Shown here: one piece after another, positions 1 to 64,000 of the stretch | Layout of the letters: every line of letters begins with the position of its first letter | How positions within the stretch are numbered: position 1 is the first letter of the stretch | Source of the DNA: a virus | Taxonomy: Duplodnaviria; Heunggongvirae; Uroviricota; Caudoviricetes | IMG/VR virus record: IMGVR_UViG_3300021255_000114 | Location: 231,942-295,941 of that record | Length of the DNA: 64,000 nucleotides | Strand: one strand, 5' to 3' | Made by a program: the position numbers and the translations under genes | The notes under the pieces: generated by a model | Databases searched by the model: none | Told to the model about the DNA's origin: nothing | The model's input: only the letters and a program-made list of their open reading frames with translations

Positions 1-1262
1 CTCATACTAAAGTATGCATAATTTGTCCGATACATGGTGAATTTTGGCAAATACCCTCATCACATTTATGTGGTAGGGGGTGTCCGAAATGTGCGAATAT
101 TAAACGCGGAGAAACTTTTAAAATAAGTAATGAAGAATATTTTAATTTGGCTATTTTAAAGCATAATAATAAATACAAATATAAAGGTGTTTATAAAGGC
201 GCACATTTAAATATTACTGGTATTTGCCCATATCATGGTGAATTTGAAGTTATGGCGTGTAAACATTTGCAGGGTGTCGGTTGCCCCGTATGCGCACAGG
301 AATCACGAAATAAATCCAAACACTCTAAAAACACCCAAGATTTAATTAATGAAATTAAAACCAAATATGGTGATAGGCTTGATTGTTCTGAAATTGTATA
401 TATAAATGCACATACTCCGGTATGGATTACTGATAAAGAATTAAATTACAGATACCAAATACAACCAACTAAATTATTGACACGTGGTCCGCTTCAAAAA
501 ATAAAATATACACTTGAATTGTTTATAAATAAAGCACGCGAAATACATGGTGATAAGTATGACTATTCTAAAGTTGCGTTTAAAGGTATGGATACACCTG
601 TTTGCATAATTTGTCCGATACATGGTGAATTTTGGCAAAAACCGAGTGACCACCTTTTAGGGTATGGATGTAAAATATGCGGTTATAAACGAAGTTCCGA
701 TACTAATAGAAAAACAAAAGAAGAATTTGTAGAAGAAGGTAAAATTGTGCATGGTGGTGTCTATACATATGATGATTTTGAGTACATAAATTTCCATACA
801 CCGGGTGATATAACATGCCCTATTCATGGTAATTTCAAGCAAACTCCAGCTAAACATTTATCTGGTCACGGTTGCCCATTGTGCAATGAGAGTAGTTTAG
901 AACGTATGTTGCGCGTTTACATGGATAATAATGGTATTGAATATAGTAGATGGTTCACTGATGATTGGCTGAAGAATGGGCGTGGTAAACAAAGTTTTGA
1001 TTTCATTCTCCCTGGTAACATTTTAATTGAGTGTCAAGGTATACAACATTTTGTTAAAGCTAACTTTAAATATTCGGTTGATGTAAAAAAGAATATAGAA
1101 CGTGACGAACGTAAATATAAACTGGCAATAGAACGCGGATATAAGGTGTTTTATTTCACCACCGAGGATAATGCCAAATACAGTTACGTAAGTCATATTT
1201 ACGATAATGGAATATACACCGATATAGACGATTTATTCAATAATATTAAAAAGGATTTATAA
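1..1262 (+). CDS. zinc-ribbon repeat protein (DUF4379-like units) with a C-terminal restriction-endonuclease-fold domain; 5' end lies outside the window
   Basis: The reading frame is open from base 3 with no stop before the listed ATG at 147. At least four units of the type CP.HGEF.Q.P..HL.G.GCP.C are present. The C-terminal segment DFILPGNILIECQGIQHF resembles a PD-(D/E)xK/Vsr-like core. It is a paralog of 19039..20373. Confidence 0.6.
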   Translation, partial: HTKVCIICPIHGEFWQIPSSHLCGRGCPKCANIKRGETFKISNEEYFNLAILKHNNKYKYKGVYKGAHLNITGICPYHGEFEVMACKHLQGVGCPVCAQESRNKSKHSKNTQDLINEIKTKYGDRLDCSEIVYINAHTPVWITDKELNYRYQIQPTKLLTRGPLQKIKYTLELFINKAREIHGDKYDYSKVAFKGMDTPVCIICPIHGEFWQKPSDHLLGYGCKICGYKRSSDTNRKTKEEFVEEGKIVHGGVYTYDDFEYINFHTPGDITCPIHGNFKQTPAKHLSGHGCPLCNESSLERMLRVYMDNNGIEYSRWFTDDWLKNGRGKQSFDFILPGNILIECQGIQHFVKANFKYSVDVKKNIERDERKYKLAIERGYKVFYFTTEDNAKYSYVSHIYDNGIYTDIDDLFNNIKKDL

Positions 1263-1282
1263 ACAAATTACAATAATAAAAA

Positions 1283-1318
1283 GCCCGCCTCCATTTCGGA
1301 AGCGGGTTCTTGTTTTTT
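1283..1318. terminator. bidirectional intrinsic terminator between convergent genes
   Basis: A GC-rich hairpin (GCCCGCCTCC...GGAAGCGGGT) is followed by TTCTTGTTTTTT and preceded by an A-run. Confidence 0.5.
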
Positions 1319-1333
1319 AACCAACCGTCACTT

Positions 1334-1825
1334 TTAGAGTGCGAAGGTGTTGGTTTCCGCGACATCCTCGACGATACCGGTGATGGTGATGACTCCGTTT
1401 CTGATATCCTTCTTAAGGCTGTTATAACGGATGCCATTTGGGAGGTTTACGGTCATATTGATGCTCGGCATGAACCAAACTGCATCGACATCAACATCGC
1501 TTGAGATTGCAAGTGTTCCGTCGTTGGGGTTTACCTGAATCTTGACCATTGTCTCGTCGTAACCGGTGGCAATTATCTGAAGGCTGTACTTGCCATTTTC
1601 GATATGCTCACGAATCTCAGCGTTTGAGAAGTTCACAAGCGGCTGAAACGCCTTCTTGATATCTTCTTTCTTTTCCTCAACTTTTTTTGCAATAGTGTCC
1701 TTGCACTTGCATACCTTATCCTTGCAATCATCCTTAAAGGTTTTTTCATCTGCTGCATTGAAACCGAGAAGTTCAAATGCCGTACCGAGAATGTCGGTAA
1801 AATCAATTGTTTCGTTATTCTTCAT
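1334..1825 (-). CDS. hypothetical protein
   Basis: 163-aa ORF with a start codon next to an AT-rich leader, convergent with the upstream plus-strand gene. Confidence 0.5.
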   Translation of the reverse strand: MKNNETIDFTDILGTAFELLGFNAADEKTFKDDCKDKVCKCKDTIAKKVEEKKEDIKKAFQPLVNFSNAEIREHIENGKYSLQIIATGYDETMVKIQVNPNDGTLAISSDVDVDAVWFMPSINMTVNLPNGIRYNSLKKDIRNGVITITGIVEDVAETNTFAL

Positions 1826-1957
1826 CTTTTTATGAATTTAAGTTATTATTATTTTTCTTTACATATATAATGTGACAAAAAGTGTGCCAAGGAAACAAAT
1901 ATGACAAAATGTCAGTTTCCTTATTCTATTATGCTGTCATGTCTTAAATGGATTAAT

Positions 1958-2115
1958 TTAAATTTGCTCCAACGCACGGTCTACTTCTTTTATTTTGCGT
2001 TTGGTTCTTCTGAGTTCTTTTTTGTTGGTTATAATTTCCAATTCGGTTTGGTGCTTCTGCTCGAGAAGTTCGCGTTTTACGGCTTTTAACTGTTTTTTGA
2101 CATTTTCGTTTGCCA
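1958..2115 (-). CDS. small coiled-coil protein (52 aa)
   Basis: Unlisted ORF MANENVKKQLKAVKRELLEQ... that fills the gap between flanking minus-strand genes. Confidence 0.25.
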
Positions 2116-2167
2116 TGGCAATAGTAGACGTTTGAGCCTTATTTGCCTATAAATAGCCCATCTTCTC

Positions 2168-2668
2168 TTAAAGATAAAACGGTGGATGTTCTTTTCCTTT
2201 CCTTACTCTTGAATTTTTCGGGAAGCCGCTTAGTTTTGTGGCATAACCACTCTTGTACCGAACCCTGACCTCCAATATCCTTGCTCCAAGGACATCATCC
2301 ATTTTGGTGTACCAACCGTTGTCTCGCCATGATATGTTATTAATTTCAATAGTCTTATTGTATTCGGCATTTGTGAATGCCCCAAAACAGGCCTTGTTTC
2401 CGGGAACATGCTCGAGGTTCATATTATTATAAAGCGGAACTACATGATAATAGTTTTCTTTTAGGTTGCTTTGTGACGAAAACAGGAAAAATGTGAATTC
2501 AATGAATTCCAACGTATCGTCTGGGCGAATATTAGTCGCTTCAAACATACTTGAAAAACGATTATTTTCGTCCATGTAAAGATAGCAAGTGTTGACTTTT
2601 ACATCCTGCGCGAAAGAAGCAAGAAACGACAGGATTATAAATGCCGTCAGAAAAATAATTTTTTTCAT
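2168..2668 (-). CDS. secreted protein with a Bacteroidota-type SPI signal peptide
   Basis: N-terminus MKKIIFLTAFIILSFLASFAQ. Confidence 0.6.
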   Translation of the reverse strand: MKKIIFLTAFIILSFLASFAQDVKVNTCYLYMDENNRFSSMFEATNIRPDDTLEFIEFTFFLFSSQSNLKENYYHVVPLYNNMNLEHVPGNKACFGAFTNAEYNKTIEINNISWRDNGWYTKMDDVLGARILEVRVRYKSGYATKLSGFPKNSRVRKGKEHPPFYL

Positions 2669-2671
2669 GAT

Positions 2672-2908
2672 TTAATCCTTATATTTATAATTCTTAATCA
2701 ATTCAATTAGGGTGTCGCGGAGAGTGCTGTTTCTCTGAACAAAAACCATTTTGATCATGTCGTCCAAATCGGCTCCACGAAATTTGACAGCATCAATAAG
2801 AGCATCAACATAAGAGTCGAAGAAGTGGTTCTCATGTGTCAGCCTCATGCAACCGTTATCCAAAAATTCAAAATTTGGCCTAGTGGCAATAACCTTTGGT
2901 TTTTCCAT
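2672..2908 (-). CDS. hypothetical protein
   Basis: 78-aa ORF packed tightly after the upstream gene. Confidence 0.45.
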   Translation of the reverse strand: MEKPKVIATRPNFEFLDNGCMRLTHENHFFDSYVDALIDAVKFRGADLDDMIKMVFVQRNSTLRDTLIELIKNYKYKD

Positions 2909-2994
2909 CTCACTTTATTTATTTTTACAACATTGCGAAGATAAATAAAATTCTCTTTGGCTGATTCAAAAAATTCTTAAAAATTTTTGCTAAA

Positions 2995-3360
2995 TTAATC
3001 GATCCTTTTTCCAAGATGGATGATAAAGACCTTCTCATCAGCAGGCGCTCCCCAATATCCCTTGCCAATTCCAACACCAATGTCATTGATTTCAAACAGC
3101 ATGGTGCGTTTTGTGTATCCAAATGAAAATTGAACGTGGGTGTAGTATGAATTAAGATAGCCATCCTCCATTTTCTTTTCCATCATGGAGACCAATTCGT
3201 CTTGCGGTATTTGCTCAATTTCCTTGGTTTTGGCCTCAAGCATTCCGATGCGTTTTACCCAGAACGGTTTAATCTGACGGTACTCTTCCTTCTTTATACC
3301 ATTCTCTATCATCTTGTACCAGTCTTCCTTGAGCGATAAATGCAATATTCGTTCTTCCAT
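2995..3360 (-). CDS. hypothetical protein
   Basis: ORF 2995..3381 with its start moved to the internal Met, so that TAA-C-ATG abuts the stop of the upstream gene. Confidence 0.5.
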   Translation of the reverse strand: MEERILHLSLKEDWYKMIENGIKKEEYRQIKPFWVKRIGMLEAKTKEIEQIPQDELVSMMEKKMEDGYLNSYYTHVQFSFGYTKRTMLFEINDIGVGIGKGYWGAPADEKVFIIHLGKRID

Positions 3361-3361
3361 G

Positions 3362-3817
3362 TTAACAAGTATAATAGACACAATAGAAGCGTTTGAAATT
3401 CCAACAGGGGAATATCATCCATCCGTAGTAGGAATCCTCAAAGTCGCAACGTTGATGGACTCCGTAGTTGTCACTGTGTTGCCAGTCGCACTCGATTTTG
3501 GCCGTTTCCTTGCCATTGAAACCACACCTATCAGGAACTTCGACGGTTATTTTCAGCTCGTTGTTCTTAACCGACAGTTCGCCGTCCACATATCCAATGA
3601 ATTCAACTCTGTCGCAATCGTTTATTGCTTGGAGGATTTTTCTTGTGTTTGCGACTTCCTCTTCAGCGAGAAACTCAAGGAATTCCTTGTATCCGCAAAT
3701 CATTTGTTGATTGTATTTGGCTTCCTCTTCCGTCGCCCATTTCTCCCATCTTTCCTTGTCCAAATCCTCAAACAAGGCGTTGTTAATACCATCCTCAAAA
3801 GTTTCTTCTTTTTCCAT
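3362..3817 (-). CDS. hypothetical acidic protein
   Basis: 151-aa ORF. Confidence 0.5.
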   Translation of the reverse strand: MEKEETFEDGINNALFEDLDKERWEKWATEEEAKYNQQMICGYKEFLEFLAEEEVANTRKILQAINDCDRVEFIGYVDGELSVKNNELKITVEVPDRCGFNGKETAKIECDWQHSDNYGVHQRCDFEDSYYGWMIFPCWNFKRFYCVYYTC

Positions 3818-3818
3818 C

Positions 3819-4280
3819 TTATTTTATGTTATTTTTAATTTTTACTTGATCCACTATAACTTCAACGGCTTTCAATTGGCCGGGACTGAACGCCCCTTTA
3901 TTGATGCCCATGATAAAATTCGGATTCACTTCGTTTTCCACTGTTACGATTGCTTCGTTTTTTGCAAGTTCCCAGGTGGGAATGGGAGTTGATGCCATAA
4001 GATCAGAATATTCTGCAACGTGTTTTATGAATTCCTTTATTTCGCTGTATTTCTGCAATCTAAGCGCACCGCTTGTATGTTTGTGAATAATGTAGTTATC
4101 GTTGCCTACGGGAATGATGGAAAATGAACCGGAGGAATTTGTCCCTATATGGTCCGAAACACGGACAATGTATCCTTTGAAGCGAAAATACGCTGATCTT
4201 GTCGACCTTATTACGTCATCAGTAAACCTTAAAATAAACTTCTCGAGTTTGGTTCTGTCGTTCGTTGTATCAGCAATCAT
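3819..4280 (-). CDS. hypothetical protein
   Basis: 153-aa ORF with only a 1-nt gap to the neighbouring gene. Confidence 0.5.
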   Translation of the reverse strand: MIADTTNDRTKLEKFILRFTDDVIRSTRSAYFRFKGYIVRVSDHIGTNSSGSFSIIPVGNDNYIIHKHTSGALRLQKYSEIKEFIKHVAEYSDLMASTPIPTWELAKNEAIVTVENEVNPNFIMGINKGAFSPGQLKAVEVIVDQVKIKNNIK

Positions 4281-4325
4281 TTTTTAAAACTAAAATAAAG
4301 TTGTTTGCCTTGCACTACGGCTCGG

Positions 4326-5021
4326 TCATACCAATTCCTTAAGGGCTTTAATCTCCTTTTCCATAAATTCAATCGCATTCTTTCTGATGTCTTCTGAATA
4401 AACATTGAACGTTTTGAAATCAAAGGATTTGTCACAAATATTCGACACCCTGGAATCAGTTAGTTTTTTTAGCATGCCTGAAATAACGGCGTTGGTAATA
4501 ACACAGTAAGGTGCCACGATACTATTTACCGCACCGATTGCCGAATCTAAATCACCAAACTCAGCCTCAGTCCATTTCTCTGAATTCGGTATGGACCTCA
4601 AGACTCTTCCTTTCGTGGTGTCATCTTCTACTTCAAAATTGATTACACAGATGTTCTGGCCGTATGCATCGGCAAGACAATATCCTTTGTGATAATCATA
4701 TGAGAAGCCCAATGATTTCAGATAGTCATGAAGGCCCATCTCTATCTTGCAATGCTTTCGATACATCGGATTATAAATCTCGGAGTCGAACGGAAGCGTC
4801 GAGTTATAGGCATCCATGGCCTCGATGAGTGTTTCTACCGTGTCGTAATATTCCCCATTGAAAGAGAATTTATTTCCGTCAGTGGATACAAAGAAATACC
4901 CGAGATAATGTGCGTTTGCACGATTGCTTTTCCTCTCCTTGTCATAGAGGATGTATCCGCCATCGTGCTCAATCACTTGGTATCTGTCTCCGAAATTTTT
5001 AATAATTTCCTTTCCTTTCAT
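4326..5021 (-). CDS. hypothetical protein
   Basis: 231-aa ORF; a copy of the conserved promoter motif lies about 10-30 nt upstream. Confidence 0.55.
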   Translation of the reverse strand: MKGKEIIKNFGDRYQVIEHDGGYILYDKERKSNRANAHYLGYFFVSTDGNKFSFNGEYYDTVETLIEAMDAYNSTLPFDSEIYNPMYRKHCKIEMGLHDYLKSLGFSYDYHKGYCLADAYGQNICVINFEVEDDTTKGRVLRSIPNSEKWTEAEFGDLDSAIGAVNSIVAPYCVITNAVISGMLKKLTDSRVSNICDKSFDFKTFNVYSEDIRKNAIEFMEKEIKALKELV

Positions 5022-5029
5022 GTTTTATG

Positions 5030-5049
5030 CGTGTTTTTGTTCAACATGA
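5030..5049 (-). promoter_or_regulatory. conserved phage promoter (minus strand: GGTATCTTTGnnnTGTTGAA; -7 box TAnnTTTG)
   Basis: One of 19 near-identical copies, each placed 20-45 nt upstream of a minus-strand start codon. Confidence 0.55.
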
Positions 5050-5100
5050 CAAAGATACCTAAAGCCATCGGATTTTTTATAATTTTTTTATTAAAAAATG

Positions 5101-5301
5101 TTAATCCGTTTCTTTGTCATCCAAAATGGCGCGTAAATTACATAACGGTACGTTCGCAAACATTGTTTTCAAGGGTCCTTCAGTATAGACGACAACGGCA
5201 CTGCCATCAGGACCGAAGTGCATGACTTTGCCGTTGTATGTGTTCTTTGCACCAATTTTGTTTTCAACTATAACCTGAACGTTTATTCCATTTCTTTCCA
5301 T
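5101..5301 (-). CDS. hypothetical small protein
   Basis: 66-aa ORF. Confidence 0.35.
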   Translation of the reverse strand: MERNGINVQVIVENKIGAKNTYNGKVMHFGPDGSAVVVYTEGPLKTMFANVPLCNLRAILDDKETD

Positions 5302-5963
5302 AATTCAGGAGAATATTTAGCGTGGAGCTGATCCAACCACCACTTTGTTTTAAACTTTACCTTCGGCATTCGCTGTCCCTTCATCAGCGACGAACGCCTA
5401 CATACAACACCTTCCTTGACCATCGGATATTTGCAGTCAGGCTTCGTCCAATCGTTGTTGTATATTTCATCAACGAACGTTTTGGTTAGCGTACCGTGGT
5501 ATATCAATTCAGGAGTCTCTATATTATCGTTTTGGCAAAATATCTCGTAGTATGGTTTCGGTTCAATGTAGCCTTTCTTCTTGAGAAAAACATCAATAAG
5601 CGATAGATGCATTTCATCGTTGGGATCATGAAACCCACAGAAACTGTGTTCGCCATACCATTCGAAATAGAAAGTGATTTCATCCACGCCGGTAAACAAG
5701 CCTTTTTTCTTTGAATTATCCGAAACCAATTGGATTAACGTTTCAGGTAGTTTGGATGCCTTGAAAAAACGCACTGTATCGCCAAACTGTTCATCGGTTT
5801 CGTCGACCATTCGTTTCCTGCTGCCGAATGAGTCAAATATCTTCTTGCGAGGATTGTACTTTACGGCGAAGTTCTGACCGTCCAACTTGTTGAACGCCCA
5901 TACATCCTCTCCGAGAAGCGTACCGTCATCCTGTATTCTGTCTATACTGTCGTAGTGTTTCAT
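5283..5963 (-). CDS. hypothetical protein with a KxDG nucleotidyltransferase (ligase-like) motif
   Basis: The sequence AFNKLDGQNFAV matches ligase motif I, KxDG(x)N/R. Confidence 0.45.
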   Translation of the reverse strand: MKHYDSIDRIQDDGTLLGEDVWAFNKLDGQNFAVKYNPRKKIFDSFGSRKRMVDETDEQFGDTVRFFKASKLPETLIQLVSDNSKKKGLFTGVDEITFYFEWYGEHSFCGFHDPNDEMHLSLIDVFLKKKGYIEPKPYYEIFCQNDNIETPELIYHGTLTKTFVDEIYNNDWTKPDCKYPMVKEGVVCRRSSLMKGQRMPKVKFKTKWWLDQLHAKYSPELWKEME

Positions 5964-7546
5964 GCGTTGTAGTATTTGTATTTTTTCGCATCATACACTT
6001 CGAATCCACCTTCCTTGCGGATTTGGCCAAAGACTTCTTTTATGCCGTTACCACTCCAATAGCCGGTATCGATATCATGTGGATTATCGACTTGGTATGA
6101 AGACTTGTAAACCTTCTGTTCCACAGCGTCGATGTACATACTGAATTCACCTTCGTTAAGGGTAATGGTGTGCTTGTATGAGAAGTTATCCTTGATCCAA
6201 TCGAAATAACGGTTCCCGAATGTAGTGTCAATGCTTATTGAATAGGTGTCCTTGAATATTTCGTCAAGTTCATCACGGGTGAAATGCGTCCATTTACAAT
6301 TCTCCCCACGTCCATTGGTCTTGTACCCAAGCATAAGGATGGGAACGTACATATTTGCCTTATTGATGGCTTTACATATCTTAACGGTTTTTTCAACACC
6401 AAGATATTCCGGAATAATGTGCGCAACAATGTATTTTCTGTTAATTCCACCATCTTCCTTGAAAATATTGTAGAATCTCTCCAAAGCCGGAATATCCTCA
6501 ATCGATGTAACGGATACACCGATACCGTCGACAAGTTCCTTGAATATTCGCTTTAGATTACGGCTTTTCATTATATCCTCGCAATCCTTGATGTTGATTG
6601 TTACATTGGCAATATGCCCGTTGTCCTTAATATATGTTAGAAATTCCTCAAGATGAGGGTAAAGAAGGACATTGCCACCACCAATGGAGAATTCAACACG
6701 ATGCCTTTTCGTTTTGTTTGCATCACCACAGTCATTGATAATCGAATGCAAGAAATTGATGTCAGCGTGCTTGCCATCCATGTTGGAATCCATGAAACAT
6801 TGCGGGCATCCGTGATTGCACTTGTTAGTAACTTTAATATCAATAAGTTCTGGGAATTCAGGAACAGGCTCTCCTTCTTCGGTCATATAACGCATACGTC
6901 CACCGAAACAATGACGTGTCGGGTTATAGTAATCATGATCGTTGTCATTATCTTTTACCACAATACGGTCGTTGGTATCACCATATCCAACCCAATAGTT
7001 GCCGTTTTTGGTTACACCCATGTTTTTATACTTACCGAACAGGTCTATGCCATCAGGATCAGGACATTCGTCATGCCCTTCAATCGTATCATATACAAAA
7101 TCCTGTTCATCGGAACCGCCGACAATGATAATCTCCGGATTCTCAATCACGTTACGAAGGTAATCGACCGATGCCTTAATGTTGTCGTCGAAATACAATT
7201 TTCCACGGCAGTACATCCCAAGCCCTTCATTGTAACCATCATATTCATGGTCTTTCTCAAAATGTTTCTTGACAAGCGGATAATATTGTTTCATTTCAGG
7301 ATAAAATCCGCTCATGATTTCAACAAGTGCATCGTTATACATGATATCGGCAAGGACGTACTTTATTTTCGCCTCGCGAGTTGCAGCAACTGTATTGGTA
7401 CAACGATCATAGTAGTTGCACTCGAAAATATTCAGGTCTTTAAACAATTCCCCGTCGTTACGGTAGATAAGTGAATGCGTGGAACTGCTGTTTGTTGCAA
7501 GTCCTTTACGGAAATTCTTGACATAAATAATTTTCATATTAATCAA
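5960..7546 (-). CDS. radical SAM domain protein with a long N-terminal extension
   Basis: CNHGCPQC matches the CxxxCxxC signature, and GGGNVLLYP is a candidate SAM-binding motif. ATGA start/stop overlap with the neighbouring gene. Confidence 0.7.
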   Translation of the reverse strand: MINMKIIYVKNFRKGLATNSSSTHSLIYRNDGELFKDLNIFECNYYDRCTNTVAATREAKIKYVLADIMYNDALVEIMSGFYPEMKQYYPLVKKHFEKDHEYDGYNEGLGMYCRGKLYFDDNIKASVDYLRNVIENPEIIIVGGSDEQDFVYDTIEGHDECPDPDGIDLFGKYKNMGVTKNGNYWVGYGDTNDRIVVKDNDNDHDYYNPTRHCFGGRMRYMTEEGEPVPEFPELIDIKVTNKCNHGCPQCFMDSNMDGKHADINFLHSIINDCGDANKTKRHRVEFSIGGGNVLLYPHLEEFLTYIKDNGHIANVTINIKDCEDIMKSRNLKRIFKELVDGIGVSVTSIEDIPALERFYNIFKEDGGINRKYIVAHIIPEYLGVEKTVKICKAINKANMYVPILMLGYKTNGRGENCKWTHFTRDELDEIFKDTYSISIDTTFGNRYFDWIKDNFSYKHTITLNEGEFSMYIDAVEQKVYKSSYQVDNPHDIDTGYWSGNGIKEVFGQIRKEGGFEVYDAKKYKYYNA

Positions 7547-7997
7547 TTTTATTTTTCAACTTCTCTTTCAATTCTTTGTTCTCGTTCATCAGGTGTGTGA
7601 TTAGAATGGCACAACCAATATCATTTACCGTTCTCGGGCTGTACAGTGTATATGATGTGGTGAAGTCCCTGTTCAAGTCGTACAAGACACCCTCCGGCCC
7701 CTGTGAAACGAAATTATCATACTCAGCACTGAATATCCCTTCATCGTTCATGAACGGAATGGTTTTGTTTTCTAGACATTCCTTGGCAATCTCACGAATC
7801 TCTTCCAACGGATAATCTTGTGCGAACAGTTTCATATATTCGATGTCATCCTCAATGTATTCGGATAATCTTTCGATTTTCTTAATTGCTTCATCAAGGT
7901 TCCCATCGGAAACATCTTTTTTGATTTCATCAAGCGATGCTTTGTAGTAGTCGAACTCACTGCGTTTAACCATCAGTTGCTTAAGTGTATTTTCCAT
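7539..7997 (-). CDS. hypothetical protein
   Basis: 152-aa ORF. Confidence 0.5.
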   Translation of the reverse strand: MENTLKQLMVKRSEFDYYKASLDEIKKDVSDGNLDEAIKKIERLSEYIEDDIEYMKLFAQDYPLEEIREIAKECLENKTIPFMNDEGIFSAEYDNFVSQGPEGVLYDLNRDFTTSYTLYSPRTVNDIGCAILITHLMNENKELKEKLKNKID

Positions 7998-8002
7998 GCT
8001 AA

Positions 8003-8395
8003 CTAATTCCTATAGTCTATTTGAACCATTTGATTATATATGCTGTCCAAAGCCTCACCAATCTTTAAAAATTGATTCAACGCGGATCCCATAAGATGCG
8101 GATCAATTTTTGCAGACATTGTCACTATCTGTTTTCCATTTACACTTGTGGTAGCCTTCACATTGAAATGGAGTTTGTTTAGTCGATTGATTGCTTCATC
8201 CACAGTTTCTTTAAGCCCAATATCAATACGTGTTTTGTAGTAATCAGCACTTATGAAGCCATTACCTCCGACTATCATCGCATAACCGGAATCATTCTCC
8301 TTGACTTGGATAGTACATTCTATCAGATTGTCTGTCTGCGCAAACGAACATAAGGGAATGAGCAGGAAAAATATGCTAAATAATGTTCTCTTCAT
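8003..8395 (-). CDS. secreted protein (SPI signal peptide)
   Basis: N-terminus MKRTLFSIFFLLIPLCSFAQ. Confidence 0.55.
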   Translation of the reverse strand: MKRTLFSIFFLLIPLCSFAQTDNLIECTIQVKENDSGYAMIVGGNGFISADYYKTRIDIGLKETVDEAINRLNKLHFNVKATTSVNGKQIVTMSAKIDPHLMGSALNQFLKIGEALDSIYNQMVQIDYRN

Positions 8396-8398
8396 TTA

Positions 8399-8803
8399 TC
8401 ACTTAATATACATATCGTCATCTGCTTCAAGAGCCAAACCCTTTTTAATTAATCCACGATAGTCAAAGTGATGCGAGTTGAGCCAATCAAACATATTTAG
8501 TTCATTTGCAAGATTACACATCATTGGTTGAAAATCAGGATGCAGTTCATATACACAATGGCATGCTCTAAATTCTTTTAGTTCCTCTTCAGACATACTT
8601 GACATTGGTCGGAGATAGGGTTTGATGTTTTCCAAATTTCTTTCGTAACCATCTGAAAAAACAAACTCTTTATTATCGTTTGTAGTACCAATAACGTCGA
8701 ATGTATATTCAACACCGGCTTCATAACATTTTATACCATACGGCAACCTTGCACAAAGGTCTACCAATAAAATCTGTTTTTGTTCTTGTGTCATATTATT
8801 CAA
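8399..8803 (-). CDS. member of a six-copy small-protein family (conserved LLLKDLCARLPYG N-terminus and HFDYRGLIxKGLALEAPEGMY C-terminus)
   Basis: The conserved termini can be aligned by eye across 8399, 12532, 12936, 42665, 43303 and 44206. Confidence 0.6.
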   Translation of the reverse strand: MNNMTQEQKQILLVDLCARLPYGIKCYEAGVEYTFDVIGTTNDNKEFVFSDGYERNLENIKPYLRPMSSMSEEELKEFRACHCVYELHPDFQPMMCNLANELNMFDWLNSHHFDYRGLIKKGLALEADDDMYIK

Positions 8804-8996
8804 ATTTTTTTATCTTTGTCTCCTCAAATTGATATGCCACTTGGTCGTGGTATTCTTTTATTCCAAAACGAGAAATTTCTCCAGCAAGACTTTCTTTTTC
8901 TTCCTCAATCCATTTTTTAAACTCGCGTAATGGTTTGTTACTTTCAATAACATCAAATGTTTTGACAGTAATCGTTCTGTACACTTTGTATTTCAT
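8796..8996 (-). CDS. hypothetical small protein
   Basis: 66-aa ORF. Confidence 0.4.
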   Translation of the reverse strand: MKYKVYRTITVKTFDVIESNKPLREFKKWIEEEKESLAGEISRFGIKEYHDQVAYQFEETKIKKFE

Positions 8997-8997
8997 A

Positions 8998-10086
8998 TCA
9001 GAGTGATTTTAGTTGTTCGTAGAGTGAGTTAATTACGGCATAAATATATCTTAAATTTCCATCATAACGATGTTCATTAAGCCATTGCTTAAGCACCTTC
9101 ATATGCTCATCACTGGGCTTCCAATGGGGTTGTGCTTTGAGGGATTTTAACTTTTTGAGTATCCACACAGTCTCTTTGTTTGACAGCAGGCAGCACACTT
9201 CTACCTTGTGTAAGAATGATGCAAGCATCTTCTCATCCTCTTCACTCCACTCTGCGGGTTTCTGCTCAATTCGGAGAAAGTCATTATCTTGAATATTTTG
9301 TTTAATATGCTCTTTTTTAGCCTTGCATTCTCCATCACAAAAACATCTGCCTGTTTCTTGAAATCCTTTACAATTTTCTTGACAGTATGTATTAACCTTT
9401 TTCAACTCTTTCTTCTCAGCATCCCACTCATAGCCTGCATTTTTAATCTTAGAGAATAAAAAGTCTCTCTGTTCCTTAGTAGCTGGATAAATTTTAATAA
9501 AATCTGCTCTTGTAAATGAATATATATCATGAGGTATAAACCTTTCACTATAAGTGCAATGAGAGACTACTCTATTAAACAATACATAGGATTTTACTAA
9601 AAATATATCATTCCTATAGCAAAGAACATCCCCATCTTTTGCATCTTCGATAGTCCAGAGATGACCATTATTATCCGTATCAATAATATTATAGAGAGTT
9701 TTATCAGTAAAATAGTAATTACCAAAAGTAACTTTTTCTATTTGTTTTGTTTCATTATTTGGCGTTACAATCCAGTCACCGACCTTGAACTTTGGTTTAT
9801 TATCAGCGGGAGTGTGTTCACCTTGCTTTTCAAGTAAAGAAATAACCTTATTGCAAGCATAAACTTCAAATGTTCTATTTATACCTCTTGATGCTCGCAT
9901 TTGAGATTCTGCACCATCAATATTGAGTTTAAGAACTTCAATCACCTTCTTCCTTACCATTTCATCCTCACTCTCTTTGAGTTCAGGAAACATTTCTTCT
10001 AAATGTAGACTATCTGGAGCACCTTTAGCATAAAGCGCTTTTGCCCTTCCAAAAGCCTCGTCATATTTTTGTTTATAATCTTCCAT
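8998..10086 (-). CDS. member of a three-copy family (shared YDEAFGRAKALYAKGAPDSLHLEEMFPELKE N-terminus, KPAEWSEEDEK repeats, LKAQPHWKPS C-terminus)
   Basis: Paralogous to 10106..10807 and 28258..29277. Confidence 0.6.
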   Translation of the reverse strand: MEDYKQKYDEAFGRAKALYAKGAPDSLHLEEMFPELKESEDEMVRKKVIEVLKLNIDGAESQMRASRGINRTFEVYACNKVISLLEKQGEHTPADNKPKFKVGDWIVTPNNETKQIEKVTFGNYYFTDKTLYNIIDTDNNGHLWTIEDAKDGDVLCYRNDIFLVKSYVLFNRVVSHCTYSERFIPHDIYSFTRADFIKIYPATKEQRDFLFSKIKNAGYEWDAEKKELKKVNTYCQENCKGFQETGRCFCDGECKAKKEHIKQNIQDNDFLRIEQKPAEWSEEDEKMLASFLHKVEVCCLLSNKETVWILKKLKSLKAQPHWKPSDEHMKVLKQWLNEHRYDGNLRYIYAVINSLYEQLKSL

Positions 10087-10105
10087 TTTATTCTCCTTTC
10101 AGTCT

Positions 10106-10807
10106 TTATAATTTACAAGTTTTCCATTTATCTTGCTCTTTAAAATAAATGACCCAATTTACTATATGGGCGTCATTTTCTATTTCCTCAGTTGTGACAA
10201 TGTAATAATCCTCTTGGACACTCTCAACAGTAAGTTGGGAAAATCCATCAGAGATGATATCACCTACTTTAAATTTTGGTTCTATTTTATCAGCAGGTTT
10301 TTGCTCACCCTGCTTTTCATACACAGGGTCGTTTGTATTTATTGGGATATTATCTACATCAGACACAGATACAATTGTTACCGTACCTATACCGAGGTAC
10401 TTATGATCCGAGCAATCATATTCATAATGGTCAGGGAGATTGTCTACACACCTTTCAATATTACCATGCTTTATCTCACTAATCTCAGCTCCCCAAGGAG
10501 TCTTATAATTATGACGGTAAAGACGAGTATAGCCGGATATGAGTGGTTCTGTTTGTTCTTGTGGATTTGCAAGAACACCTTGTTTTTCAAGCCAAGCAAG
10601 AATGTTGTCAATTTCATCGTCATTTCCACAAGCATATCCACCATCTTTCCAAGTCTTTGCTATTTTGATAAGTCTTTTCCTTATCTTTTCATCCTCACTC
10701 TCTTTGAGTTCAGGGAATATTTTAACGGCAACTTCATAATCTGCTGTTCCTGGATTGATTACTTTTGCTCTTTCAAGAGCTTGTTCATATTTTTCTTTGT
10801 AGTCCAT
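10106..10807 (-). CDS. member of the three-copy family
   Basis: N-terminus MDYKEKYEQALERAK...IFPELKESEDEK, plus the GEQKPADKIEPKFKVGD motif. Confidence 0.6.
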   Translation of the reverse strand: MDYKEKYEQALERAKVINPGTADYEVAVKIFPELKESEDEKIRKRLIKIAKTWKDGGYACGNDDEIDNILAWLEKQGVLANPQEQTEPLISGYTRLYRHNYKTPWGAEISEIKHGNIERCVDNLPDHYEYDCSDHKYLGIGTVTIVSVSDVDNIPINTNDPVYEKQGEQKPADKIEPKFKVGDIISDGFSQLTVESVQEDYYIVTTEEIENDAHIVNWVIYFKEQDKWKTCKL

Positions 10808-10829
10808 TTTATTCTCCTTTCTGTGTGAT

Positions 10830-11078
10830 TTAATCTATCTTTTCTGTTATACATTCTAATTCTTCATAAGGCACTTCATTATCTTTTATATACAGACGTT
10901 TTGCCTTATCATCTGCTATATAATCTTGATTGGAATATACATTATACTCTTCCCATGAGTCAATGCCTTCGCCCTTGATGCCCACAATGACGTGGTACTT
11001 GTGCCTTCCTCTTTTATAAAGATAATCGTCATATATCAGCAAGATAATTAGAACCGTGAACACTATTGCCGTTAGCAT
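10830..11078 (-). CDS. small membrane protein
   Basis: The N-terminal stretch MLTAIVFTVLIILLIY reads as a transmembrane helix. Confidence 0.45.
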   Translation of the reverse strand: MLTAIVFTVLIILLIYDDYLYKRGRHKYHVIVGIKGEGIDSWEEYNVYSNQDYIADDKAKRLYIKDNEVPYEELECITEKID

Positions 11079-11080
11079 AT

Positions 11081-11620
11081 CTATTCTCCTTTCTGTGCCG
11101 CTTTAAACCCAAGTTCAAAGAATTTTTTTGCTGTATATGCAACATCTTTCTTAATTAGTTCAATGTTTGTAGTTGGAAACTTAACATCTAAACATTCCTG
11201 AATATGATTTTGTATTTCTTTATCAAAATCCGCCTCTTTCACTTCTAGTGTTTTAGCAAATGCCCTAATCATTTGTTCCTTCATCCAGTCGGCACCTGCG
11301 TCAAACTGGTTTCTAAGATTGTCCTCAGAATATGCAGCAATGGTGGGGTTTCCGGTAGCAAAATATTCCACCTTTGTTTCATCTAAAATAGATTTTTCCC
11401 TTGCTATTTCTCTATCTACCATACACTCATCTTCCATGTCCGCTTCTTTCACTTCAACCAAGTTTTCATAGTCTCCATCAAGAATATGGTTGCATAATTC
11501 AGCAATATCTTCTACAATATCTTGTGTATAAGCATCTGCTTTATGATTGTCATTGTTGATAAGCATATCGCACTTCTTCACAATGTATTTGAATACACTA
11601 TTTAATTCTTCCTGAGCCAT
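11081..11620 (-). CDS. hypothetical protein; its C-terminal module is shared with 27254..27589
   Basis: TLEVKEADF...KKFFELGFK matches TLEVKEVDF...KHFFELGLK. Confidence 0.55.
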   Translation of the reverse strand: MAQEELNSVFKYIVKKCDMLINNDNHKADAYTQDIVEDIAELCNHILDGDYENLVEVKEADMEDECMVDREIAREKSILDETKVEYFATGNPTIAAYSEDNLRNQFDAGADWMKEQMIRAFAKTLEVKEADFDKEIQNHIQECLDVKFPTTNIELIKKDVAYTAKKFFELGFKAAQKGE

Positions 11621-11628
11621 ATATTTTG

Positions 11629-12276
11629 TTAAATTATAATTATTGGTAATAGATTTCCACCGAAGAAATCCTCCATATATTCTTTTTTGTGGAAATACAC
11701 ATTGCCGGTATGGTCTTTATAACCCCCGTAAGTTTTAATACTGTGTGTATCCTTTACTACCCAGGTTCTTTCATCTTTGTATGACAATACTCCGTTGTTA
11801 TCTTTAACGATGTTCACGAATGGATGACATATAAGATAATATGCACTATACAACTTGTTTCCGGAACCAACCATAAAAGAGAAGTTGGCAATATTGTCTA
11901 TCTTCTCCGGAAACTCTGTGACAATGGTGATAAACACATTGAACCATTCCTTTGCGGAAATATAATTGCAATATTCCAAAGTAGGCATAAACACATTATC
12001 CGGAACAATTTCTTTGAGTGCATTATATTCCGGTTCGGAATGTTGTATGATATAATTACCGTGTCCCTCTCTTGGAAAGTTATCTTCCCTACATAGTTCA
12101 TATGGGGGATTTAATGGAAGATAATATCCCTTTCCATTCTCTTCTCTCAACAAGATACAAGTCTGAGTACGACGGTCTTTGTACTTTGTTTCAATCCAAT
12201 GATAACCATACTCGTCTGATTTATCTTGTTTGTCAAGCAAAAGGTCCGGAAACTTTATATCTCGTATCTTATTCAT
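11629..12276 (-). CDS. hypothetical protein
   Basis: 215-aa ORF. Confidence 0.55.
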   Translation of the reverse strand: MNKIRDIKFPDLLLDKQDKSDEYGYHWIETKYKDRRTQTCILLREENGKGYYLPLNPPYELCREDNFPREGHGNYIIQHSEPEYNALKEIVPDNVFMPTLEYCNYISAKEWFNVFITIVTEFPEKIDNIANFSFMVGSGNKLYSAYYLICHPFVNIVKDNNGVLSYKDERTWVVKDTHSIKTYGGYKDHTGNVYFHKKEYMEDFFGGNLLPIIII

Positions 12277-12532
12277 TTTTACAAAACGATAGTGGTTTTA
12301 CAATATGAAGTTCATAATATCGGTTCTCTTCATTCGAATACACAACTGTTATCCAAGCAAAGTCATCAGAAGTTCTTTTGATAGAAATTGTAGAATCTAA
12401 TGGGTTTGTAATGAATATGTGGTACAGTGCATCACTAACACTTACAAATACCATTTGATCTATAAGTCCAAAAGAATTCAAGTAAGTTTTCCTGTCTTTA
12501 TCCACTCTTGTAAGTGTAACTATTTTTCCCAT
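12269..12532 (-). CDS. hypothetical protein
   Basis: 87-aa ORF. Confidence 0.4.
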   Translation of the reverse strand: MGKIVTLTRVDKDRKTYLNSFGLIDQMVFVSVSDALYHIFITNPLDSTISIKRTSDDFAWITVVYSNEENRYYELHIVKPLSFCKNE

Positions 12533-12924
12533 TATTCTTTAATTTTATACATATCTTCCGGGGCTTCCAATGCAAGGCCTTTTTCTATTAAGCCACGGTA
12601 GTCAACATGTATTGAGTTAAGATAATCTAAACTATAATAATTGTCAACATAAAGTTTATTGTTCTTAAAATCGAATATTATAGTTTGTTTTGATTGATGG
12701 ATAATTTTCTCCTCCTCCGTCATGCTTGACATCGGACGAAGATAGGGTTTGACTTCGCCTACACCAACAGGACTTGTATAATCGTTAATTTCTACAGTTT
12801 CGTAATCACTAATTTGTTGCAGTAGCTGAGGAGTGTCAGAAAATGATGGTATATGTAATTTCACTCCATAAGGCAACCTTGCGCAAAGGTCTTTAAGTAA
12901 TAAGTCTTTCTCTTTCTGTGTCAT
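12532..12924 (-). CDS. member of the six-copy small-protein family
   Basis: LLLKDLCARLPYG...YLRPMSSMTEEE...DYRGLIEKGLALEAPEDMY. Confidence 0.6.
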   Translation of the reverse strand: MTQKEKDLLLKDLCARLPYGVKLHIPSFSDTPQLLQQISDYETVEINDYTSPVGVGEVKPYLRPMSSMTEEEKIIHQSKQTIIFDFKNNKLYVDNYYSLDYLNSIHVDYRGLIEKGLALEAPEDMYKIKE

Positions 12925-12935
12925 GTTATATATAT

Positions 12936-13292
12936 TTATTTATACATTCCTTCAGGTGCTTCAAGTGCAAGGCCTTTTTCTATTAAGCCACGGTAGTCAA
13001 AATAGTGTTCGTTGAGCCAATCAACATAGGACGGAATAAGCAAACTGATTCCACTTTTATCAGGAATATATCTAGGGTTTTCCTTTATTTTGTCAAACTC
13101 AACCATTTCGTCATTCGTCATACTTGACATTGGACGAAGGTAAGGTTTACAATTATCTATACACGGATGATAATCGAACGTATAGATAGTAGGGCTATCG
13201 TCAAGAGACTCACGATTTTCTTTAACGAAAATCCCGTAAGTTAACCTTGAACAAAGGTCTTTCAACAACAGTTCTTTTTCTTCTTGTTTCAT
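12936..13292 (-). CDS. member of the six-copy small-protein family
   Basis: Same conserved termini as 12532..12924. Confidence 0.6.
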   Translation of the reverse strand: MKQEEKELLLKDLCSRLTYGIFVKENRESLDDSPTIYTFDYHPCIDNCKPYLRPMSSMTNDEMVEFDKIKENPRYIPDKSGISLLIPSYVDWLNEHYFDYRGLIEKGLALEAPEGMYK

Positions 13293-13936
13293 AATTCTAT
13301 TTCTTTTTCCTTCTTATAGTTATCCGTCTTTATTTCAATCAAAGACTGTAACCTCTCCTTATGCTTTTCAGCCTGAGGTGTTCCAGCAAAATTATAGTAA
13401 TTGAAAAGTATCACCAACATCTCGTCCGTCACCTTGCAATCGGGATATGAATAATAAACATTGGCCGTTAAAAAGTTAGCCTTGGATTTGAAGTGCATGC
13501 GCGACTTATTGTCGAAATCTCTCCAATACACTTCACGACCGTTGATGATGATAGAAAATTCGTTATGCACGAATTTCTGTATGGTCATAAGCCTCTGCTT
13601 TCCGTCGATGACGAGGTTGACCTGGTCGTCTCGATTGGCGTAGTCCTTTATTTCCTGCACAATAACCAAACTGTCAATAGGTTTCTCGAGCAGAATGGAC
13701 ATAATGAATTCACGCTGCTGGACAAGTTCCCACACGTAGGGACGCTGAAGGTTGATGCCGTATGTAGGTAAATAGACATCGAAATCATATATCTTATCCC
13801 CAGGGCCCGGATTGTCCAATGTATCAACAAGACGAAAATCCAAAAGAACCCCCTTGTTAAGATGGATTTCCTTGGGAATTCTATGTAAATTGTTACATTG
13901 TTTTATCTCGTCTAACAAACTCATATCTTTTTTCAT
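13289..13936 (-). CDS. DUF262 domain protein (ParB/GmrSD N-terminal-like)
   Basis: LQRPYVW matches the (F/L)QRxYVW motif and LVIDGKQRLMTI matches DGQQR. Confidence 0.6.
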   Translation of the reverse strand: MKKDMSLLDEIKQCNNLHRIPKEIHLNKGVLLDFRLVDTLDNPGPGDKIYDFDVYLPTYGINLQRPYVWELVQQREFIMSILLEKPIDSLVIVQEIKDYANRDDQVNLVIDGKQRLMTIQKFVHNEFSIIINGREVYWRDFDNKSRMHFKSKANFLTANVYYSYPDCKVTDEMLVILFNYYNFAGTPQAEKHKERLQSLIEIKTDNYKKEKEIEL

Positions 13937-13949
13937 GGCCTATTTTTTT

Positions 13950-13969
13950 TTTAATCAATTACAACATGG
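13950..13969 (-). promoter_or_regulatory. conserved phage promoter copy
   Basis: caacatggcaaagatacc lies 24 nt upstream of the start at 13936. Confidence 0.5.
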
Positions 13970-14011
13970 CAAAGATACCAAAAAAATCCCGATGCAGAAT
14001 ATACCGGAATT

Positions 14012-14365
14012 TTAAATAAAGTTATTGGTATTATGGGCAATATATTCAATTTCACTAAACTCAGGTGTACCAACATCACCTTTATGCACAAACTCCACGT
14101 TTTCATCATCATCAAATTCCACCCAAGAACAAATCCCATAATTGTCGGATTTTGAATACATGCATTCGACCCTCTCAATATCTTTTCTCCAACGTTTGTA
14201 TTCTCCAGTTTTATTGTCAAAGGTTTCTATAAACACGTCAGGGAGTTGTGATATGTCCTGTACAATGCCTTCTTGATAGATTCCATCTTGTTCGAAACGC
14301 ACAACGTCACAAAGATGGATATTATATTCTTTTATAAATCTCGCCATGTTACCGTCATTTAACAT
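14012..14365 (-). CDS. hypothetical protein
   Basis: 117-aa ORF. Confidence 0.45.
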   Translation of the reverse strand: MLNDGNMARFIKEYNIHLCDVVRFEQDGIYQEGIVQDISQLPDVFIETFDNKTGEYKRWRKDIERVECMYSKSDNYGICSWVEFDDDENVEFVHKGDVGTPEFSEIEYIAHNTNNFI

Positions 14366-14837
14366 TCCACAATGCAGAATAAACCAAAAGGGAAAGGAAA
14401 GGAATCACTGCTATGCCGATAATTCCACCAAGGTATACGCCTTCGCTTAGATGCCTCACGTCGCTTTTCGGCAAATTGGAATATATGCCCTCAATTTCGC
14501 TGCACGTCAAACTATCAAGAGTGCAATACTCCAAATTGCATTCCTTGATGTAAAGATGCCCGAAATCATTGTCGGTTACAGCATACCTGTACTTCACAGC
14601 ATATCCACACCCACCGTTAAACCTATATATGTCCTCATGATACAAAGGACTGTTGCTATAATACAAATCTTCCTGTATGTACAAAGACTCAATGCTGTCA
14701 AGCGTGTATCTATCAGCCGCGCAGTTCAACGCGGCAGCACCGGCATTCCCGAAATCCTCCTCAGTAATCACATGATGATATGTTGTGCATGAGGAGAAAA
14801 ACATAAGGCACAATATCACCCGGAAAAATCGTCTCAT
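14355..14837 (-). CDS. lipoprotein with a C-terminal transmembrane segment
   Basis: N-terminus MRRFFRVILCLMFFSSCTT reads as an SPII signal peptide (lipobox FSSC), and the C-terminal stretch is hydrophobic. Confidence 0.55.
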   Translation of the reverse strand: MRRFFRVILCLMFFSSCTTYHHVITEEDFGNAGAAALNCAADRYTLDSIESLYIQEDLYYSNSPLYHEDIYRFNGGCGYAVKYRYAVTDNDFGHLYIKECNLEYCTLDSLTCSEIEGIYSNLPKSDVRHLSEGVYLGGIIGIAVIPFLSLLVYSALWNVK

Positions 14838-14847
14838 ATTAATTTAT

Positions 14848-15123
14848 TCATTTTGGTTCGAACTCTATTGTATATCTTATAATCAAGCCTGTTGCATTTG
14901 CAACTTCCTGCATGCCTTTCCTCGAAACTCGGTACACGAAATCGCCGTCGTATCTGTTTCGTTCCGCAAGGTCAAGCAAGCACAATTCCTCCCAAACAGT
15001 ATGGGGCTCATTGTATACGGAATAGTTACGATATGCGTGGTATACATATCCATCATTGGACTTGTTGTCCATTCCGAGCGCATGTTTCATACGCTCAAGT
15101 TGTTCTTCACTCAATTCCATCAT
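14848..15123 (-). CDS. hypothetical protein
   Basis: 91-aa ORF. Confidence 0.45.
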   Translation of the reverse strand: MMELSEEQLERMKHALGMDNKSNDGYVYHAYRNYSVYNEPHTVWEELCLLDLAERNRYDGDFVYRVSRKGMQEVANATGLIIRYTIEFEPK

Positions 15124-16119
15124 CTAAAATTTACGTTTGATAATGTCAGCGGACAACTTGTTCACTGTTTTATTCACTGCTTTCTGCTCATTAGGCGACA
15201 GTTCATTGTACTCAGGGTGATCCTTGACAAATTCCTCAATTACGTCAGCGCAGTACTCCTTGATAAGCAGCCCAAACTGCTTCGGCATTTCAAGTTCACC
15301 AAGATGGCTCATGACGTTGCCAAGTCTCGACTCGGTTACATAGTCCCCCACGCATGAAACAAGCTTGCTGCATGTATCCGAATACACGACATCGGCCTTC
15401 TTATCTGATTTCTCAAACTCATTGAACTTCGGGTTCTTGTTCTTGATGATGATTCGTTCACCATTGGCAAAACGAAGGTCGGAAACGGGTTTGATGACCA
15501 CACCTTCGGCAAAGTTATTCTCGATTCTTGGATAACCAAGACGCTTCCCAATGGTGCTGATGAACACGGGATTGTAAGCAAGACACTCATCAAGCGTTCC
15601 ACGGAACAACTCCTTGTTATAGAAGAAGCCGTACTTCTCGAACAAATCGATACATTCGTCAACACCAAGATACATGGTTTTGTCCGGATATGTCACAAGG
15701 ATGTCGAAAGCGTAGAATTCGTGGTTCGGGGTATACTGAATAGCCTTCTGAATTTTTGGTACATTAGACTCGTATCCATCATATCCACCACCGAACAACT
15801 CTCCGAAAACCTGAACCGAAATAATGGAGTTATCACCGCATTTCAATTTATTGAATACTGAAATGACTTTCTCCTTAAGGTTCTGGTCGGCAAACTCCTG
15901 AAACCCGTAGAATTTGTCGGAATCGGTGAGGACGGAACTACGCTTGCCGGTAACAATTGACATACCGTCGGTAATAACCGAGACATTACAACCGTCAACC
16001 TTCTCAGAAACGGAAAAAAGCATATTGGGACAGCCTAAAAAATTAAGCGACTCTCGTACCTTTTCGATGAAGGGCTCCCTGTAACTGTTCTCAATAGAAC
16101 TGTATTTCTTAAATTCCAT
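15124..16119 (-). CDS. rnl2: RNA ligase, T4 Rnl2-like
   Basis: N-terminus MEFKKYSSIENSYREPFIEKV compares with T4 Rnl2 [27 protein letters not shown] fits motif I. Length about 330 aa. Confidence 0.8.
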   Translation of the reverse strand: MEFKKYSSIENSYREPFIEKVRESLNFLGCPNMLFSVSEKVDGCNVSVITDGMSIVTGKRSSVLTDSDKFYGFQEFADQNLKEKVISVFNKLKCGDNSIISVQVFGELFGGGYDGYESNVPKIQKAIQYTPNHEFYAFDILVTYPDKTMYLGVDECIDLFEKYGFFYNKELFRGTLDECLAYNPVFISTIGKRLGYPRIENNFAEGVVIKPVSDLRFANGERIIIKNKNPKFNEFEKSDKKADVVYSDTCSKLVSCVGDYVTESRLGNVMSHLGELEMPKQFGLLIKEYCADVIEEFVKDHPEYNELSPNEQKAVNKTVNKLSADIIKRKF

Positions 16120-16144
16120 ATTCTTTGATTTTTATCATTTAATT

Positions 16145-16822
16145 TTAATTGTTGTAACGTTTCCGACTGACTTTATTTTCAATGAACCATTTGGCGGCGG
16201 CTTCCGCTTCTGCTTTGGTGTTCCATTTCATATTGTTGTCTTTGTCCTTTATGTCGAGTTTGCCTATCTTGGCATACCAGTGATTCCCACCGTAGTGTTT
16301 GCAACTCCCCGGAAGTCCCAACGCCAAGTAGTCCATCTTCCCCCACTGCATATACCGTACCTCTTCGAGACGGTATTGCTCCTCTATAGGAAACTCGAGA
16401 CTGTCCTTGACGACCTCATCGACAATCTCATCACCCTCTAACAGCATAGTTTCAACCACACCGTTGTCAAGATACATTTCGTGACCTTTTCGAAAATCAT
16501 TGACTCTGTTGTTGATGGTTTCGTTTTCCAACCGTACTGCCGCCTCAAGCCAAGAGCAACACCATATGTGTCTACAAACCTCCACGGCCTTTGCCCATGG
16601 TGTGATAGGATGTTCCGTGTACACCCAATTACCGTCGGGTTTTGATTTGTCCTCAATGAGGTGACTATGCTCTATATGGTCGTGAACACCATCACGAATT
16701 TCTGCACCAAAGATTTTATTGAAATGTTCGACAACCTGTTCCTCCGACTCGGGTTTGAAATACCATGTGCCTTCATTGGAGCCTTTTCTTTTTATTTTGA
16801 CGAACTTATACATATTATTCAA
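16145..16822 (-). CDS. hypothetical protein (His-rich HDHIEHSH)
   Basis: 225-aa ORF with the promoter copy upstream. Confidence 0.55.
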   Translation of the reverse strand: MNNMYKFVKIKRKGSNEGTWYFKPESEEQVVEHFNKIFGAEIRDGVHDHIEHSHLIEDKSKPDGNWVYTEHPITPWAKAVEVCRHIWCCSWLEAAVRLENETINNRVNDFRKGHEMYLDNGVVETMLLEGDEIVDEVVKDSLEFPIEEQYRLEEVRYMQWGKMDYLALGLPGSCKHYGGNHWYAKIGKLDIKDKDNNMKWNTKAEAEAAAKWFIENKVSRKRYNN

Positions 16823-16855
16823 AAAATAAAATTAATATTCTTTGATTTTTATTTT

Positions 16856-16875
16856 TTCAACAGCACAAAGATACC
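16856..16875 (-). promoter_or_regulatory. conserved phage promoter copy
   Basis: ttcaacagcacaaagatacc. Confidence 0.55.
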
Positions 16876-16880
16876 AAAAA

Positions 16881-16907
16881 GAACCCAATGAAATAAACAC
16901 CGGGTTC
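16881..16907 (-). terminator. intrinsic terminator (GAACCC...GGGTTC followed by a T-run on the minus strand)
   Basis: Hairpin directly upstream of the promoter and downstream of the lipoprotein gene. Confidence 0.5.
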
Positions 16908-16974
16908 TTAAAAAATTAAAAAATGGGGGTTTTTCAACAATCCCCATATACAAATTTCTCCTATGGTTATGCAA

Positions 16975-17604
16975 TTAGATATTGCTGTAGACTTCGCCCG
17001 TAACAGCATTGACTGCATAAATGCCGGTTCCGAAAATATAAAGGCCATTGTCAGGCGTACCCGGCTCAATGAGGCAGCGTATCGTAATTGCACGTGTATG
17101 AAGTTGATCACGATACGGTTGCATAATGGACATACACGAATCGAAAGTGACAGGATATTGTGCGGCAAGAGGCCCGCATTCAAGGATTACATCAGCAAAT
17201 CTGAGCCACATTGTATAATCAAGAGTGTTGGTGTCAATGGTGTACTCCTTCTCTGTTTCGATACCGTTGGCAAAGTCAACAAGTTTGTTAAGCATTGCCG
17301 TATCGGGCGTGTGGAAAATCATATTGACAAAAGCCCCACATTGGAATTTGGTGGCAATATAGTTGATTGTGTTGCAATTGCTTTCGGACAGAACGCTATC
17401 GAAATATGCATCAACTTCACGGAACACAAAAACATTTGCACTTTCATCAATGCGATTGTAGTCAGAGGTTATGACCTCGTCCAAATTGTAGCCTGCAAAA
17501 ACGGGCTTTGGTTCGGGTGTCGGCTTTGAACAGGACTTGCATGCGCTGAAAAGCATGGCAAACATTACCATAGCCGCACAAAGGATAATTTTTGTTTTCT
17601 TCAT
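16975..17604 (-). CDS. lipoprotein
   Basis: N-terminus MKKTKIILCAAMVMFAMLFSACKSC (lipobox LFSAC). Confidence 0.6.
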   Translation of the reverse strand: MKKTKIILCAAMVMFAMLFSACKSCSKPTPEPKPVFAGYNLDEVITSDYNRIDESANVFVFREVDAYFDSVLSESNCNTINYIATKFQCGAFVNMIFHTPDTAMLNKLVDFANGIETEKEYTIDTNTLDYTMWLRFADVILECGPLAAQYPVTFDSCMSIMQPYRDQLHTRAITIRCLIEPGTPDNGLYIFGTGIYAVNAVTGEVYSNI

Positions 17605-17672
17605 TTTTTTTTGTTATTGAATTTATTTGAATTATTATGTTATCGTTTTATAAATAATCGGTTCAGATTTTT

Positions 17673-17918
17673 TCAATCAATAGCAGAAGCATTCTCCTGT
17701 TTTTTAATATCGATGTGCCATATAACATCCTCCGGTAGCCACAATTGGCCACGAAGATGACCGATATCCATAACTCTATTGACCACTGTGTATTTTAGCA
17801 CCTCCTCTTTATTATTCATGTACGTTCTTATTAAAATAGTGTCGCCTATAGTTGGTATATAAACATTTAAATTCACTATTTTTCTTACGATACCATCTTC
17901 TCTAAAAATTATTTGCAT
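17673..17918 (-). CDS. hypothetical protein
   Basis: 81-aa ORF. Confidence 0.4.
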   Translation of the reverse strand: MQIIFREDGIVRKIVNLNVYIPTIGDTILIRTYMNNKEEVLKYTVVNRVMDIGHLRGQLWLPEDVIWHIDIKKQENASAID

Positions 17919-18175
17919 TGTTATGCCGCTTCTATTGATGTTATTATTGCCATGTTTTTATCGCCATATTGCTAATATGTGTATGTTAGGCATTTTCCCT
18001 AAGATATGTTTTTTCTGACAATCTGAGATGTAGTTCTGTTAACATGCGGTCAGCAATATCGAAAGACTTTATTGCAAGTTCCGCCGGAGCGAAATCCATT
18101 GCAATTCCGAGTTTCGAATTCGCCTCCTGTATTCCCTGCATGGCGGCAATGGCACAGTTTCTATAGAAATCAGCG

Positions 18176-19042
18176 TCAGACATCCTGTTCCCCTCCTGTA
18201 TATTGATCACCGTCGGTGCAAGTGATACATCCTTTGGAATTTGTGCATGTCGAGCAAGACAGGGCATCCGTATACTCATAGAAGCAAGGGTAATCACTTG
18301 GATGTGGAATTTCCTTACGCTTGAATCCGGATTTCAGGAACATGCTTACCATCTTCTCCTGTTTCTCATTAAGTTCATATAGATGGGGTGGATAGAGATT
18401 GCCATACGTTTTATTATAGAACTCCTCAAATTCCTTATAGGTGAAGCCGAATTTTTCTTCATCCGACGAACCGGTAAGACCGTCTGAAGGTGTTTTTTTC
18501 ACAAGGTATTCGGGCAATCCCAATGCAAGTCCGAGTTCAATAACCTCCGAAACATGCATATTGATGATAGGCTCGACATCGGCTACAGAATCGCCCCATC
18601 TTGTGCAGAATCCAAGCAAATATTCATCAAGATTTGATGTTCCGATTACACGACCGTTCACTGATTGGGAAACAGCATATAATGTAGACATACGGAGTCT
18701 CGGGCCGAGGTTGATCTTGGTCTGTTCGCTTGCCTTTATTCCCTGGCTCTGCATCTGCATGATGATGTTGGAATACGCCATCTGCATGTTTACCTCAACG
18801 TATTTGATTCCAAGATGACGGCATACGGCGTAACTGTCAGTAATGTCATTCTGCTCCCCGTTAGGCATAAGCACACCGATAACACGGTCTTTGCCAAGTG
18901 CCTCAACGCACAGTGCGGCTACCACTGTCGAATCTTTTCCAGCTGAAATTCCGATAACCGCTTTACACCCATCACCATTTATTTCAAACCATTCCCTAAT
19001 CCACGTTATCAGATAATCTTTGTAACGTTCAATTTTTGTCAT
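18176..19042 (-). CDS. nadE: NH3-dependent NAD+ synthetase
   Basis: GISAGKDS reads as the PP-loop; NLDEYLLGF, RWGD, TPSDGL and FGFTYKEFEEF match NadE blocks. Confidence 0.85.
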   Translation of the reverse strand: MTKIERYKDYLITWIREWFEINGDGCKAVIGISAGKDSTVVAALCVEALGKDRVIGVLMPNGEQNDITDSYAVCRHLGIKYVEVNMQMAYSNIIMQMQSQGIKASEQTKINLGPRLRMSTLYAVSQSVNGRVIGTSNLDEYLLGFCTRWGDSVADVEPIINMHVSEVIELGLALGLPEYLVKKTPSDGLTGSSDEEKFGFTYKEFEEFYNKTYGNLYPPHLYELNEKQEKMVSMFLKSGFKRKEIPHPSDYPCFYEYTDALSCSTCTNSKGCITCTDGDQYTGGEQDV

Positions 19043-20373
19043 TTTTTTCTTATCTTTTTTAAAATGTTTAAAATATCTTTAATAATACTTTTACTATTAT
19101 ATTTTATATAAAATAGCGGAACATTATTTATTTCACATTTATATTTTTTGTTTTCGTCTAATTCAATAATATGTTTATATCTATTAAACGCCCATTCATA
19201 TCCATAGCCGGCAAAATCTACCGGAAAATAATGTTGTTCACCTTGACACTCAATTGCAATGTTATATTCTGGTAAATAAAAGTCAAGATGTTGCAATTCT
19301 AACCATGGTAAATGTTTACTTGTGGCAGGATGAATAAATTTAATTAATAGTTTATTAAGTAATAATGAGGTTGTTTCTTCTAATTGCGATTGTCTACACT
19401 TAGGACAGCCCTGTTTTCTTTTGGTGTGATGGTATGGTGTTTGCCAGAATTCTCCGTGTTCCGGACAGATAATACATACAGGTATATCTGTGTTTATGTA
19501 TTTTACTTTGGAGTAATCATACCTGTCTCCGTGGACTTTTCGCGCCTTTTCCATAAACTCTTCTTTACTTAACTTACGATTCCCATAACAATCTGGGCAA
19601 CCTTTACCTTTTAGATGGTTCGAAGGTGTTTGACAGAACTCACCATGTTCCGGACAGATAATACAAACTTTAGTTTTAACATTTACATAATCAGTTTTTG
19701 AATAATCATATCTGTCTCCATGTACTTTACGTGCTTTCTCAATAAATTCTTCGGTGTTTGATCGGTTTGTGCCTGCACATTTTGGACATCCGTTTCCATG
19801 TAAATGTAACCCTAATTGTTGTATAAAATCTCCGTGTATCGGGCAAGTTATGATAATTTTATCTTTAGCCTTTGCTTCCGTTACTTTATTATAGTTATAT
19901 TTACCACCGTGTGTTTTAACACATCTTTTAATTATTTCTTCTTTTGTTAAAACATATCTTTCACTAGTTTTCTCTAAAGCGCATTTTGGGCATCCGTTTC
20001 CATTTAAATGCGAATTCGGGGTTTGTAGAAAATCTCCGTGTTTTTTGCAAATAATAGTTAACTTTTTGTTGGTTAGAGAATAATTTGCTTTTGAATAGTC
20101 ATACTTATCTCCATGCACTTTTTTAGCTTTTTCAATGAATTCATCATTAGATAATGAACGTTTTGATGATTGTACAATACGAGAACAATTAGGACAACCT
20201 TTACCTTTTAAATGATCAGCAGGTCTTTGCCAGAATTCTCCATGTTCCGGACAGATGATACAAACCTTAGTATGATTGTTAACATAGTTTACATTACCGT
20301 AATCATATTTATTCCCGTGTACTTTTCTACTTTTCTCTTCAAAATTTCTGTTTTTATTACATTGTTCGCACAT
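19039..20373 (-). CDS. zinc-ribbon repeat protein (about six DUF4379-like units) with a C-terminal restriction-endonuclease-fold (D..ExQ) domain
   Basis: Repeated unit KVCIICPEHGEF.Q.P..HLKGKGCP.C. C-terminal FDFYLPEYNIAIECQGEQHY. Paralog of 1..1262. Confidence 0.7.
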   Translation of the reverse strand: MCEQCNKNRNFEEKSRKVHGNKYDYGNVNYVNNHTKVCIICPEHGEFWQRPADHLKGKGCPNCSRIVQSSKRSLSNDEFIEKAKKVHGDKYDYSKANYSLTNKKLTIICKKHGDFLQTPNSHLNGNGCPKCALEKTSERYVLTKEEIIKRCVKTHGGKYNYNKVTEAKAKDKIIITCPIHGDFIQQLGLHLHGNGCPKCAGTNRSNTEEFIEKARKVHGDRYDYSKTDYVNVKTKVCIICPEHGEFCQTPSNHLKGKGCPDCYGNRKLSKEEFMEKARKVHGDRYDYSKVKYINTDIPVCIICPEHGEFWQTPYHHTKRKQGCPKCRQSQLEETTSLLLNKLLIKFIHPATSKHLPWLELQHLDFYLPEYNIAIECQGEQHYFPVDFAGYGYEWAFNRYKHIIELDENKKYKCEINNVPLFYIKYNSKSIIKDILNILKKIRKK

Positions 20374-20387
20374 TTATGTTAAATTAA

Positions 20388-20568
20388 CTCAATTATTTTC
20401 GTCTATTTCATAAGGCAAATTTTCCCAGTATTTTTTCATGGATTCCGATATTTTCTTTTTGGTCTCTTCATCCATTTTCTTGCCATAACGATGATTTTTT
20501 GCACCAAGTTTGGCTTGACGCATTTTTTCCTTTGTTTCCTCGCTTAATTTCCTTTGGGTTCTTGCCAT
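20388..20568 (-). CDS. small NUMOD3-like DNA-binding protein (59 aa)
   Basis: Unlisted ORF MARTQRKLSEETKEKMRQAKLGAKNHRYGKKMDEETKKKISESMKK; LS.ETK.K...AK.G repeats of this kind occur in homing-endonuclease DNA-binding modules. Confidence 0.35.
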
Positions 20569-20610
20569 TGTACTTTATTGAACTTTATTTAACTATAAAT
20601 ATGTAGTAAA

Positions 20611-22116
20611 TTAGAAATCTGGATGCAAACGATTACGGATTTCGGTAAGTGATTGTTCCTGAACCATTTTACCATCTTTGAAGTAGAGTATGTAAGCCGA
20701 ATCCTCACCATGAAGAGGTTCGCGTTCCGTTGGGTCAATTCCATCAGCAAATTTAAACATACCCGTTTCAGGGTCATTCCAAACTTCACAGCACCCACGC
20801 TGACTTTTTTTGAACGAAAAACCGGATTCACGATCAGTCTTTGGATCTTTAAAAATTGGATAGAATTTCCCATCAACAATACCTCCAGTTGCTTTAATTG
20901 CGATTGAAAAAGTGTCACGAGTTAATGGATGGAAACAATTATTAGTATCTTTATAACACGTAAAACTAAATGAACCGGCACCGAAGTATATGTTATTTGC
21001 GGCAAAGCCTTCAAGCATTAAACGTTTATATATGGTAGCAGAAATGCTCGGTAATACTCCGTCCCCGTAAACCACACCAATATGCGGGTCAAGGACTTTA
21101 TAACCCTTGGTATTGACGGTTCCACCAAAGATATTCCAAAGCGATTCAACGGTCTTAACTGAAATATCGATAATATCACCACTATCGGGACGGATAAGCA
21201 GTTTGCCGTTATGGGCAAGGATTTCGTCTTTAAGCGACGGAATAATATCATTCACCATTCGCCAATAATCGTAAGTATCTGATACCATGGAGAATGAAGC
21301 ATTTGGATATACTTCTGTAAGAAGGCGTTTCACCATTGCCCGTTCATCACCTGTAATGGCGAAGTCAGCGGCCATAACACTGTGCTCAGTACTGATAGCG
21401 TTTGTAGCAAAATTATTCTCGCTGTTATTCTCGTTATAGTAGTGTTCGATGTATTTGACGGCGGGAATAGTAGCTGTTCCGCTGAATGAAGCAAGCCATG
21501 CGGCTGAAGCCTTCTCAGCCTCCTGAAGCGAACTCATGCCACGGAAACCGAAATCGGAAATGGCTTTGCTATGCGGAACATTATCGTCCACTGTTTTACC
21601 GTACCATTCATCAACAACATCACGGTAGATATTACCTACGGTGGCATGGATGCAGGGTTTCCAGAGTTCAGACGACAAAAGGCTCTCCACCCACTGTACA
21701 ACCCAGGCGAAATCAGGGTGCGTGTTCGTAATTTCGATGCACGGGATACCCATGTTTACAACGGAACCCTCAGGTAATGCGCGGATTTCAAGCGGCAGAT
21801 AACCTAAGCGATGCAGATCACGTACTTTTTCAGGGTTGTAATTACCCGCGCCGAACATGCTATCAACCACACGGGTGTACTCTTCCATCATTTCATCCTC
21901 AGGGACGCTGAAGAAATTCTCGTTGAAATGGTCGATAAGGTATTTCTTGATGAATCCCTGCAAACCGAAAAAGACCATCTTGTCCAACTCAGGTATACGG
22001 TTTCTGCGAGGGGTGAAATAAGACCAAAGTTTAGTCAAACCTTTTGGGTACTGTTCCGCATGGGTTTGCTTGTAACCGTCTGACAATAAGAGACTTATAG
22101 TTTCGTGATTTTTCAT
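20611..22116 (-). CDS. nadV: nicotinamide phosphoribosyltransferase (Nampt)
   Basis: SDGYKQTHAEQYP, DFGFRG, IRPDSGD, VYGDGV and YFGAGS align with human and bacterial Nampt. Confidence 0.9.
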   Translation of the reverse strand: MKNHETISLLLSDGYKQTHAEQYPKGLTKLWSYFTPRRNRIPELDKMVFFGLQGFIKKYLIDHFNENFFSVPEDEMMEEYTRVVDSMFGAGNYNPEKVRDLHRLGYLPLEIRALPEGSVVNMGIPCIEITNTHPDFAWVVQWVESLLSSELWKPCIHATVGNIYRDVVDEWYGKTVDDNVPHSKAISDFGFRGMSSLQEAEKASAAWLASFSGTATIPAVKYIEHYYNENNSENNFATNAISTEHSVMAADFAITGDERAMVKRLLTEVYPNASFSMVSDTYDYWRMVNDIIPSLKDEILAHNGKLLIRPDSGDIIDISVKTVESLWNIFGGTVNTKGYKVLDPHIGVVYGDGVLPSISATIYKRLMLEGFAANNIYFGAGSFSFTCYKDTNNCFHPLTRDTFSIAIKATGGIVDGKFYPIFKDPKTDRESGFSFKKSQRGCCEVWNDPETGMFKFADGIDPTEREPLHGEDSAYILYFKDGKMVQEQSLTEIRNRLHPDF

Positions 22117-22117
22117 A

Positions 22118-22597
22118 TTAATTTATTTTAATATTAAACTTCTTAAGTGATTCTATTGCGGCATCTCGTGTTTTAACTATACGGTCTATTCTATTGTTTG
22201 TTTCTTGGAACGCACATTTGATAACCTTTTTTGCTGTGTCCATCATGTTTTCTTCTCCCGTAAATAAACCAGATGGAAGGTGGAAATATCTACTATTGGT
22301 GTCCCAAGAACAGCGCATAGTAACAACATCAGAGCCATATAGATTAATATCTTCGTAACAATTAGGTTTTATATGGAAAGATGTAAAATCTTTTGAAGGA
22401 AGTTTTTCTCCACCAAAACAATTCCATTGATATTCAAGTACTGACATGCCAATGAATTCTTCAATACTTTGCTTTAATTCGTTGTATAATTCCTTGAATT
22501 TTTTCGGCGTGTATTGAAAATTAACGTTATCACAATGAAATGTTAAAACATCATTTTCATCTTCGACGTATTGACGTCCTGTTTTTGCATCTACCAT
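22118..22597 (-). CDS. hypothetical protein
   Basis: 159-aa ORF with a 1-nt gap after nadV. Confidence 0.5.
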   Translation of the reverse strand: MVDAKTGRQYVEDENDVLTFHCDNVNFQYTPKKFKELYNELKQSIEEFIGMSVLEYQWNCFGGEKLPSKDFTSFHIKPNCYEDINLYGSDVVTMRCSWDTNSRYFHLPSGLFTGEENMMDTAKKVIKCAFQETNNRIDRIVKTRDAAIESLKKFNIKIN

Positions 22598-22611
22598 TAT
22601 CTATCTTATTT

Positions 22612-22944
22612 TTATTTGTTTTCTTCTTTTTTGTTCAAATTATCGAGGATTTTCTCTGACATATCAATGAGATTATTAAGCCTTTTGTAGTGTTCCTGAG
22701 GTTCATAGCACGGACAATAGTCGATTGAATATTCAGGATATGTTTTTTCCTTATTGCGTTCGTGCCAAGCCTTGTATTGATCAGGATTTGTGTCGCAGAA
22801 ATTCTCGTAGTGGTCGAAAAAACTGCTTCTCATCCAAACACGGCCATTTTCGTCCTTCTCTTCCTCCGTACGATACACTTCCTTTGTCTTGTGGTGGATG
22901 CAGCAACTCATGCAGTTTCCGCATATTCTTTTCTCTTGTTCCAT
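22612..22944 (-). CDS. Cys/His-rich small protein
   Basis: CGNCMSCCIHH...CPCY. Confidence 0.5.
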   Translation of the reverse strand: MEQEKRICGNCMSCCIHHKTKEVYRTEEEKDENGRVWMRSSFFDHYENFCDTNPDQYKAWHERNKEKTYPEYSIDYCPCYEPQEHYKRLNNLIDMSEKILDNLNKKEENK

Positions 22945-22954
22945 AATCTGTTAT

Positions 22955-22974
22955 TTTGTTTCAACGGTGCAAAG
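22955..22974 (-). promoter_or_regulatory. conserved phage promoter copy
   Basis: ttcaacggtgcaaagatacc. Confidence 0.55.
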
Positions 22975-22980
22975 ATACCA

Positions 22981-23005
22981 TAAAAAAACCGATATTCAAT
23001 ATACC
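22981..23005 (-). terminator. intrinsic terminator (AAACCG...CGGTTT followed by T7)
   Basis: Hairpin plus T-run between genes 23022 and 22944. Confidence 0.5.
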
Positions 23006-23021
23006 GGTTTCTTAAATTTTC

Positions 23022-23882
23022 TTAAAACTTGAATGTACTCGGTGTACACTTGCTTTGTTTCATTCTCTGATTGGCGTATTGCTTGTTGCCCTTAATAATC
23101 GGTTTGGACCAATCAGTAGGCTTCTCGGCCAACCACGGGAATTTCTCGCATATCTCTTTTGCCTTGTCGAAATTCCATGAATCAAACAATTCAGCACCAC
23201 TGTTCATTCCAGACAACATGCGGAAATTGATGAACTCCCTTGGAATTTCAACCTGCCCCTCAAGCGGATTCTTGCTCTTATTCACTTTGGTTGTACCAGG
23301 AACAATCCAAAAACCTGATTTAGCCAATTCCGGATTTGCATCCATTTTTATTCCTTTGATAGGTTGGCCTTCAGGTGCGTTTTTAACTTCGTTATAGTTG
23401 AAACGGGTTCTTGTATGGTCGGAAGCAGTCCCCCTGAAATCCATAACAACCCAAAGTTGCCCATCAATCATTTCATAATCGAAAGTCAAACCAACTCCGT
23501 CTGGAAGGCCCGTTGATTGGAATACTCGATACCATGCGTCGGTTGCACGGATTGAAGGATGGTTAGGTGGTACTTTTGAACCGTCATCCAATACAAGCAT
23601 GCCATTTTCAATACTCTTAATTGTGTTGAAATAAAGGTTTCTCACTTGCTGTGCCCTTCCGCCGGTTCCGATTATCCTGTTTCCATCGGCATCAACGGCG
23701 GTTCTTTGCATCATTCTACATAGTATGTCACCAGGGGCAAATGCCCTGTCCGTATGTCCCAATTTTGGAATGGAGTCTCCATTTTGTTGAAATTCGGCGT
23801 TCGTCATCTCATTCAACGTCTCGCGTATGATGGATTTCAACGTATCTTCGTTTAAATGTATAATCTGTTTTGCCATAACCAT
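23022..23882 (-). CDS. hypothetical protein
   Basis: 286-aa ORF. Confidence 0.55.
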   Translation of the reverse strand: MVMAKQIIHLNEDTLKSIIRETLNEMTNAEFQQNGDSIPKLGHTDRAFAPGDILCRMMQRTAVDADGNRIIGTGGRAQQVRNLYFNTIKSIENGMLVLDDGSKVPPNHPSIRATDAWYRVFQSTGLPDGVGLTFDYEMIDGQLWVVMDFRGTASDHTRTRFNYNEVKNAPEGQPIKGIKMDANPELAKSGFWIVPGTTKVNKSKNPLEGQVEIPREFINFRMLSGMNSGAELFDSWNFDKAKEICEKFPWLAEKPTDWSKPIIKGNKQYANQRMKQSKCTPSTFKF

Positions 23883-23962
23883 AAATAGTTAGGTGGATAA
23901 GATTTGAATTACTTTGTCGGCATCTTCCTCCGTTATTCCGTGTTTGCCGCCAAACTTTAAAA

Positions 23963-23985
23963 GACCGCCGGTATGATCGGCGGTC
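23963..23985 (-). terminator. intrinsic terminator (GACCGCCG-gtatgat-CGGCGGTC)
   Basis: Perfect 8-bp stem followed by TTTTAA on the minus strand. Confidence 0.5.
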
Positions 23986-24054
23986 TGTTCAAGGATGTTT
24001 TTCTTGAAAAAAACTTCATGGTGCAAACACCCATCAATATCCAAAATACGGATA

Positions 24055-24363
24055 TCATGCAAGTTTGAACATCATATATCCTTCAGGACAATCCTGCATA
24101 GGCATTTCACACAGCAAGTCTTCATGTTCATCAACGACAACCACTCCTTGGAAAAACTCAAATAGTTTTGTCATTGCATCAACCTCTTTTAAGTCCGATT
24201 CATGAATATAGTATTCACGTCCGATCCTATAGGATTGGTCTTCCGTTTTTTCGAAATTCTTGATATTAAAAGTTTCATCAAGTTGCTTTAACGCCTCATC
24301 AACGGGCACTTCTTTGTACTTTTTTCCTTCCATCTTATTTTGATTTAAAACATCTAACCCCAC
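24055..24363 (-). CDS. hypothetical protein
   Basis: 102-aa ORF. Confidence 0.45.
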   Translation of the reverse strand: MGLDVLNQNKMEGKKYKEVPVDEALKQLDETFNIKNFEKTEDQSYRIGREYYIHESDLKEVDAMTKLFEFFQGVVVVDEHEDLLCEMPMQDCPEGYMMFKLA

Positions 24364-24394
24364 AAATATACTACATCCTTTTGGATTTCCGCCA

Positions 24395-25234
24395 TTATTC
24401 GGAAGAAATGTTTGAAATTTTTTTAAGAAAATCCTTTTTTACCTCTTTTTCCGTAAACTGACCGGCCGGTGATACCACCCATTTATTACGTTCAAACGTA
24501 CCGTATTCAGGTGATTCCAATTGAATTTTCTGTTTATAGCATACACGACCGAATTTCAACCCATCATCATATTCATACCAATTGATATTGCATTTGTCAA
24601 GTAGGAGTTGCACTTGTTCATCACTGTGTTTGCTCACTAGTTCCTTATGGGGAAGGTATGTTTGCGCCGCCTGTTGTTTGGAATTGCGGATGCAGTCCAA
24701 CTGGCGATATAGGAACCAAGCATACGCATCGTTCTCGTTAGGCACATTCCATGCCTTGCAGTCGAATTCATACAGCGGAGCATTCTCAAGTGTATCAATC
24801 GCCATATCAAGGATATCGTTACCGGGAAGAGAATCAGGAATCTTCTCGAGTCTGTTCGCAGTCATAATGTTGGTGAATTTGGTTGCGGCCATTGATGCGA
24901 CAATAGACTGAATTTTGCATAATCTGTATCCGAAAAATGATGTGACCTCGGAATTTTCGTCTTTCGGAATATCGGATACGACAAGTGAAATCTCGTCACT
25001 TTGACAATAGCCGAACTTGCACCCTTGTACATTGGCACACAGGTATTGCATTGTCTCGTTCATTGCCTCGACGAACTTCTTGTCGAACGGTTTTTCGAAT
25101 TTGTTCTTGATTTTCCTTGAGAAATTCTTTCCATCGACCATTATACAAATATAACTGTTAGGTTCAAGCCTGTGGTCTGATGCCGAACGGAGTCGTTCGC
25201 ATTTCTGTTTAAGTGTTTCCTCTATTTTTTGCAT
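24395..25234 (-). CDS. Thg1-like protein (tRNA-His guanylyltransferase family, 3'-5' polymerase)
   Basis: IMVDGKNFSRK...KPFD compares with Thg1 VVRLDGRNFHRF...KPND, and YCQSDEISLV with YGQSDEYSFV. Confidence 0.75.
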   Translation of the reverse strand: MQKIEETLKQKCERLRSASDHRLEPNSYICIMVDGKNFSRKIKNKFEKPFDKKFVEAMNETMQYLCANVQGCKFGYCQSDEISLVVSDIPKDENSEVTSFFGYRLCKIQSIVASMAATKFTNIMTANRLEKIPDSLPGNDILDMAIDTLENAPLYEFDCKAWNVPNENDAYAWFLYRQLDCIRNSKQQAAQTYLPHKELVSKHSDEQVQLLLDKCNINWYEYDDGLKFGRVCYKQKIQLESPEYGTFERNKWVVSPAGQFTEKEVKKDFLKKISNISSE

Positions 25235-25247
25235 TTTCTTCTATATA

Positions 25248-25913
25248 TTAATGAGTTGTATATTTTGCTGCCACTTTTTTGACAACTTTTAAGTATTCAT
25301 CCGCTTCGGCATAATTGAGATGTGCCTTGAGGTAGGTTTCTTTGTCCGGTTTTACTTCGTTGAAACGGAAGTGTTCCCACAGTATTTTGTCCAATATGGA
25401 AAGTTTCCAATTGTCATAAACCGCATAACCACAATAGCTATCGCCATGGCGTTGGGTCGTGTAATGTTTCCTTTTACCTGATACAGGTCTCATCCCGAAG
25501 AAATTCCTCGCATTTTTCGCAACATCGGATGTACCGCTTGTGGATTCGATTTTGTACTGTGCCATGATGATGTCCGGATACCAAGCCTTGCAACTTACGA
25601 TATATGCAAAAACAATACTGTCATTGAACGGGATATTCTTCTTTCCCTCCAATGTTGCCTGTGCTATACGGATATGAAGTGTGTCGGATTCTTCCTCCAT
25701 TTCAACGGTTCTTGTCAGTATCTCAATCTGTGCCTCCAAAGTACTGATGATTTTATCCTGTTTAAGACTCTCATCAATCCACAGAATAAGCACAATGGAG
25801 AACACACTCAAGACCAAGTACAATGCATTGTCATACAAAAACTGCTTGATTCGTGAAACTGGCTTCAGTTCGATGTTTTCTTTATCGAACCGGTATAAAC
25901 GGTTATTTTCCAT
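25248..25913 (-). CDS. peptidoglycan hydrolase (glucosaminidase family) with an N-terminal transmembrane anchor
   Basis: Hydrophobic segment LYLVLSVFSIVLILWI, and AQYKIESTSGTSDVAKNARNFFGMR matches the glucosaminidase domain pattern. Confidence 0.6.
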   Translation of the reverse strand: MENNRLYRFDKENIELKPVSRIKQFLYDNALYLVLSVFSIVLILWIDESLKQDKIISTLEAQIEILTRTVEMEEESDTLHIRIAQATLEGKKNIPFNDSIVFAYIVSCKAWYPDIIMAQYKIESTSGTSDVAKNARNFFGMRPVSGKRKHYTTQRHGDSYCGYAVYDNWKLSILDKILWEHFRFNEVKPDKETYLKAHLNYAEADEYLKVVKKVAAKYTTH

Positions 25914-25914
25914 G

Positions 25915-27105
25915 TTACTTGAATAATTTGATGTTCGATTCGTTTGAATCGTTGTAGTAGAAATTCTTGAAATGTATGTCGAAACAACTCGATATCATCG
26001 TCATTGCTGACTGCATCCCATATGGTTGCGTTAGGTCAACGGTTTCGGTAAAGCATCCGTTATACATTTCCAGAAATCCATGATTAATAGCCACATCCAT
26101 ATGAGTGACAACAAGGTTGAAATCAGCAAGACCTTTCTTGTCGATATAGTCTAACCTATGGCGGTCAACGGCCCGCTCGAACAAACGACGCTCCAACTGG
26201 CCGACTTTGAAATTCCCCTGGTATTCATTGAATACATTGGTTTCGTGTTTGTCCGATAAATCATAAGTTAACGGTGCCTGAGGAATATATCCGTTTCCGT
26301 GCCGTGTAAGATATGTACGGGTAACCATATAGACTTCAGGCTTGATATTAAACTCATAGTGCTCCATGAACTCAAGCGGATTCTCAAGGCCGACCGGTGT
26401 GGCTGTCACATTCGGGAAAAAGCCGTCCTTGGCGTCAAGCAGCAATCCTTGTGTACCCTCAAAGATAACCACGTCATGTGACCTAATCTCGTCAATCATC
26501 ATTAGGCGATTTTTCCATACCTTATAGAACTTAGCGTTGCAGGCCTCAACATACATCCTCTCAAGCTCGGGATTGCGCTCCATTCCATAGTAATCACATA
26601 CGCTTTGGAACTGTTTCTCCTTGTGCTTGTACGTCAGAAATTGCGAGAAGGTATATAGGAAATAGTCGCTTGACATGTGGCGTTTCTTGCATGCCCACAC
26701 CCCCTTGCCACATGTCCCGTCCTTTAACGCAGATTCATCATTACGGTTTGAAATCACATCATATGGGGTAATGCATTCGATGTAGTCCGCAATATTGATA
26801 AGCGGTACACTATCCATCTTTGTTTGAAGAACCTTATATTCATTGTATGCACAGATAGGGTCAAAAAGAGAACCGTAGATATAATACGTCGGAACCCCCA
26901 ACAGGACACCACTCCCATACGAAGAACAGATGTGTTCAACCCCGTCGTTTACAACCGTGTGCGCAGCCTGAGGCCCCCCACAATAACGCACAACACACAC
27001 CGACTTGCCTTTCTCGATGGCCTCTCTGCAAAGCCATTGCACTGTCACTCCCTTACCTTCATCGCCAAATAAAGACCCGATTACTATTTTAACCTCTTTT
27101 TCCAT
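25915..27105 (-). CDS. adenylosuccinate synthetase family protein (PurA or PurZ-like)
   Basis: GSLFGDEGKGV reads as the PurA P-loop, and RYCGGPQAAHTV compares with the canonical RYQGGHNAGHT block. Confidence 0.8.
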   Translation of the reverse strand: MEKEVKIVIGSLFGDEGKGVTVQWLCREAIEKGKSVCVVRYCGGPQAAHTVVNDGVEHICSSYGSGVLLGVPTYYIYGSLFDPICAYNEYKVLQTKMDSVPLINIADYIECITPYDVISNRNDESALKDGTCGKGVWACKKRHMSSDYFLYTFSQFLTYKHKEKQFQSVCDYYGMERNPELERMYVEACNAKFYKVWKNRLMMIDEIRSHDVVIFEGTQGLLLDAKDGFFPNVTATPVGLENPLEFMEHYEFNIKPEVYMVTRTYLTRHGNGYIPQAPLTYDLSDKHETNVFNEYQGNFKVGQLERRLFERAVDRHRLDYIDKKGLADFNLVVTHMDVAINHGFLEMYNGCFTETVDLTQPYGMQSAMTMISSCFDIHFKNFYYNDSNESNIKLFK

Positions 27106-27253
27106 ATTATCAATACTACTCGAAATTAAATTTGTTCATTGCGTCGCGCATAACCTCGCATTCATCTTGAGGAATGCCGCCCCTTCCATCCAGTATTAAG
27201 GCCTAAGTCTATTAGTTTCTTACCTTGTTCTATTGTTGTATAGTGTTGCATAC

Positions 27254-27589
27254 TTATTCCTCCTTTGTTGTTTTTAGTCCAAGTTCAAAGAAGTGCTTGG
27301 CAAACTGTCTTAAATCAGATTCTGACCAACGACCGTAATTGTTCTTTTCATCAAAATGGTCGTTTGATGCAACAAACGCTGTTTCAAAGTCCACCTCTTT
27401 CACTTCAAGGGTGTCAAGGAAATCAATTATCTGTCTACACGCTTGACGAAAACCCAGTACAAACTGGGCACCATAAGTATGATCAGTCTGCATGAGAATT
27501 TTATGTTGCCGATTTATCTCCGCCACAACAGCGGCTTTGTCAATGTATCGTACCATAATTTTTTTATAATTTAAGCATAGTCTAAACAT
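27254..27589 (-). CDS. hypothetical protein sharing a C-terminal module with 11081..11620
   Basis: TLEVKEVDF...AKHFFELGLK. Confidence 0.45.
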   Translation of the reverse strand: MFRLCLNYKKIMVRYIDKAAVVAEINRQHKILMQTDHTYGAQFVLGFRQACRQIIDFLDTLEVKEVDFETAFVASNDHFDEKNNYGRWSESDLRQFAKHFFELGLKTTKEE

Positions 27590-27930
27590 ACTAATTTGTT
27601 ATCAATGAAACCAAAATTTGTTGGCTTACTTTCCCCATTTCTAACAACTTCAAAGCGTTTTAATTCTTCTTCTGTCAATCCCCTTGTGTTTACAATACAC
27701 TGTTTTTGTATTTGCAAAAGCCCAAAGTAACTACAGAAATATGATGGACATATCAAATCAGAAATAGGATAATAATTTTTGAACTCTTTATAGAATTGCC
27801 TTTCTTTATAGTTTGACAAACATCCCTGTAAAAAATTAACATGACCGTTTAACGGGTTTGGGAATTTGAAAGAAAGACCAAGAAAACTAATGACAATCCT
27901 TGTAATGCCTTTGTTTATTAAACGTGTCAT
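27571..27930 (-). CDS. hypothetical protein
   Basis: 119-aa ORF. Confidence 0.45.
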   Translation of the reverse strand: MTRLINKGITRIVISFLGLSFKFPNPLNGHVNFLQGCLSNYKERQFYKEFKNYYPISDLICPSYFCSYFGLLQIQKQCIVNTRGLTEEELKRFEVVRNGESKPTNFGFIDNKLVCLDYA

Positions 27931-27931
27931 A

Positions 27932-28261
27932 TTATTCTTGTTTTAGTTGTTTAGCCATCCATTCTGCTCCTGCTTTGAAAGCATCTTCAATTGCCTGTGA
28001 AGGAAACCATACATCGTGCTCTCTATTGACTACTCGTGCTTCACCGTCATAAGGACAATCATATTCATAATAATTCTCTGCCGCTTCTTCAAGGTTGGAG
28101 GGAAGGGAAGGCTGCTCCTGCTGGAGAGAGTCTATAAAATTTTCTATTTCAATGAGAGCACAGTGCCGGCCGTGACGTTCATCATCGTTAATCGGGCATA
28201 CTTTGAATCTTTCCGTAAGAAAATTTCCCAGTTTATCTGCGTCAATGTATTTCATGGTCAT
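27932..28261 (-). CDS. hypothetical protein
   Basis: 109-aa ORF. Confidence 0.45.
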   Translation of the reverse strand: MTMKYIDADKLGNFLTERFKVCPINDDERHGRHCALIEIENFIDSLQQEQPSLPSNLEEAAENYYEYDCPYDGEARVVNREHDVWFPSQAIEDAFKAGAEWMAKQLKQE

Positions 28262-29277
28262 AACTTTTTAAGGTTCTTTCGCAATCCGTTTAGCATATTG
28301 AAAAGATAGTCGTTTTCGTGAGGATGCTTGCTTACTGCAAGGGTATTTATAATCTCATTCAATGCTTTCATCTGCTCCTCACTGGGCTTCCAATGGGGTT
28401 GTGCTTTGAGGGATTTGAGCCAGTCCACTTGATAGATGTCAAGCCACTCTCCTTCGTCTAAATTTTCAATAATGCTATTAATCATTCTCTCATCCTCTTC
28501 ACTCCATTCTTGTTTTGGTTGAGGTTTGAGAGATTCAATCCAGAAAGCCAGTTTATTGGCTAATTGTGCTGGTGTATCTGAATCTCGTATGATTTTCAAT
28601 ATAGTATTATAGTTTTTCTCATCCTCTTCATTCCACTCAGCAGGCTTCTGCTCATCCATAGTAGCCATAGCAACCTTTTCGCCATTCATTTGTTTCAAAC
28701 AGTTACCAACAATCTTTGCATCAGCACTATAGCCTTCTTGTATGAGAATGTCTATAAGTTTCTGACAGTATGCTTTTGCTCTGTCAGTCGGCTGTATCAT
28801 ACTAAGCAAACGAGGAATAGCATTGAAAGTATATTTTTTATCGGTAGGCTTCTGCTCACCCTGCTTTTCTGATAGCATCAATTCATCCAAATCCGATAAT
28901 TTTATGTAATCGCATTCAAATCCAAGGCTTGAACTAAGTCTATAATCATTACCATTCTTTATCAAGTAAATTAGTTTGCCTTCCCCGTTTCCAGCAATAC
29001 CGTCTTTCCAATGATTCCAAATGGACGTTTTCTTTGATTCTTTCGTGCCTTGCTTTTTGAGCCAAGCAATCATGGATTTTTGGTTCATTGGATTGAGAAT
29101 ACTGCTTGATTGTTTAACAAGCTCAATGATATTATTCCTTAATCTATCATCTTTATTCTCTTTGAGTTCAGGAAACATTTCTTCTAAATGTAAACTATCT
29201 GGAGCACCTTTAGCATAAAGTGCTTTTGCTCTTCCAAAAGCCTCGTCATAGGCTTTTGCTTTTTGCTTTTCTGTCAT
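28258..29277 (-). CDS. member of the three-copy family
   Basis: AYDEAFGRAKALYAKGAPDSLHLEEMFPELKE is identical to the 8998 copy; the protein also carries KPAEWNEEDEK and LKSLKAQPHWKPSEE. Confidence 0.6.
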   Translation of the reverse strand: MTEKQKAKAYDEAFGRAKALYAKGAPDSLHLEEMFPELKENKDDRLRNNIIELVKQSSSILNPMNQKSMIAWLKKQGTKESKKTSIWNHWKDGIAGNGEGKLIYLIKNGNDYRLSSSLGFECDYIKLSDLDELMLSEKQGEQKPTDKKYTFNAIPRLLSMIQPTDRAKAYCQKLIDILIQEGYSADAKIVGNCLKQMNGEKVAMATMDEQKPAEWNEEDEKNYNTILKIIRDSDTPAQLANKLAFWIESLKPQPKQEWSEEDERMINSIIENLDEGEWLDIYQVDWLKSLKAQPHWKPSEEQMKALNEIINTLAVSKHPHENDYLFNMLNGLRKNLKKL

Positions 29278-29287
29278 AATTTTGTAT

Positions 29288-29671
29288 TTAGATGGTTATT
29301 TCTTTTTCAATGCCCAAATCTCGGAGAATGTTTTGCAGTTGGTGAACATATTGAATATTGATACACACCGTTTTGTCTGGTATATCACAAATGTCAAGTT
29401 CATACCAACTTTCTCCTGTTTCTTCATACTTTTTATCATCCCACAGCAGGATAACATGACCATCATTTACTTGGTCACAAATATCACTTGTGATGGGGAT
29501 TGGCTCCACAATACGGAACAATGGACTATCTTCTTTAATAAGCCCATCATTTATCCGTTCTATGGTTCTTATCCAATCTGCTGAAATTTGGATGTTCTCG
29601 GCTGGCATTGTCGGATGGTGTACCGATAGCCAATTTCCGACCCGCAGGTCTCTTATGTCTATTTTGCTCAT
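29288..29671 (-). CDS. hypothetical protein
   Basis: 127-aa ORF. Confidence 0.45.
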   Translation of the reverse strand: MSKIDIRDLRVGNWLSVHHPTMPAENIQISADWIRTIERINDGLIKEDSPLFRIVEPIPITSDICDQVNDGHVILLWDDKKYEETGESWYELDICDIPDKTVCINIQYVHQLQNILRDLGIEKEITI

Positions 29672-29688
29672 AATTTGCTATTTAATCA

Positions 29689-29967
29689 TTAAAAATCACA
29701 GATGCCACATACGTAGTTGTCTAACTCGGCAAGCGTTGCACCATTGGCTATTTTCTCATGAATTTCCCAAGCGAATTCCCTTCTTGCGTCAACTTTGATT
29801 TCATCTTTCATGCCTTCAAACTGCTTGTCTTTCCATTCAGCCATTTCCATCAAATCTTCGTAAAGAGATTCGTGTAAAGCATTAAAATCTACAACATCGT
29901 ATACCTGATTAGTGTTGGATATACTTATCATTTCTCTTGTTTTCCCTTCATTTGTCATATTCTTCAA
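29689..29967 (-). CDS. hypothetical protein (tandem paralog with an MAEWKD motif)
   Basis: Shares the (L/M)EMAEWKD(K/A)Q segment with 29948..30202. Confidence 0.45.
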   Translation of the reverse strand: MKNMTNEGKTREMISISNTNQVYDVVDFNALHESLYEDLMEMAEWKDKQFEGMKDEIKVDARREFAWEIHEKIANGATLAELDNYVCGICDF

Positions 29968-30202
29968 GTTTTACGTGAAAAAATGATTCTATAATATTTT
30001 GTACAATATCAAGGTCAATGTATTGGTGTTCTTTGTTAGATAATGAATGGTCTTGTCTGAATATCATGCAACCGAATGCTTTTTCGATGTTTGATTTTAT
30101 TTGTGCGTCTTTCCACTCAGCCATTTCAAGTAATAAATCCCCCAAAGTTCTGCTCCCATGAAAGAACTTGAGCATGGACTCTACCTTTTCTTCGTTTGTC
30201 AT
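29948..30202 (-). CDS. hypothetical protein (tandem paralog)
   Basis: LLEMAEWKDAQ. Confidence 0.45.
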   Translation of the reverse strand: MTNEEKVESMLKFFHGSRTLGDLLLEMAEWKDAQIKSNIEKAFGCMIFRQDHSLSNKEHQYIDLDIVQNIIESFFHVKLEEYDK

Positions 30203-30227
30203 ATGAATTTTATAGTTTATGCAATTT

Positions 30228-30641
30228 TTAACGGCGATTACGAATTTTACAACGGTATTCGTTGACTATTTGAGAAAGACTATCCTGCATTTTTTCAAAA
30301 ACATTATCGATTTTCTCCTTCATTTCATCCATGTCTTCAGAAAATGCATCGGGAAACATTTGATTAAATTTCTCGTTAGCTTTTTCTTCAACAAGACGAT
30401 TAAAATTGTTTTCCAACAGTTCAAAAAAGGGTTCAGGGTTGATTTCATAGCCGTCAACAGTAAACTTTATGTCAAAAGTTCCGTTTTCAAAATCATACGA
30501 CTTACTATCCTGTCTAGAACGGATATAATCAATAAACTCTTTATTACGGGTGACGGTGTTCATGAAAAAATAACAGAAAAAATCTTTTGTCGGGTTAAAT
30601 TCACCTTTACCATCAACCACACGTTTAATTCTTTGTTCCAT
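30228..30641 (-). CDS. hypothetical protein
   Basis: 137-aa ORF. Confidence 0.5.
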   Translation of the reverse strand: MEQRIKRVVDGKGEFNPTKDFFCYFFMNTVTRNKEFIDYIRSRQDSKSYDFENGTFDIKFTVDGYEINPEPFFELLENNFNRLVEEKANEKFNQMFPDAFSEDMDEMKEKIDNVFEKMQDSLSQIVNEYRCKIRNRR

Positions 30642-30773
30642 TTAATGTTGTTTTTAAAATTCAAAAAAATATTTGCAGTCATTTGCGTCCCCAAGCAAGT
30701 ATGCGTTCCCCAAAACTCCTGTTGGGGCACTACAACTCAATTTTAATTGTTGTAACTCGGTTTTACGTTTTGC

Positions 30774-31487
30774 TTATAGTGTGAAAAGCCTTTCGGTTGC
30801 CAATTTTGTTTTGTGAGGGTTCTGTGCGGTCTTGACATCCATCTGCCATATGCATTTGAAATCATCGGGCATTTCGTATTCGGAAACAAATATTGTGTGC
30901 CCCTCTTGCTTCTTCTCCCTACACCACTGATAGAACCTCCCATAATCGAAATTCTTGCTCGTCACATACTGCTTTGTGTTCTTATATGGCGGGTCGCAGT
31001 AGATAATGGACTCCTTTGGTATCAGTAATTCATCGTAGTTTTCTGCATAGAACTCGGTTCCGCGCAGGAATGGCACCTGAGCCAACGTGTTTTTGATATT
31101 CTCTCCGATATAGTCTCTCCCCTTGACATCGTGTCCCGAATAGCCGCCGTCGAAAAACCTTCCATTGAAAGAACCCATGAATCCGACCCATCCTATAATG
31201 TAGTCAGGGTATCGTCCGTCTTTTTTGTTGTAACTGTCTCTGACGTCGTTGTAGAAATTACGCATGATGAGTCTTGGGACATCCGGGTCGTCGTGACACA
31301 ACTCTTTCCACATGGCAATGAGGTATCTGTTATTGTCGCTTGCCATTCTGTACCCTTTGACGTGTTCGAGAACGCTGCAACTGCCGCAGAATGGCTCAAC
31401 CCAATACTGTTGAGCGTCTTTTCTTTCCGCGAGCATTATTGGAAGGATATACTTTACGTATCTTCGCTTGTTTCCCTGATATTTCAT
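30774..31487 (-). CDS. dam: DNA N6-adenine methyltransferase (Dam/D12 class)
   Basis: WVEPFCGSCSV reads as the FxGxG AdoMet-binding loop, and IIYCDPPY supplies the DPPY motif. Confidence 0.8.
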   Translation of the reverse strand: MKYQGNKRRYVKYILPIMLAERKDAQQYWVEPFCGSCSVLEHVKGYRMASDNNRYLIAMWKELCHDDPDVPRLIMRNFYNDVRDSYNKKDGRYPDYIIGWVGFMGSFNGRFFDGGYSGHDVKGRDYIGENIKNTLAQVPFLRGTEFYAENYDELLIPKESIIYCDPPYKNTKQYVTSKNFDYGRFYQWCREKKQEGHTIFVSEYEMPDDFKCIWQMDVKTAQNPHKTKLATERLFTL

Positions 31488-31515
31488 CTTTTGTCAGCCT
31501 TTATTTTGATAATTT

Positions 31516-31535
31516 TTTCAACACCACAAAGATAA
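31516..31535 (-). promoter_or_regulatory. conserved phage promoter copy
   Basis: ttcaacaccacaaagataac. Confidence 0.5.
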
Positions 31536-31541
31536 CAAAAA

Positions 31542-31562
31542 GGGCGGATACTTAGTCCGCCC
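31542..31562 (-). terminator. intrinsic terminator (GGGCGGA...TCCGCCC followed by T5)
   Basis: Hairpin plus T-run downstream of the SPFH gene. Confidence 0.55.
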
Positions 31563-31585
31563 AGTTTCTTAAACTTTGTTAAAAG

Positions 31586-32410
31586 TTATTTGCCAAGATT
31601 GATGAATGGGACACTATTACCCATCATATACTGTGGAAGTTTACCATCCCACTGCGTAACTGCTTGCCATTCAACAAGTTTCTGATTCTGTGCAAGGGCA
31701 TTCGCCTTGATACGCATGGCCTCTGCTTCAGCCTCGGCAGCAATCCTGGTTTGCTTGGCCTTCTCCTCAACCTGAATGGTAACATTTTTGGCTTTGAGTG
31801 CTTGCTGCTCAGCAACCTGTTTATCCTTGATGGCCTTCTCGAAATCATCGTCGAAATCGATATCCGTCAGTTGGAACTGAATGTTCATGAAATAGTTGCT
31901 GTCAAGGGTGTTTCGAAGCATCTTCTCAATCTCACGACGGACATCGTCACGATTCTCGACGATTTCTGTTGCAGCGAAATTACCGAAAGCTTCTTTCATG
32001 GCTGAACGGATAAACGGAACCACAATACGGTTGTGATAGTCCTCGCCAACATTGCGCATAAGACCACTGACATTCTCGCGAACAAGGTCATAGTTGATGG
32101 TGTAGTCAACTGTGGAAGTCTGCACGTCACGTGTGTAACTGTTCTCCTGACCGTCGAACTTCTTCTGCTGAATGTTTACCTTCTTCACGCTCTGGATGAA
32201 GGGCCACTTGAAATGAAGACCGTCGCCGACAACCTCACTGTTCATTTTACCGAAGGTGGAAATGACACCGCGCTCGGTCGATTTAATTGTGTACGTGGAG
32301 CCGAAGATAAGAATCAGCGCGACAAGGCCGATAACGCTCCACTTGATAACTTTTGGCATAAAATTCTCGTTGTTGTTCATTTTTATTTTATTTGTTTTAA
32401 CGTTTAACAA
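31586..32410 (-). CDS. SPFH/band-7 (prohibitin/HflC-like) membrane protein
   Basis: An N-terminal transmembrane segment is followed by ERGVISTFGK..., and the C-terminus is an Ala/Glu-rich coiled coil (QQALKAKN...AEAEAEAMRIKA). Confidence 0.7.
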   Translation of the reverse strand: MLNVKTNKIKMNNNENFMPKVIKWSVIGLVALILIFGSTYTIKSTERGVISTFGKMNSEVVGDGLHFKWPFIQSVKKVNIQQKKFDGQENSYTRDVQTSTVDYTINYDLVRENVSGLMRNVGEDYHNRIVVPFIRSAMKEAFGNFAATEIVENRDDVRREIEKMLRNTLDSNYFMNIQFQLTDIDFDDDFEKAIKDKQVAEQQALKAKNVTIQVEEKAKQTRIAAEAEAEAMRIKANALAQNQKLVEWQAVTQWDGKLPQYMMGNSVPFINLGK

Positions 32411-33005
32411 TCTTTAAAATACCGTTTTTGGTCTTAATGAAGTAGATACCTGAGTTGAAACCGGTTAAATCAACAAATTTTGCGTTTAAACCACTAATAA
32501 TCGGGCGACCGCATTCATCATAAACATAGAATTCGTCAATTGGTTTACTGAAACGAACAATACCCGTGGTAGGATTAGGATAGGCCTTGATATTCTCCAT
32601 ATGGGCCTCGGTTATAGAATTGGGCTCCATGAAATAAGCGGTAGCCATCACGCTGTCATATCCGCAATCGGTAACGTCGATAAGGTTGAAATCGGAATAG
32701 ACGGTGTCGCATACATTGGTGTCGGAATTAAACCACTCGTTAATCCAATAGGTAAAGAGCACCCCATCCGCAGGAACGGCGACAAGGAACCACTGATTGT
32801 CATTGTACACAGTATCGACATTGCTAATGGTGTCGACTGCATCACCCACAGTATCATATACAACAACGGTGTCGTAATGGACTACTGGATGTATGACATC
32901 GATACTACCCATGGTAGAGTCCATGACACACCAATTCACAATTGTCTGCGCGTTGGCAAACCCGGCCACAATCATAGCGGCCATCATAAACATAAACTTC
33001 TTCAT
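32397..33005 (-). CDS. secreted protein with a T9SS C-terminal sorting domain
   Basis: Signal peptide MKKFMFMMAAMIVAGFANAQ. C-terminus YPNPTTGIVRF...VYDECGRPI...DLTGFNSGIYFIKTKNGILKIVKR. Confidence 0.75.
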   Translation of the reverse strand: MKKFMFMMAAMIVAGFANAQTIVNWCVMDSTMGSIDVIHPVVHYDTVVVYDTVGDAVDTISNVDTVYNDNQWFLVAVPADGVLFTYWINEWFNSDTNVCDTVYSDFNLIDVTDCGYDSVMATAYFMEPNSITEAHMENIKAYPNPTTGIVRFSKPIDEFYVYDECGRPIISGLNAKFVDLTGFNSGIYFIKTKNGILKIVKR

Positions 33006-33035
33006 TTTTAATATTTTAAAATTTATTTGATTTTT

Positions 33036-33515
33036 TCAATCGCAAAACATCCTGGTAGTTTGCATCTCATCATCAACAAACAAAATTTCATTAAAATTTA
33101 CGCGATGTATGGTTTCCGTGAGATATGTATTCATATCATCATCGTTCTCAAACCATACGGTTTTCTTGTCACCGTTGAGAAAGTGAAGAATGACATGGGC
33201 CTTCTTCACGGCATGAATGCCGTGCGCGTCCGTGACAAACTTGATATGTCCATTCCACTCTTCAATCATGTCTTCCATCGTTCCGACTACGTCATGATCG
33301 CACCAACGATCTTCAGTTGCCCTGTAATCATATTCATGAATCAAAGAACTCTGCCACCACTTGGGTTTGACGCGATCAACCTCACAACTCGGATATATAC
33401 GCCGAAAAAGTCCGCTATACTCCTCACCTTTGGGCATCATCTTGATCTTCTCGTTAATGTGTTCACAGATAGCCTGAATATGGGATATGTCTTTAAAAAG
33501 AATATGTTCTGTCAT
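33036..33515 (-). CDS. hypothetical protein
   Basis: 159-aa ORF. Confidence 0.5.
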   Translation of the reverse strand: MTEHILFKDISHIQAICEHINEKIKMMPKGEEYSGLFRRIYPSCEVDRVKPKWWQSSLIHEYDYRATEDRWCDHDVVGTMEDMIEEWNGHIKFVTDAHGIHAVKKAHVILHFLNGDKKTVWFENDDDMNTYLTETIHRVNFNEILFVDDEMQTTRMFCD

Positions 33516-33536
33516 GCCGTATTTAATTTAATTTTA

Positions 33537-33681
33537 GTACCCGAGGGGAGACTCCAACTCCCAACCTACGGTTTAGTGAATGGATAGCAATCACTCGCAA
33601 TTCCATTCTCGATTTCTTACGACCTTTCACTGGAGTCACCCAGTATGGAAACCGTTGCTCTGTGCAGTTGAGCTACTCGGG
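33537..33681 (-). tRNA. tRNA-like gene with an insertion of about 71 nt in the anticodon loop (possible intron-containing or disrupted tRNA)
   Basis: On the minus strand the element folds as follows. Acceptor GCCCGAG/CTCGGGT with a G1-U72 wobble. D-arm GCTC-AACTGCACA-GAGC. Anticodon stem ACGGT/ACCGT enclosing 78 nt. T-arm GGGAG-TTGGAGT-CTCCC. The D-loop C19 and T-loop G56 form a swapped pair relative to the usual G19-C56. Confidence 0.3.
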
Positions 33682-33693
33682 CATTTCTATCTA

Positions 33694-34038
33694 TTATTTA
33701 AATTTAGACAAATCTATTTTTCTCGCGTTATTTATTTTTTCTCTTAGTTCAGATAAACCGCGTTCGCTATCGGTTGTATATGAATTGTTCTGAAGTTGCC
33801 TTTTTCTATAATTTGTCAGTTCAACCACGCTTCTGCCAATATGCCATTGGTCACATACAGGGCAGCGATACGGTACAGCATAGTGGATTGCCTTGTCCTG
33901 TTTGTTGAACTCGTCAGCCTTCTTTTGTGCCTCGGCTTTGGTTTTGTATTTCACCTTGTCTTTGAATACGGGAACGCCGTCTTTATCAAGATAAAGGAAA
34001 CGTTTGCAAGGATTCCCGGATTTCAGTTTAGATTCCAT
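33694..34038 (-). CDS. hypothetical protein
   Basis: 114-aa ORF containing a CPVC pair. Confidence 0.5.
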   Translation of the reverse strand: MESKLKSGNPCKRFLYLDKDGVPVFKDKVKYKTKAEAQKKADEFNKQDKAIHYAVPYRCPVCDQWHIGRSVVELTNYRKRQLQNNSYTTDSERGLSELREKINNARKIDLSKFK

Positions 34039-34054
34039 GTTACACCTCCATTAG

Positions 34055-34489
34055 TTATTGAAAGAACGTAACCTTACCGCCAACCTGCTCAATCATGGCA
34101 ATTGCATCTTTCAGTGCCCCTTCCTTCGCTATTTTTTGACGGATGCGTTTCTGCTCCTCCTCTTCAACTTCTTTGTCAATCCGTCTCTTCTCACGTGCTA
34201 TACGGTCGTTGTGTTCAGTTTCACTTTCACGTTCCTTCCATTGAAGCGAAATCTCAAGGTAAGCTTCCGAATAATCACCCTCAGTGTCACCTGAAATCGA
34301 AATAAGAACCGGACTATGTTCGATTTTATTTTCCTCAAGTTCCTTTTCCTTTGCAAGTGCTTTGAGGTAGAATTCTTTTATTTCATCGGGTTCGAATGAT
34401 TCGTAATGGTTTGAACCTGAGTAAATGCTTTCTTCTTTCCATTTATTGATCTGGTAACTTTCGTCTATTTCTTTGCCTTTATAAATCAT
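34055..34489 (-). CDS. Glu/Arg-rich protein, paralog of 45879..46313
   Basis: Both copies start MIYKGK(E/K)I and carry an REKRRIDKEVEEEE-like stretch. Confidence 0.55.
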   Translation of the reverse strand: MIYKGKEIDESYQINKWKEESIYSGSNHYESFEPDEIKEFYLKALAKEKELEENKIEHSPVLISISGDTEGDYSEAYLEISLQWKERESETEHNDRIAREKRRIDKEVEEEEQKRIRQKIAKEGALKDAIAMIEQVGGKVTFFQ

Positions 34490-34510
34490 AATTCAATTTG
34501 TTTTATTTGT

Positions 34511-34530
34511 TTCAACAAGGCAAAGATACT
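34511..34530 (-). promoter_or_regulatory. conserved phage promoter copy
   Basis: ttcaacaaggcaaagatact. Confidence 0.55.
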
Positions 34531-34534
34531 AAAA

Positions 34535-34561
34535 AGAACCCAACGGAGAAACCACCAGGTT
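34535..34561 (-). terminator. intrinsic terminator (GAACC...GGTTC followed by a T-run) downstream of cas3
   Basis: Hairpin plus T5 on the minus strand. Confidence 0.45.
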
Positions 34562-34582
34562 CTTAAAAATTGTTAAAGGCTT

Positions 34583-36862
34583 TTATTTTTTCATTAATCC
34601 GTGTTCGGGGTCATAGGCATAAAGGCATGTTATAAAGGGTGTTTCGCTTGACAAAGCAAGTCTCCAGTACATATCAAACAATTTCGACCATCTTGGTCCC
34701 TGTTTGTTTTTTCTGTACCCTCTCGCAGATTTGTGACGGTATTTTTCTTGAAGTTCCGGGTGTTTATCTATATAATCATACATATACCGTGTTTCTCCAT
34801 CCCTAAACAGATTCTCGTCCAAATAATTGGCTATGATTGGTTCCTTCATCCTATCAGCAATTATGAAACGTTGGTTGTTTGGGTTTCCTCTTAAAGTTTG
34901 CCTTTGACTTATCCGCTTAATGTTATCGTCGCCCTTTGATGAATACAGGTATACCATATTGTGCAGGACCTTCTGTGATTCTTTTTTGCATTCATCGCTG
35001 TATTTTTCATATTCTTTTTTATAGGACGAATCATTGTATATCGCTTCGAACAAGGCAACTATTTCCGATTCATTATATACTTTTTCAAACACAACATTCT
35101 CCATGAACAACCGACGTCCAAGTAAACACAAACCGTGGTTGTATTTAGCGCGAACAGCCGCATACTCCGAGTTGTCAAAACCGAGCTTTTTGTTCGTGTC
35201 AAACGGGAGTATGTATATGTTGGCCACTTTTTCTCCACCCCAACGGTTAACACGCCCCAAACCCTGTTGGAATTCGTGCATCGGAAGATAGGCATCAGTA
35301 TAGAAATTATTCGCTGATATATCATGGCCGGTGGTTACCAGGTTTGTACAAACCATCACACCTTCTTCATTCCTGTTTTTTGAGAAATGGCGATACATAT
35401 CGGTAATATGCTTATTCATATCATGAGTGGTGTAATTGCTATGGCATAGCACGGTATTATTTTTGGTGTTTTTGGCTTTAACACCGTCATAGAGTTTTTG
35501 GGACGTTTTTACACCGTTAACCATTGCGATGGAATTATTCTCCATAGACAAATCAAACGTCTCGAGTTGATGGAAGATATAACGTTTATCCTGCGCACCT
35601 TTATAATGCCTCGGCTCAGTGTATACATGCCTTTTAAATGATTTATACAAGAGCGATTGCGGTGTTGCGCTGCAAAGTATTGTTTTTGCATTATAGTTTA
35701 ACCTTGACAAATTCATTAATTGGAATGCGCGATTACACCCGCTTCTATCCATATATGTATGATATTCGTCAAAAGCAACCGTACGGACCATAACCTCGAA
35801 GGCCATTTCCTTCATGTCATTGTCCCTTATAAAGGGATTGAAGAAATTATCTATGTTTGTGACGATTATATCGTTGTTAACATTATCCTTCAATCCTTGA
35901 ACCCAACCTCCTCCTTTTTTATAATATAAACCTAGTGTTATCTTAATATTATACACTTTTAAAAGATTGGCCAATGAACCATAAAGCGCATCACAAAGGT
36001 TGTCTGTGGGGCAGACGAACATCGCCTTTTTACCTATGGCAAGTACACTACGAAGCAGGATGTCGGTTTTCCCGAATCCGGTATTCTCGTTTATTTCGAA
36101 TATGTGAAAATTGGAATTGGCAATTTTTCCCACATATTCGCTTTGAATATTGAAACGGTATGAATCATATCCGTCGGGCTTTTGTATGTCGGAAACACCA
36201 AAAGTAACAGGCAGTTTCAAACCATTGTCCATAAATGTATCGTCAATGATGTAATCCCGGTCCGATTTTGCAATTAAAGCAAACAGCGTTTGATACGGCA
36301 CATCCTTTATATCACTTTTCGCAACATCATCCTGAAACAGATACAAGCATTCGTCTGAAAAGGTGGTGTCAGTTTCTGAGATATTATTTACCTCCAACTG
36401 GAAATCGGGATTCTTCCTATTGTTGATTTCAACCAATTCATGTATAACAGGCAATATTGCAGATTCCTCGGTCTTTATTTTTTTAAGTGCCGAATCAATC
36501 TTGAACGACAACCCGCAATAAGGATGATGTCCCAACAACACTCGCATGACCGTGGAATACATCAACCTGACTGAATTCATCTGCGCATAATCACAATTGG
36601 CCTTTGGTTTTATGTAAAGCCAAAATATCAAGGCACTTGAAACATTGTGCAGCACCTCAGGTGTTTCATCGTTTTTCAAATAAGCCTGAAACTCGTTCAT
36701 TATCTTTCCAAGGTCATGGAACAATCCTACCGTATATGCACATTTACGCCACGTTTCATTGGTAATATATTTTCCCGCAAGGAATTTGCAGTTGTCAGCA
36801 ACCGTTGTGGAATGCTCCATAAACGATATAACCGGCTTTGTTTTTGCTATCAGTTCTTTCAT
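34583..36862 (-). CDS. cas3: Cas3 HD nuclease-helicase
   Basis: HD-domain residues MEHS...LFHDLGK...GHH. Helicase Walker A NTGFGKTD. DExH box AFDEYHTY. Motif VI QQGLGRVNR. Confidence 0.85.
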   Translation of the reverse strand: MKELIAKTKPVISFMEHSTTVADNCKFLAGKYITNETWRKCAYTVGLFHDLGKIMNEFQAYLKNDETPEVLHNVSSALIFWLYIKPKANCDYAQMNSVRLMYSTVMRVLLGHHPYCGLSFKIDSALKKIKTEESAILPVIHELVEINNRKNPDFQLEVNNISETDTTFSDECLYLFQDDVAKSDIKDVPYQTLFALIAKSDRDYIIDDTFMDNGLKLPVTFGVSDIQKPDGYDSYRFNIQSEYVGKIANSNFHIFEINENTGFGKTDILLRSVLAIGKKAMFVCPTDNLCDALYGSLANLLKVYNIKITLGLYYKKGGGWVQGLKDNVNNDIIVTNIDNFFNPFIRDNDMKEMAFEVMVRTVAFDEYHTYMDRSGCNRAFQLMNLSRLNYNAKTILCSATPQSLLYKSFKRHVYTEPRHYKGAQDKRYIFHQLETFDLSMENNSIAMVNGVKTSQKLYDGVKAKNTKNNTVLCHSNYTTHDMNKHITDMYRHFSKNRNEEGVMVCTNLVTTGHDISANNFYTDAYLPMHEFQQGLGRVNRWGGEKVANIYILPFDTNKKLGFDNSEYAAVRAKYNHGLCLLGRRLFMENVVFEKVYNESEIVALFEAIYNDSSYKKEYEKYSDECKKESQKVLHNMVYLYSSKGDDNIKRISQRQTLRGNPNNQRFIIADRMKEPIIANYLDENLFRDGETRYMYDYIDKHPELQEKYRHKSARGYRKNKQGPRWSKLFDMYWRLALSSETPFITCLYAYDPEHGLMKK

Positions 36863-36901
36863 GGTGTAAATATACTATTTTGAATTGAAATATTGCTTGA
36901 A

Positions 36902-37660
36902 ATTTTTAATCAAATAAAATTATATTATTAAAGAGTAGTTGTTATCACTATGTAAAATGGTACGTAATTGTTAATCAATTGGAAATTATATTATTAAATA
37001 GTTGTATGCCCTACAAAGCATTGATTCCATAAAATTGTTAATTGAATAAAGATTGTATTATTAAAGAGTTGACTTGATAGCAATGATGACATCCCATAGA
37101 TTGTTAATCAATTAAAAATCATATTATTAAAGAGTCTCGTGTTGCTTCGTTCACTGCCTGGTCCCATTGTTAATCAAATAGAAATTATATTATTAAACAG
37201 TAGGCTGTGGTAGTTATGCCAATGGCAGTATATTGTTAATCAATTAAAAATCGTATTATTAAACAGTAATAACGGTGAACTTGTGGAAGCTGTAGAATTG
37301 TTAATCAATTAAAAATCGTATTATTAAACAGTCGGTGGGAAGATTTGGGGCGCGTTTCAAAATTGTTAATCAATTAAAAATCGTATTATTAAACAGTGTT
37401 AACGGTATAAGCGTTATATCATACGCATTGTTAATCAATTAAAAATCGTATTATTAAACAGTTCGCTTAATGAACAAATTCAATAAACTAAAATTGTTAA
37501 TCAATTAAAAATCGTATTATTAAACAGTGGTGCGCTTACCCTATGCAACTCCCTTCTTATTGTTAATCAATTAAAAATCGTATTATTAAACAGTTGTTAA
37601 CGGCATTTCCGTGATTAGTTACGCATTGTTAATCAATTAAAAATCGTATTATTAAACAGT
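36902..37660 (-). CRISPR. CRISPR array with 12 repeats of 36 bp (plus strand ATTGTTAATCAATTAAAAATCGTATTATTAAACAGT) and 11 spacers of 29-31 bp
   Basis: Seven perfect repeats (37232-37660) sit at the cas6-proximal end. Five progressively degenerate repeats (36902-37201) sit at the cas3-proximal end. A 62-bp AT-rich leader lies at 37661-37722. Read on the minus strand the repeat starts ACTGTTTAAT, which resembles type I-B repeats. Confidence 0.9.
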
Positions 37661-37722
37661 ACACTCCTTATAAAGCATTGTATTTATGTGCCTTACAAAG
37701 AGTTTTATATTTAAAAAATGCA

Positions 37723-38439
37723 TTAAACACCACCAAATGTGAATTTTTGAGTCATATTTTTCCTTTCTAATACTTCAATAGCGCCGAAACCGCTTCCGGT
37801 TGACCCCCCGATTCCAAGACTATAAAGAAGTTTTCTTGTCTTTGGCTTGCCATAAACCGTGGCAACAAACGATGTGCAAGGATTGAATACATCACCAACG
37901 AATATGTTTTTAACTTTAATATTCTCCGGTTTATTGAATTCAATTCTGAAAGTTTCATCAAGAATACCATTATTGGATAATTTCCTTTTGCAATGCTCAG
38001 TAAGCACTGTCTCCCATCCTTCATCACGGTATGTTATTTTCCTTCCGTCTTTTATAAGCAATACCGGTGACAAAGTCTTAATCACGTCATACGTTTTTCC
38101 CACCTTGCTATCGTCCTCGCACACTATATGTGTAACTCTTCTCCCGAATAAAACCTTGTTTTTACTATTGATGCTTTTGATAACCCCAGCAACAATTCGG
38201 TTGGTGATATCGTCCGAAGCACTTGAAACTTGGATATAAGGATTCATAACGGGTACAAGGCATTTCTTATCATTGGATGCTACAAGGCCCTGCAACCCTG
38301 AAATGGAATACGGGCTGAAACTCGAATGGATTCCTTCATCCCTATCAAACAGGTGGTTGTAGATGAAACCGTTTACTTCACGCTGATTCTTGAACGGGAT
38401 GCTATCCCCATCCTTTTCGAATATAATTTTAACTATCAT
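37723..38439 (-). CDS. cas6: Cas6 crRNA endoribonuclease
   Basis: 238 aa with the C-terminal glycine-rich loop GIGGSTGSGFG (GhGx5GhG), located directly next to the array leader. Confidence 0.8.
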   Translation of the reverse strand: MIVKIIFEKDGDSIPFKNQREVNGFIYNHLFDRDEGIHSSFSPYSISGLQGLVASNDKKCLVPVMNPYIQVSSASDDITNRIVAGVIKSINSKNKVLFGRRVTHIVCEDDSKVGKTYDVIKTLSPVLLIKDGRKITYRDEGWETVLTEHCKRKLSNNGILDETFRIEFNKPENIKVKNIFVGDVFNPCTSFVATVYGKPKTRKLLYSLGIGGSTGSGFGAIEVLERKNMTQKFTFGGV

Positions 38440-39529
38440 GTTTTATTGTTTCGTTTAGTTTGTCAAACACTTCGTTGTTGAACGTAGGAACGTCGGTGCA
38501 TACATAACGCATACTGCAATACCCATAACTCTCAATCTGATCTTCACTTAGTAAATCATATGGTAGCAGCACATCATCCACACCATATTCAGACCATTTA
38601 AGCACATCAACAATTCCACCCTCAAGGAACCTTGCGGTTTGCATGCCGGTAATAAATTGTTCCACATATTCCTCGTTTAGTTTGAATACGAATTCCCCGT
38701 TAAGGATTATGACTTTCTGTGGATAACCCTTCTCCGTCTTGATAAACGGGCCCGTGAGTTCAGAGCGGTAAGTTGTTCCGTTGACGAAATTCAATAGATT
38801 GGCATTTTTCAGATATTCCATCACCTTGACAGCGTTTACCTGCATCGCAGCCGAAATTGCAAACGTAAGCGTGGCATATTCTCTCGCATTCCGGCCGGTT
38901 ATTTCTGATATAAGCGAAACCAAACCATCCATTGCACCCTGTTTCTTTGAATTGCAACGAAGGTATCGCATATCAAACTGCTCCCAACAAACAGTGTCTA
39001 TGGAATTATTTGAAATCGTGCTATCATTGTTTGTTGCATGGTAATTCGCGAAATGCCCGTAAGACCACTTAACAACTTCGGTGTTCGGTCGTTTCAAACC
39101 GGTTTTACATGTGTGGAAATACGGGGCATACAATCCAACAAACCCATCAAGAACCATTTCGTCGATATCGGCATTTCTTTTGGCACCCTCCGGACCGTGA
39201 AACGTTGATACCGGTTTTTTCTGTAGCATTACGGCATACATATTGGATGCGGTATGAAGGGTGAAGGGATACAAAATATTCCCCTCCACCTTGTCCACAT
39301 CCTTCATATCATACCACAAAATTGAATCAGGTGAACATTTATCACGCATACCCTTCTCACCTGTGTATTTGTTATATACAATATCAAATTTATATGATTT
39401 AGGTTTAGATGATTTCTTTGGTTTATCTTCCGTTACCACATTGTTTTCATCCGATTCACGCTTCCTTATCTTATCATAATAAGGCAATTTGGCATTCTCA
39501 AACCTTAGTCTTACCCAATAATCATTCAT
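38429..39529 (-). CDS. putative Cascade subunit (Cas5/Cas7-family candidate)
   Basis: 366-aa gene in the cas operon, overlapping its neighbours by 4 and 11 nt. No diagnostic motif was recognised. Confidence 0.45.
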   Translation of the reverse strand: MNDYWVRLRFENAKLPYYDKIRKRESDENNVVTEDKPKKSSKPKSYKFDIVYNKYTGEKGMRDKCSPDSILWYDMKDVDKVEGNILYPFTLHTASNMYAVMLQKKPVSTFHGPEGAKRNADIDEMVLDGFVGLYAPYFHTCKTGLKRPNTEVVKWSYGHFANYHATNNDSTISNNSIDTVCWEQFDMRYLRCNSKKQGAMDGLVSLISEITGRNAREYATLTFAISAAMQVNAVKVMEYLKNANLLNFVNGTTYRSELTGPFIKTEKGYPQKVIILNGEFVFKLNEEYVEQFITGMQTARFLEGGIVDVLKWSEYGVDDVLLPYDLLSEDQIESYGYCSMRYVCTDVPTFNNEVFDKLNETIKHDS

Positions 39530-40536
39530 TTTTCCTTTTTATTGTTCTTAGCCTTTTTATTGGCTGTGTCGGAACATGCGTTGTTGTAAGGCGCGTAATC
39601 CTCAAGCGAAGCCTCGTTATAGAATTTCTTGTATTCAAAATTGATGCTCTCCACATCTTTCAATGTAATGTTCTCGAGCACATCCTTCGTGTTATCCTCG
39701 TAATGAATGATCAAGTCCATGCCAAGGAAATCAATCGACCCATTGCTATGACGTTCACCATTAAACATAATGAACTGCGACAGAATATATCTGACCTGTT
39801 GGTTAATCATATCGTCAGTCAGCATGAATGCCATATCGACTTCTTTGTTGCCGGTATGATTGCCAATCCTGTAATACGGTTTAATACAAGTCTTATCAAT
39901 CGAAGTGTTGAAATTCTTCGATAAACAAGTGAAATAATAGTCCATATCATTATCGTTCTTGAATTCAACAGCCATTTTTTGATGGCCGCCGTCAACGTAG
40001 ACAATCTGCATATCCGGGATGGAGAACATGAACCTGCCTTCATAGGTATATTCGCCAACATTCTCCACCGCATAGAGCGTGTTGTCTTTACCGGCGCCAT
40101 CGGTCTTTTTAATACCACTCATGGTTTTGGTTTCAAATGGAACGTGTTTAATGGGTTCCATATTGGCAACCAAAGGAAAGAGTTCATATCCTCCCTTTCG
40201 ATGACCCTCGTATGCAGAATCACCGTCTTGCTTAGTATAGAGGTAGCCCTTTGCAAGAATATAGGGGTCAGCCAAATGGCTTAAATACATTTCTCTGAAT
40301 TTCGTGCACTGATTGAATGTGCAACTCCCAAAAACAGCCTGATTGATTGCCTCGGCGCTGATCTTGTATTTGAAACCATCACCAACAAGCATTTTCTTAC
40401 AGTAGACTACGTTTTTATTAATGTTTTTTGTCCACTTGTAAACGTTTGCAGTATCACCGGCAAACTCGCCATCACAATTGAAAGCTCCACTGCCACTAAA
40501 TTTTACGCGGCCCTCAAGTTTAATTATTTTTTTCAT
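39526..40536 (-). CDS. putative Cascade backbone subunit (Cas7-like candidate)
   Basis: 336 aa with an ATGA overlap to the downstream gene, so likely translationally coupled. Confidence 0.45.
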   Translation of the reverse strand: MKKIIKLEGRVKFSGSGAFNCDGEFAGDTANVYKWTKNINKNVVYCKKMLVGDGFKYKISAEAINQAVFGSCTFNQCTKFREMYLSHLADPYILAKGYLYTKQDGDSAYEGHRKGGYELFPLVANMEPIKHVPFETKTMSGIKKTDGAGKDNTLYAVENVGEYTYEGRFMFSIPDMQIVYVDGGHQKMAVEFKNDNDMDYYFTCLSKNFNTSIDKTCIKPYYRIGNHTGNKEVDMAFMLTDDMINQQVRYILSQFIMFNGERHSNGSIDFLGMDLIIHYEDNTKDVLENITLKDVESINFEYKKFYNEASLEDYAPYNNACSDTANKKAKNNKKEK

Positions 40537-40555
40537 TTTTTATTTTTATTTACAT

Positions 40556-40948
40556 TTAATTCAATTGTTCGTACAGTTTCTTGTACATCTTATCCGGATC
40601 ATCCAACCATTCGTCGGCAATAATCTTTATCTTCTTGGTGATACCCAATTCGAGACTGCCTTTGAATGGTATATCATTCTCATCCAACAACAACCATTCG
40701 AAACAATTACTCACATAGGAATCAAATATGATATATTGAACCAAAACATATGGGATGCCAAATGAAATGCATTTCTTCTCGATGAGTTGCCTGTCAAACG
40801 AAACATCGTAGATATCAATACAGACTCCGGCAAAAACATCCCAAGAAAGACTCAATCTATGCAAATAACGTTCAACGAACTCCACAAGCATGTCATTAAC
40901 GGAAGGTCCCTCCCATCCTAAAAGTAAACTGTAATCCGTCTTTTTCAT
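40556..40948 (-). CDS. hypothetical protein in the cas operon (candidate small subunit)
   Basis: 130-aa ORF. Confidence 0.4.
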   Translation of the reverse strand: MKKTDYSLLLGWEGPSVNDMLVEFVERYLHRLSLSWDVFAGVCIDIYDVSFDRQLIEKKCISFGIPYVLVQYIIFDSYVSNCFEWLLLDENDIPFKGSLELGITKKIKIIADEWLDDPDKMYKKLYEQLN

Positions 40949-40975
40949 TTTTTTTTACAATTTAAAATTCCCTAT

Positions 40976-41401
40976 TCAATATTTGCATCTTTTAATCAAT
41001 ATTTTCTCTTCGTCGGTCGCATAACGATATGTATAGCCAGATTCATGCGTCAAGACCTCTGGTTCGCATTGAATAAAACCGCATCCACTGTTAATCATTA
41101 AGCATTTAGGCTTGAAATCCATTTCTCCTTTATAATCATCGGGCATGATAAAGAGTGCTGGAAAAACATCATCGTTTTCAAACGAATAAACAACATCACC
41201 CGGTTTAAAACCACATGGAGTATTAAAAACCTTCGCTTCAAAAACAGGAACAATTTTTCCATTCCCCTTTGGTTCAAACTGCTCAATATAAGGAATAATC
41301 TCCTTGGATGCGCTTTCACGTTTGGGATATTCAATCTTCGGGTCGTTAATGTATGCACAAACAATTTCGTGCAGAAGATTCCATTTTTCTCTTTCGTCCA
41401 T
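40976..41401 (-). CDS. hypothetical protein in the cas operon (candidate small subunit, Cas11-like position)
   Basis: Start reassigned to the internal Met so that TAA-C-ATG abuts the stop of the upstream gene. Confidence 0.4.
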   Translation of the reverse strand: MDEREKWNLLHEIVCAYINDPKIEYPKRESASKEIIPYIEQFEPKGNGKIVPVFEAKVFNTPCGFKPGDVVYSFENDDVFPALFIMPDDYKGEMDFKPKCLMINSGCGFIQCEPEVLTHESGYTYRYATDEEKILIKRCKY

Positions 41402-41402
41402 G

Positions 41403-42578
41403 TTATTCCTTTTTGTCATTAAAAAAACAACCGCCGCAATTCCGCAATTCGTGCTCGAAACAGGCACAATCAAATGTGGTGGTGTGTGCAAGAATAATCT
41501 TCATCTTTCCATCAACGTTGAATATGTAAGTATCAAAACAGCCGGAACCACTCATCATCGGACTGTCACCGGTATGTTGAACAAAACAACGGAATTCATC
41601 ACCATCACTTTTCCAATAATCAAGATAGATTTTCGGAGAACTCTCGATGGCATCTTCAAGTTCAATAGTATCTTTGATATGTTCAGGAGCCTCATTCCAC
41701 ACGTCATCGATGTCCTTGGTAGAACGCGCGATGTACTCCATATCACCCTTTGCAATGGCACACACCTTGGATGCAATATCACAAAACTGTTCTCTATAGT
41801 TGTTTTCCGTTATTACATCATCACTGGTAACTTCCCACTTGATGGGACACAAATCAACGGTGATTTCGTTAGTGTTGTTTGGCTTATTGCGAGTATCGAC
41901 TCTTATAATGAAATGGTTGGTAACCAGTGTGAAACTGCCTTCCTCTACAACCTCTGCACCGTTAACTTCCTTAATGTGTGCATTCATCAGGTCTGAATAC
42001 CCATCCCACAGTTCGTTGTCGAGGTCTTCAGGAGTAATCTTAATACCGTATCTTTCAAGGATTGCAGAAGCTTTTTTGAAATTATATCTGCTAACAAGAT
42101 AGTCAGCAAGCCTGTCCATGATTTCAAGCATAGGCATATTGAGAACTCCCTTGGCCTTTTCGGTGAGTTGTTCCACACTCATACTTCTGTTAAACACATG
42201 AGACATTATTGAATGCATCTTGACATTGTACTGCGGCGGCATAACATTGTAGTTGGGCAGCTCCTTGATGTAGTCACCAATACAGGTCATTGGGATATAG
42301 ACTGCGTAGGCAATCAAAATAGACCAAATTTCAGCAGTGATTGGATCATCATCCCAAGCGACCTTAGACCCACGTTCCTTTTTCACCTCAGGCGTTGCAT
42401 CGAGCCAGGCGTTGAATTGCTCGCGCATAAAGTTCAAAATGGACTTGGGAGAATAGAAGTCCCGATTCGGACAATCAAGATTGCAGACAACTTCCATATC
42501 ATGGATGAGGTTGCCTGAATGACGGTAGAAATTCTTTGCGTAGAGAATCTGATGGTTGTTTTTGATTTGATTTGGCAT
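41403..42578 (-). CDS. first gene of the cas operon (candidate large subunit, Cas8-like) with a C-terminal Cys cluster
   Basis: 391 aa; the C-terminal cluster reads CFDTY...DCACFEHELRNCGGCF. The conserved promoter lies 28 nt upstream. Confidence 0.45.
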   Translation of the reverse strand: MPNQIKNNHQILYAKNFYRHSGNLIHDMEVVCNLDCPNRDFYSPKSILNFMREQFNAWLDATPEVKKERGSKVAWDDDPITAEIWSILIAYAVYIPMTCIGDYIKELPNYNVMPPQYNVKMHSIMSHVFNRSMSVEQLTEKAKGVLNMPMLEIMDRLADYLVSRYNFKKASAILERYGIKITPEDLDNELWDGYSDLMNAHIKEVNGAEVVEEGSFTLVTNHFIIRVDTRNKPNNTNEITVDLCPIKWEVTSDDVITENNYREQFCDIASKVCAIAKGDMEYIARSTKDIDDVWNEAPEHIKDTIELEDAIESSPKIYLDYWKSDGDEFRCFVQHTGDSPMMSGSGCFDTYIFNVDGKMKIILAHTTTFDCACFEHELRNCGGCFFNDKKE

Positions 42579-42595
42579 ATTATTATGATTTTCAT

Positions 42596-42615
42596 TTCAA
42601 CAGCCCAAAGATACC
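42596..42615 (-). promoter_or_regulatory. conserved phage promoter copy driving the cas operon
   Basis: ttcaacagcccaaagatacc. Confidence 0.55.
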
Positions 42616-42664
42616 GAAAAAATCCTGCACACGGTAAAACTTTTTTCTTAAAAAAATTTAATTC

Positions 42665-43075
42665 TTAATACATTCCTTCAGGTGCTTCAAGAGCCAAACC
42701 CTTTTTAATCAATCCACGGTAGTCGAAATAATGTGCGTTAAGCCAATCATAAGTTTTAATAGTATATGTATACTCATACCCTATTGGTGTACCGTAGTCG
42801 TCCCACTGTACTACTATTTTATCCTTTGTTTTATAATATTCCCTCTTTTCTTCCTCAGTCATACTTGACATTGAACGGAGATAGGGTTTAATATCTTCAA
42901 CGGTATACACTTTTGTATTCTCAATGTAGCCATTTTTATCAATGTCTTCTAAAGTTTCAACAATAGACATTTCTTGGTCCCACTCATAGTTCCAAGCATC
43001 TCTTACGAATTTTACCCCATACGGCAACCTTGAACACAAGTCTTTAAGCAATAGTTCTCTTTCTTCTTTTGTCAT
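42665..43075 (-). CDS. member of the six-copy small-protein family
   Basis: LLLKDLCSRLPYGVK...YLRSMSSMTEEEK...YFDYRGLIKKGLALEAPEGMY. Confidence 0.6.
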   Translation of the reverse strand: MTKEERELLLKDLCSRLPYGVKFVRDAWNYEWDQEMSIVETLEDIDKNGYIENTKVYTVEDIKPYLRSMSSMTEEEKREYYKTKDKIVVQWDDYGTPIGYEYTYTIKTYDWLNAHYFDYRGLIKKGLALEAPEGMY

Positions 43076-43296
43076 TTTGTTTTTAATATAAATTTATTAC
43101 TATCTTCGTCATAGTCGAATTCTGTATGCTCATCGACTTCATAACCATTCATTTTCCCAATGCTAAGTAGCAGATAGTTCGGATTGTTAAGAAAATGGAT
43201 AAACTCAATAAGCATTTTCCATTTTCCGAATATTGGGCGACAACTGTAAGAATGAGAATAAATTCTATTTACATAATATTCACTCTTTTCTTTCAT
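43072..43296 (-). CDS. hypothetical protein
   Basis: 74-aa ORF. Confidence 0.4.
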   Translation of the reverse strand: MKEKSEYYVNRIYSHSYSCRPIFGKWKMLIEFIHFLNNPNYLLLSIGKMNGYEVDEHTEFDYDEDSNKFILKTK

Positions 43297-43302
43297 GTCA
43301 TT

Positions 43303-43641
43303 TTATTTATACATATCCTCGGGCGCTTTGATAGCAAGGTTCATTGGGATAAGACCCCTATAGTCAAAGTGATGCGAGTTGAGCCAATCAAATGTATCAA
43401 TATTCCAGCCATCCAACCCCCATTTTTCAAAAAATTCTTCGTGTTCTTCCTCAGTCATAGAAGACATTGGACGGAGATATGGTAAATACGGTTCTAAACC
43501 ACTTTCTATATTAGCCACAATAATTGCATACCATAGAGCATCTAAAATTATATAGCCTTCAACACCTCCATCTATTCTGGTATTGTATGGTACTCTTGCA
43601 CAAAGGTCTTTTAACAGCAATTCTTTTTCTTCTAGTGTCAT
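43303..43641 (-). CDS. member of the six-copy small-protein family
   Basis: LLLKDLCARVPYN...YLRPMSSMTEEEHEEF...HFDYRGLI. Confidence 0.6.
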   Translation of the reverse strand: MTLEEKELLLKDLCARVPYNTRIDGGVEGYIILDALWYAIIVANIESGLEPYLPYLRPMSSMTEEEHEEFFEKWGLDGWNIDTFDWLNSHHFDYRGLIPMNLAIKAPEDMYK

Positions 43642-43642
43642 A

Positions 43643-44203
43643 TTATTGATAATCTTTCCAAAGTGTATCTAACTTATGAATAAGTTCATTCTCATAATCA
43701 TTCATTTCTCCAAAAGGAATATCATCTAAAGGTGTCCCATCAGAAGGGCGTTTATAAGAACGAATTTCATTTTTCTTCTTGATATATTCTTTGATTTTAG
43801 GACTATTTCTCGCTTCACAGGCTTTCAAATATTGATTCCAATTAACATACTTTTCACCAGTGTCCATATCACTTATTTCAACAATTGTATGACAATAACA
43901 GTCATCATACGGCGTATATAAACCACTTGTGAAAATGTCAATGAACTCATCAATATATTCAGGAGTGAATTGAGAATAAGTTTCATAGATGTTCTTTTCT
44001 CCAAGGTCTTCTCTCTGGCTAATCCAATTATGGTCACAAATACCGCCAAAACTAGTGCGGCGAACATAAGGTTCAAATTCATTGATTGCCTTCATAAATG
44101 GAAGAAACTTCTCAAAGACAGAATCTTCAACTTTGACAACATCTTTTACATAATCTGCGTCATTGTAATCACCAACAATAAGTAACTTTTTCATATTATT
44201 CAA
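43643..44203 (-). CDS. hypothetical protein
   Basis: 186-aa ORF. Confidence 0.5.
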   Translation of the reverse strand: MNNMKKLLIVGDYNDADYVKDVVKVEDSVFEKFLPFMKAINEFEPYVRRTSFGGICDHNWISQREDLGEKNIYETYSQFTPEYIDEFIDIFTSGLYTPYDDCYCHTIVEISDMDTGEKYVNWNQYLKACEARNSPKIKEYIKKKNEIRSYKRPSDGTPLDDIPFGEMNDYENELIHKLDTLWKDYQ

Positions 44204-44205
44204 TA

Positions 44206-44637
44206 TTAAATGTTATACATACCTTCAGGTGCCTCTAGTGCAAGGCCCATTTCAATCAAACCACGATAGTCGAAATGGTTTTTCAGCAAAAAGTTTTGAA
44301 GAACTATAAAATCATCGAAGTCATATGTTGAATGTTTTTCATCATCATATAAACATTGCTTTACTTCAATGCCTCGATGAGAATATTTGTCATTATCATC
44401 GGATGGATAGCCAAACCACAATGTGTTTCTCAACTCATTTTTCTCTTCCTCAGTCATACTTGACATCGGACGGAGATAGGGTTTGGTGTTTTCCAAATCA
44501 TCTATATTGGGATGGCAGTCGAGGTCGCATTTGACAGGGGTGTTTCTGTTTCTGTGTTTAACCATTACGCCATAAGGCAACCTTGCACAAAGATCTACCA
44601 ATAAAATCTGTTTATCTTCTTGTGTCATATTAATCAA
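44206..44637 (-). CDS. member of the six-copy small-protein family
   Basis: ILLVDLCARLPYGV...YLRPMSSMTEEEKNEL...HFDYRGLIEMGLALEAPEGMY. Confidence 0.6.
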   Translation of the reverse strand: MINMTQEDKQILLVDLCARLPYGVMVKHRNRNTPVKCDLDCHPNIDDLENTKPYLRPMSSMTEEEKNELRNTLWFGYPSDDNDKYSHRGIEVKQCLYDDEKHSTYDFDDFIVLQNFLLKNHFDYRGLIEMGLALEAPEGMYNI

Positions 44638-45158
44638 TTTTTTTCAGGAAACTCAATCCAATACTCAATATCATCACACCCAAAACCATCCACGGCACAG
44701 TCGACGTGCTTGTTTATCGAACCATCATCACACTCATCAAGGATACCTGTGAATCTCTGCACCGTGCCATCCTTCATGATACATGCGAACTTATGAAGAC
44801 TCCAATCGTTAAACGCATCATATATGTCTTCATCACTCTGCTTATGCCACTTATTCTTCCCCAATATTGTCTCGGCTTTAACCTTTAATTCGGGATATTC
44901 CGCAATTACGCTATTCACCGATTCCTTGGCACTCTTCAAAGACCAAACAGCCGCAGCCAATCTCTCCCTGCCATACTCTTCTCTGGTCTTATGCTCACAG
45001 CAAACAAAGTTTTTGCCTTTTCTAACACTTTGAACAAATGCGTGGTCACAGACATCAGGATGTTCCCAACAACGCATCATCTCCTCTTTATCACTGTTAC
45101 AATACTTGAACTTATCGCAAAATGCACAGTTCAAACAATTTCTGTCCTTTTTCCCCAT
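44634..45158 (-). CDS. Cys-rich hypothetical protein
   Basis: CLNCAFCDKFKYCN...CWEH..C. Confidence 0.5.
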   Translation of the reverse strand: MGKKDRNCLNCAFCDKFKYCNSDKEEMMRCWEHPDVCDHAFVQSVRKGKNFVCCEHKTREEYGRERLAAAVWSLKSAKESVNSVIAEYPELKVKAETILGKNKWHKQSDEDIYDAFNDWSLHKFACIMKDGTVQRFTGILDECDDGSINKHVDCAVDGFGCDDIEYWIEFPEKN

Positions 45159-45168
45159 ACCAATCTAT

Positions 45169-45378
45169 TTAAATTTTTTCAATGTCCATATTCTGGCCAA
45201 AATACTTTATATCAGGACACTTGTAATTAAGAGCTAATGCTTTGGTCATTGCCTTTCCCGACTTTGTGGTATAATGGCATATGACACTGAAACAATTACA
45301 TTTCTTTACGCTACAGGATAAACTGTAATTGTGTTTTGTCCTGAATGCATCACCCGTTTTCAACTCTTTAAGTTTCAT
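45169..45378 (-). CDS. hypothetical small protein
   Basis: 69-aa ORF. Confidence 0.4.
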   Translation of the reverse strand: MKLKELKTGDAFRTKHNYSLSCSVKKCNCFSVICHYTTKSGKAMTKALALNYKCPDIKYFGQNMDIEKI

Positions 45379-45511
45379 TTCCTATTTTCAATAGTTCAGG
45401 TCTCTTCTTCTTTATTTATTACATCTACAACTTTCCAAATGTACTATACCACCAAAATTAACACACATATATTCATGCCCACAGTAATCTATAATCCAAA
45501 TTCTATGGTTA

Positions 45512-45838
45512 TCAATAAAATGTATAAAAATCATGAAAAACTTCGTATACTAAATCAATATCACCACGCTTGAATTCCCTACACATAAAAACTTCATCGG
45601 GGTTATCGTACTTGTAAACAACATACCCAAGAATGTCTTTCGACGGTATATATGTTATCTCGTCAATGGTGCTATATTCACCAATCTCAATCTCAGAATC
45701 ACTAACGTCGAATGAAAGAGTCTCGATAAAGCGATTCTTCTGTACACCGTGCTCTTTCATGAACAACTTCATGCCCTCCATGCATTTATTGTACATTTCA
45801 TCACGCAACGCTTTTACTTCTTCAGCAATCTTTTCCAT
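45512..45838 (-). CDS. hypothetical protein
   Basis: Start moved to the internal MEKIAEEVKAL. The listed N-terminal extension (to 46036) overlaps the 3' end of the upstream gene. Confidence 0.45.
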   Translation of the reverse strand: MEKIAEEVKALRDEMYNKCMEGMKLFMKEHGVQKNRFIETLSFDVSDSEIEIGEYSTIDEITYIPSKDILGYVVYKYDNPDEVFMCREFKRGDIDLVYEVFHDFYTFY

Positions 45839-45878
45839 AATTAAACCATTTAACATTAAATTCTTTACCCATTTTTGA

Positions 45879-46313
45879 TTAAACCACCCTATATCCAGCC
45901 TGGCGGAGTGTTTCAATGGAACGTTCAATCTCCCTCTGTTTAGCCAATTTCTTGGCTTCTTCATTACGTTTTTCACACTCAATGTCCTCGTCAATTGATT
46001 TTTTCTTTCGCTCAATCCTCTTCTCCCTCTCTTCATCGGTTTCCATCTCCTGCCACTGAAGATAAATGTTCATGTAAGGCTCGTCATCGGCACCATTTGG
46101 GTTATAATGGAATCCGTCACCCGTAATGCCAATGGTGAGATTCTTGAAATCAACCCCCTTGGATTTCAATTCCTCGGTCTTCTTGATGATGAGTTCTTTC
46201 CATCCCTCAATATCCTCAAGGGTGAAATCCTGACTATTGTCATACAGGCTTGCCAATGACTGGCTCTTGCCGACATATTCACGGTCTTTAATTTTTTTTC
46301 CTTTGTAAATCAT
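45879..46313 (-). CDS. Glu/Arg-rich protein, paralog of 34055..34489
   Basis: MIYKGKKI...EREKRIERKKK. Confidence 0.55.
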   Translation of the reverse strand: MIYKGKKIKDREYVGKSQSLASLYDNSQDFTLEDIEGWKELIIKKTEELKSKGVDFKNLTIGITGDGFHYNPNGADDEPYMNIYLQWQEMETDEEREKRIERKKKSIDEDIECEKRNEEAKKLAKQREIERSIETLRQAGYRVV

Positions 46314-46337
46314 ATGTTATATATAATTTAATTTAAA

Positions 46338-46823
46338 CTACAATGACCAGGCGTCGTCAATTACAATCCTCTCACTGACGAAAACCTCCCCGTTGTCACT
46401 CACCATGTACTTGCTGCCTTTAGGGATTCTGCACCTTGCACATTTAAACTTATCTGATTCATAATTCTTACTAACTAGTTCAGAATCGAATTCCATTCTG
46501 CCGTTTCCATAGTATGTGTATGAATAGAAGCCACAACGAGTATAACGCAAATCTGTACTTATTACATTCTTATATATGTTTGGGTATATAGTATATTTTT
46601 TCTCCCATCCAGTGAATAACGAAGGAGGTTTATACCACACTTCGTATATGGCATCGTCCGCAAGACACCTGTCTTCAAAACCATTTATACAATACTCCCG
46701 ACCGATTTTATACTCATATTCTCGATATATGGACTCTAGTATGTTTCCCTTTTCAATCATCACCTTGTAGCAAACCAGGTCCCTGTCAGCCACATATATC
46801 TTTCCGTTTGTAATCTCACACAT
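46338..46823 (-). CDS. hypothetical protein
   Basis: 161-aa ORF. Confidence 0.5.
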   Translation of the reverse strand: MCEITNGKIYVADRDLVCYKVMIEKGNILESIYREYEYKIGREYCINGFEDRCLADDAIYEVWYKPPSLFTGWEKKYTIYPNIYKNVISTDLRYTRCGFYSYTYYGNGRMEFDSELVSKNYESDKFKCARCRIPKGSKYMVSDNGEVFVSERIVIDDAWSL

Positions 46824-46983
46824 ATCAAATCCTATTTTATTGTTTTAATTATAAAATTATCACATGCTATAAAACATCTCCAATTTCATGAATTTTCTCT
46901 TGTTTGCTAAATTTCATATTAAACTGTTTTAAACTGTTAGCATCTATATAACCAAATTCAAGCAGTTTTTTCCATATGTCATA

Positions 46984-47148
46984 TTAAAATATTTTTTTGG
47001 TTTCTACCAGATAGTGGTACTTACAATCCCAACAGTTTCCGTCACAACACAAACTACCATCTTTTACAGACGGATTCGAACAATCCCAAATTTCTCGCAC
47101 CTTAGGCTGTTTTACCATTTTATTGTATTTCTTTCCTTTGCTGCTCAT
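46984..47148 (-). CDS. small Cys-rich protein (54 aa)
   Basis: Unlisted ORF MSSKGKKYNKMVKQPKVREIWDCSNPSVKDGSLCCDGNCWDCKYH, with its start 3 nt after the stop of the upstream gene. Confidence 0.25.
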   Translation of the reverse strand: MSSKGKKYNKMVKQPKVREIWDCSNPSVKDGSLCCDGNCWDCKYHYLVETKKIF

Positions 47149-47151
47149 AAC

Positions 47152-47511
47152 TTAATCTATTTTAACCGTATATTTGTAGTTCAGATTACTGTACACAATC
47201 CGCTTCCCTGGGGCATTCACAAGATTGTAGGGACCAAGGTAACCTTGTCTGGTATAACCAGTACACCCGAGAATATACAAATCAAGTTTAGAACCGTCCT
47301 CACTAACGCTAATTACAGCTTTATAGCCCTGGTCTTTGCACGATTTCTTGAAATAATAATCCGTTTGGAAAGGATCCGTTTGGAAAGGAATTGTGTAAGT
47401 AACTGTATCCCCCTCAAAACAATAATCCACACTCCCAGTAACCTGGTGGTGCGACTCCCCGCACGAAACAAACAGGAAAGCCATGAACAAAATATAAACG
47501 AACTTTTTCAT
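47152..47511 (-). CDS. lipoprotein (paralog pair with 47762..48142)
   Basis: MKKFVYILFMAFLFVSCGES. Confidence 0.55.
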   Translation of the reverse strand: MKKFVYILFMAFLFVSCGESHHQVTGSVDYCFEGDTVTYTIPFQTDPFQTDYYFKKSCKDQGYKAVISVSEDGSKLDLYILGCTGYTRQGYLGPYNLVNAPGKRIVYSNLNYKYTVKID

Positions 47512-47524
47512 AATTAAATTTAAA

Positions 47525-47734
47525 TTAAAATTTTACCTGCGGAATGGACGATATTATACCAGCTTCCTTGTAAGCTGTCGTCGCACCAACGGAACTCCCG
47601 TCTTCGAATTGGAAAAGCGACACACCGAACGCATTGTATTTTACATTGGCTAAGTTGCACTCCCTGGCTAACATTCCCAATCCATAGCAGAATCTCTCTG
47701 CATCACACATTTCCCTTGTCTTTGGTATATCCAT
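47525..47734 (-). CDS. hypothetical small protein
   Basis: 69-aa ORF. Confidence 0.4.
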   Translation of the reverse strand: MDIPKTREMCDAERFCYGLGMLARECNLANVKYNAFGVSLFQFEDGSSVGATTAYKEAGIISSIPQVKF

Positions 47735-47761
47735 ATATTATTATCTACTTTTATTATTATT

Positions 47762-48142
47762 TTATTTATATCTTATGAAAACAAATTCATGATGCGGATA
47801 GAACTTCTCCTTGAATATACCCACAACAGGTTTCCTGCCGTTACCTGCCCTCTGCGCAATATCCACACTGCTACATCTGTCAACCGAACCATCATAGGGC
47901 AAAGGACAACAATCGTAGACACCGTTTCCTTTGAAATCCACCATGATATGGTGATTCTTGTGATGACCACCCATTACATTGAACTCCCTCAACACAGGCT
48001 GACTGTACCGAAGCAGAACCGAATCCCCGCCATCATACCTCCATACATAAATGTATTCCGAATCCTGTCTCTCCACCCTGTCTGCCTTTCCGCACGAAAC
48101 AAATAGCAAAGCCATGAATAAAATATAAACGAGCTTTTTCAT
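47762..48142 (-). CDS. lipoprotein (paralog of 47152..47511)
   Basis: Start placed at MKKLVYILFMALLFVSCGK; the longer listed N-terminus overlaps the upstream gene. Confidence 0.55.
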   Translation of the reverse strand: MKKLVYILFMALLFVSCGKADRVERQDSEYIYVWRYDGGDSVLLRYSQPVLREFNVMGGHHKNHHIMVDFKGNGVYDCCPLPYDGSVDRCSSVDIAQRAGNGRKPVVGIFKEKFYPHHEFVFIRYK

Positions 48143-48146
48143 ATAA

Positions 48147-48473
48147 TTAAATTGAAATTTCGTTAACAACCTCAATGGATTCCAGGTCTTCATATACAAT
48201 ACTGATTTTTTTATTATCTGAAATCAATTCGTCCACATCACCAATCCATGACAGGCTTCTTAATCCGAACATGTCAGAGTCCGCATATTCCATCACGCCT
48301 TCCACAACAAATACCTTGCCACACCAACGGTATCCAACACGCAACTTGCGGCCCACATACGGTTTCATTATGTCCGACTTAGGCATACTGGACAAGGCAA
48401 CACCAGCTTCATATGCTTTCGCCTCGGCTTCATGAAGCGCCCGTACTTTATCCATCATCTCATTAAAACCCAT
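48147..48473 (-). CDS. hypothetical protein
   Basis: Start moved to the internal MGFNEMMDK, because the promoter copy at 48493-48512 lies only 3 nt from the listed ATG. Confidence 0.45.
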   Translation of the reverse strand: MGFNEMMDKVRALHEAEAKAYEAGVALSSMPKSDIMKPYVGRKLRVGYRWCGKVFVVEGVMEYADSDMFGLRSLSWIGDVDELISDNKKISIVYEDLESIEVVNEISI

Positions 48474-48492
48474 ATGTCTGTATTTTTTAATT

Positions 48493-48512
48493 TTCAACAC
48501 CGTAAAGATACC
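48493..48512 (-). promoter_or_regulatory. conserved phage promoter copy
   Basis: ttcaacaccgtaaagatacc. Confidence 0.5.
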
Positions 48513-48518
48513 AAAAAG

Positions 48519-48544
48519 AATCCAATATATATAATACCGGATTC
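48519..48544 (-). terminator. intrinsic terminator (GAATCC...GGATTC followed by a T-run)
   Basis: Hairpin with A5 on the plus side, downstream of the 48574 gene. Confidence 0.5.
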
Positions 48545-48573
48545 TTAATAAATCTTAAACAAGCCACCACCGA

Positions 48574-48846
48574 TTACTTTTTTTCAACAAAAACAACCTT
48601 CCCCTCCATTACCCCGAATCTGGAATCCTCCTGAAACACCTTTCTCTTCGGCTCGTACCCTGGTTCCATAGGCTCGGTCAAATACCATAGGGAAGCCTCT
48701 TTCCACGTAACCTCCATAAGCTTTTGACCCGGCTCGAGATCTATCACGGATGTACCGCCATATCTGCGAGTGCGGAGATTTTCAGTACAACTGCAACAAG
48801 CAAGCAGCAAAATGCCAATGGCAATAACAATTAAAGTCTTTTTCAT
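48574..48846 (-). CDS. small lipoprotein
   Basis: MKKTLIVIAIGILLLACCSC. Confidence 0.5.
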   Translation of the reverse strand: MKKTLIVIAIGILLLACCSCTENLRTRRYGGTSVIDLEPGQKLMEVTWKEASLWYLTEPMEPGYEPKRKVFQEDSRFGVMEGKVVFVEKK

Positions 48847-48872
48847 ATCAATCTATGTTAAATTAACAAAAA

Positions 48873-49295
48873 TTAAAGCTGTTCAATTTCCTTGCACTTG
48901 AGAGCACGCATCATAAACGTAACCCAATCACATTCACTGTACAGGCCATTCTTGTCCTCATAACTCCACGACAACAACTCACTGTCATCCTCCATCGGAA
49001 ACGTTAAAGTTACATTGTCCTTCATCACACATTTATCCCCCATTATCTCTATGCTCTCACCCGTTATGGTAACGTAATCCTTCCCAATCTCACTCGACTT
49101 GACATGGAACATCCTTTCATATGAACCGGCATGGTATTTTATGTATTCATGCGTCCTGTGGACAATCTCCCAATATTTACAATAATCCCCCAACGTCCCG
49201 TTATATTCCTGAAGGGATTCGTAATATTCCTCTTCAGCCTTGACCATCCTGTCCTGCGCCCTCAAATGACGCGTGGGGTCGATCCTCCTACCCAT
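48873..49295 (-). CDS. hypothetical protein
   Basis: 140-aa ORF. Confidence 0.5.
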   Translation of the reverse strand: MGRRIDPTRHLRAQDRMVKAEEEYYESLQEYNGTLGDYCKYWEIVHRTHEYIKYHAGSYERMFHVKSSEIGKDYVTITGESIEIMGDKCVMKDNVTLTFPMEDDSELLSWSYEDKNGLYSECDWVTFMMRALKCKEIEQL

Positions 49296-49298
49296 ATA

Positions 49299-49556
49299 TC
49301 AATTAAAAAACAGTTTAAGTTTTTCCTGTACATTTAAATCAAGTATTTCACAGAATGTACCACATACATCAAGGTTAGGTATAACACTGCGGCATTTGTC
49401 ATTCAAAGCACAAATGTCACAATTATGCCCTCTCTCTTCAAATCCATCAGGACTTTTCGTTACTTTGGATAATCGGTATGTAATTCCGTCGATTTCAAGA
49501 GAAGCGTTGTCAAACTCTTCAAACTCAACATCACTAAGATTATATACATCATTCAT
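49299..49556 (-). CDS. Cys-rich small protein
   Basis: CDICALNDKC...CGTFC. Confidence 0.45.
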   Translation of the reverse strand: MNDVYNLSDVEFEEFDNASLEIDGITYRLSKVTKSPDGFEERGHNCDICALNDKCRSVIPNLDVCGTFCEILDLNVQEKLKLFFN

Positions 49557-49852
49557 ATTAAATAGTGCTTTTTTGCATACTCATTAAAACGTTCAGCAGC
49601 CTCTTTAAAACTGTTGAACTTAACACCAAACATATTGTAAGTGCTTGTATTCGACTTGCCAATGATAATCTTTGTATCCTTGCTACGATCAAGCGTGAAG
49701 TACGAAAATCCGGCCATACCAATTCTATCAGTGGGAATGAAGGTTATCGCACCTCCATGGTACGCACTACGTCCAACCATATAAGAGCCTTCAAGATACC
49801 CCAAAAACTCAAGAATCTCTTCCGTTGTGAATTTGTCATTCGAAAGTTCCAT
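49553..49852 (-). CDS. hypothetical protein
   Basis: 99-aa ORF. Confidence 0.45.
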   Translation of the reverse strand: MELSNDKFTTEEILEFLGYLEGSYMVGRSAYHGGAITFIPTDRIGMAGFSYFTLDRSKDTKIIIGKSNTSTYNMFGVKFNSFKEAAERFNEYAKKHYLI

Positions 49853-49863
49853 ATCAATCTATT

Positions 49864-50151
49864 TTATTTTTTCTCTACAGGTATTGCAAAACGACTACAA
49901 TCATGGCCACAAACTTCTTTAAAGTTTATATGGTCAATGCGTCCGCTACCCTCATTAATATGCAGTTCATGAAGCACATAATATCGCTCTTTCTCGCTTT
50001 TCTCAGGACGATATTCAATAACTAAAATACCCCCATCCTCAACCCAGTCATCATAATAGTGTTCGGGCTGGCAAACATAAATTAACACATTATGCTTTGA
50101 ATGTGAATAAGTGTAACGACATTCGTGAAATCTTACTTCTTGTGCTACCAT
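49864..50151 (-). CDS. hypothetical protein
   Basis: 95-aa ORF with a promoter copy 28 nt upstream. Confidence 0.5.
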   Translation of the reverse strand: MVAQEVRFHECRYTYSHSKHNVLIYVCQPEHYYDDWVEDGGILVIEYRPEKSEKERYYVLHELHINEGSGRIDHINFKEVCGHDCSRFAIPVEKK

Positions 50152-50168
50152 AATTTACTTTCTTTTAA

Positions 50169-50188
50169 TTCAACACTGCAAAGATACC
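50169..50188 (-). promoter_or_regulatory. conserved phage promoter copy
   Basis: ttcaacactgcaaagatacc. Confidence 0.55.
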
Positions 50189-50194
50189 AAAAAA

Positions 50195-50220
50195 ATCCGA
50201 TATGCAAACATACCGGATTA
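50195..50220 (-). terminator. intrinsic terminator (ATCCG...CGGAT followed by a T-run)
   Basis: Hairpin plus A7 on the plus side, downstream of the 50255 gene. Confidence 0.5.
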
Positions 50221-50254
50221 TTAAAAATCACTAATCAAACCAATACATCCACAA

Positions 50255-50806
50255 CTACATGGCCATATAAACCTTCTCCAAGTCAGGAACAGACAACCCG
50301 CTCATGCACACATGTTCAGTTTGATAGTTTATAATATCATCTATACCAAAGCAATCCTTTGTGAAATACTCCATATCTACAGACCTGCCAATAGACTCCA
50401 AATCGAGATTCACCGGATTATTATAATGAAGATACTTATCACACCTCTCAGACAGCTTCCTGTGAATTTTTGCCATAATATCACGCTTCTCTTTCTCTTC
50501 TGAAGTGTATCGCTCAACAACACCCACCTCAATCACCTCAAAACAATCCGGAACAGGACGATTCCTCATCATCGAATCAATACTCCACCTGCCATCACTG
50601 TATACATTCACCATCTTCACCCCAGACTCGTTATCCGCAGTTTTAAACAGTAATGTAACACTACCTTCAGTACCGGCACCATTAATGCCAGTTCCACAAA
50701 AATCACCGTACGACTTCATTTCTTTTCCATTACTCCTGTCCACAATGACAAGGTACGGCCTCTTGTCCCATGAACAAAGTTCATTTAAATTACACTTGAT
50801 TTCCAT
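50255..50806 (-). CDS. hypothetical protein
   Basis: 183-aa ORF. Confidence 0.5.
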   Translation of the reverse strand: MEIKCNLNELCSWDKRPYLVIVDRSNGKEMKSYGDFCGTGINGAGTEGSVTLLFKTADNESGVKMVNVYSDGRWSIDSMMRNRPVPDCFEVIEVGVVERYTSEEKEKRDIMAKIHRKLSERCDKYLHYNNPVNLDLESIGRSVDMEYFTKDCFGIDDIINYQTEHVCMSGLSVPDLEKVYMAM

Positions 50807-50830
50807 AATGTTTTTATTATTTGTTTTATT

Positions 50831-51493
50831 TCACTTCTTGATATGTAACCCGTCATCCATGTCCTCCTCCTTGTCACCCCTCTTCCGTCTCTTCCTGTAA
50901 TCCATGTCATCATACAAATACCACTTGAACTTCTTCCACGCAGCCCAATTCTCCGTCACAATCTCCGACCACCGCCTAAGCAACTTGCACTGATCAGCAG
51001 TGTACACATCAGCCTTCCCTGACTCCACAAACAACCACTCCTTCGTGGCAGACAACCCGACAGTAGTCAATAGCCTGTATATGGACCCCCTCAACTCACC
51101 CATCCACTTGCGAAACTCCGGCGTGAACTTTATAAACCAAGTTATCTTCCCATAAGCACCCGTCCTCTTCGCATACCTCCACCCACTCTGACATTTCTCA
51201 TAAAACTCCTCACTGCAACAGTATTTCTTCGCCTCCTCCAACACACTCTCCTCAGTCCAATTGTCACGACGCATCCCCTCTAACCACGTGTACGACTCAA
51301 GCCACCCATTACGCTTCGCCTTGCGGTACGCCGCCTCTTCCGACTTGTAAAAATCCTTTAACGTCTTGTACCTCCGAGCCTCCGCCCGTACACGTGCCTC
51401 AGTCCAATAAGACACCCTGCCACACCTTCTGCTTTTCTTTGCCATTTTACAATATTTTCCCTTTCTCTCCTTACGGATAATGCCCCCAAACAT
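50831..51493 (-). CDS. basic repeat-containing protein (two WTE...Y(K/R)KAKR(N/T)G units)
   Basis: 220 aa, Lys/Arg-rich, with internal duplicated units. Confidence 0.5.
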   Translation of the reverse strand: MFGGIIRKERKGKYCKMAKKSRRCGRVSYWTEARVRAEARRYKTLKDFYKSEEAAYRKAKRNGWLESYTWLEGMRRDNWTEESVLEEAKKYCCSEEFYEKCQSGWRYAKRTGAYGKITWFIKFTPEFRKWMGELRGSIYRLLTTVGLSATKEWLFVESGKADVYTADQCKLLRRWSEIVTENWAAWKKFKWYLYDDMDYRKRRKRGDKEEDMDDGLHIKK

Positions 51494-51795
51494 AAAAACC
51501 CCACCACTAAAACACTACCCGAATTATTTTATTGATAAATACATTTAAAAATATTTTTGCGTATCACGTGGATTTCTAATTAGTTACACAACAGTGGAAA
51601 TTTTAGGCAAGATTTGGCAAATTTTGGGCGTTTTTGCAAGGATTGAATATCAGAGGGTTACGAGCGGCTACATTTCAGAAAGGTCTTAATCTCTAACCAA
51701 ATATCACAGAAAGAAATTGTCCCGTTTCTCCCTTCTCCATATCCGGAAAAAAAATTCCGGCAAAACATTCACCGGAAACTAACCCGCCATTTTAT

Positions 51796-51811
51796 TGTTT
51801 CACGTGAAACA
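51796..51811. promoter_or_regulatory. 16-bp perfect palindrome TGTTTCACGTGAAACA (operator-like)
   Basis: Lies inside a 365-bp non-coding region; a second copy is at 62767-62784. Confidence 0.4.
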
Positions 51812-51841
51812 TTGCCATAATATATTAATATACAATAAATT

Positions 51842-51857
51842 AGACACATTCGTGTCT
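51842..51857. promoter_or_regulatory. palindromic element AGACACATTCGTGTCT (one of five GACACnnnnGTGTC sites)
   Basis: Starts 2 nt after the stop codon of the upstream minus-strand gene. Confidence 0.4.
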
Positions 51858-51858
51858 T

Positions 51859-52110
51859 TTATGGCTTAAGGGAATAGGGTTGTGGTTTTGCGGATTCTAT
51901 GATTTGTTTTACGGCGTCAGTGATAAGCACATCGACATTGTCGGGTTTTTCCCTGGCGCACATATAGGCTTGTGTGTCGGACTTGTTGGTGAATAAGAGT
52001 GTGCCGCCGTTGTCGTCTTGGCGGTATTTGGTTATGTTGTTGATGTTGAGACGGACTTTTGCGCCGGTTTGCCGGCCGGTAAGTGTGATAAAGATGGGTA
52101 ATTGTATCAT
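51859..52110 (-). CDS. hypothetical protein
   Basis: Start placed at the internal MIQLPIFITL so that the upstream gene's stop (52112) and this start abut. The listed extension would overlap that upstream gene. Confidence 0.4.
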   Translation of the reverse strand: MIQLPIFITLTGRQTGAKVRLNINNITKYRQDDNGGTLLFTNKSDTQAYMCAREKPDNVDVLITDAVKQIIESAKPQPYSLKP

Positions 52111-52111
52111 G

Positions 52112-52384
52112 TTACTTGCGGTTTGTTTTGCGTGATGCTCGTTGTGTTCTTCTTGCCTTGTGCTTTTTGCGTTCGTGTTTTTTGGCCGGGGTTTGGTTTG
52201 TGCCGGTACGTTTTTTGTGTTGGGGTTCGGTGGCGTTGACCAAATTGTAGTAGTTCCACAGATCATCCGAGGAATGTTCTATGGTTTCCGGTTTGGGGAG
52301 TGCATCGTTTTCGGCCGTGCCGGTGATGCTTGCCAAATTCGTTTCTTTGCTATTCATATGATTTGTTTGTTTTTGATATTTCAA
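52112..52384 (-). CDS. hypothetical protein with a highly basic C-terminus
   Basis: Ends KKHERKKHKARRTQRASRKTNRK; the gene sits in a relatively GC-rich stretch. Confidence 0.45.
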   Translation of the reverse strand: MKYQKQTNHMNSKETNLASITGTAENDALPKPETIEHSSDDLWNYYNLVNATEPQHKKRTGTNQTPAKKHERKKHKARRTQRASRKTNRK

Positions 52385-52392
52385 ATATACTA

Positions 52393-52956
52393 TTAATTTT
52401 TCAATTTCTGCAATTTTTGGCTTAGCATTTTTCTAAGGGTTTCGATTTGGTTTTGTGTAAGGAGTGTTTCTGTCTTGAGTTTGGAGAGTTCGATAACGCT
52501 GCTTTCATATTCCTCATATGTTTTAAGCCCGTTTATCAGGTTTTGATAGTGTACCCAAGCCTTGCGTTTCTCCCCACGTGAGGGTTTACTGCCATTAGTG
52601 TCAGCGTTCGTTTTAGGGAAGTTTTCTTCCCTTTTAAGGAAGTTTTCTTCCCTTTTAAGGAAGTTTTCTTCCTCTTTTATCGACTCTTCATCATTAAGGA
52701 AGTTTTCTTCCCTTTTAGGGAAATTTTGTTCCTCTTTAGGGAAATTTATTTCCCCTTTTAATTTTTTGTTGATTGAGTTTCTGTGGTTGCTTACCTGCCG
52801 TATGGTTATATTCATAATGGAGGCGATATCCTCTCTGAGGATTTTGGGATATTGTGTTTCTATTGCCATAAGGAATTTTTCCTCCAATGTGAACCGTTTA
52901 TCCTGCAATATGTCATATGGAATGTGCAGGTCCGTGATAACGTAATTTCTATGCAT
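52393..52956 (-). CDS. HTH DNA-binding protein containing REENFLK heptad repeats encoded by the iteron array
   Basis: HTH-like ILREDIASIMNITIRQVSNHRNS, followed by six 7-aa repeats. Confidence 0.55.
   Translation of the reverse strand: MHRNYVITDLHIPYDILQDKRFTLEEKFLMAIETQYPKILREDIASIMNITIRQVSNHRNSINKKLKGEINFPKEEQNFPKREENFLNDEESIKEEENFLKREENFLKREENFPKTNADTNGSKPSRGEKRKAWVHYQNLINGLKTYEEYESSVIELSKLKTETLLTQNQIETLRKMLSQKLQKLKN
52615..52758. repeat. six tandem 21-bp iterons (AAGGAAGTTTTCTTCCCTTTT, each with a GGAAG/CTTCC inverted core) inside the coding region
   Basis: Direct tandem repeats at 21-bp (two helical turns) spacing, with an 18-bp spacer after the third copy. Confidence 0.7.
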
Positions 52957-52985
52957 GTCTTCAATGGTTTATCTACACATAGATA

Positions 52986-53027
52986 TAAGGAAGTTTTCTT
53001 CCCTTTTAAGGAAGTTTATTTCCTTCA
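52986..53027. repeat. two further iteron copies in the 5' UTR of the HTH gene
   Basis: The same 21-mer occurs twice between the promoter -7 box (53032-53041) and the ATG at 52956. Confidence 0.65.
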
Positions 53028-53041
53028 ATATTGCAAAGATA
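53022..53041 (-). promoter_or_regulatory. conserved phage promoter copy
   Basis: ttcaatattgcaaagatact. Confidence 0.5.
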
Positions 53042-53089
53042 CTGTTTATTTTGTTTGGGGTGTAATGCCGGCATGTTAAAGTGTGTTAT

Positions 53090-53105
53090 TTAGACACAAT
53101 CGTGT
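53090..53105. promoter_or_regulatory. palindromic element AGACACAATCGTGTCT
   Basis: Second of five GACACnnnnGTGTC sites. Confidence 0.4.
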
Positions 53106-53124
53106 CTTTATGGGGGATGTGGTG

Positions 53125-53334
53125 TCAGACTTCGCCCGCGCCGATTGATATTGCTTCCAATTCCCCGTTGAACGAGACGATTTTTTCGATTCCGTTCGGT
53201 TGGAAGTATGCCATTTCGTCAATTATTCCGGGTGCGTCGATATTTTCTATCATAACGGGTTTGTCACCGCTGCCGGGGTTGTCGTCCCTGAATTTGACAA
53301 GGAGTTCAATGAATTGGTTTAAGGATGTTTCCAT
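53125..53334 (-). CDS. hypothetical small protein
   Basis: 69-aa ORF. Confidence 0.4.
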   Translation of the reverse strand: METSLNQFIELLVKFRDDNPGSGDKPVMIENIDAPGIIDEMAYFQPNGIEKIVSFNGELEAISIGAGEV

Positions 53335-53437
53335 TTATATTATGTTTTTGGTGATACTGTTTTTTTTTTTTGTTTTCTGTGCCTTCGGGCATTCCGAAAC
53401 GGGAGTCTTCTTGGAATGCCTTGGTGGTTGGTGTAGA

Positions 53438-53764
53438 CTAAATCAATTTGCAGAATTTGAGTGCTGTAATGAGTTCGTCTTCTGTTTTGATGGTTGAGGA
53501 GATGTCGATAGATTCATCCGGTGTTTCGAGGGTATAGGTATACATCCATTTGGTGTTGTCTTCAAGGGGCCACATGGCGAACATTCGTTTGGATATTCCC
53601 TTCATATAGTACATTTCCTCGTTTTCTTCGAGGATATTGTATTTTTGGAGGAGTTCCTTTGTTATTTGCATTGGGGTTTCTTTTGATTTCATTTCATGTA
53701 GTTTTGACAGGTCGATGCCTACACCGCCTCCATAGAAACACGTATGGTTCAGATGGTTTAGCAT
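53438..53764 (-). CDS. hypothetical protein
   Basis: 108-aa ORF. Confidence 0.45.
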   Translation of the reverse strand: MLNHLNHTCFYGGGVGIDLSKLHEMKSKETPMQITKELLQKYNILEENEEMYYMKGISKRMFAMWPLEDNTKWMYTYTLETPDESIDISSTIKTEDELITALKFCKLI

Positions 53765-53767
53765 ATG

Positions 53768-54040
53768 TCAGTTGACTTTTATTGAATTATCTTGGTGAAG
53801 GCGGTCATACAATTCCTTGGATATCTCGTTCATGGAAACGATTCCTGCACGAGGGAGCGGATTGAGCCCGTCAAGGTACTCCTCGAAACTTTCGTTCATC
53901 TCCTCGGTAATGCGGTCTATTACATCGTCCCAATTGTCGTTCTTGCCGATGGCATATGTATCACTATATTCAAACGTACTACCGAAGTAATTGGACTTGG
54001 CACAGATAAATACGTAGATGTTTTCGTCTTTTCCTTCCAT
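53768..54040 (-). CDS. hypothetical protein
   Basis: 90-aa ORF. Confidence 0.45.
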   Translation of the reverse strand: MEGKDENIYVFICAKSNYFGSTFEYSDTYAIGKNDNWDDVIDRITEEMNESFEEYLDGLNPLPRAGIVSMNEISKELYDRLHQDNSIKVN

Positions 54041-54041
54041 A

Positions 54042-54239
54042 TCAGTTGATTTCGATTGAGTTGTTCGATTGAGGTTGGATTGAGAGTCTTGATTTCCCGT
54101 ACTTGATGAGTTTGATTTCCCCTTCGGGGGTTTCGAGTAGGGAGTACATTGTGTCGGAGTTATTTTCCATTTTGGTGGCGGATAGATAGATTGAATCCAC
54201 TTCGATAGGTTCGCTATTAATACTTGTCTTAATATACAT
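54042..54239 (-). CDS. hypothetical small protein
   Basis: 65-aa ORF. Confidence 0.4.
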   Translation of the reverse strand: MYIKTSINSEPIEVDSIYLSATKMENNSDTMYSLLETPEGEIKLIKYGKSRLSIQPQSNNSIEIN

Positions 54240-54265
54240 AATGAAGGTGTTTTTTGATTTATGAA

Positions 54266-54583
54266 TTACATGTCATCCAATTCGCAGTAGGTGTCGTAAA
54301 GTGTATCTGCCATGAGTATGGATGCCTCTTCCATTTCCTCCTTGGAAAGAGTCTGTTCCGGTGTCAGAAGAAGCCCATTGAATTCCTCGTTCATTGCATA
54401 TGTGTCATCGGCGAGGTCGAGTTGGTTGAAGCATTCCTCCTTTATGGTGTCATAGTCAATGGAATGTCCGTCATCGGTGTATATCCAATCAGTGGGGTCA
54501 TCCATTACATGAAGGAGTGTTCCTGTTTCGGCATCCATAAGGTGCCACTTGTAGTATGACGGTATAAACTTGAATTGCCTCAT
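54266..54583 (-). CDS. hypothetical protein
   Basis: Start moved to the internal MRQFKF, which gives a TAA-A-ATG junction with the upstream gene. Confidence 0.45.
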   Translation of the reverse strand: MRQFKFIPSYYKWHLMDAETGTLLHVMDDPTDWIYTDDGHSIDYDTIKEECFNQLDLADDTYAMNEEFNGLLLTPEQTLSKEEMEEASILMADTLYDTYCELDDM

Positions 54584-54584
54584 T

Positions 54585-55031
54585 TTAGTTGTTTTCCTTG
54601 ATATATGACGGGCGTTTTTGGACAAAGTCTCTGACGAGGTTTTCCATATCGTCGAGGATATATTCACCGCAATCGATTATTTGGCCGCAACCAAAATCTT
54701 TGTCATAGTCGTATTTGGATTTCCTTCCATTCCACATTTCGTCGACTGAAGGGGTGTTCATCGTGTTTCTGTCGGATTTGAGGACGATAAGTTCGTCGGA
54801 ATTACGATGCTCGTAGACGGCATAATTCATTAGGATTTCACCTCCGATTCTGAGTCTGAACACATATCCCTGCTCCCTGCAATTCTCATATCTCCCCACT
54901 TCGATTTCTGGTTCGGTGATTAGATTATGGGTTGCTTCCCTCACTCTGAAAGTGAGGGAACGGATATAGGCGAGGACGGCTTGGGCTTGCCAATTTGCAC
55001 CGTCGTTCATATAGTATTCTACGTTAATCAT
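54585..55031 (-). CDS. hypothetical protein
   Basis: 148-aa ORF. Confidence 0.5.
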   Translation of the reverse strand: MINVEYYMNDGANWQAQAVLAYIRSLTFRVREATHNLITEPEIEVGRYENCREQGYVFRLRIGGEILMNYAVYEHRNSDELIVLKSDRNTMNTPSVDEMWNGRKSKYDYDKDFGCGQIIDCGEYILDDMENLVRDFVQKRPSYIKENN

Positions 55032-55180
55032 AATATACCTTTTTTCTTTAGTTTTTTGTAATCGTTTACTATTTCGCGACGGGTTATCTTAAGTGGTTTT
55101 CCCGTTCGTTTTTCCTCTTGTTCCGTCTTTATTTCAACGGACATCATAAGATTGAATAAATCATTTGCGTTCAAAGCCAT
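55028..55180 (-). CDS. small basic protein (50 aa)
   Basis: Unlisted ORF MALNANDLFNLMMSVEIKTEQEEKRTGKPLKITRREIVNDYKKLKKKGIL. A promoter copy lies 25 nt upstream, and its stop overlaps the next gene as ATGA. Confidence 0.4.
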   Translation of the reverse strand: MALNANDLFNLMMSVEIKTEQEEKRTGKPLKITRREIVNDYKKLKKKGIL

Positions 55181-55194
55181 ATTTTATATCTTTT

Positions 55195-55214
55195 TTCAAC
55201 ATTGCAAAGATAAA
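55195..55214 (-). promoter_or_regulatory. conserved phage promoter copy
   Basis: ttcaacattgcaaagataaa. Confidence 0.5.
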
Positions 55215-55445
55215 TAAAAGAATTGAAGTATGTAATGCCGGATTAATAATAATTGTTAAAAACCGGTATGTTATATTAATTAAGTTTCCGGCTTATGTTA
55301 AAAATTTGTGCATATGAGAAAAATTGGTTATCTTACCCGTGTTGAAGGGGAGGTAGTATAGTCAGTGTATTATTGTTTAATAATAAAAAGAAAAGCGGGC
55401 CGGCCAATAGGTCAGTCCGCGTAAAACCCCAAGACAGGAAGTGGA

Positions 55446-55598
55446 TTATCGCTGCATGAAATAGCCCGTGGTGTTCTGGGCGATGCTTCCGCGATAGGCA
55501 GGGCAAGTCCGGTGTGCACAGCTCGTAAGCATAAACACAATGGCGGCGATTGCCAAGACAATGATAAGCGTGATGATTTTTCTGAGCAATTTGAACAT
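55446..55598 (-). CDS. small membrane protein or lipoprotein (50 aa)
   Basis: Unlisted GC-rich ORF MFKLLRKIITLIIVLAIAAIVFMLTSCAHRTCPAYRG. Confidence 0.35.
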   Translation of the reverse strand: MFKLLRKIITLIIVLAIAAIVFMLTSCAHRTCPAYRGSIAQNTTGYFMQR

Positions 55599-55614
55599 AA
55601 TTGTTTTGTTTTAC

Positions 55615-55866
55615 TTAATTTCCTTTATAGAGGAGAGGTTTTCCTTCCCTGTCCACCAAGAGGGTGAATGTACCCACATTGTATGAACCGGAGGCCACCG
55701 CGTACATTACCTTTGTTTCCTTGTGATAAACGACAACCCATGCTCCGGTTTTCTCTATGATGACGAACATGGAGGATTCATCGAGGCGTGGCTGTTTTTC
55801 CACTGTGGAGAGGTTGCATGATGTAAACAACATTGCTGCGAACAGCAGAATAAATAATTTTTTCAT
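55615..55866 (-). CDS. lipoprotein
   Basis: Start placed at MKKLFILLFAAMLFTSCN; the longer listed N-terminus would run through the upstream hairpin. Confidence 0.5.
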   Translation of the reverse strand: MKKLFILLFAAMLFTSCNLSTVEKQPRLDESSMFVIIEKTGAWVVVYHKETKVMYAVASGSYNVGTFTLLVDREGKPLLYKGN

Positions 55867-55902
55867 ATCATTTAATTTAAACTTCAGAATTATGTTTGAT
55901 TC

Positions 55903-55918
55903 AGACACATTCGTGTCT
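55903..55918. promoter_or_regulatory. palindromic element AGACACATTCGTGTCT
   Basis: Third of five GACACnnnnGTGTC sites. Confidence 0.4.
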
Positions 55919-55923
55919 TTCAT

Positions 55924-55948
55924 GGGGAGGGATGGGTTCACCCTCCCC
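55924..55948 (-). terminator. GC-rich hairpin GGGGAGGG-atgggttca-CCCTCCCC downstream of the DUF932-like gene
   Basis: Perfect 8-bp G/C stem. No T-run follows on the minus strand, so it may act as a stabilising or regulatory hairpin rather than a terminator. Confidence 0.4.
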
Positions 55949-55962
55949 ATAGATTTTCAGCT

Positions 55963-57072
55963 TCAGACGGAGAGCAGTGCATACGCCTTCTCCATCCTCT
56001 CATTAGATTTTCCGGCCATAAGTGCATCAAAACGCTTAGTTGCACGAGTGTATTCGCTGTCCTTTGAACTGCCATAGTTCAATGTGTTGGAGAGGAAATT
56101 TGTTGTGCCGTCGAAAAGCCACTTCTTTGTACCTCTGTTGGTGTCCTGTCCAACTCCGCTTTCCAAGGTGTCCTTGAAGGAGTAGATAAGGTTTTTCATA
56201 CGTTGGCTGATGTCATCGGTGTCGATGGTCTCCCATTTGTAGTCGTGCTGCTTCGCCACATTACGCATCTCCTCCTTATCGAGGAAAAGGTTGGCAACAT
56301 ACACGTCGATGTCATGGTCAGTCACTTTGGCAAGTCTAAATAAATTCATACGGTTGATGTATTCATCCTTAAGGATATGAAGTTCACGGACTTTCGCAAT
56401 AACGCTCCGTTGGATTTCAGGATTGCTCAGGTCCATGCGTTCACCAACATTCTTTGTGTGTTTGTAGGTCAGGCCCTGCGAACGCATATTCGCCATAAAG
56501 GTATTCATACAGACAACACGGATTGTGCTGAAGGTAAGTTTCATGGCGCTTCCACCATCATGGGAGTTATGGAAAAAGCAATAGAAATCGGTTTCAGAAT
56601 TATCTCCGTCGAGACGTACACCGTCACCCATTTTGACCTGGACATAGGGTTCGAAGTTATGTACCATACCTGCGGAAACCACACTCATAGGTACGCCGGT
56701 GACACTGCTGTTAGTCACCAAGTCCATAAGTTCAAAACCGGCTGTGTTTTGAATGATGCCGTAATCATTTCCAACAAGGGAGATAGTCTCATCATCCTCC
56801 TCGCGAACGGTGGCACAATGTGTGTTGATGAGGTACTTAAGGTCTATTTTTATATTTTCTCCATTCAAAAAACGATGAAACAAATCTTCTGGAAGACGGA
56901 CGAGATGGTCTTTTCTGACGGTGAAATTGGCACCGATTTCTTGTAGGACATCATTGATTGGGGTATTCCCGTCAAATTGGTGAAAACCGAGCCCCTTGGT
57001 GGGAGCGAACATAGAGTTGTTTGACTTACCCTCGATTGCGTTCATAACGCTCTGCATGAAATTGTCAGCCAT
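55963..57072 (-). CDS. DUF932-like phage/plasmid-associated protein
   Basis: 369 aa; FHNSHDGGSAMKL resembles the NSHDGS core of DUF932. Confidence 0.5.
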   Translation of the reverse strand: MADNFMQSVMNAIEGKSNNSMFAPTKGLGFHQFDGNTPINDVLQEIGANFTVRKDHLVRLPEDLFHRFLNGENIKIDLKYLINTHCATVREEDDETISLVGNDYGIIQNTAGFELMDLVTNSSVTGVPMSVVSAGMVHNFEPYVQVKMGDGVRLDGDNSETDFYCFFHNSHDGGSAMKLTFSTIRVVCMNTFMANMRSQGLTYKHTKNVGERMDLSNPEIQRSVIAKVRELHILKDEYINRMNLFRLAKVTDHDIDVYVANLFLDKEEMRNVAKQHDYKWETIDTDDISQRMKNLIYSFKDTLESGVGQDTNRGTKKWLFDGTTNFLSNTLNYGSSKDSEYTRATKRFDALMAGKSNERMEKAYALLSV

Positions 57073-57083
57073 ATTTAAGAAAT

Positions 57084-57458
57084 TTATTTTTGGTTATTGT
57101 TAAAGTCGAATTCGATTTCATCTACAATATAAGAGTAGAGTTCTGTTGCGGACTTGTCGGTTTCCCATAGCTGGAAGTCTTTGCCTTCGGCGCGAAGTAT
57201 GATAACATTTTTTCCTATCAGTTCGACATCATCAACAAGGTAGTTACAGACTTCTCCGTTTTCATTGGGGACATTGATGGAAAAGTTTTCATCGTCATCC
57301 TCTTTGTCAGAGAAACCGAGTCTGTTGTTCTTGCAGGTTTTGAGAATTTCCACTATACCCTGTAATGCCTTGAGGTCAATAGCGGATTTCTCTATACACA
57401 GTTCCTGCGATAATTCGATGTGTTTCGCGATTTGCTCTTTGGTCAGATTGCTTTCCAT
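57084..57458 (-). CDS. hypothetical protein
   Basis: Start moved to the internal MESNLTKEQ, because the promoter copy (57478-57497) lies downstream of the listed ATG at 57518. Confidence 0.45.
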   Translation of the reverse strand: MESNLTKEQIAKHIELSQELCIEKSAIDLKALQGIVEILKTCKNNRLGFSDKEDDDENFSINVPNENGEVCNYLVDDVELIGKNVIILRAEGKDFQLWETDKSATELYSYIVDEIEFDFNNNQK

Positions 57459-57477
57459 ATTGTGCTGTTTTTTATTG

Positions 57478-57497
57478 TTCAACAGGGTAAAGATACC
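57478..57497 (-). promoter_or_regulatory. conserved phage promoter copy, with an upstream TTAACAAATGTTAAAA element
   Basis: ttcaacagggtaaagatacc. Confidence 0.55.
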
Positions 57498-57535
57498 TAA
57501 AAATTTTATATTAGACAAAATTTTAACATTTGTTA

Positions 57536-57551
57536 AGACACGATTGTGTCC
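57536..57551. promoter_or_regulatory. palindromic element AGACACGATTGTGTCC
   Basis: Fourth GACACnnnnGTGTC site, about 40 nt upstream of the promoter. Confidence 0.4.
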
Positions 57552-57553
57552 TG

Positions 57554-57808
57554 TTACCTCAGTTCATCCTCTATGGACTCACAGAGCCTGTTGAGGCTAT
57601 GGAGCAAGTTATGCCCGGTAATGCAGAATTTTGGCTTGCCATCCACATAGACAATTTCGTTGCCGTATTCTGTCTCCATATTGATATTGCGTTTGGGATA
57701 CCTCTCTTGGAATGCCGCCAATGCGTCGTTGAATATTTTGCGTTCTATTCTGTCCACGTTTTTTCCTCCTCGATTAGTTTGCCGATAATTTCTTCTTTTG
57801 AAAAGCAT
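57554..57808 (-). CDS. hypothetical protein
   Basis: 84-aa ORF; the exact start is ambiguous because an overlapping 52-aa alternative exists. Confidence 0.35.
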   Translation of the reverse strand: MLFKRRNYRQTNRGGKNVDRIERKIFNDALAAFQERYPKRNINMETEYGNEIVYVDGKPKFCITGHNLLHSLNRLCESIEDELR

Positions 57809-57907
57809 TCATACCAAGAGGTGCTTTTCCACGGGTATGCCTCACGAAGCATATCCAAAAGCGTTGTTTTTTTCAGTCTGCGGAGTTGCGTTTTTGTGTG
57901 CATAGTT

Positions 57908-58549
57908 TTAATTGTTTTCTATGGGTTCCATAAAGTTGTAGACACATTCGGAGGCGATTTCCATCATCTGATAGGAATAATGGGGGTAATCGCTATCCTC
58001 TTCGGCAGCTCTCACCACGTCCTTGTCATCGTAGATTTTGGTAAGGAGATAGTAGTCCACCATCACGTCCTGATAATCGTCGGCCTTAAAATAAGCCTCG
58101 ATTTCATTCTCCACAAAACTTATAAATCCACTGCGTGAACTATATTTTTCCTTGAGGTATTTGTTGAAACCGTCATACATTTCCTTGTCGGAACGGATGA
58201 GGTTCTTGAGATAATCAATGTCGATATTGAGGTCGAGAACGATTTTGTCCGTGGTGAAGTTATAGTATGCCGGGCTGTTCACCTCTTTGAATTTTACACT
58301 ATCACAGAGATTTTCATCCTCCATAAGCATAGGGGCTATGAGGTTGTCCGTAATGCGTTCACATACGGCATTCTGGAATGCGGTGAAATCGTTGATGTCG
58401 TGTTCAACAAATTCCTCCCCGTTATCCTTGCAATTTTCTTCAATTTGACGGTTTTCCTCATAAAGCGTATCGGACGAGAATAAGATGCTTTCGTAAAAGC
58501 CGGGCATAATGGCTAAGTTGTCATCGCAATACTCAAAGTGATTTTTCAT
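57908..58549 (-). CDS. hypothetical acidic protein
   Basis: 213-aa ORF with a promoter copy 17 nt upstream. Confidence 0.5.
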   Translation of the reverse strand: MKNHFEYCDDNLAIMPGFYESILFSSDTLYEENRQIEENCKDNGEEFVEHDINDFTAFQNAVCERITDNLIAPMLMEDENLCDSVKFKEVNSPAYYNFTTDKIVLDLNIDIDYLKNLIRSDKEMYDGFNKYLKEKYSSRSGFISFVENEIEAYFKADDYQDVMVDYYLLTKIYDDKDVVRAAEEDSDYPHYSYQMMEIASECVYNFMEPIENN

Positions 58550-58565
58550 ATTGTCTGATTTTTAA

Positions 58566-58585
58566 TTCAACACCATAAAGATACC
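58566..58585 (-). promoter_or_regulatory. conserved phage promoter copy
   Basis: ttcaacaccataaagatacc. Confidence 0.55.
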
Positions 58586-58670
58586 TAAAATAAATGAATT
58601 GGATAATTTTTTAACACTTGTCTTTTGATTACGCTGTTCAAGATATTTGATTTTCGTTTGTAAATTCTGT

Positions 58671-58934
58671 TTATCCAAATATTTCTTCGATGTCGTAATC
58701 GTCAGGATTTCGACTGTTTTCGTTAAGCCAGTTGTCTTCTTCACACCATTCTTTTATCATATCCTCAATTTCCGCATATAAGCAAAGATTAGCCATTCTC
58801 AACGGGCATCTGTCGCGTCCGATGATTGACAGAGCGTGTTGGTAACGAGGCTCGAAGTCATCAACATTGTCGATTACATACTGTACCATCTCTTTCGGTG
58901 CGTTCTCTGTATTAAAATCGTCTGATGTGTACAT
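58671..58934 (-). CDS. hypothetical protein
   Basis: 87-aa ORF with a promoter copy 32 nt upstream. Confidence 0.45.
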   Translation of the reverse strand: MYTSDDFNTENAPKEMVQYVIDNVDDFEPRYQHALSIIGRDRCPLRMANLCLYAEIEDMIKEWCEEDNWLNENSRNPDDYDIEEIFG

Positions 58935-58955
58935 AGTTTAATAATATATTTTAAT

Positions 58956-58975
58956 TCAACAATGCAAAGATATTT
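58956..58975 (-). promoter_or_regulatory. conserved phage promoter copy
   Basis: ttcaacaatgcaaagatatt. Confidence 0.5.
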
Positions 58976-59095
58976 AAATTAATTGATATAAACAATTTTT
59001 TAACATTTGTTAAGGTTTGGCTCGGCAAATGTTAATTTTTTGCGTATACCGGATTTTTTTGTTATCTTACCCTTGTTGAAAGGGGAAAAATATAA

Positions 59096-59119
59096 CCGCC
59101 CGGGATTGTCCCCGGGCGG
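59096..59119. terminator. intrinsic terminator (CCGCCCGGG-attgtc-CCCGGGCGG)
   Basis: Perfect 9-bp GC stem flanked by A/T runs, 26 nt downstream of gene 59145. Confidence 0.55.
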
Positions 59120-59144
59120 CTTTCGTGCATCGCGAAGTTTTCTC

Positions 59145-59654
59145 TTACATTCCGAGGTTGGCGCACTGCTCATTGAAATGGCCGCGCTTTCCGTCCATTT
59201 GCTTTGCGATTGCGAGGCGTGCCTCAAACTCCTTGATGTCGTGGCTGACGGTCTTGTAGAACTTGGTTGCGATGCGGTAGACAACGTCCGATGGTTTGCC
59301 CTTGATGTTCATTGCCTTGTTGTAGGCGTTTGCCATTTGGTAGACTGTTTCGCACTGTTCCGCGTTGAACTCCTTGTAGCCCTTGTGGAACTCGCTGTGC
59401 TTGTAGGCACCTGCGGAGATGCCGCAGGAAAGAACAGCATAAAGGGGCATTTCGGGATGGTTTGCGTGGAAATCCTCAATGGACTTGCACACATTCTGAT
59501 GCTGTATAGCCTTTGCTTTTACGGGCTTGAACTGTGCGAGGTTCAGTTTTCCGCCGAGTTTGACGGATGCGTAGTCGGCAACCATTGCCTTGATGTCGGT
59601 GGTGTTCTTGTCGGTGTTGATGATGTCCATTGGACAGGCTATGTTTTTCTGCAT
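59145..59654 (-). CDS. hypothetical protein
   Basis: 169-aa ORF. Confidence 0.5.
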   Translation of the reverse strand: MQKNIACPMDIINTDKNTTDIKAMVADYASVKLGGKLNLAQFKPVKAKAIQHQNVCKSIEDFHANHPEMPLYAVLSCGISAGAYKHSEFHKGYKEFNAEQCETVYQMANAYNKAMNIKGKPSDVVYRIATKFYKTVSHDIKEFEARLAIAKQMDGKRGHFNEQCANLGM

Positions 59655-59687
59655 AATGTTTTTCCTCCTATTTTTTTATTGATTGAT

Positions 59688-59888
59688 TTATTTTTCTTCG
59701 TATGCGTAATCCGCAGTGGCTTCTCCGAATTGAAAACTTCCGTTTGGGATTTCCACATTGTCGGGAAAAGGCTTTAGTGTTTCCGGATTTAACGCGTTTT
59801 GGGCTTTTTCAACGGCTTCTCTTACGTTTTTTGCCTCAACGGTCATACTTCCGTTGTAAGTTAATACAAGTTCCACTCTATATTGCAT
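59688..59888 (-). CDS. hypothetical small protein
   Basis: 66-aa ORF. Confidence 0.4.
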   Translation of the reverse strand: MQYRVELVLTYNGSMTVEAKNVREAVEKAQNALNPETLKPFPDNVEIPNGSFQFGEATADYAYEEK

Positions 59889-59901
59889 ATCTCGGTTTGT
59901 T

Positions 59902-60093
59902 TTATGACATTAATGTAACGGTTTCACATTCTGTGTACTCTATTGCAGCGGTGTATTTATCACCGCAATGTATTTCGGGTTTTGCGTCCTCATAGGCGAG
60001 GTCGAGCAAGTCACTGCTTTCAAGTTCATTTGCGAGTTGGCGAAGACTTTCGGCACTGAAACCGTCTTCTGTTTCGATTGTTATTCTAATCAT
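59902..60093 (-). CDS. hypothetical small acidic protein
   Basis: 63-aa ORF. Confidence 0.4.
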   Translation of the reverse strand: MIRITIETEDGFSAESLRQLANELESSDLLDLAYEDAKPEIHCGDKYTAAIEYTECETVTLMS

Positions 60094-60107
60094 CTTTTTA
60101 TTTACTT

Positions 60108-60410
60108 TTAGTTAAGGTCTGCAAGTTTGTATTCACCACTCTCGATTTTCTTACGGGTTTCCGCGATTTTCTCACCAAGGAACTGATTGCGGTACTTGCC
60201 CGTGGTGGTGGAGAAATCCCAAAAACGTCTGTCGAGATATACTTGACGGTTTTCGTCAATGACCGCGATAACACGTTTATAAGATTGGAAAATCTCTTTG
60301 TGCCCTTTTTTCGTGCTGACGGTGATGATGAATTGGTTTTTGACAGTGTCGCAGGGGTTTACAAGACTGTCGCAGTTGCGGACTTTAATTTTTTCGATTG
60401 GGTTTTTCAT
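60108..60410 (-). CDS. hypothetical protein
   Basis: 100-aa ORF with a promoter copy 21 nt upstream. Confidence 0.5.
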   Translation of the reverse strand: MKNPIEKIKVRNCDSLVNPCDTVKNQFIITVSTKKGHKEIFQSYKRVIAVIDENRQVYLDRRFWDFSTTTGKYRNQFLGEKIAETRKKIESGEYKLADLN

Positions 60411-60430
60411 AATATTGTCTGTTTTAATTG

Positions 60431-60450
60431 TTCAACGATGCAAAGATACT
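60431..60450 (-). promoter_or_regulatory. conserved phage promoter copy
   Basis: ttcaacgatgcaaagatact. Confidence 0.55.
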
Positions 60451-60518
60451 TAATTGTTTTGGCACCGGCAAATTTTTAACATTTGCTAACAATCATCCTA
60501 ATTCCAAACGTATTCGTT

Positions 60519-60746
60519 TTACTTCCTTTTATTGATGATTTTGTCACCGAATATGACTTGCGAGGCGTCAAGGTCTGCAAATTCAGCCACCTCATCATAG
60601 TCTACATACGGCTCATCTTTAAATTCCTCATAAATTGCCTCGCGCAGTTCGTCACTCAGTTCAATGACTTCTATTTCGTCCTTATAGACGTTTTTTACGA
60701 CGGCATATTGAGGGACATCGTTTTTACTATCGAATTTGTGTTTCAT
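60519..60746 (-). CDS. hypothetical small acidic protein
   Basis: 75-aa ORF with a promoter copy upstream. Confidence 0.45.
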   Translation of the reverse strand: MKHKFDSKNDVPQYAVVKNVYKDEIEVIELSDELREAIYEEFKDEPYVDYDEVAEFADLDASQVIFGDKIINKRK

Positions 60747-60763
60747 ATTATCTGTTTTTTAAT

Positions 60764-60783
60764 TCAACACTGCAAAGATACCT
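60764..60783 (-). promoter_or_regulatory. conserved phage promoter copy
   Basis: ttcaacactgcaaagatacc. Confidence 0.55.
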
Positions 60784-60820
60784 GATTAATTTGATACTGG
60801 CAAATTTTTAACATTTGTTA

Positions 60821-61333
60821 TTAGACCAAACGTTCAAATTTGGCATATTTCCCTCGGTTACGTATTTCTTCGAATTTTTCTTTGGCAATATCAACGCTAT
60901 CAAAGACTTCCGAATTTGGATAGGAATTTAATGTACATTGGTTGTCGTAGCACACCACCTTACCTTTTCCGTTTTCGTCACGTTGTAACTGCATAGAGCC
61001 ATAGCCTTTATAATGGGTATCATCGTCTTCGTGCAGATAGCATTCCAAATAGATAATTGTGGTCCAAGTGTTGCTTTTCTCTATACGGCTGTCGTATTCC
61101 TCTATCCGTACATAAGAATTTGCACCGACTAAATCGTTCAATCTTTTTTCGCCATCCTCAATGGTCATAAACCGTTCAATCAAATAAGGATATTTCAAAC
61201 CGTGGTCGTGAACAGACAGTTTTGCTTTACCGTTTTTTTGGGCGGATAGATGGAATGACTTGTCTGGGATATGTTCATTTTGTTTAACGTCACACAAAGT
61301 GTAACCATTTATTGTTAAAATATTGTTCCACAT
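60821..61333 (-). CDS. hypothetical protein
   Basis: 170-aa ORF. Confidence 0.5.
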   Translation of the reverse strand: MWNNILTINGYTLCDVKQNEHIPDKSFHLSAQKNGKAKLSVHDHGLKYPYLIERFMTIEDGEKRLNDLVGANSYVRIEEYDSRIEKSNTWTTIIYLECYLHEDDDTHYKGYGSMQLQRDENGKGKVVCYDNQCTLNSYPNSEVFDSVDIAKEKFEEIRNRGKYAKFERLV

Positions 61334-61349
61334 AATTAATCTGTTTTAA

Positions 61350-61365
61350 GGACACAATCGTGTCT
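61350..61365. promoter_or_regulatory. palindromic element GGACACAATCGTGTCT
   Basis: Fifth GACACnnnnGTGTC site, lying between the stop at 61365 and the start at 61333. Confidence 0.4.
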
Positions 61366-61979
61366 TATTTGATGCGTCTTTTCCTGTGGTCATCCCACAT
61401 TTTTTCTATGCCGCCGAAATATTCCACCCAGCATTCCGTGCCATCGCGTTTCTCAAAATCGGCTATCATTTGGTTGAGAGTGTAGTAATATTCAATTCGT
61501 TTGTTGCCGTCCACATAGTAGCAGAGACGTATCGGGTACATTCCGAATTGAAATTCCGCTTGAATGTCGATTGCTTGGTCAAATCCGCGCATAAAGAAAT
61601 TCCGAACCATACGTGCAGTTGTGCCCGTGGTCTCTTTCCCTGCAATGGCAATGGCGGTAAGCCAACCGTAATTCTTGTATATGTCTTGGTATGTCCAATA
61701 CGGACCTGAAGGAACGACATCCCATTGACGAGCAGGCTTGTTGAGGTGTTTTCTGACGGCAACATTTATCAGTTCATCGATGCCTTCAATAATTTCCTTT
61801 TTGGACAGGACAAGTTTGTGCCCATACCCAGGAACACGCCAACTTTGCCAATTACGAACGCGACGCTCATACTTGCCAAAGCCCTCATAGAGATTGTTGT
61901 CCCCGACTTCAACCATTGGAATGTATTTGTCCTCACCTACTTTGGCGAACATACTTCTGTAAAGAATTGTATAACTCAT
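61365..61979 (-). CDS. hypothetical protein
   Basis: 204-aa ORF with a promoter copy 17 nt upstream. Confidence 0.5.
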   Translation of the reverse strand: MSYTILYRSMFAKVGEDKYIPMVEVGDNNLYEGFGKYERRVRNWQSWRVPGYGHKLVLSKKEIIEGIDELINVAVRKHLNKPARQWDVVPSGPYWTYQDIYKNYGWLTAIAIAGKETTGTTARMVRNFFMRGFDQAIDIQAEFQFGMYPIRLCYYVDGNKRIEYYYTLNQMIADFEKRDGTECWVEYFGGIEKMWDDHRKRRIK

Positions 61980-61995
61980 ATTGTCTCTTTTTTAA

Positions 61996-62015
61996 TTCAA
62001 CACTGCAAAGATACG
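61996..62015 (-). promoter_or_regulatory. conserved phage promoter copy
   Basis: ttcaacactgcaaagatacg. Confidence 0.55.
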
Positions 62016-62066
62016 TAATATATCTGGCACCGGCAAATTTTTAACGTTTCTTAACAATTATCCCAA

Positions 62067-62318
62067 TCAATCTTCCGGGTCGTTGATATAGTCATAGACT
62101 TCGGCAGGAATATCGCCAATACCGTGTAGCCATTCATTTACGCAGTCGGCAACATCAACCGTTGTTGCAAGTTCGGGGGTTGTGCCGTTATATTGCTGCC
62201 AACTCTCATAGCAAGCACAAATATGCACTTCCGTTCCGTTGTCCAAGGTGACGATAACCTCTCTCTCATCAACATCATCCACATTGATGAAATCAATTGA
62301 AGTAATGTAATATTCCAT
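62067..62318 (-). CDS. hypothetical small acidic protein
   Basis: 83-aa ORF. Confidence 0.45.
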   Translation of the reverse strand: MEYYITSIDFINVDDVDEREVIVTLDNGTEVHICACYESWQQYNGTTPELATTVDVADCVNEWLHGIGDIPAEVYDYINDPED

Positions 62319-62328
62319 ATTGTCTGAT

Positions 62329-62697
62329 TTAGAAAAATGAAACGTAAATGTAGTCGTTGGTTTGGTCTGACGTTTTCAAAAGGAAATTAAAGCAATCAAT
62401 AAGTTCCGGTAACGTTATGTTTGCATTGTCAAGGGCATCGGAAAGATATTCAACGTCCACATCGGTGGGCTCCTCGCCTTTCTCTATTTTACGCAGCTCA
62501 CCAATCGCATCTGTAAGGCTGTCGCGTTTTATTTCAAAATCCCGCTCGTATTCGGGGCAAAAGGTTTCGTTTGTGTATTCAACGTCCAGGGCATTAAGAA
62601 CTTGGTGGAGTTCATTCGTGCCATAACTACCGTGAAAGAAACCGGTGCTTGCGTATTCAATGACACGCTTTTTAAGAACATGCAAAGTGTCTGACAT
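62329..62697 (-). CDS. hypothetical protein
   Basis: 122-aa ORF with a promoter copy 18 nt upstream. Confidence 0.5.
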   Translation of the reverse strand: MSDTLHVLKKRVIEYASTGFFHGSYGTNELHQVLNALDVEYTNETFCPEYERDFEIKRDSLTDAIGELRKIEKGEEPTDVDVEYLSDALDNANITLPELIDCFNFLLKTSDQTNDYIYVSFF

Positions 62698-62714
62698 AAT
62701 TTTGCGTTTTTTAA

Positions 62715-62734
62715 TTCAACAAGGCAAAGATACT
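62715..62734 (-). promoter_or_regulatory. conserved phage promoter copy
   Basis: ttcaacaaggcaaagatact. Confidence 0.55.
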
Positions 62735-62766
62735 TAAAAGTTTTGGGTTACTCAATTTTTTAACAT

Positions 62767-62784
62767 TTCTTAACATATGTTTCA
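62767..62784. promoter_or_regulatory. 18-bp perfect palindrome ATGTTTCACGTGAAACAT (operator-like)
   Basis: Second copy of the CACGTG-core palindrome, upstream of promoter 62715-62734. Confidence 0.4.
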
Positions 62785-62971
62785 CGTGAAACATTCCATC
62801 TATGTTCTCCGTTTTCAACATCGGTAAGATAACTAATTTTTTTGAACCAGTCAAATTTTTAACAAATAAAAAACCGTTACGTTTCGCAACGTAACGGCAA
62901 ACTTCAAAAAATTATTATCCTATGAAAAAACAAATATTTACTAAAAAAGTATGTAATTTTCTTTTTTGGCG

Positions 62972-63328
62972 TTATTTTTCGGTAAAGTGATAGATTGCCT
63001 GCCCATAGAGGTTAAGGATGTGTTGACCGTAAGGCTCATACTGTTCAAGGTCGGTGATGGGGACATTGAAATTCACCCCACACTCAATATCCCGCAGTGC
63101 GCACATTATTCGGTTTGTTTCTGGCGAGCAGTAGCACTTTTCGATTTTGCACTCACTTGGGAACTCGCAGCCCGTATATGTTATTGTATAGTCTGTGGGC
63201 TCGAATTCTCCGTGTTCTTGCAGCAGTTCGGTGAACTTCTTGTTTATTTTTTCGTACTCGGATTTGATGGTCTTTCGTGCATTGGAAAGAATATTCAGCA
63301 ATTCGTTTGCGGTGCTTTTAGTAATCAT
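62972..63328 (-). CDS. hypothetical protein
   Basis: 118-aa ORF with a promoter copy 23 nt upstream. Confidence 0.5.
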   Translation of the reverse strand: MITKSTANELLNILSNARKTIKSEYEKINKKFTELLQEHGEFEPTDYTITYTGCEFPSECKIEKCYCSPETNRIMCALRDIECGVNFNVPITDLEQYEPYGQHILNLYGQAIYHFTEK

Positions 63329-63350
63329 AGTTTGTTCTCCTATTTTTAAT

Positions 63351-63370
63351 TCAACAAGGCAAAGATACCT
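63351..63370 (-). promoter_or_regulatory. conserved phage promoter copy
   Basis: ttcaacaaggcaaagatacc. Confidence 0.55.
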
Positions 63371-63404
63371 AAAAGAATTGGATTGGGCAAAAAATTAACA
63401 TTTG

Positions 63405-63731
63405 CTAACAATTGAAGTGGTCGTGCAGCAGCGCTCGCACTTTTGCTTGCTCGGCAGCGTCAAGGCTCTTATAATCCTCGACAAGTGCATCGATTTTACC
63501 ATAGATACCGTTGATAAGATGGGTGTTCAAGGCTTTTTGGATGGCCTTCTCGTTCTTCTTCACCTCGCGGTTCAGTCCGTCCAAATCCCACCAAGGCACA
63601 TTAAGCGTGAAAGTAGTAACTTTGTCTTCCTTAATCTTGTGGATTTCGGTCGTGCCGTTCTCGCCCTCAACCATAAGCATACGTCCAAGATTGGGGTTCT
63701 CGTTGTAGATAAAACTGTTCTTCTTGTCCAT
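63405..63731 (-). CDS. hypothetical protein
   Basis: 108-aa ORF. Confidence 0.5.
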   Translation of the reverse strand: MDKKNSFIYNENPNLGRMLMVEGENGTTEIHKIKEDKVTTFTLNVPWWDLDGLNREVKKNEKAIQKALNTHLINGIYGKIDALVEDYKSLDAAEQAKVRALLHDHFNC

Positions 63732-63750
63732 TTTATTTTTCTTTTTTTTA

Positions 63751-63975
63751 TTATCTGTTAATTAAGTCAATGTATTTCCCAAGTGGAGTATACTCGTCCA
63801 CATCGTCAACGCACAGTCTTTTCAAACCGCATAGTTCATTCTCCAATTCTTTCATTGCCTCAGCACGGTCAAGCGACACTGGGCCTGAATTTTGCTTGCT
63901 CTCAAAAATTGCATCCTCGAACTGCTTGCGTGTGCAAGGGATTGGCAAACGCACCCCACAGTATTCGGTACGCAT
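63751..63975 (-). CDS. hypothetical small protein
   Basis: 74-aa ORF. Confidence 0.4.
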   Translation of the reverse strand: MRTEYCGVRLPIPCTRKQFEDAIFESKQNSGPVSLDRAEAMKELENELCGLKRLCVDDVDEYTPLGKYIDLINR

Positions 63976-64000
63976 AATGTTTTCCTCGTCAAAATAGAAA

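Follow-up and report, generated by a model that had tools for sequence, protein, structure and literature searches.

A Namat-Lineage Transferase and an NAD Synthetase of a Jumbo Phage Point to a Probable Deamidated Branch of NAD+ Reconstitution

Introduction

The closest described system to the locus studied here is NARP1, which consists of the enzymes Adps and Namat (Osterman et al. 2024; Namat structure PMC12774641; Adps structure PMC13586617). In NARP1-AP, this pair is joined by Adpp, a Macro-domain ADPR-1''-phosphate phosphatase (bioRxiv 10.64898/2026.01.28.702374). NARP2, known from NadV and NatV of Vibrio phage KVP40, combines a Nampt with an Nmnat, and NARP3 consists of a PnuC transporter and a bifunctional NadR-like enzyme (PMC13464706). 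The Preiss-Handler pathway (PncA, PncB, NadD and NadE), which runs through deamidated intermediates, is annotated in the Bacteroidota 'Kuafu' jumbo phages (PMC11662467). Finally, Francisella tularensis uses the NadE*/NadM route, which leads from NaMN via NMN to NAD.

Here we analyze two NAD genes that lie in a 64-kb stretch (the window) of a 373-kb jumbo-phage contig. The original prediction had regarded them as a Nampt (NadV) and an NAD synthetase (NadE) to which the NMNAT step is missing. We consider it probable that the two genes encode the transferase and the last enzyme of a deamidated (nicotinate) branch of NAD+ reconstitution, rather than a Nampt-NMN pathway whose NMNAT has been lost. 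This assignment builds on the observed family membership, residue changes and gene associations, and it takes the substrate specificity and the pathway chemistry from sequence and gene context.

Results and Discussion

Both genes were found exactly where they had been predicted, about 1.5 kb apart (Table 1). The two ORFs are full length, and they are intact phage NAD-metabolism genes. The gap of 1,568 nt between them is filled by two ORFs which together form one mobile insertion. The smaller one carries NUMOD3, a module that binds DNA and is typically found in homing endonucleases. The larger one consists of repeated DUF723/DUF4379 zinc-finger modules followed by a C-terminal nuclease-like domain, with a best E-value of 1.9e-102 against the PHROGs families, and its stop overlaps the start of NadE. 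Four contigs encode an identical transferase protein, and this gene order was recovered on three of them.

Table 1. Features of the locus, with positions in the window.
Feature	Length (aa)	Position	Strand	Family matches
NadE, single-domain NH3-type NAD synthetase	288	18176..19042	minus	Pfam NAD_synthase, TIGR00552
Homing-endonuclease-like ORF	444	19039..20373	minus	Pfam DUF4379 + DUF723; PHROGs endonuclease / HNH / homing endonuclease
NUMOD3 ORF	59	20389..20568	minus	Pfam NUMOD3 (2.8e-11); PHROGs homing endonuclease
Transferase ("NadV"), Nampt/Namat family	501	20611..22116	minus	Pfam NAMPT_N + NAPRTase
ORFan	159	22118..22597	minus	no family match
Cys/His-rich ORFan, upstream	110	22612..22944	minus	no family match
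Syntenic neighbour	286	23022..23882	minus	no family match; homologue in relatives

On sequence grounds, the 501-aa transferase is a member of the Namat (NARP1) lineage and not of the Nampt (NARP2) lineage. It clearly falls into the superfamily that also provides the first enzyme of NARP2, with Pfam E-values of 2.2e-12 for NAMPT_N and 2.4e-24 for NAPRTase, 86.8 bits to PF04095 (cut-off 20.8), 47.5 bits to PF18127 (cut-off 25) and 457 bits to NF006629 (cut-off 405). When we searched the PDB with phmmer, the SPbetaL1 Namat 9w5x was the best solved relative (396 bits), followed by 9ke8 (324 bits), whereas the Xanthomonas and human Nampts reached only 174-181 bits. The protein is 42.6% identical to Namat compared with 29-33% for the NARP2-type Nampts. 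In a neighbour-joining tree it belongs to a clade, called Ala/Ser clade in the following, that is sister to the Asp/Glu Namats and far away from the NARP2-type Nampts, so that a place in the KVP40/Xanthomonas-type Nampt clade was rejected. A PncB-type NAPRTase, the transferase of the Preiss-Handler pathway, was rejected as well, with 25-29 bits to TIGR01513, NF009131 and NF006696 against cut-offs of about 300-500.

The catalytic core of Namat is conserved in the transferase (D13, Y15, F189, R192, the catalytic His within an invariant TEH motif, R306, D308 and R399 in Namat numbering), and so are D361 and D400. Also present are the Namat hallmarks of the clamp, R40 and G-S-F392 (PMC12774641); Nampts show GGG or GGA at the S391-F392 site. 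The clamp is nevertheless different from that of NARP1, where the SCH motif is GSXxXxXxTRD (PMC12774641). The adenine-clamp helix of the transferase reads GSFSFTCY-KDTNNCFHPL-TRD, which is a 10-aa insertion in front of TRD that moves the aromatic residue at position 7 (Y396) out of register. Across the Ala/Ser clade the insertion measures 9-15 aa.

The second difference to NARP1 concerns the pocket, in which D215 is changed to Ala, A242 to Ser and S190 to Gly. The transferase reads GTAT where Namat D215 and human D219 bind the amide of nicotinamide, while all Nampts and Namats that we aligned have Asp or Glu at this position. Among the 120 best homologues we counted 68 Ala, 52 Ser and no Asp, and position 215 is Ala or Ser in 188 of 188 unique clade members. 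At the ligand-contact positions 190, 215 and 242, the two clades have strictly different residues (188 versus 71 unique sequences). Khan et al. are said to have found in 2006 that the human D219S switch is directed towards nicotinic acid. Human Asp219 sets the substrate specificity of NAMPT (PMC7096376), and D219S is listed as a substrate-affinity switch; D219A, which is the residue of the window protein, is listed simply as activity lost by a source that is silent on nicotinate (PMC4919578). In the SPbetaL1 Namat, D215A lowers NAD+ formation 8-fold (PMC12774641). The nicotinamide pocket of the transferase has probably been rebuilt, with nicotinate probably the accepted substrate, and the nicotinate specificity that we infer for the whole clade draws on one residue class and on the gene context. 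The original prediction had named a lack of catalytic residues as a result that would speak against it. For the Nampt function the Ala at D215/D219 amounts to this in part, while all the other catalytic residues are intact.

NadE gave 167 bits to NAD_synthase (PF02540, 5.3e-49) and 167.8 bits to TIGR00552 nadE (cut-off 63.65). There is no glutaminase or nitrilase-like domain in its 288 residues, as in the single-domain NH3-dependent type, and the C-terminus forms a Cys-rich tail of about 40 aa. Its best solved relative is the P. horikoshii NadE 2e18 (131.8 bits), followed by the F. tularensis NadE 3fiu (110.9 bits). The PP-loop reads SAGKDS and not SGGxDS. We collected 82 phage NadE sequences, of which 79 have SGGxDS; the remaining three, all from the window phage, have SAGKDS. 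The other catalytic and ligand residues are intact.

We searched for partner genes in the window and in about 17 kb of additional flank, hence in 81 kb of the 373-kb contig. The original prediction had seen no NMNAT among the neighbouring ORFs and had suggested profile searches of these ORFs for NMNAT and Nudix domains. Pfam, NCBIfam and PHROGs gave no match for the ORFs of 159, 110 and 286 aa, and the negative result extends to the full 64 kb plus flanks, in which no NMNAT of the NadM, NatV or NadR type was detected by Pfam, motif or NadM profile. The HxGH motif is absent from all window ORFs of at least 60 aa. Pfam scans of the other window ORFs of this size, which we concatenated to a length of at most about 970 residues, returned no CTP_transf_like (NadD), NUDIX, PnuC, Pribosyltran or Isochorismatase domain and none of the NARP3 domains (PnuC, NadR-like). 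We also derived a NadM-type profile from three phage NMNATs, and it gave no match when the window and about 17 kb of flank were translated in all six frames. Adps and PncA were not found in the 81 kb either, and this absence of both Adps and nicotinamidase is an unusual trait of the window. Additionally, the Adps clusters that are closest to the relatives of the phage include no member on a contig of 373,160 bp.

The related loci provide the missing context. In 80 viral IMG/VR loci of the Ala/Ser clade, which at 70-80% identity collapse to about 5-7 independent lineages, we detected Adps in 79, a PncA-like nicotinamidase in 78, NadE in 75 and a Macro gene in 51 cases; in the seven incomplete loci, the contig ends within the cassette region. 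The cassette genes share one strand and nearly always follow each other as PncA, Adps, transferase, (Macro), NadE, and Adps is directly upstream of the transferase in 79 of the 80 loci. All five genes are also present on the GenBank contig MT835544. The picture is different for 80 loci with the canonical Asp-type Namat, where Adps was found in 78 but nicotinamidase and NadE in none. The PncA-like proteins match best to solved nicotinamidases and give a Pfam Isochorismatase match. The Adps-like proteins have kept the catalytic Lys162 and reach 108-129 bits to the SPbetaL1 Adps versus no more than 50 bits to any solved Prs. The cassette does not include an NMNAT, as the NadM-type profile is nearly without matches in the loci (1 of 89 Ala/Ser-type, 0 of 80 Asp-type). 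The gene association could partly be due to shared ancestry. In the closest relatives of the window phage (L010 and L011) the cassette is dispersed, and jumbo phages whose neighbouring Thg1 gene is 50-51% identical (L181 and L183) have a Glu-215 Namat with an adjacent Adps, without PncA or NadE.

The cassette consequently shares with NARP1 the Namat-lineage transferase and the upstream Adps, but it adds nicotinamidase and NadE. The Macro gene, which stands between transferase and NadE, would be an add-on of the Adpp type as in NARP1-AP; the published system, however, uses an Asp-type Namat without PncA or NadE, and the window itself has no Macro gene.

In the complete cassette, PncA would convert nicotinamide into nicotinate, and Adps would use ATP to convert ADPR into ADPR-PP. 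Next, the transferase would join nicotinate and ADPR-PP to NaAD, which NadE would convert with NH3 and ATP into NAD+, so that neither NMN nor an NMNAT would be involved. Since the relatives encode Adps and not NadD, NaAD seems to be made directly from ADPR-PP without an adenylyltransferase. If the transferase is re-tuned to nicotinate, NadE and not a missing NMN adenylyltransferase is likely the finishing step. The clade is almost always found beside NadE and almost never beside an NMNAT, which in this reading means that NadE itself amidates NaAD. For the window phage, this full logic is borrowed from its relatives. The phage would possess a pared-down and rearranged cassette, reduced to transferase and NadE and split by the homing endonuclease. 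Its transferase would most likely convert host nicotinate and PRPP into NaMN, which the host NadD would turn into NaAD, leaving the last step to NAD+ to the phage NadE. To our knowledge, NadD is near-universal in bacteria. With PRPP as substrate, the route would be that of Preiss-Handler with a host NadD; should the 373-kb genome encode a divergent Adps at another place, NaAD would be formed by the direct route.

Could the 501-aa protein still be a working Nampt, which makes NMN from nicotinamide and PRPP? As in NARP2, the NMNAT would then be encoded elsewhere in the genome or by the host, and NadE would be an independent booster of the host's deamidated pathway. Both systems would share the aim of more NAD+ in infection. 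Pfam, PHROGs and NCBIfam all assign the protein to the Nampt or 'nicotinate PRTase' family, such genes are annotated as NAMPT in a survey of gut jumbo phages (PMC11662467), and in vitro the SPbetaL1 Namat can still synthesize NMN in a PRPP-dependent manner (PMC12774641). In addition, 292 kb of the contig lie outside the searched part. Nevertheless, we regard this explanation, and with it the original view of a Nampt pathway lacking its NMNAT step, as quite improbable. The protein sits in the Namat lineage, its clamp has GSF and not GGG, its amide-binding Asp is replaced by Ala, and an NMNAT is absent from the window, its flanks and 88 of the 89 related loci. True NARP2 Nampts co-occur with Nmnat in 94% of cases, usually nearby, as in LucasX, B23 and D479, where the Nmnat is at most about 4 kb away from the Nampt gene. 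This reading would also leave unexplained why the clade is so strictly linked to PncA and NadE. Even less probable, to the point of being hardly credible, is a convergence on NMN, in which NadE would act as NMN synthetase (NaMN to NMN) and both enzymes would feed an NMNAT of the NadM or NadR type. The F. tularensis NadE, the second-best solved relative and likewise a short single-domain protein, is such an NMN synthetase with marginal NAD synthetase activity, but the best relative is of the archaeal type, whose assayed member from M. jannaschii is NaAD-specific without NMN synthetase activity (PMC3376133). The NadM or NadR partner is missing, the genomic context is another one, and the Adps of the relatives points to a dinucleotide product, namely NaAD.

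We also think it unlikely that the window shows a decaying remnant, which has lost Adps and nicotinamidase and whose transferase and NadE, separated by the endonuclease and with an altered PP-loop, contribute little or nothing. The window phage is the only lineage among about 90 clade loci with neither Adps nor PncA within reach, no orthologous Adps turned up on a contig of the right size, the cassette is already dispersed in the closest relatives, a homing endonuclease separates the two genes and the SAGKDS loop is seen in this phage only. Against this stands that both ORFs are full length with all other catalytic and ligand residues intact, and that sequence and order are maintained on three of four independent contigs. 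The endonuclease lies between the genes, not inside them, with start-stop coupling to NadE. Some active PP-loop enzymes, for example CysD, also have a residue other than Gly at position 2 of the PP-loop. Transferase and NadE could moreover still work with host PRPP and NadD.

Returning to the deamidated branch, we tentatively suggest that gut phages hold a fourth, undescribed route, "deamido-NARP1", in which nicotinamidase, Adps, a D215A/S clamp-insertion Namat paralogue that forms NaAD, and NadE would act together; the window phage would be a two-gene derivative that depends on host PRPP and NadD. In public gut metagenomes, the individual homologue clusters of the clade comprise as many as about 2,000 sequences. 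With the 'Kuafu' phages the window phage shares the habitat and the probable host phylum.

No function could be assigned to the ORFs upstream of the transferase. The 159-aa ORFan ends 1 nt before the transferase start, which makes a co-transcription possible. It has no homologue in 180 related loci and gave no usable AlphaFold2 single-sequence model (pLDDT 44.8); as a candidate NMNAT it was rejected by every test run. The Cys/His-rich ORFan has no homologue in the related loci. For the 286-aa ORF, in contrast, the closest IMG/VR relatives have a homologue with 28% identity in this neighbourhood, which stands between Thg1 and a PurA-like gene (tblastn, L010/L011). Apart from this, a paralogue of the 444-aa homing-endonuclease-like ORF is located at 147-1262 on the plus strand of the window.

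Results and Discussion

Both NAD genes were found as originally predicted, with matching domains and 1,568 nt apart (see the table). Between them lie a short NUMOD3 ORF and a DUF723/DUF4379 protein, the stop of which overlaps the start of NadE. Given this overlap and the presence of a paralogous gene at the left edge of the window, we believe that the transferase and NadE were probably adjacent formerly and have since been split by a mobile endonuclease. A promoter and terminator scan gave counts not above those of shuffled sequence, and its terminator part placed no minus-strand terminator-like site between 22597 and 18176. By megablast the locus matched no GenBank phage. An identical protein is encoded on a 373,160-bp ENA metagenome contig, where the window spans about 183,286-247,285, and on two shorter contigs from other samples with preserved gene order. 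Por-secretion tails, lipoprotein signals and a G+C content of ~39% suggest a jumbo phage of Bacteroidota as the source.

Features of the window (positions in the window unless a contig region is named)
Feature	Position	Strand	Remarks
Transferase ("NadV"), 501 aa	20611-22116	minus	Pfam NAMPT_N and NAPRTase
Single-domain NAD synthetase NadE, 288 aa	18176-19042	minus	
NadE C-terminus	18176-18300		Cys-rich tail CSTCTNSKGCITCTDG, missing in most homologues
NUMOD3 ORF, 59 aa	gap between transferase and NadE		
DUF723/DUF4379 protein, 444 aa	19039-20373	minus	PHROGs: homing endonucleases
DUF723/DUF4379 paralogue	147-1262	plus	homing-endonuclease-like; 451-aa call on the contig (10564-11919 of L090, the contig region left of the window)
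Thg1-like tRNA-His guanylyltransferase	24395-25234	minus	
Divergent adenylosuccinate-synthetase homologue, 396 aa	25915-27105	minus	Pfam 1.3e-28; best solved relatives PurA, ~54 bits
Two RNA ligases	15124-16119, 5283-5963	minus	one Rnl2-type with T4 Rnl2 C-terminal domain
GmrSD_N/DUF262-like protein	13289-13936	minus	
Radical SAM protein	5960-7546	minus	
Dam-type N6-adenine methyltransferase	30774-31487	minus	
SPFH/Band 7 protein	31586-32410	minus	
CRISPR-Cas-like locus	34583-40536		
Cas3-like HD-helicase	34583-36862		
CRISPR array	36900-37669		~12 direct repeats of ~36 nt (ATTGTTAATCAATTAAAAATCGTATTATTAAACAGT), period 65-67 nt
Cas6	37723-38439		
Two ORFs	38429-39529, 39526-40536		may be other Cascade subunits

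The statement that no NMNAT is recognisable among the neighbouring ORFs held in all searches. The ORFs at 22118-22597, 22612-22944 and 23022-23882 had no match in Pfam, NCBIfam or PHROGs, no window ORF of at least 60 aa carries an HxGH motif, and no signal appeared when the six-frame translation of the window and its flanks was scanned with a NadM-type profile derived from three phage NMNATs. Pfam scans, for which ORFs were concatenated into strings of up to ~970 residues, gave no match to CTP_transf_like, NUDIX, PnuC, Pribosyltran or Isochorismatase in the other window ORFs of at least 60 aa. Modelled with AlphaFold2, the 159-aa ORF upstream gave a pLDDT of 44.8, too low for use in a fold search. 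Extension by 10 kb beyond each window edge added no NAD-related genes.

The first enzyme, predicted as a Nampt, has to be reassigned on account of its structure scores, tree position and clamp residues. Against solved structures it scored 396 bits with the SPbetaL1 Namat (9w5x/9w5w), the nicotinamide ADP-ribose transferase of NARP1 (Adps plus Namat), and 324 bits with 9ke8, compared to 181 bits with the Xanthomonas Nampt and ~174 bits with human NAMPT. Its identity amounts to 42.6% with the SPbetaL1 Namat and 29-33% with Nampts. For a neighbour-joining tree we chose NARP2-type Nampts from phages that encode an NMNAT next to the Nampt (Xanthomonas phage LucasX, Synechococcus phage B23 and the KVP40-like Vibrio phage D479). 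In this tree the window protein groups with its relatives as the sister clade of the canonical Namats, remote from the Nampts. Additionally, the transferase retains Arg40 and Gly-Ser-Phe392 of the adenine "selectivity clamp" of Namat, where Nampts have GGG or GGA; the R40A/F392G double mutant of the SPbetaL1 enzyme was the most damaging among the clamp mutants (PMC12774641). From these sequence comparisons we conclude that "NadV" belongs to the Namat and not to the Nampt lineage. The NCBIfam label "nicotinate phosphoribosyltransferase" was discarded as evidence, because the SPbetaL1 Namat, experimentally shown to be a nicotinamide enzyme, receives the same label.

In the SPbetaL1 Namat, nicotinamide is hydrogen-bonded by Asp215, and the D215A exchange lowers NAD+ formation ~8-fold. 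The window protein has Ala at this position (GTAT), and among the best 120 database homologues we counted Ala in 68, Ser in 52 and Asp in none. For NAMPT, Khan et al. in 2006 reportedly found the D219S switch to go towards nicotinic acid. D219S is listed as a substrate-affinity switch and D219A as an activity loss (PMC4919578). When we compared 188 unique sequences of this Ala/Ser clade with 71 unique canonical Namats (the Asp clade), strict differences appeared at three ligand-contact positions (S190 to Gly, D215 to Ala/Ser, A242 to Ser), accompanied by Q185A, H207W, R299H and Y394F, while the catalytic core (D13, Y15, F189, R192, R306, D308, D361, R399, D400 and the TEH His) is unvarying. 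The SCH motif of Namat carries 9-15 inserted aa in the Ala/Ser clade (GSFSFTCY-KDTNNCFHPL-TRD in the window versus GSFTYQYNTRD in SPbetaL1). A bacterial origin of the clade, considered for one cluster member on a 1-Mb contig, was rejected on the phage gene content of all 80 IMG/VR loci and of long ENA contigs.

A recurring cassette was first seen on contigs bearing homologues, and IMG/VR was then sampled twice with 10-kb flanks, the loci being annotated by means of local profiles of Adps, PncA-like, NadE and Macro proteins. Adps is present in 79/80 Ala/Ser and 78/80 Asp loci. PncA-like proteins (78/80) and NadE (75/80) accompany the Ala/Ser transferases and are found in 0/80 Asp loci each, and Macro proteins occur in 51/80 versus 10/80 loci. 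The NadM-type NMNAT profile matched 1/89 Ala/Ser-type and 0/80 Asp-type loci. All genes of an Ala/Ser cassette lie on one strand. PncA almost always comes first, followed by Adps, the transferase, Macro where present, and NadE; in all seven incomplete loci the contig edge is on the missing side. All five cassette genes are found on MT835544, a GenBank human-faecal phage contig; in SPbetaL1, FADO and MrDarsey, Adps is the sole partner gene. At 70-80% identity the 80 Ala/Ser loci fall into only ~5-7 lineages, so that the association of PncA, Adps and NadE is backed by several independent lineages, not by 80 events. Two related jumbo phages (L181 and L183), in which the Thg1 neighbour is 50-51% identical to that of the window, served as a control; their Namats show Glu-215 together with a canonical SCH motif and adjoin Adps without PncA or NadE. 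Prevotella phage Lak-A2 shares Glu-215 and the canonical SCH motif with them, with Adps, PncA and NadE all absent within ~12 kb. A few kb from the Adps-Namat genes, both L181 and L183 encode a 171-aa CTP_transf_like protein (L181 18425-18940, L183 15724-16239) with an altered HxGH motif (TIAH or SLAH) and an ISSTRIRE motif, which resembles a PPAT or an NMNAT-like adenylyltransferase.

The PncA-like proteins match Pfam Isochorismatase and have nicotinamidases as best solved relatives (P. horikoshii, M. tuberculosis, yeast Pnc1); in the printed alignment we read the Asp, the metal-binding Asp-x-His...His-Cys motif and the catalytic Cys as retained. As a PDB search with an Adps-like protein did not retrieve the published Adps structures, Adps and Prs were told apart by sequence scores with the SPbetaL1 Adps. 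Here the PRPS-like proteins gave 108-129 bits at 33-35% identity, compared to at most 50 bits with any solved Prs, and they retain the catalytic Lys162. The Macro genes of the cassettes are the same in kind as the Adpp of NARP1-AP (bioRxiv 10.64898/2026.01.28.702374), and a NADAR domain is an extra in some cassettes. Around one cassette (L016) we saw a phage SIR2-family protein and a NADAR domain (5885-6628, 11910-12251), around another (L005) a Macro-domain protein and an ADP-ribosylglycohydrolase (10429-10914, 14905-15732).

The Namat lineage, the lost amide-reading Asp, and the presence of a nicotinamidase, Adps and NadE make a deamidated NARP1 the parsimonious reading of the Ala/Ser cassette, with a chemistry that we infer as follows. 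Nicotinamide would be converted into nicotinate and ADPR into ADPR-PP, nicotinate and ADPR-PP would then give NaAD, and NaAD would finally furnish NAD+. This sequence of steps would bypass the adenylyltransferase, thereby offering an answer to the missing NMNAT; the original observation holds and its interpretation is supported in part, in that the NMNAT absence stands, while the Nampt premise finds no support in view of the Namat lineage and the exchange of Asp215 for Ala. It is conceivable that the phage NadE amidates NaMN instead, as its second-best solved relative is the Francisella NMN synthetase. The best is the archaeal P. horikoshii NadE, and the M. jannaschii NadE, an assayed archaeal-type single-domain enzyme, is NaAD-specific. 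About the purpose of a deamidation followed by re-amidation one may speculate: the pyridine ring could be trapped as a charged acid, the route could suit hosts of high PncA activity, or it could draw on the abundance of nicotinate in the gut.

The window phage itself has the Ala-type transferase and NadE, and no Adps, PncA or Macro gene in its 81 kb (window and flanks). For Adps, phmmer and tblastn with the SPbetaL1 protein were negative in the window, as were profiles from jumbo-phage Adps and PncA. The closest IMG/VR relatives (L010 and L011, 77% identity, contigs of 227-235 kb) show the order Thg1, 286-aa homologue, PurA-like, PncA, AAA, NadE, transferase, with a divergent Adps 9.5 kb downstream beyond ClpP, so that the cassette is already dispersed in this lineage. 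The L010 NadE has a C-terminal extension longer than, and unlike, the Cys-rich tail of the window NadE. No Adps of the 373-kb contig was present among the clusters nearest to L010-type and L005-type Adps; a full-length L010-type Adps search, contig look-ups and cluster listings led only to other phages (205, 365, 351 and 408 kb), and in an Adps profile search the hits were dominated by a very common 277-aa family. Adps is hence likely absent from the 373-kb genome. More likely, the window phage would form NaMN from nicotinate and PRPP, host NadD would convert NaMN into NaAD, and the phage NadE would complete the route; PRPP activity is retained in the SPbetaL1 Namat. Such a route would be a shunt of the Preiss-Handler pathway with a Namat-derived first enzyme. 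Partial decay of the NAD genes is a real alternative, since the PP-loop of the window NadE reads SAGKDS, compared to SGGxDS in other phage NadE sequences (79/82). Overall, the sequences are best described as a NARP1 rerouted via nicotinate, present here in a two-gene reduced form.

Many bacterial defences, among them Thoeris, DSR, SIR2-HerA and aRES, end in NAD+ depletion, which ranks with the most common results of bacterial immunity. For phages, three pathways that counteract it have been described (NARP1, NARP2 and NARP3). Neither NadE nor a nicotinamidase is mentioned in the published papers on NARP1/NARP2, the Namat structure, the Adps structure and NARP1-AP (bioRxiv 10.64898/2026.01.28.702374), or in Aravind's viral NAD+/ADPr survey. 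A gut jumbo phage survey annotated NAMPT, pncA, pncB, nadD and nadE and the Preiss-Handler pathway in Bacteroidota phages (PMC11662467), so that a nicotinate route in such phages has already been proposed at the annotation level. The combination of a Namat paralogue with switched pocket, strict coupling to Adps, PncA and NadE, and a presumed NaAD product was not found in the literature searched. If our reading is true, a sizeable group of gut phages, the hosts of which are probably Bacteroidota, would run a NARP1 rewired via nicotinate and NaAD, with nicotinate ADP-ribosyl transfer as a new enzymatic reaction. It would be a clean natural case of substrate switching at a residue known from human NAMPT (Asp219) and would give a reason for the frequent absence of an NMNAT beside phage "NadV". 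Caution would then be needed when such genes are annotated as NAMPT or counted as NMN producers in metagenomic surveys and NMN bio-production screens.

Thg1 adjoins NARP1-type genes also in Bacillus phage FADO and in L005, L010, L181 and L183. This recurrence, together with the RNA ligases, suggests that the genes form a counter-defence island, in which tRNA repair stands beside the rebuilding of NAD. A PurA-like gene lies near the NAD genes in the window and in four sampled loci (L005, L008, L010 and L022). The window also carries a phage-encoded CRISPR-Cas-like locus, in the array of which several spacers are alike (TGTTAACGG...). An IS605 OrfB/TnpB-like gene (Cas12f1-like_TNB) is located on the same contig ~8 kb past the left window edge (L090 19489-20492).

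Follow-up and report, generated by a model that had tools for sequence, protein, structure and literature searches.

The gene described here encodes a genuine member of the Thg1/Thg1-like protein (TLP) family, and we think it probable that its product is a catalytically competent, template-dependent 3'-5' RNA polymerase, most likely used by a huge phage to keep tRNAs usable. The gene lies in a stretch of 64,000 nucleotides (the window), which is part of a 373,160-bp metagenomic contig. The features of the gene on which the argument turns are as follows.

24395..25234, minus strand: TLP gene, 279 amino acids, of a huge-phage subfamily; a single intact ORF, ATG to stop
25187..25189, minus strand: codon of R16, at the position of E12 of the Bacillus thuringiensis TLP (BtTLP), a putative relocated arginine (4kgk alignment)
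25139..25141, minus strand: codon of M32, at the position of the near-universal arginine of 'RxDG' (BtTLP R28, yeast Thg1 R27; 4kgk alignment)
25133..25135, minus strand: codon of D34, the first metal-binding carboxylate (BtTLP D30, human Thg1 D29; 4kgk alignment)
24992..25000, minus strand: codons of S79, D80 and E81 (BtTLP S74, D75 and E76), the activation-step serine and the second and third carboxylates
24467..24547, minus strand: predicted C-terminal beta-hairpin, residues 230-256 (DSSP of the AF2 model), with R230 and R249 invariant

The assignment to the Thg1/TLP family, made in the original prediction from the letters of the protein, is borne out by several lines of evidence. The ORF matches the Pfam family PF04446 (Thg1) over residues 19-165 with 87.3 bits against a cutoff of 29.2 (E=1.1e-24), and PHROG 4717, 'tRNA-His guanylyltransferase', with E=2.6e-50. 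Its top sequence match in the PDB is 4kgk, BtTLP (E=6e-24); the archaeal TLP (5axk) and the eukaryotic Thg1 entries are weaker, the latter matching with E=1.7e-6 for Candida, 1.4e-4 to 1.7e-4 for human and 1e-2 for yeast. A Pfam search at E<=1 found no Thg1C domain in the protein, PF04446 being the sole report. Because the E-value for BtTLP is far stronger and Thg1C has no match, we place the protein on the TLP branch and not with eukaryotic Thg1. An AF2 model (pLDDT 89, pTM 0.87) aligns in Foldseek with 4kgm (E=3e-19, target-normalised TM 0.83-0.86), and its 32 best PDB matches (E 2.8e-19 to 3.7e-12) are all Thg1 or TLP structures, the next match having E=0.03. The predicted fold is the palm-like polymerase fold common to the solved structures of the family. 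The family blocks pointed out earlier do exist, and their real letters are MVDGKNF (residues 32-38), KPFD (48-51) and CQSDE (77-81), to which the strings first quoted (LDGRNF, KPND and GQSDE) are only approximations. Fusion partners were considered as a clue to function and set aside, as ten longer members of the clade (338-476 amino acids) carry no Pfam domain besides Thg1.

The roles of the equivalent active-site residues have been established in BtTLP and in yeast and human Thg1, the carboxylates of the human enzyme being D29, D76 and E77 (PMC3701042). Loss of the metal-binding Asp/Glu residues, the outcome that had been named as fatal to the prediction, was not seen: D34, D80 and E81 are unchanged in an alignment of 37 close relatives, and the D/D/E triad is present in 133 of 135 diverse representatives. 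Also invariant in the 37 relatives are S79, K107, R177, D180 and N184, and relatives that are 45-91% identical to the query retain 29 invariant columns, all catalytic residues included. Moreover, the identical protein sequence was recovered from several independent samples. The protein is under strong purifying selection. The residues of the activation step are K44, S76 and N161 in yeast Thg1 and K43, S74 and M158 in BtTLP (PMC3701042). Of the corresponding positions, S79 is invariant, K48 aligns with K43 of BtTLP and varies in the clade (K, L, R, Q), and position 188 is Q where BtTLP has M158 and yeast Thg1 has N161. Judged by its catalytic carboxylates, the enzyme is apparently active.

The site of the incoming nucleotide is where this protein departs from the canonical family. 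In nucleotidyl transfer, the triphosphate of the incoming NTP is bound by R27, K96 and R133 in yeast Thg1 and by R28, K99 and R131 in BtTLP; R27/R28 binds the alpha-phosphate, and its Ala mutant is strongly impaired in this step (PMC3701042). In BtTLP, the glutamate E12 forms salt bridges with both R28 and R131. The window protein does not have this canonical set, as M32 replaces the R27/R28 arginine; K107 (yeast K96, BtTLP K99) is kept, K160 is a conservative replacement of R131/R133, R16 replaces the partner glutamate, and R104 is gained. Among the 135 representatives, positions 16 and 32 are E/R in 65, R/M in 48 and Q/H in 10, and E/M and R/R never occur. Of the 69 representatives whose residue 32 is not Arg, 60 have K160, 67 have R104 and 55 have an acidic residue at position 20. 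Because these positions switch together, the site seems to keep about the same number of basic and acidic residues. The combination of R16, M32, R104 and K160 in place of E, R, N and R looks like a compensated rewiring of the incoming-NTP site, which presumably still performs nucleotidyl transfer; full polymerase activity is not guaranteed, because the R27/R28-equivalent arginine is absent. The R/M (or Q/H) subfamily is almost confined to phage contigs: it accounts for 16 of 16 viral contigs with at least 43% identity and for one of the 80 best cellular-genome matches. This rewiring in a phage-restricted subfamily may be the one point here that is new, and it offers a natural experiment in rebuilding the incoming-nucleotide site of a reverse-direction polymerase.

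How such an enzyme might engage tRNA is suggested by the TLP of Methanosarcina acetivorans (MaTLP), in which a flexible beta-hairpin with the conserved arginine R215 binds the tRNA elbow (PMC4820378). From its position, the hairpin at residues 230-256 is likely the counterpart of this elbow-binding element (MaTLP R198-R215), and a hairpin with conserved arginines at the equivalent C-terminal place predicts that the enzyme gauges the acceptor stem of its tRNA and pays no regard to the anticodon. We infer that tRNA is the substrate and repair the role. In the mechanism that we propose, the TLP would bind a tRNA that has lost one or a few nucleotides from its 5' acceptor strand, or tRNA-His without G-1, would activate the 5' phosphate with ATP or GTP, and would then add the missing nucleotides singly with the 3' strand as template, addition ending once the hairpin no longer reaches the elbow. 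The enzyme would be one tool of a tRNA maintenance and repair kit, together with an Rnl2-family ligase and a short ligase-like enzyme in this phage; in related phages the kit also has RlaP, a kinase-phosphatase and an enzyme that adds CCA. The ligase gene and the ligase-like ORF of the window are these.

15124..16119, minus strand: Rnl2-family RNA ligase, 331 amino acids, with the 'EKVDGCN' (KxDG) motif (PF09414, E=2e-19; PF18043, T4_Rnl2_C, E=2e-16)
5283..5963, minus strand: short RNA-ligase-like nucleotidyltransferase, 226 amino acids, without the C-terminal domain (PF09414, E=1.5e-7; PHROG 548, E=4e-15)

The first of them is the Rnl2-like ligase that had been noted in the same genome, and it lies about 8 kb from the TLP gene. 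It has both the nucleotidyltransferase domain with the KxDG lysine and the Rnl2-specific C-terminal domain, matches PHROG 548 (E=1.5e-62) and, over its full length, reaches 181.8 bits with TIGR02307, just below the equivalog cutoff of 197. The short ligase-like ORF overlaps the stop of a radical-SAM gene (5960..7546) by 4 nt, is 61% identical to a gene of the phage Lak-A1, and has counterparts at most 10 kb from the TLP gene in five related loci. A Pfam search of about 50 window ORFs found no end-healing kinase or phosphatase, and with that no complete healing-and-sealing pathway of the T4 Pnkp and Rnl type; the end-healing enzyme may be encoded elsewhere on the 373-kb contig. Scanning the window for tRNA genes and Rfam families found none.

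Direct neighbours of the TLP gene in the window are glucosaminidase, adenylosuccinate synthetase and NAD-salvage genes, with no RNA-repair genes among them. One related contig has the same arrangement of glucosaminidase, adenylosuccinate synthetase, NadE and NAMPT, and another has little gene arrangement in common with the window. The TLP neighbourhoods of the phages BCP78 (Bacillus) and Fnu1 (Fusobacterium) also hold no RNA-repair genes. On a 388-kb contig whose TLP is 47% identical, an HD+AAA_33 kinase-like gene, a CCA-adding enzyme, RlaP and a short RNA ligase all lie within 10 kb. Of 84 viral TLP loci (10 kb on either side), 16 have a homologue of the CCA-adding enzyme, 14 have RlaP and 5 have the short ligase, these being raw counts without a background control. 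A role in tRNA-end maintenance is thus supported by relatives whose TLP gene adjoins a CCA-adding enzyme, RlaP, a kinase and a ligase.

The tRNA 5'-end repair role put forward in the original prediction is therefore partly supported, by the family, the carboxylates, the ligase and the relatives' repair-gene neighbours, but not in its link to anticodon nucleases. Countering PrrC- or RloC-like enzymes is a mechanistic misfit: a TLP fills in the acceptor stem on its 5' side, with the 3' side as template, and cannot mend an anticodon loop. The anti-phage tRNases that our literature search brought up cleave within the anticodon loop or stem, within the D or T loop, in the 3' strand of the acceptor stem or in the CCA tail. 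Among them was no nuclease that trims tRNA 5' ends, and for this reason the damage that the TLP would repair is hypothetical. An active enzyme would add the rebuilding of 5' ends to the means by which huge gut phages maintain tRNAs (ligases, CCA-adding enzyme, RlaP and their own tRNAs), and would bear on the resistance of these phages to a growing list of tRNA-targeting defences.

Other readings of the gene have to be weighed against tRNA 5'-end maintenance. It could be dedicated to tRNA-His maturation, adding G-1 opposite C73 of phage or host tRNA-His and so enabling charging by histidyl-tRNA synthetase during infection, which we consider rather unlikely. Bacterial and archaeal TLPs can indeed add G-1 opposite C73, and MaTLP has a second, tRNA-His-specific binding mode (PMC4820378); phage annotations name the family tRNA-His guanylyltransferase. 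In addition, Lak-A1, whose TLP is of the same subfamily, has one tRNA-His(GUG) gene, and a survey of the whole 541,643-bp genome showed it to be the only one of 32 tRNA genes with a badly formed acceptor stem. However, this gene itself encodes G at -1 and C73, and RNase P can retain G-1 as in bacteria, so that G-1 addition is not required in Lak-A1. The window protein is, furthermore, TLP-like and not Thg1-like, and none of the 84 viral loci has a gene for tRNA-His in the 10 kb on either side of the TLP gene (any tRNA gene: 13 of 84). Thirteen of the TLP-bearing phages among the phage records infect Caulobacter, and alphaproteobacteria of the Caulobacter group reportedly have no G-1 on tRNA-His, which also counts against the G-1 reading. 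The Lak tRNA-His is peculiar in its own right: its acceptor stem, with an encoded 5' strand of GGUC-CGU, is slipped and out of register, is kept in Lak-A, Lak-B and Lak-C, and comes with a compensatory change in the anticodon stem. In pattern scans of IMG/VR, this odd form was common to Lak-like contigs only, and the other tRNA-His genes retrieved look normal. Amoebozoan mitochondrial TLPs rebuild the 5' acceptor strand of tRNAs by editing, and the odd Lak stem hints at viral 5' editing of a similar kind. We would give only a slim chance to the bolder proposal that the subfamily, whose arginine seems to have left the RxDG strand for the N-terminal helix, is either a functionally distinct 3'-5' polymerase with altered nucleotide handling or a viral editing enzyme for tRNA 5' ends, by which phage tRNAs have their 5' acceptor strands rebuilt.

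The rewired second-nucleotide site might also mean a changed chemistry or substrate, that is, 5'-adenylylation or guanylylation (activation, cap-like) that is not followed by efficient extension, or a substrate RNA that is not tRNA. The loss of the alpha-phosphate-contacting arginine (M32), K160 in place of R131, Q at position 188 against M in BtTLP and N in yeast, the near restriction of the subfamily to phage contigs, and the presence of NAMPT at most 10 kb from the TLP gene at 13 of 84 viral loci, in both TLP subfamilies, are all compatible with this idea. It is nonetheless improbable, as the coupled changes preserve the basic and acidic count, a pattern typical of compensation and not of loss, as K107 (yeast K96), R177 and the three carboxylates are all kept, and as the predicted elbow-binding hairpin retains its arginines. 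Least credible is an inactive or hitch-hiking accessory gene with no role in infection, which we regard as very improbable; the sporadic distribution among phages and the variable synteny would fit it, but the intact ORF, the 29 invariant columns with every catalytic residue in relatives 45-91% identical, and the recovery of the same protein from several samples do not. Close relatives showed neither relaxed selection nor disrupted copies. The maintenance of tRNA 5' ends is the reading that we prefer.

The phage setting that had been proposed for the gene is supported by the 373-kb contig and by its nearest TLP homologues in phage records, which belong to Prevotella Lak megaphages (48-49% identity). 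We rejected the label of a Lak-like phage for the window, because the Lak-A1 genome matches only 5 of its 104 ORFs; a megablast search of phage records with 10 kb of the window found nothing. The statement that Thg1-family genes are uncommon in phages holds as a proportion, with a homologue in 155 of 50,697 phage records, but the family is already annotated, has its own PHROG and appears in more than 590 IMG/VR stretches among the matches listed. A Thg1-like gene was noted in Bacillus phage Bc431v3 as early as 2013, and a 2021 survey of jumbo phages describes Thg1 as an RNA-repair enzyme that restores 5' ends and is sporadic in these phages (PMC7824862). A Thg1-like gene in a large phage is thus of an already known kind and mostly ordinary annotation; as such it is expected and opens no new question by itself. 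We found no biochemical study of any phage TLP in the literature.

Among known systems, the RNA-repair repertoire of jumbo phages (Iyer et al. 2021, PMC7824862) and the T4 Pnkp/Rnl pair share with this phage an Rnl2-family ligase beside RNA-end-restoring nucleotidyltransferases. In contrast to them, the 64-kb window has no detected kinase-phosphatase, RlaP or CCA-adding enzyme, genes that adjoin the TLP gene in relatives. The canonical phage TLPs (PHROG 4717: Bacillus phages BCP78 and Bc431v3, gp143, and Fusobacterium phage Fnu1) are of the same family, come from large phages and are likewise annotated as 'tRNA-His guanylyltransferase'; they are about 34-35% identical over 81% of the query and retain the E...RxDG...R pattern, whereas the window protein is of the R/M (or Q/H) subfamily. 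Eukaryotic Thg1 (human 3OTB, Candida 3WBZ, yeast 5XOX) has the catalytic core and the two-metal carboxylates in common with it, but recognizes the His anticodon and performs a non-templated addition of G-1 opposite A73, and its similarity to the window protein is much weaker.

The complexes of MaTLP with tRNA (5AXK-5AXN; Kimura et al. 2016, PMC4820378) match the predicted fold with Foldseek E-values of about 1e-12 to 1e-14; the sequence match covers the N-terminal part only (residues 29-105), and K160 takes the place of MaTLP R136, a residue in contact with the nucleotide at the 5' end. BtTLP (4KGK/4KGM; Hyde et al. 2013, PMC3701042) is the top match in both sequence and fold, with the same palm-like core and an identity of about 25-28% in Foldseek structural alignments. 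Its D30, D75 and E76 correspond to D34, D80 and E81, its S74 to S79, K99 to K107 and R147 to R177, and both proteins are without the eukaryotic Thg1C signature. Compared with BtTLP, the window protein has about 18 inserted residues (132-150), modelled as a helix of their own, and an additional C-terminal helix (263-273). BtTLP is a cellular protein and the window TLP a phage-encoded one, and between the two E12 has become R16, R28 M32, R131 K160, R16' D20, N96 R104 and M158 Q188.

The gene at window positions 24395..25234 (-) is a single intact ORF, running from ATG to stop, that encodes a Thg1-like protein (TLP) of 279 aa. Its placement in the Thg1/TLP family by the original prediction is borne out far beyond chance: the protein matches Pfam PF04446 (Thg1) with 87.3 bits (E=1.1e-24; gathering cutoff 29.2 bits) and PHROG 4717 (tRNA-His guanylyltransferase) with E=2.6e-50, and a PDB sequence search returns the Bacillus thuringiensis TLP (BtTLP, 4kgk/4kgm) as the top match (E=6e-24), the archaeal TLP 5axk as the second (E=4e-7) and eukaryotic Thg1 entries at E=1e-2 to 1e-6. 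The motif blocks quoted in that prediction do exist, although their wording was paraphrased; the true letters are MVDGKNF, KPFD and CQSDE. From an alignment of 37 relatives that are 45-91% identical to the query, AlphaFold2 gives a confident model (pLDDT 89, pTM 0.87); its best 32 PDB structure matches are all Thg1 or TLP (E-values of 2.8e-19 to 3.7e-12), and the match after them is at E=0.03. Compared with BtTLP, the window protein has some 18 inserted residues (132-150), which form an additional helix, and a C-terminal helix. It also has a predicted C-terminal beta-hairpin (230-256) in which R230 and R249 are invariant. The archaeal TLP holds the tRNA elbow with a hairpin that gauges the acceptor stem (PMC4820378); by its position, we infer that the hairpin of the window protein is the counterpart.

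Residue equivalences between BtTLP and the window protein (phmmer alignment to 4kgk, numbering of Hyde et al. 2013, PMC3701042)
Carboxylates: BtTLP D30/D75/E76, window protein D34/D80/E81
Activation-step serine: BtTLP S74, window protein S79
Lysine: BtTLP K99, window protein K107
Arginine: BtTLP R147, window protein R177
NTP site: BtTLP R28, window protein M32
NTP site: BtTLP E12, window protein R16
NTP site: BtTLP R131, window protein K160
NTP site: BtTLP R16', window protein D20
NTP site: BtTLP N96, window protein R104

The catalytic residues are conserved, with D34, S79, D80, E81, K107, R177, D180 and N184 invariant in the alignment of the 37 relatives. The check on the metal-binding residues proposed with the original prediction thus found D34/D80/E81 retained rather than lost, in 37/37 relatives, and the D/D/E triad is present in 133/135 full-length representatives of 50%-identity clusters.

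The site of the incoming NTP is different. In BtTLP the triphosphate is held by R28 (of the 'RxDG' motif), K99', R131 and R16', while E12 makes salt bridges to R28 and R131 (PMC3701042). Among the 135 representatives, the residues equivalent to positions 16/32 of the window protein are E/R in 65 (the canonical state), R/M in 48 and Q/H in 10 (the huge-phage subfamily), and never E/M or R/R. A residue other than Arg at position 32 co-occurs with K160 (60/69), R104 (67/69) and an acidic position 20 (55/69). The M32/R16 arrangement is therefore not private to the window protein, as it recurs across representatives. Canonical phage TLPs, such as those of Bacillus phage BCP78 and Fusobacterium phage Fnu1, retain E...RxDG, unlike the window protein, whereas the TLP of Prevotella phage Lak-A1 is R/M like it. 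Arg is kept in 78 of the best 80 matches in species-representative bacterial and archaeal genomes, the sole R/M case being a 47-kb MAG contig (45% identity), and is replaced in 16/16 IMG/VR loci with at least 43% identity among the matches listed, most of them on 127-393 kb contigs; the subfamily is therefore found almost only on phage contigs. The count of basic and acidic residues in the site seems roughly unchanged, with their positions moved, and we would interpret the coupled changes as a compensated relocation of its arginines. That the rewired site could instead give an altered chemistry is a minority possibility.

The window belongs to a contig of 373,160 bp, and a protein identical to its TLP is present in several other samples. 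The closest TLPs among phage records are those of the Lak megaphages (48-49% identity); the Lak-A1 genome is matched by 5/104 window ORFs, and the window phage is a different huge phage from Lak. A Por_Secre_tail domain (type IX secretion sorting) that ends a 202-aa ORF at 32397..33005 (E=2.5e-6) suggests a Bacteroidota host.

Features of the window (almost every gene lies on the minus strand)
5283..5963: short RNA-ligase-like nucleotidyltransferase, 226 aa, without the C-terminal domain, adjoining a radical-SAM gene
15124..16119: Rnl2-type ligase, RNA_ligase and T4_Rnl2_C domains, TIGR02307 181.8 bits
18176..19042: NAD synthase NadE, TLP neighbour
20611..22116: NAMPT, TLP neighbour
25248..25913: glucosaminidase, TLP neighbour
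25915..27105: adenylosuccinate synthetase-like, 396 aa, two genes upstream of the TLP gene
34583..36862: Cas3 (HD and helicase)
~36900..37670: CRISPR array, 12 copies of the 36-nt repeat ATTGTTAATCAATTAAAAATCGTATTATTAAACAGT, period 65-67
37723..38439: Cas6

The Rnl2-type ligase announced by the original prediction is indeed encoded here. The short ligase-like ORF and the 528-aa radical-SAM gene together occupy 5283..7546, the ORF overlapping the end of the gene by 4 nt. The ORF shares 61% identity with a Lak-A1 gene, a higher conservation between these phages than that of the TLP. Neither a tRNA gene nor an Rfam family was found within the 64-kb window, and no polynucleotide kinase/phosphatase, RlaP or CCA-adding enzyme among the ~50 window ORFs scanned. 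Several unknown ORFs also lie right beside the TLP gene. Pfam matches only the N-terminal two thirds of the adenylosuccinate synthetase-like ORF; L008, a relative, has conserved this gene close to its TLP gene, and in several other viral loci it lies within 10 kb. The NAD+ salvage genes (18176..22116) comprise NAMPT and NadE with a DUF723/zinc-finger protein between them, and L008 has an additional isochorismatase-like gene, probably a nicotinamidase. Phage NAD-reconstitution pathways counter NAD-depleting defences, and the window set appears to resemble them.

The window also carries other loci. A CRISPR-Cas locus spans 34583..42578, with five unannotated ORFs after Cas6 that are probably Cascade subunits, since a faint match to Cas7fv was obtained for one (39526..40536); neither Cas1 nor Cas2 was seen at this locus. 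Downstream, diverged direct repeats (42829..42887 and 43425..43483; 59 nt, 78% identity) and a three-copy 29-nt repeat family (43057..43651) both mark the beginnings of small minus-strand ORFs that follow one another, which suggests that small paralogous genes form a tandem family here. A GmrSD restriction endonuclease N-terminal (DUF262-like) domain is matched (E=1.5e-14) by a 215-aa ORF at 13289..13936, perhaps a nuclease gene carried by the phage or a gene directed against competitors. Finally, a paralogous-looking pair, 147..1262 (+) and 19039..20373 (-), the latter adjoined by a small NUMOD3 ORF in the contig annotation, has DUF723 and treble-clef zinc-finger (DUF4379) domains, and is possibly formed by homing-endonuclease-like selfish elements inserted among metabolic genes.

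In relatives, the TLP gene can be found among RNA-repair genes. In a 388-kb contig (L010; TLP 47% identical), the setting is clearly one of RNA repair, a cluster encoding an HD+AAA_33 kinase-like protein, a CCA-adding enzyme, RlaP and a short RNA ligase, followed by the TLP gene. When 84 viral TLP loci (+/-10 kb) were surveyed by tblastn, with no background control for the counts, CCA-adding homologues were near the TLP in 16, RlaP in 14 and the short ligase in 5, all of the huge-phage subfamily; these counts agree with published work that places jumbo-phage Thg1 in the RNA-repair repertoire (PMC7824862). NAMPT was near the TLP in 13/84 loci of both canonical and huge-phage subfamilies (including L138-L140, L144, L147, L150, L151, L173, L188, L191, L008 and L123), and may be a mere marker of accessory or counter-defence islands. 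Lak-A1 encodes the TLP, short ligase, CCA-adding enzyme, RlaP and NAMPT, all dispersed, and the neighbourhoods in BCP78, Fnu1 and the relative L009 are uninformative.

We consider it fairly probable that the window TLP acts in tRNA 5'-end repair or maintenance. As a template-dependent 3'-5' polymerase, it would restore missing 5' nucleotides, the G-1 of tRNA-His included, as part of a tRNA maintenance kit. The link to anticodon nucleases made by the original prediction is weak, because a TLP depends on the 3' acceptor strand for its template and cannot mend an anticodon loop, which is the job of ligases. Moreover, in the literature searched, anti-phage tRNases are described as cutting in the anticodon (loop or stem), in the D or T loop, in the 3' acceptor strand (retron Eco2) or in the CCA tail (Cas12a3), and none is reported to trim 5' ends.

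The main rival to a general repair role is an enzyme dedicated to adding G-1 to tRNA-His, the activity for which PHROG 4717 is named. The complete Lak-A1 genome, the only one available with the same TLP subfamily, has 32 tRNA genes, and its single tRNA-His(GUG) gene (108271..108344, or 8471..8544 of locus L013; also in L022, L023, L024 and L025) already encodes G at -1 and C73, so G-1 addition is not needed. The tRNA-His gene is also the only one of the 32 whose acceptor stem is malformed, its register being off by one nucleotide: bases -1 to 3 are paired to 73-70, and 4-6 to 68-66 only if U69 is bulged (5' strand GGUC-CGU, 3' strand ACGUGACC). The Rfam tRNA model covers only positions 8-63 of it, with 31.7 bits, whereas of its seven neighbours among the tRNA genes six reach 49-68 bits at full length and one has 38.9 bits; nearly all of the other 31 genes have clean stems, a few with a single terminal mismatch. 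The odd acceptor strands are identical in Lak-A1, C1, B1 and B2 despite diverged flanks, the anticodon stem covaries (a compensatory G:C to A:T change), and the stem is also invariant in a 190-kb IMG/VR contig; IMG/VR searches found no more diverged copies. Because this stem is malformed yet conserved, viral tRNA 5' editing could be envisaged, with low probability. The CCA tail is not encoded in full in 31/32 Lak-A1 tRNA genes, where C and then usually A or T come after the discriminator. Two tRNA(CUA) genes and one suppressor-like tRNA(UUA) gene are present as well, in line with the stop-codon recoding known from Lak phages.

The original prediction is confirmed as an observation and partly supported in its interpretation: the family, the active site and the ligase stand, while the rarity of such genes in phages and the link to anticodon nucleases were overstated. 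Thg1-like genes occur in 155/50,697 phage records, including Bacillus Bastille-like phages, phage G, and Caulobacter, Mycobacterium, Erwinia, Fusobacterium and Lak phages, and in more than 590 IMG/VR stretches, and giant eukaryotic viruses have them too. No biochemical study of a phage TLP was found in the literature searched. Phage Thg1-like genes are already known, being annotated, grouped in PHROG 4717, remarked on since 2013 and read as 5'-end repair enzymes in 2021 (PMC7824862). The window TLP is therefore a further member of a known family type, in which the subfamily-wide rewiring of the NTP site may be the sole new element.

Follow-up and report, generated by a model that had tools for sequence, protein, structure and literature searches.

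Matches of phage proteins to PF00709 are now routinely taken as evidence for Z-DNA, and the PurA-like gene at 25915-27105 (minus strand) of the DNA analysed here, a stretch of 64,000 nucleotides that we call the window, raises the question of whether its product is PurZ, an ordinary PurA or a third kind of enzyme. An earlier note on this DNA regarded the product as a PurA-family homologue and possibly as a PurZ of the 2-aminoadenine pathway; the first of these two proposals is borne out below and the second is not.

Identification of the PurA-like gene

The gene is an ATG-to-TAA open reading frame of 396 aa whose stop codon directly adjoins the next gene's start, and its G+C content is 44%, compared with 39% for the window; by sequence the product falls in the PHROG 1211 clade and is neither PurA nor PurZ. 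Four lines of evidence agree on a PurA-family homologue: Pfam, PHROGs, PDB sequences and Foldseek. The Pfam PF00709 profile matched the protein with E=1.3e-28 and 100 bits (cut-off 27), the alignment covering only residues 7-276 and profile positions 1-274 of 416; the best PHROG was 1211 (E=5.7e-40), and PDB chains of PurA were matched by sequence with E-values down to 1e-13. Homology to the PurA superfamily is far beyond chance. The AF2 model (pLDDT 91.7, pTM 0.93) was used as a Foldseek query: ranks 1-31 were all canonical PurA chains (E ~1e-19 to 1e-14), and PurZ0/PurZ chains first appeared at ranks 32-43, below all canonical PurA. The predicted structure is that of the adenylosuccinate-synthetase fold. 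No near-identical DNA was present among GenBank phages.

Compared with relatives of ~80% identity, the gene showed pN of 0.11-0.15 and a saturated pS of 0.85-0.92, i.e., a pN/pS of ~0.13-0.16, and as pN is far below pS, the gene is under strong purifying selection. A pseudogene or decaying copy could be ruled out on the same grounds and because all of the family-invariant positions (50/50) are intact.

A third clade of the PurA superfamily

We reconstructed a neighbor-joining tree of 89 sequences, in which the protein fell into a clade of its own (100/100) that excludes both PurZ plus PurZ0 (61/100) and canonical PurA (80/100); the distances are saturated, and canonical PurA and PurZ/PurZ0 are represented by only seven and four sequences, respectively. 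The earlier note had suggested a phylogeny with PurA and PurZ as a check, and the tree places the protein with neither. Sequence comparison thus assigns it to a large third clade of the superfamily, distinct from PurA and PurZ. In a large protein database, 805 clusters were matched at E<=1e-5; the full-length matches had ~45% identity and 360-410 aa, and many of the contigs carrying them were 95-105 kb long, some 170-365 kb. At least 523 loci of the clade were confirmed in IMG/VR, and an alignment of 85 sequences contained 50 invariant columns.

Members of the clade occur in phages ('PurA-like' genes of Mycobacterium cluster C, Rhizobium RHph_TM and Vibrio pv27), on plasmids (Rhodococcus, Agrobacterium vitis) and in chromosomes (Chryseobacterium, Flavobacterium, Neolewinella, Chitinophaga and many MAGs). 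In genome collections, the best relatives were contigs in bins of Bacteroidales/Paludibacteraceae MAGs, which came from rumen and the gut of herbivores. The clade carries a signature, given here in the numbering of E. coli PurA, of Gln38, Cys/Val129, His273 (in TRHG) and Gln305 (in QGxF-K/R), all of which are present in the window's protein and conserved in 67 viral, three cultured-phage and two plasmid members. The proteins of the cultured phages (Bxz1 and Cane17 gp253 of Mycobacterium cluster C, RHph_TM and pv27) share the clade (100/100) and have ~30% identity to the window's protein over 85% of the length; they also share GD[EA]GKG, TRHG, QGxF-K/R and the conserved Asp333. A vWA gene (phrog_2971) lies in front of each of their genes, joined in Cane17 by one for a protein kinase, whereas the window's gene and its 80%-identical relatives lack the vWA gene in the sequence in view. 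A literature search on the function of this non-PurZ phage PurA-like clade returned nothing.

Comparison with PurA: conserved catalytic residues and remodelled pockets

PurA (EC 6.3.4.4; TIGR00184/NF002223; E. coli 1ADE/1CG0, H. pylori 6ZXQ) shares its fold with the predicted structure over the full length (TM up to 0.78), but sequence identity is only 14-20% and the phage protein is ~35 residues shorter. Both PurA equivalog models were missed by more than 300 bits, with scores of 76.6 bits for TIGR00184 (cut-off 395.55) and 82 bits for NF002223 (cut-off 402), and with matches limited to profile positions 1-280; the E. coli control reached 697 and 688 bits. We therefore compared the proteins site by site, in a table covering the window's protein, its near relatives and the 67 viral, three cultured-phage and two plasmid proteins. 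All sites lie on the minus strand.

The catalytic residues are those of PurA. The P-loop GDEGKG (residues 14-19; 27049-27066) has D15 at the position of the catalytic Asp13 and K18 at that of Lys16 and is invariant in 85 family members, whereas both PurZ references read GSTGKG at this position. The block GGPQAAHT (residues 43-50; 26956-26979) contains H49, the equivalent of the catalytic His41; these are the GDEGKG and GGxxAAHT blocks that the earlier note had recognized. In FEGTQGLLLD (residues 215-224; 26434-26463), Q219 corresponds to Gln224 of PurA, which contacts the purine base, and is retained and invariant. The complete PurA set for catalysis and phosphoryl transfer (Gly12, Asp13, Lys16, His41 and Gln224) is present, and these residues, together with Thr239, Arg272 and the guanine-specifying Asp333, are kept and invariant in the family. 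Asp333 is found as D337 in THMD (residues 334-337; 26095-26106), which aligns with the guanine-recognition motif TKLD of PurA; T334, H335 and D337 are invariant in alignment A1. Elsewhere in the C-terminal guanine site, where the alignment is uncertain at 15-20% identity, Lys331 is replaced by His335 and Ser414 by Asn, the STGP motif of PurA becoming NDS.

The residues around the rest of the substrates differ. Asn38, Thr129 and Thr239 bind the IMP 5'-phosphate in E. coli PurA complexes. Three of the four ligands of this phosphate are changed in the phage protein: Asn38 is replaced by Gln46 (invariant, in GGPQAAHT), Thr129 is replaced by Cys132, and Arg143 is unconserved, in a second region of uncertain alignment at 15-20% identity; only Thr239 is kept (Thr234). 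C132 lies in GTCGKG (residues 130-135; 26701-26718), where K134 also replaces Arg131, and it is invariant in alignment A1, with Val at the Thr129 position in some clade members. The clade signature TRHGNG (residues 267-272; 26290-26307) has the invariant H269 instead of the ribose-contacting Val273 that is common to PurA and PurZ. Finally, the L-aspartate loop of PurA, GATTGRRRR, is replaced by a shortened loop, ETNVFNEYQGNFKVG (residues 288-302; 26200-26244), which in the alignment reads NEYQGNF-K vs. NEFGATTGRRRR and is four residues shorter; Thr301 and Arg303 are lost and Arg305 is replaced by Q296, while E288, N290, Q296, F299 and G302 are invariant. The replaced residues (Asn38, Thr129, Arg143, Val273, Thr301, Arg303 and Arg305) are identical in PurA and PurZ, and the set that replaces them (Gln46, Cys132, His269 and Gln296) is conserved in the clade.

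The structure of S-2L PurZ indicates what these positions do: the equivalent of Arg143 comes from the opposite subunit and forms a pair with the phosphate of the nucleotide, the equivalent of Val273 contacts the C2' of the ribose, and Arg303 balances the O2' of IMP and binds aspartate, which is also contacted by the tip of the loop (PMC8342488). The residue pattern suggests that the catalytic engine is intact and that both the pocket of the sugar-phosphate end and the L-aspartate pocket have been rebuilt. Inspection of the substrate pocket, which the earlier note had recommended in order to distinguish dGMP from IMP as the substrate, thus revealed neither the dGMP-type Ser at Asp13 nor an intact set of IMP-binding residues. 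The protein is not an orthodox PurA; the alternative named in the same note, a canonical bacterial PurA with its IMP-binding residues intact, does not agree with a third clade in which the IMP-phosphate and aspartate sites are remodelled.

The vWA partner module

De novo clustering of neighboring genes revealed a gene of ~290 aa directly upstream of the PurA-like gene, on the same strand and with a median gap of -1.5 bp, in 75 of 79 viral loci; among the genomic loci, this partner was found within 5 kb in 62/80. It corresponds to phrog_2971 (function listed as unknown in PHROGs) and comprises at least 7,533 database clusters. Pfam gave no match to the partner or to the small and 350-aa ORFs upstream, and a profile of the partner gave none to PDB sequences; its vWA fold was recognized only through the predicted structure (pLDDT 74.8), which matched only vWA/integrin I domains, and the motif DVTGSMG is consistent with this fold. 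Among the PADLOC defence models, neither the enzyme nor the partner found a match.

The partner, which has a conserved N-terminus, precedes the PurA-like gene in pv27, RHph_TM2_3B, Cane17 (where it carries an intein-like insert), the Rhodococcus plasmid pDK3, A. vitis and Desulfamplus. Farther upstream lies a small ORF of ~125 aa or an ORF of ~350 aa, or else a gene for a kinase-like protein, which is the arrangement of the versions from actinobacteria and rhizobia. Of the kinase-like proteins, Cane17 gp250 has a Pkinase match (4e-9), and those of Rhodococcus and A. vitis have an HPDR motif. A Nudix gene is often found near the module, and in Desulfamplus the module is located among RelE, PIN, HicB and BrxC genes.

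A search of the six-frame translation of the window with the partner HMM found no homologue (best E 0.66), and no partner was found in the 10 kb upstream of the PurA-like gene in L087, one of the two closest relatives. Because the sub-lineage of the window's gene is nested among partner-bearing members in the tree, loss or relocation of the partner represents the derived state. As judged from the 64 kb of genome visible, this lineage appears to have lost the adjacency to the vWA gene or moved the partner elsewhere.

Gene neighborhood in the window

The window contains ~110 ORFs, nearly all on the minus strand. Immediate neighbors of the PurA-like gene are a glucosaminidase/endolysin-like gene (25248-25913; Pfam, PHROGs), a Thg1-like tRNA-His guanylyltransferase (24395-25234; phrog_4717, 2.6e-50), a NAMPT (20611-22116; phrog_448, 2e-157) and a NAD synthase, NadE (18176-19042; Pfam/PHROGs). 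The downstream block to which they belong (18176-25913, all on the minus strand) also includes ORF286 (23022-23882), a Zn-finger repeat protein (19039-20373) and small ORFs, and it is conserved together with the PurA-like gene in the closest relatives, L086 and L087 (80-81% identity), which contain PurA-like, glucosaminidase, Thg1, a small ORF, HAD, ORF284, NAMPT and NAD synthase genes in the order of the window. The earlier note had placed the gene in a cluster with a Dam methyltransferase, a radical-SAM enzyme and DUF262. All three genes exist, i.e., Dam at 30774-31487 (3.7 kb upstream), DUF262/GmrSD_N at 13289-13936 (12 kb away) and the radical-SAM gene at 5960-7537 (18 kb away), but at these distances the term cluster is only loosely appropriate.

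Proposed activity and alternative explanations

Taken together, the residues suggest to us, as the somewhat more probable explanation, an active enzyme of the PurA fold, in a third clade, that would perform GTP-dependent activation of a purine 6-oxo group with non-canonical substrates. From the site table we infer the following chemistry. The enzyme would bind a nucleoside triphosphate, which, given the retention of Asp333, is probably GTP, and would phosphorylate the 6-oxo group of a hypoxanthine-type base; this first half-reaction is probably preserved, because the residues that bind the NTP and phosphorylate the C6 oxygen are kept. An amine would then displace the phosphate. At least one of the two, this amine or the acceptor's sugar-phosphate end, probably differs from that of PurA and PurZ, because the residues at the 5'-phosphate, the ribose C2' and L-aspartate have been replaced by a clade-conserved set. 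In most genomes, the enzyme may act in a module with the vWA protein encoded immediately upstream.

The strongest competing explanation, although an unlikely one, is a very divergent but functional adenylosuccinate synthetase (IMP + Asp + GTP -> adenylosuccinate) that the phage carries as an auxiliary metabolic gene and that would raise the supply of AMP/ATP, e.g., for the neighboring NAD-salvage enzymes. The retained Asp13, Lys16, His41, Gln224 and guanine-binding Asp333 would fit such an enzyme, as would the proximity of the predicted structure to canonical PurA, the tblastn result that E. coli PurA detects 79/79 viral relatives and PurZ 0, and the nucleotide- and NAD-metabolism genes among the neighbors; the aspartate pocket could even have been rebuilt from E288, N290 and K300, with IMP and aspartate still in use. 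However, the shortfall in both equivalog scores, the separation from canonical PurA in the tree and the clade-conserved replacement of three of the four ligands for the IMP 5'-phosphate and of every one of the three residues at the aspartate site argue against it. In addition, a simple biosynthetic duplicate would not be expected to be coupled to a vWA protein, and often to a kinase-like protein, in most genomes, nor to occur in bacteria that possess their own purA.

Less probable again is a PurA-derived protein that acts as a GTP-dependent regulator or scaffold, or as an enzyme that modifies a macromolecule, e.g., an RNA end or the vWA partner, by attachment of a nucleotide. Remodelling of the pockets for the 5'-phosphate and aspartate, both parts of small substrates, would agree with such a role, and so would the tight coupling to the vWA partner, a protein-interaction domain whose N-terminus is conserved, and the protein-kinase-like gene linked in the actinobacterial versions. 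The window adds the Thg1-like gene in the downstream block and two RNA ligases at a distance of 9-20 kb from the PurA-like gene, one of them Rnl2-like (phrog_548, 1.5e-62). On the other hand, the invariance of the base-activating residues Asp13, His41 and Gln224 argues for PurA-type chemistry on a purine, and the copy in the window is under strong purifying selection even though it has no partner there.

Distinction from PurZ

Position 13 bears directly on the 2-aminoadenine pathway. A survey from 2026 that covered 481 PF00709 proteins of phages found this position to be Ser in 147/147 PurZ/PurZ0 and Asp in 99% of PurA (PMC12884076), and the mutation S14D abolishes the selectivity of PurZ (bioRxiv 10.1101/2025.10.22.683976). 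Our two PurZ and two PurZ0 references (phiVC8, S-2L, Gordonia and Microbacterium) have Ser, whereas the window's protein has Asp (D15); retention of Asp13 argues against a 2-amino-purine substrate (dGMP), and the product would then not be a precursor of 2-aminoadenine. The NCBIfam PurZ model NF038379 (cut-off 300 bits) gave 36.2 bits for the window's protein, a deficit of ~260 bits, compared with 397 bits for phiVC8, 350 bits for S-2L and 127 bits for E. coli PurA. PurZ/PurZ0 (succino-amino-deoxyadenylate synthase; NF038379; phiVC8 6FM1, S-2L 7ODX, PurZ0 7VF6) resemble the window's protein as phage PF00709 homologues of reduced length with the same fold, but the features that characterize PurZ (Ser at 13, Phe at 331, Asn38, Thr129, Arg143, Val273 and Arg305) are all missing from it; at the guanine-motif positions it has His335 and Asp337, whereas PurZ has Phe (331) and Asn/Gln (333).

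PurZ is accompanied by DatZ and MazZ/DUF550 or by DutZ/DmtZ, in most cases together with DpoZ, and the PurA-like gene has no such company in the window. The search for MazZ, DatZ and DpoZ that the earlier note had called for was performed by tblastn with DatZ, MazZ, DpoZ and PurZ of S-2L and phiVC8 and gave no match in the 64-kb window or in the 79 related viral loci (10 kb); Pfam and PHROG scans of the 64-kb window likewise revealed no HD-type dATPase, MazG-type pyrophosphatase, dUTPase-like protein or family-A DNA polymerase. Among GenBank phages, PurZ of phiVC8 detected those of Arthrobacter, Vibrio, Microbacterium, Acinetobacter and Gordonia, and its DatZ those of Vibrio, Aeromonas, Acinetobacter and Shewanella; the PurA-like protein detected 202 phages of Mycobacterium cluster C and 10 of Rhizobium, two genera absent from the named groups of both other tallies.

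That the gene encodes PurZ or PurZ0, an enzyme that would initiate dZTP synthesis by joining dGMP to aspartate in a phage with 2-aminoadenine in its DNA, is hardly credible: a phage-type PF00709 homologue and the name '2-aminooxy adenylosuccinate synthetase', attached to PHROG 1211 and carried by RefSeq to the cultured relatives, speak for it, but the name is a family-level annotation and not a test, and Asp at position 13 (PMC12884076), an NF038379 score below that of E. coli PurA, the position outside the PurZ/PurZ0 clade, the Foldseek ranks, Asp333 with the ATP-stacking Phe at 331 missing, the undetected DatZ, MazZ and DpoZ, and the host genera of the cultured relatives all speak against it. 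By five independent tests, namely position 13, the NF038379 score, the tree, the tblastn searches of the window and the 79 loci, and the phage groups detected in GenBank, the protein is not PurZ.

A possible function of the clade

Our analysis gives no support to the name '2-aminooxy adenylosuccinate synthetase', which PHROGs and RefSeq apply to the whole clade, including >200 mycobacteriophage genomes. To separate the clade from true PurZ, one need only look at position 13 (Asp or Ser), the motif TRHG, the QGxF loop and the score against NF038379. What has been defined here is a widespread and strongly conserved enzyme plus vWA module. If the product of the enzyme were a new nucleotide derivative, the chemistry of PurA and PurZ would be extended to a third pathway. 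Going further, we tentatively suggest, as a possibility on which we would not insist, that PHROG 1211 represents a third functional class with PurA-type 6-oxo activation and a different amine or a non-monophosphate 5' end, which might act in a module with the vWA protein, and often with kinase-like and Nudix proteins, in large phages, plasmids and bacterial defence islands; the enzyme might make a modified nucleotide or nucleotide conjugate that is new and serves in the conflict between phage and host, and the copy in the window might be a partner-independent derivative within a block for NAD salvage and tRNA repair.

Other genes around the locus

The window also encodes an SPFH protein, a protein with a T9SS-sorting tail, Cas3, Cas6 and DUF932 and contains a CRISPR array, the repeat of which had no exact match in the reference genomes. 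Scans of the window found no phage structural hallmark gene within the 64 kb, and the content of the window resembles that of accessory regions in large phages. When the neighbors seen in the window were sought around the 79 viral relatives, only SPFH recurred (14/79), NAMPT, NadE and Thg1 being found in 3/79 each. A general link between the clade and NAD metabolism was rejected as anecdotal, since NAMPT was found near PurA-like genes in only 3/79 viral loci (10 kb) and 2/80 genomic loci.

Some genes related to NAD were seen beside other members of the clade. The Rhizobium phage gene lies near a PRTase and an NMNAT/Nudix gene, a contig of 678 kb carries an NMNAT-type gene, and in Rhodococcus there is a Nudix gene that resembles NrtR.

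PurA-like/vWA module and PurZ-type annotations

A conserved module of two to four genes is carried by phages, plasmids and bacterial chromosomes, in the order small ORF or kinase-like protein, vWA-domain protein (phrog_2971) and PurA-like enzyme, often with a Nudix protein alongside. It was located in the viral relatives from IMG/VR (L007-L085) and at six further loci (L004:5028-5915; L006:4974-5897; L005:2915-4732; L094:2906-3892; L096:3057-3989; and L100:6001-6858). The phrog_2971 vWA-domain protein comprises at least 7,533 database clusters and has no Pfam family, and no account of such a module was found in the literature searched. Both module members are interrupted by inteins, each in a different genome: the PurA-like gene of a 678-kb JGI contig (L101:6913-9321) contains Intein_splicing and LAGLIDADG domains, and the vWA partner in Mycobacterium phage Cane17 (gp251; L005:2915-4732) has 605 aa compared to the usual ~290, with weak, sub-threshold Hint and intein-splicing matches.

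In more than 200 RefSeq records of cluster C mycobacteriophages and Rhizobium phages, the PurA-like gene is named '2-aminooxy adenylosuccinate synthetase', a PurZ-type label that derives from PHROG 1211. The proteins so labelled retain Asp13 and do not reach the PurZ model, and the naming of these genes is probably a systematic over-annotation. An AAA_18 nucleotide-kinase-like domain fused to a short archaeal-type PurA was observed on a Ralstonia solanacearum megaplasmid (CP071915; J4H89_23115, L095:3425-5140). This protein resembles PurZ in carrying Ser in place of Asp13 and in having Phe as residue 331; it scores 195 bits with the PurZ model and 266 bits with NF003295, both under cut-off, and it may represent a bacterial PurZ-related enzyme.

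Other genes in the window

For NAD salvage the window encodes NAMPT together with NAD synthase (18176-22116), and it also has an RNA-repair set consisting of a Thg1-like 3'-5' polymerase (24395-25234) and two RNA ligases (5283-5963 and 15124-16119), one of them Rnl2-like. The combination resembles a toolkit for countering defences that deplete NAD or cleave tRNA. Gene order is kept in the two closest relatives (L086 and L087), which carry extra TelA, PNK3P and T4 endonuclease V-like genes.

A CRISPR-Cas locus (34583-40536) shares its strand with the phage-like genes. It includes Cas3 (34583-36862), an array (~36900-37670) in which a ~36-nt repeat (ATTGTTAATCAATTAAAAATCGTATTATTAAACAGT) recurs about 12 times with a period of 65-67, its copies decaying towards 36900, an I-B-like Cas6 (37723-38439), and two genes for which no annotation was possible (38429-39529 and 39526-40536), which could encode Cas8/Cas7. 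A search of the reference genome collection gave no exact match to the repeat.

A set of at least six short paralogous ORFs (8399-8794; 12532-12924; 12936-13292; 42665-43075; 43303-43641; 44206-44628) has the motifs LLKDLCARLPYG, KPYLRPMSSMTEEE and DWLNSHHFDYRGLIEKGLALEAPEGMY in common and no Pfam match, and constitutes an expanded gene family with no assigned function. Two treble-clef zinc-finger repeat proteins (252-1262, plus strand; 19039-20373, minus strand) are built of DUF723/DUF4379 units (HGxKYDYS...CxxHGxF) followed in both by a C-terminal domain; the former is the only sizeable plus-strand gene of the window.
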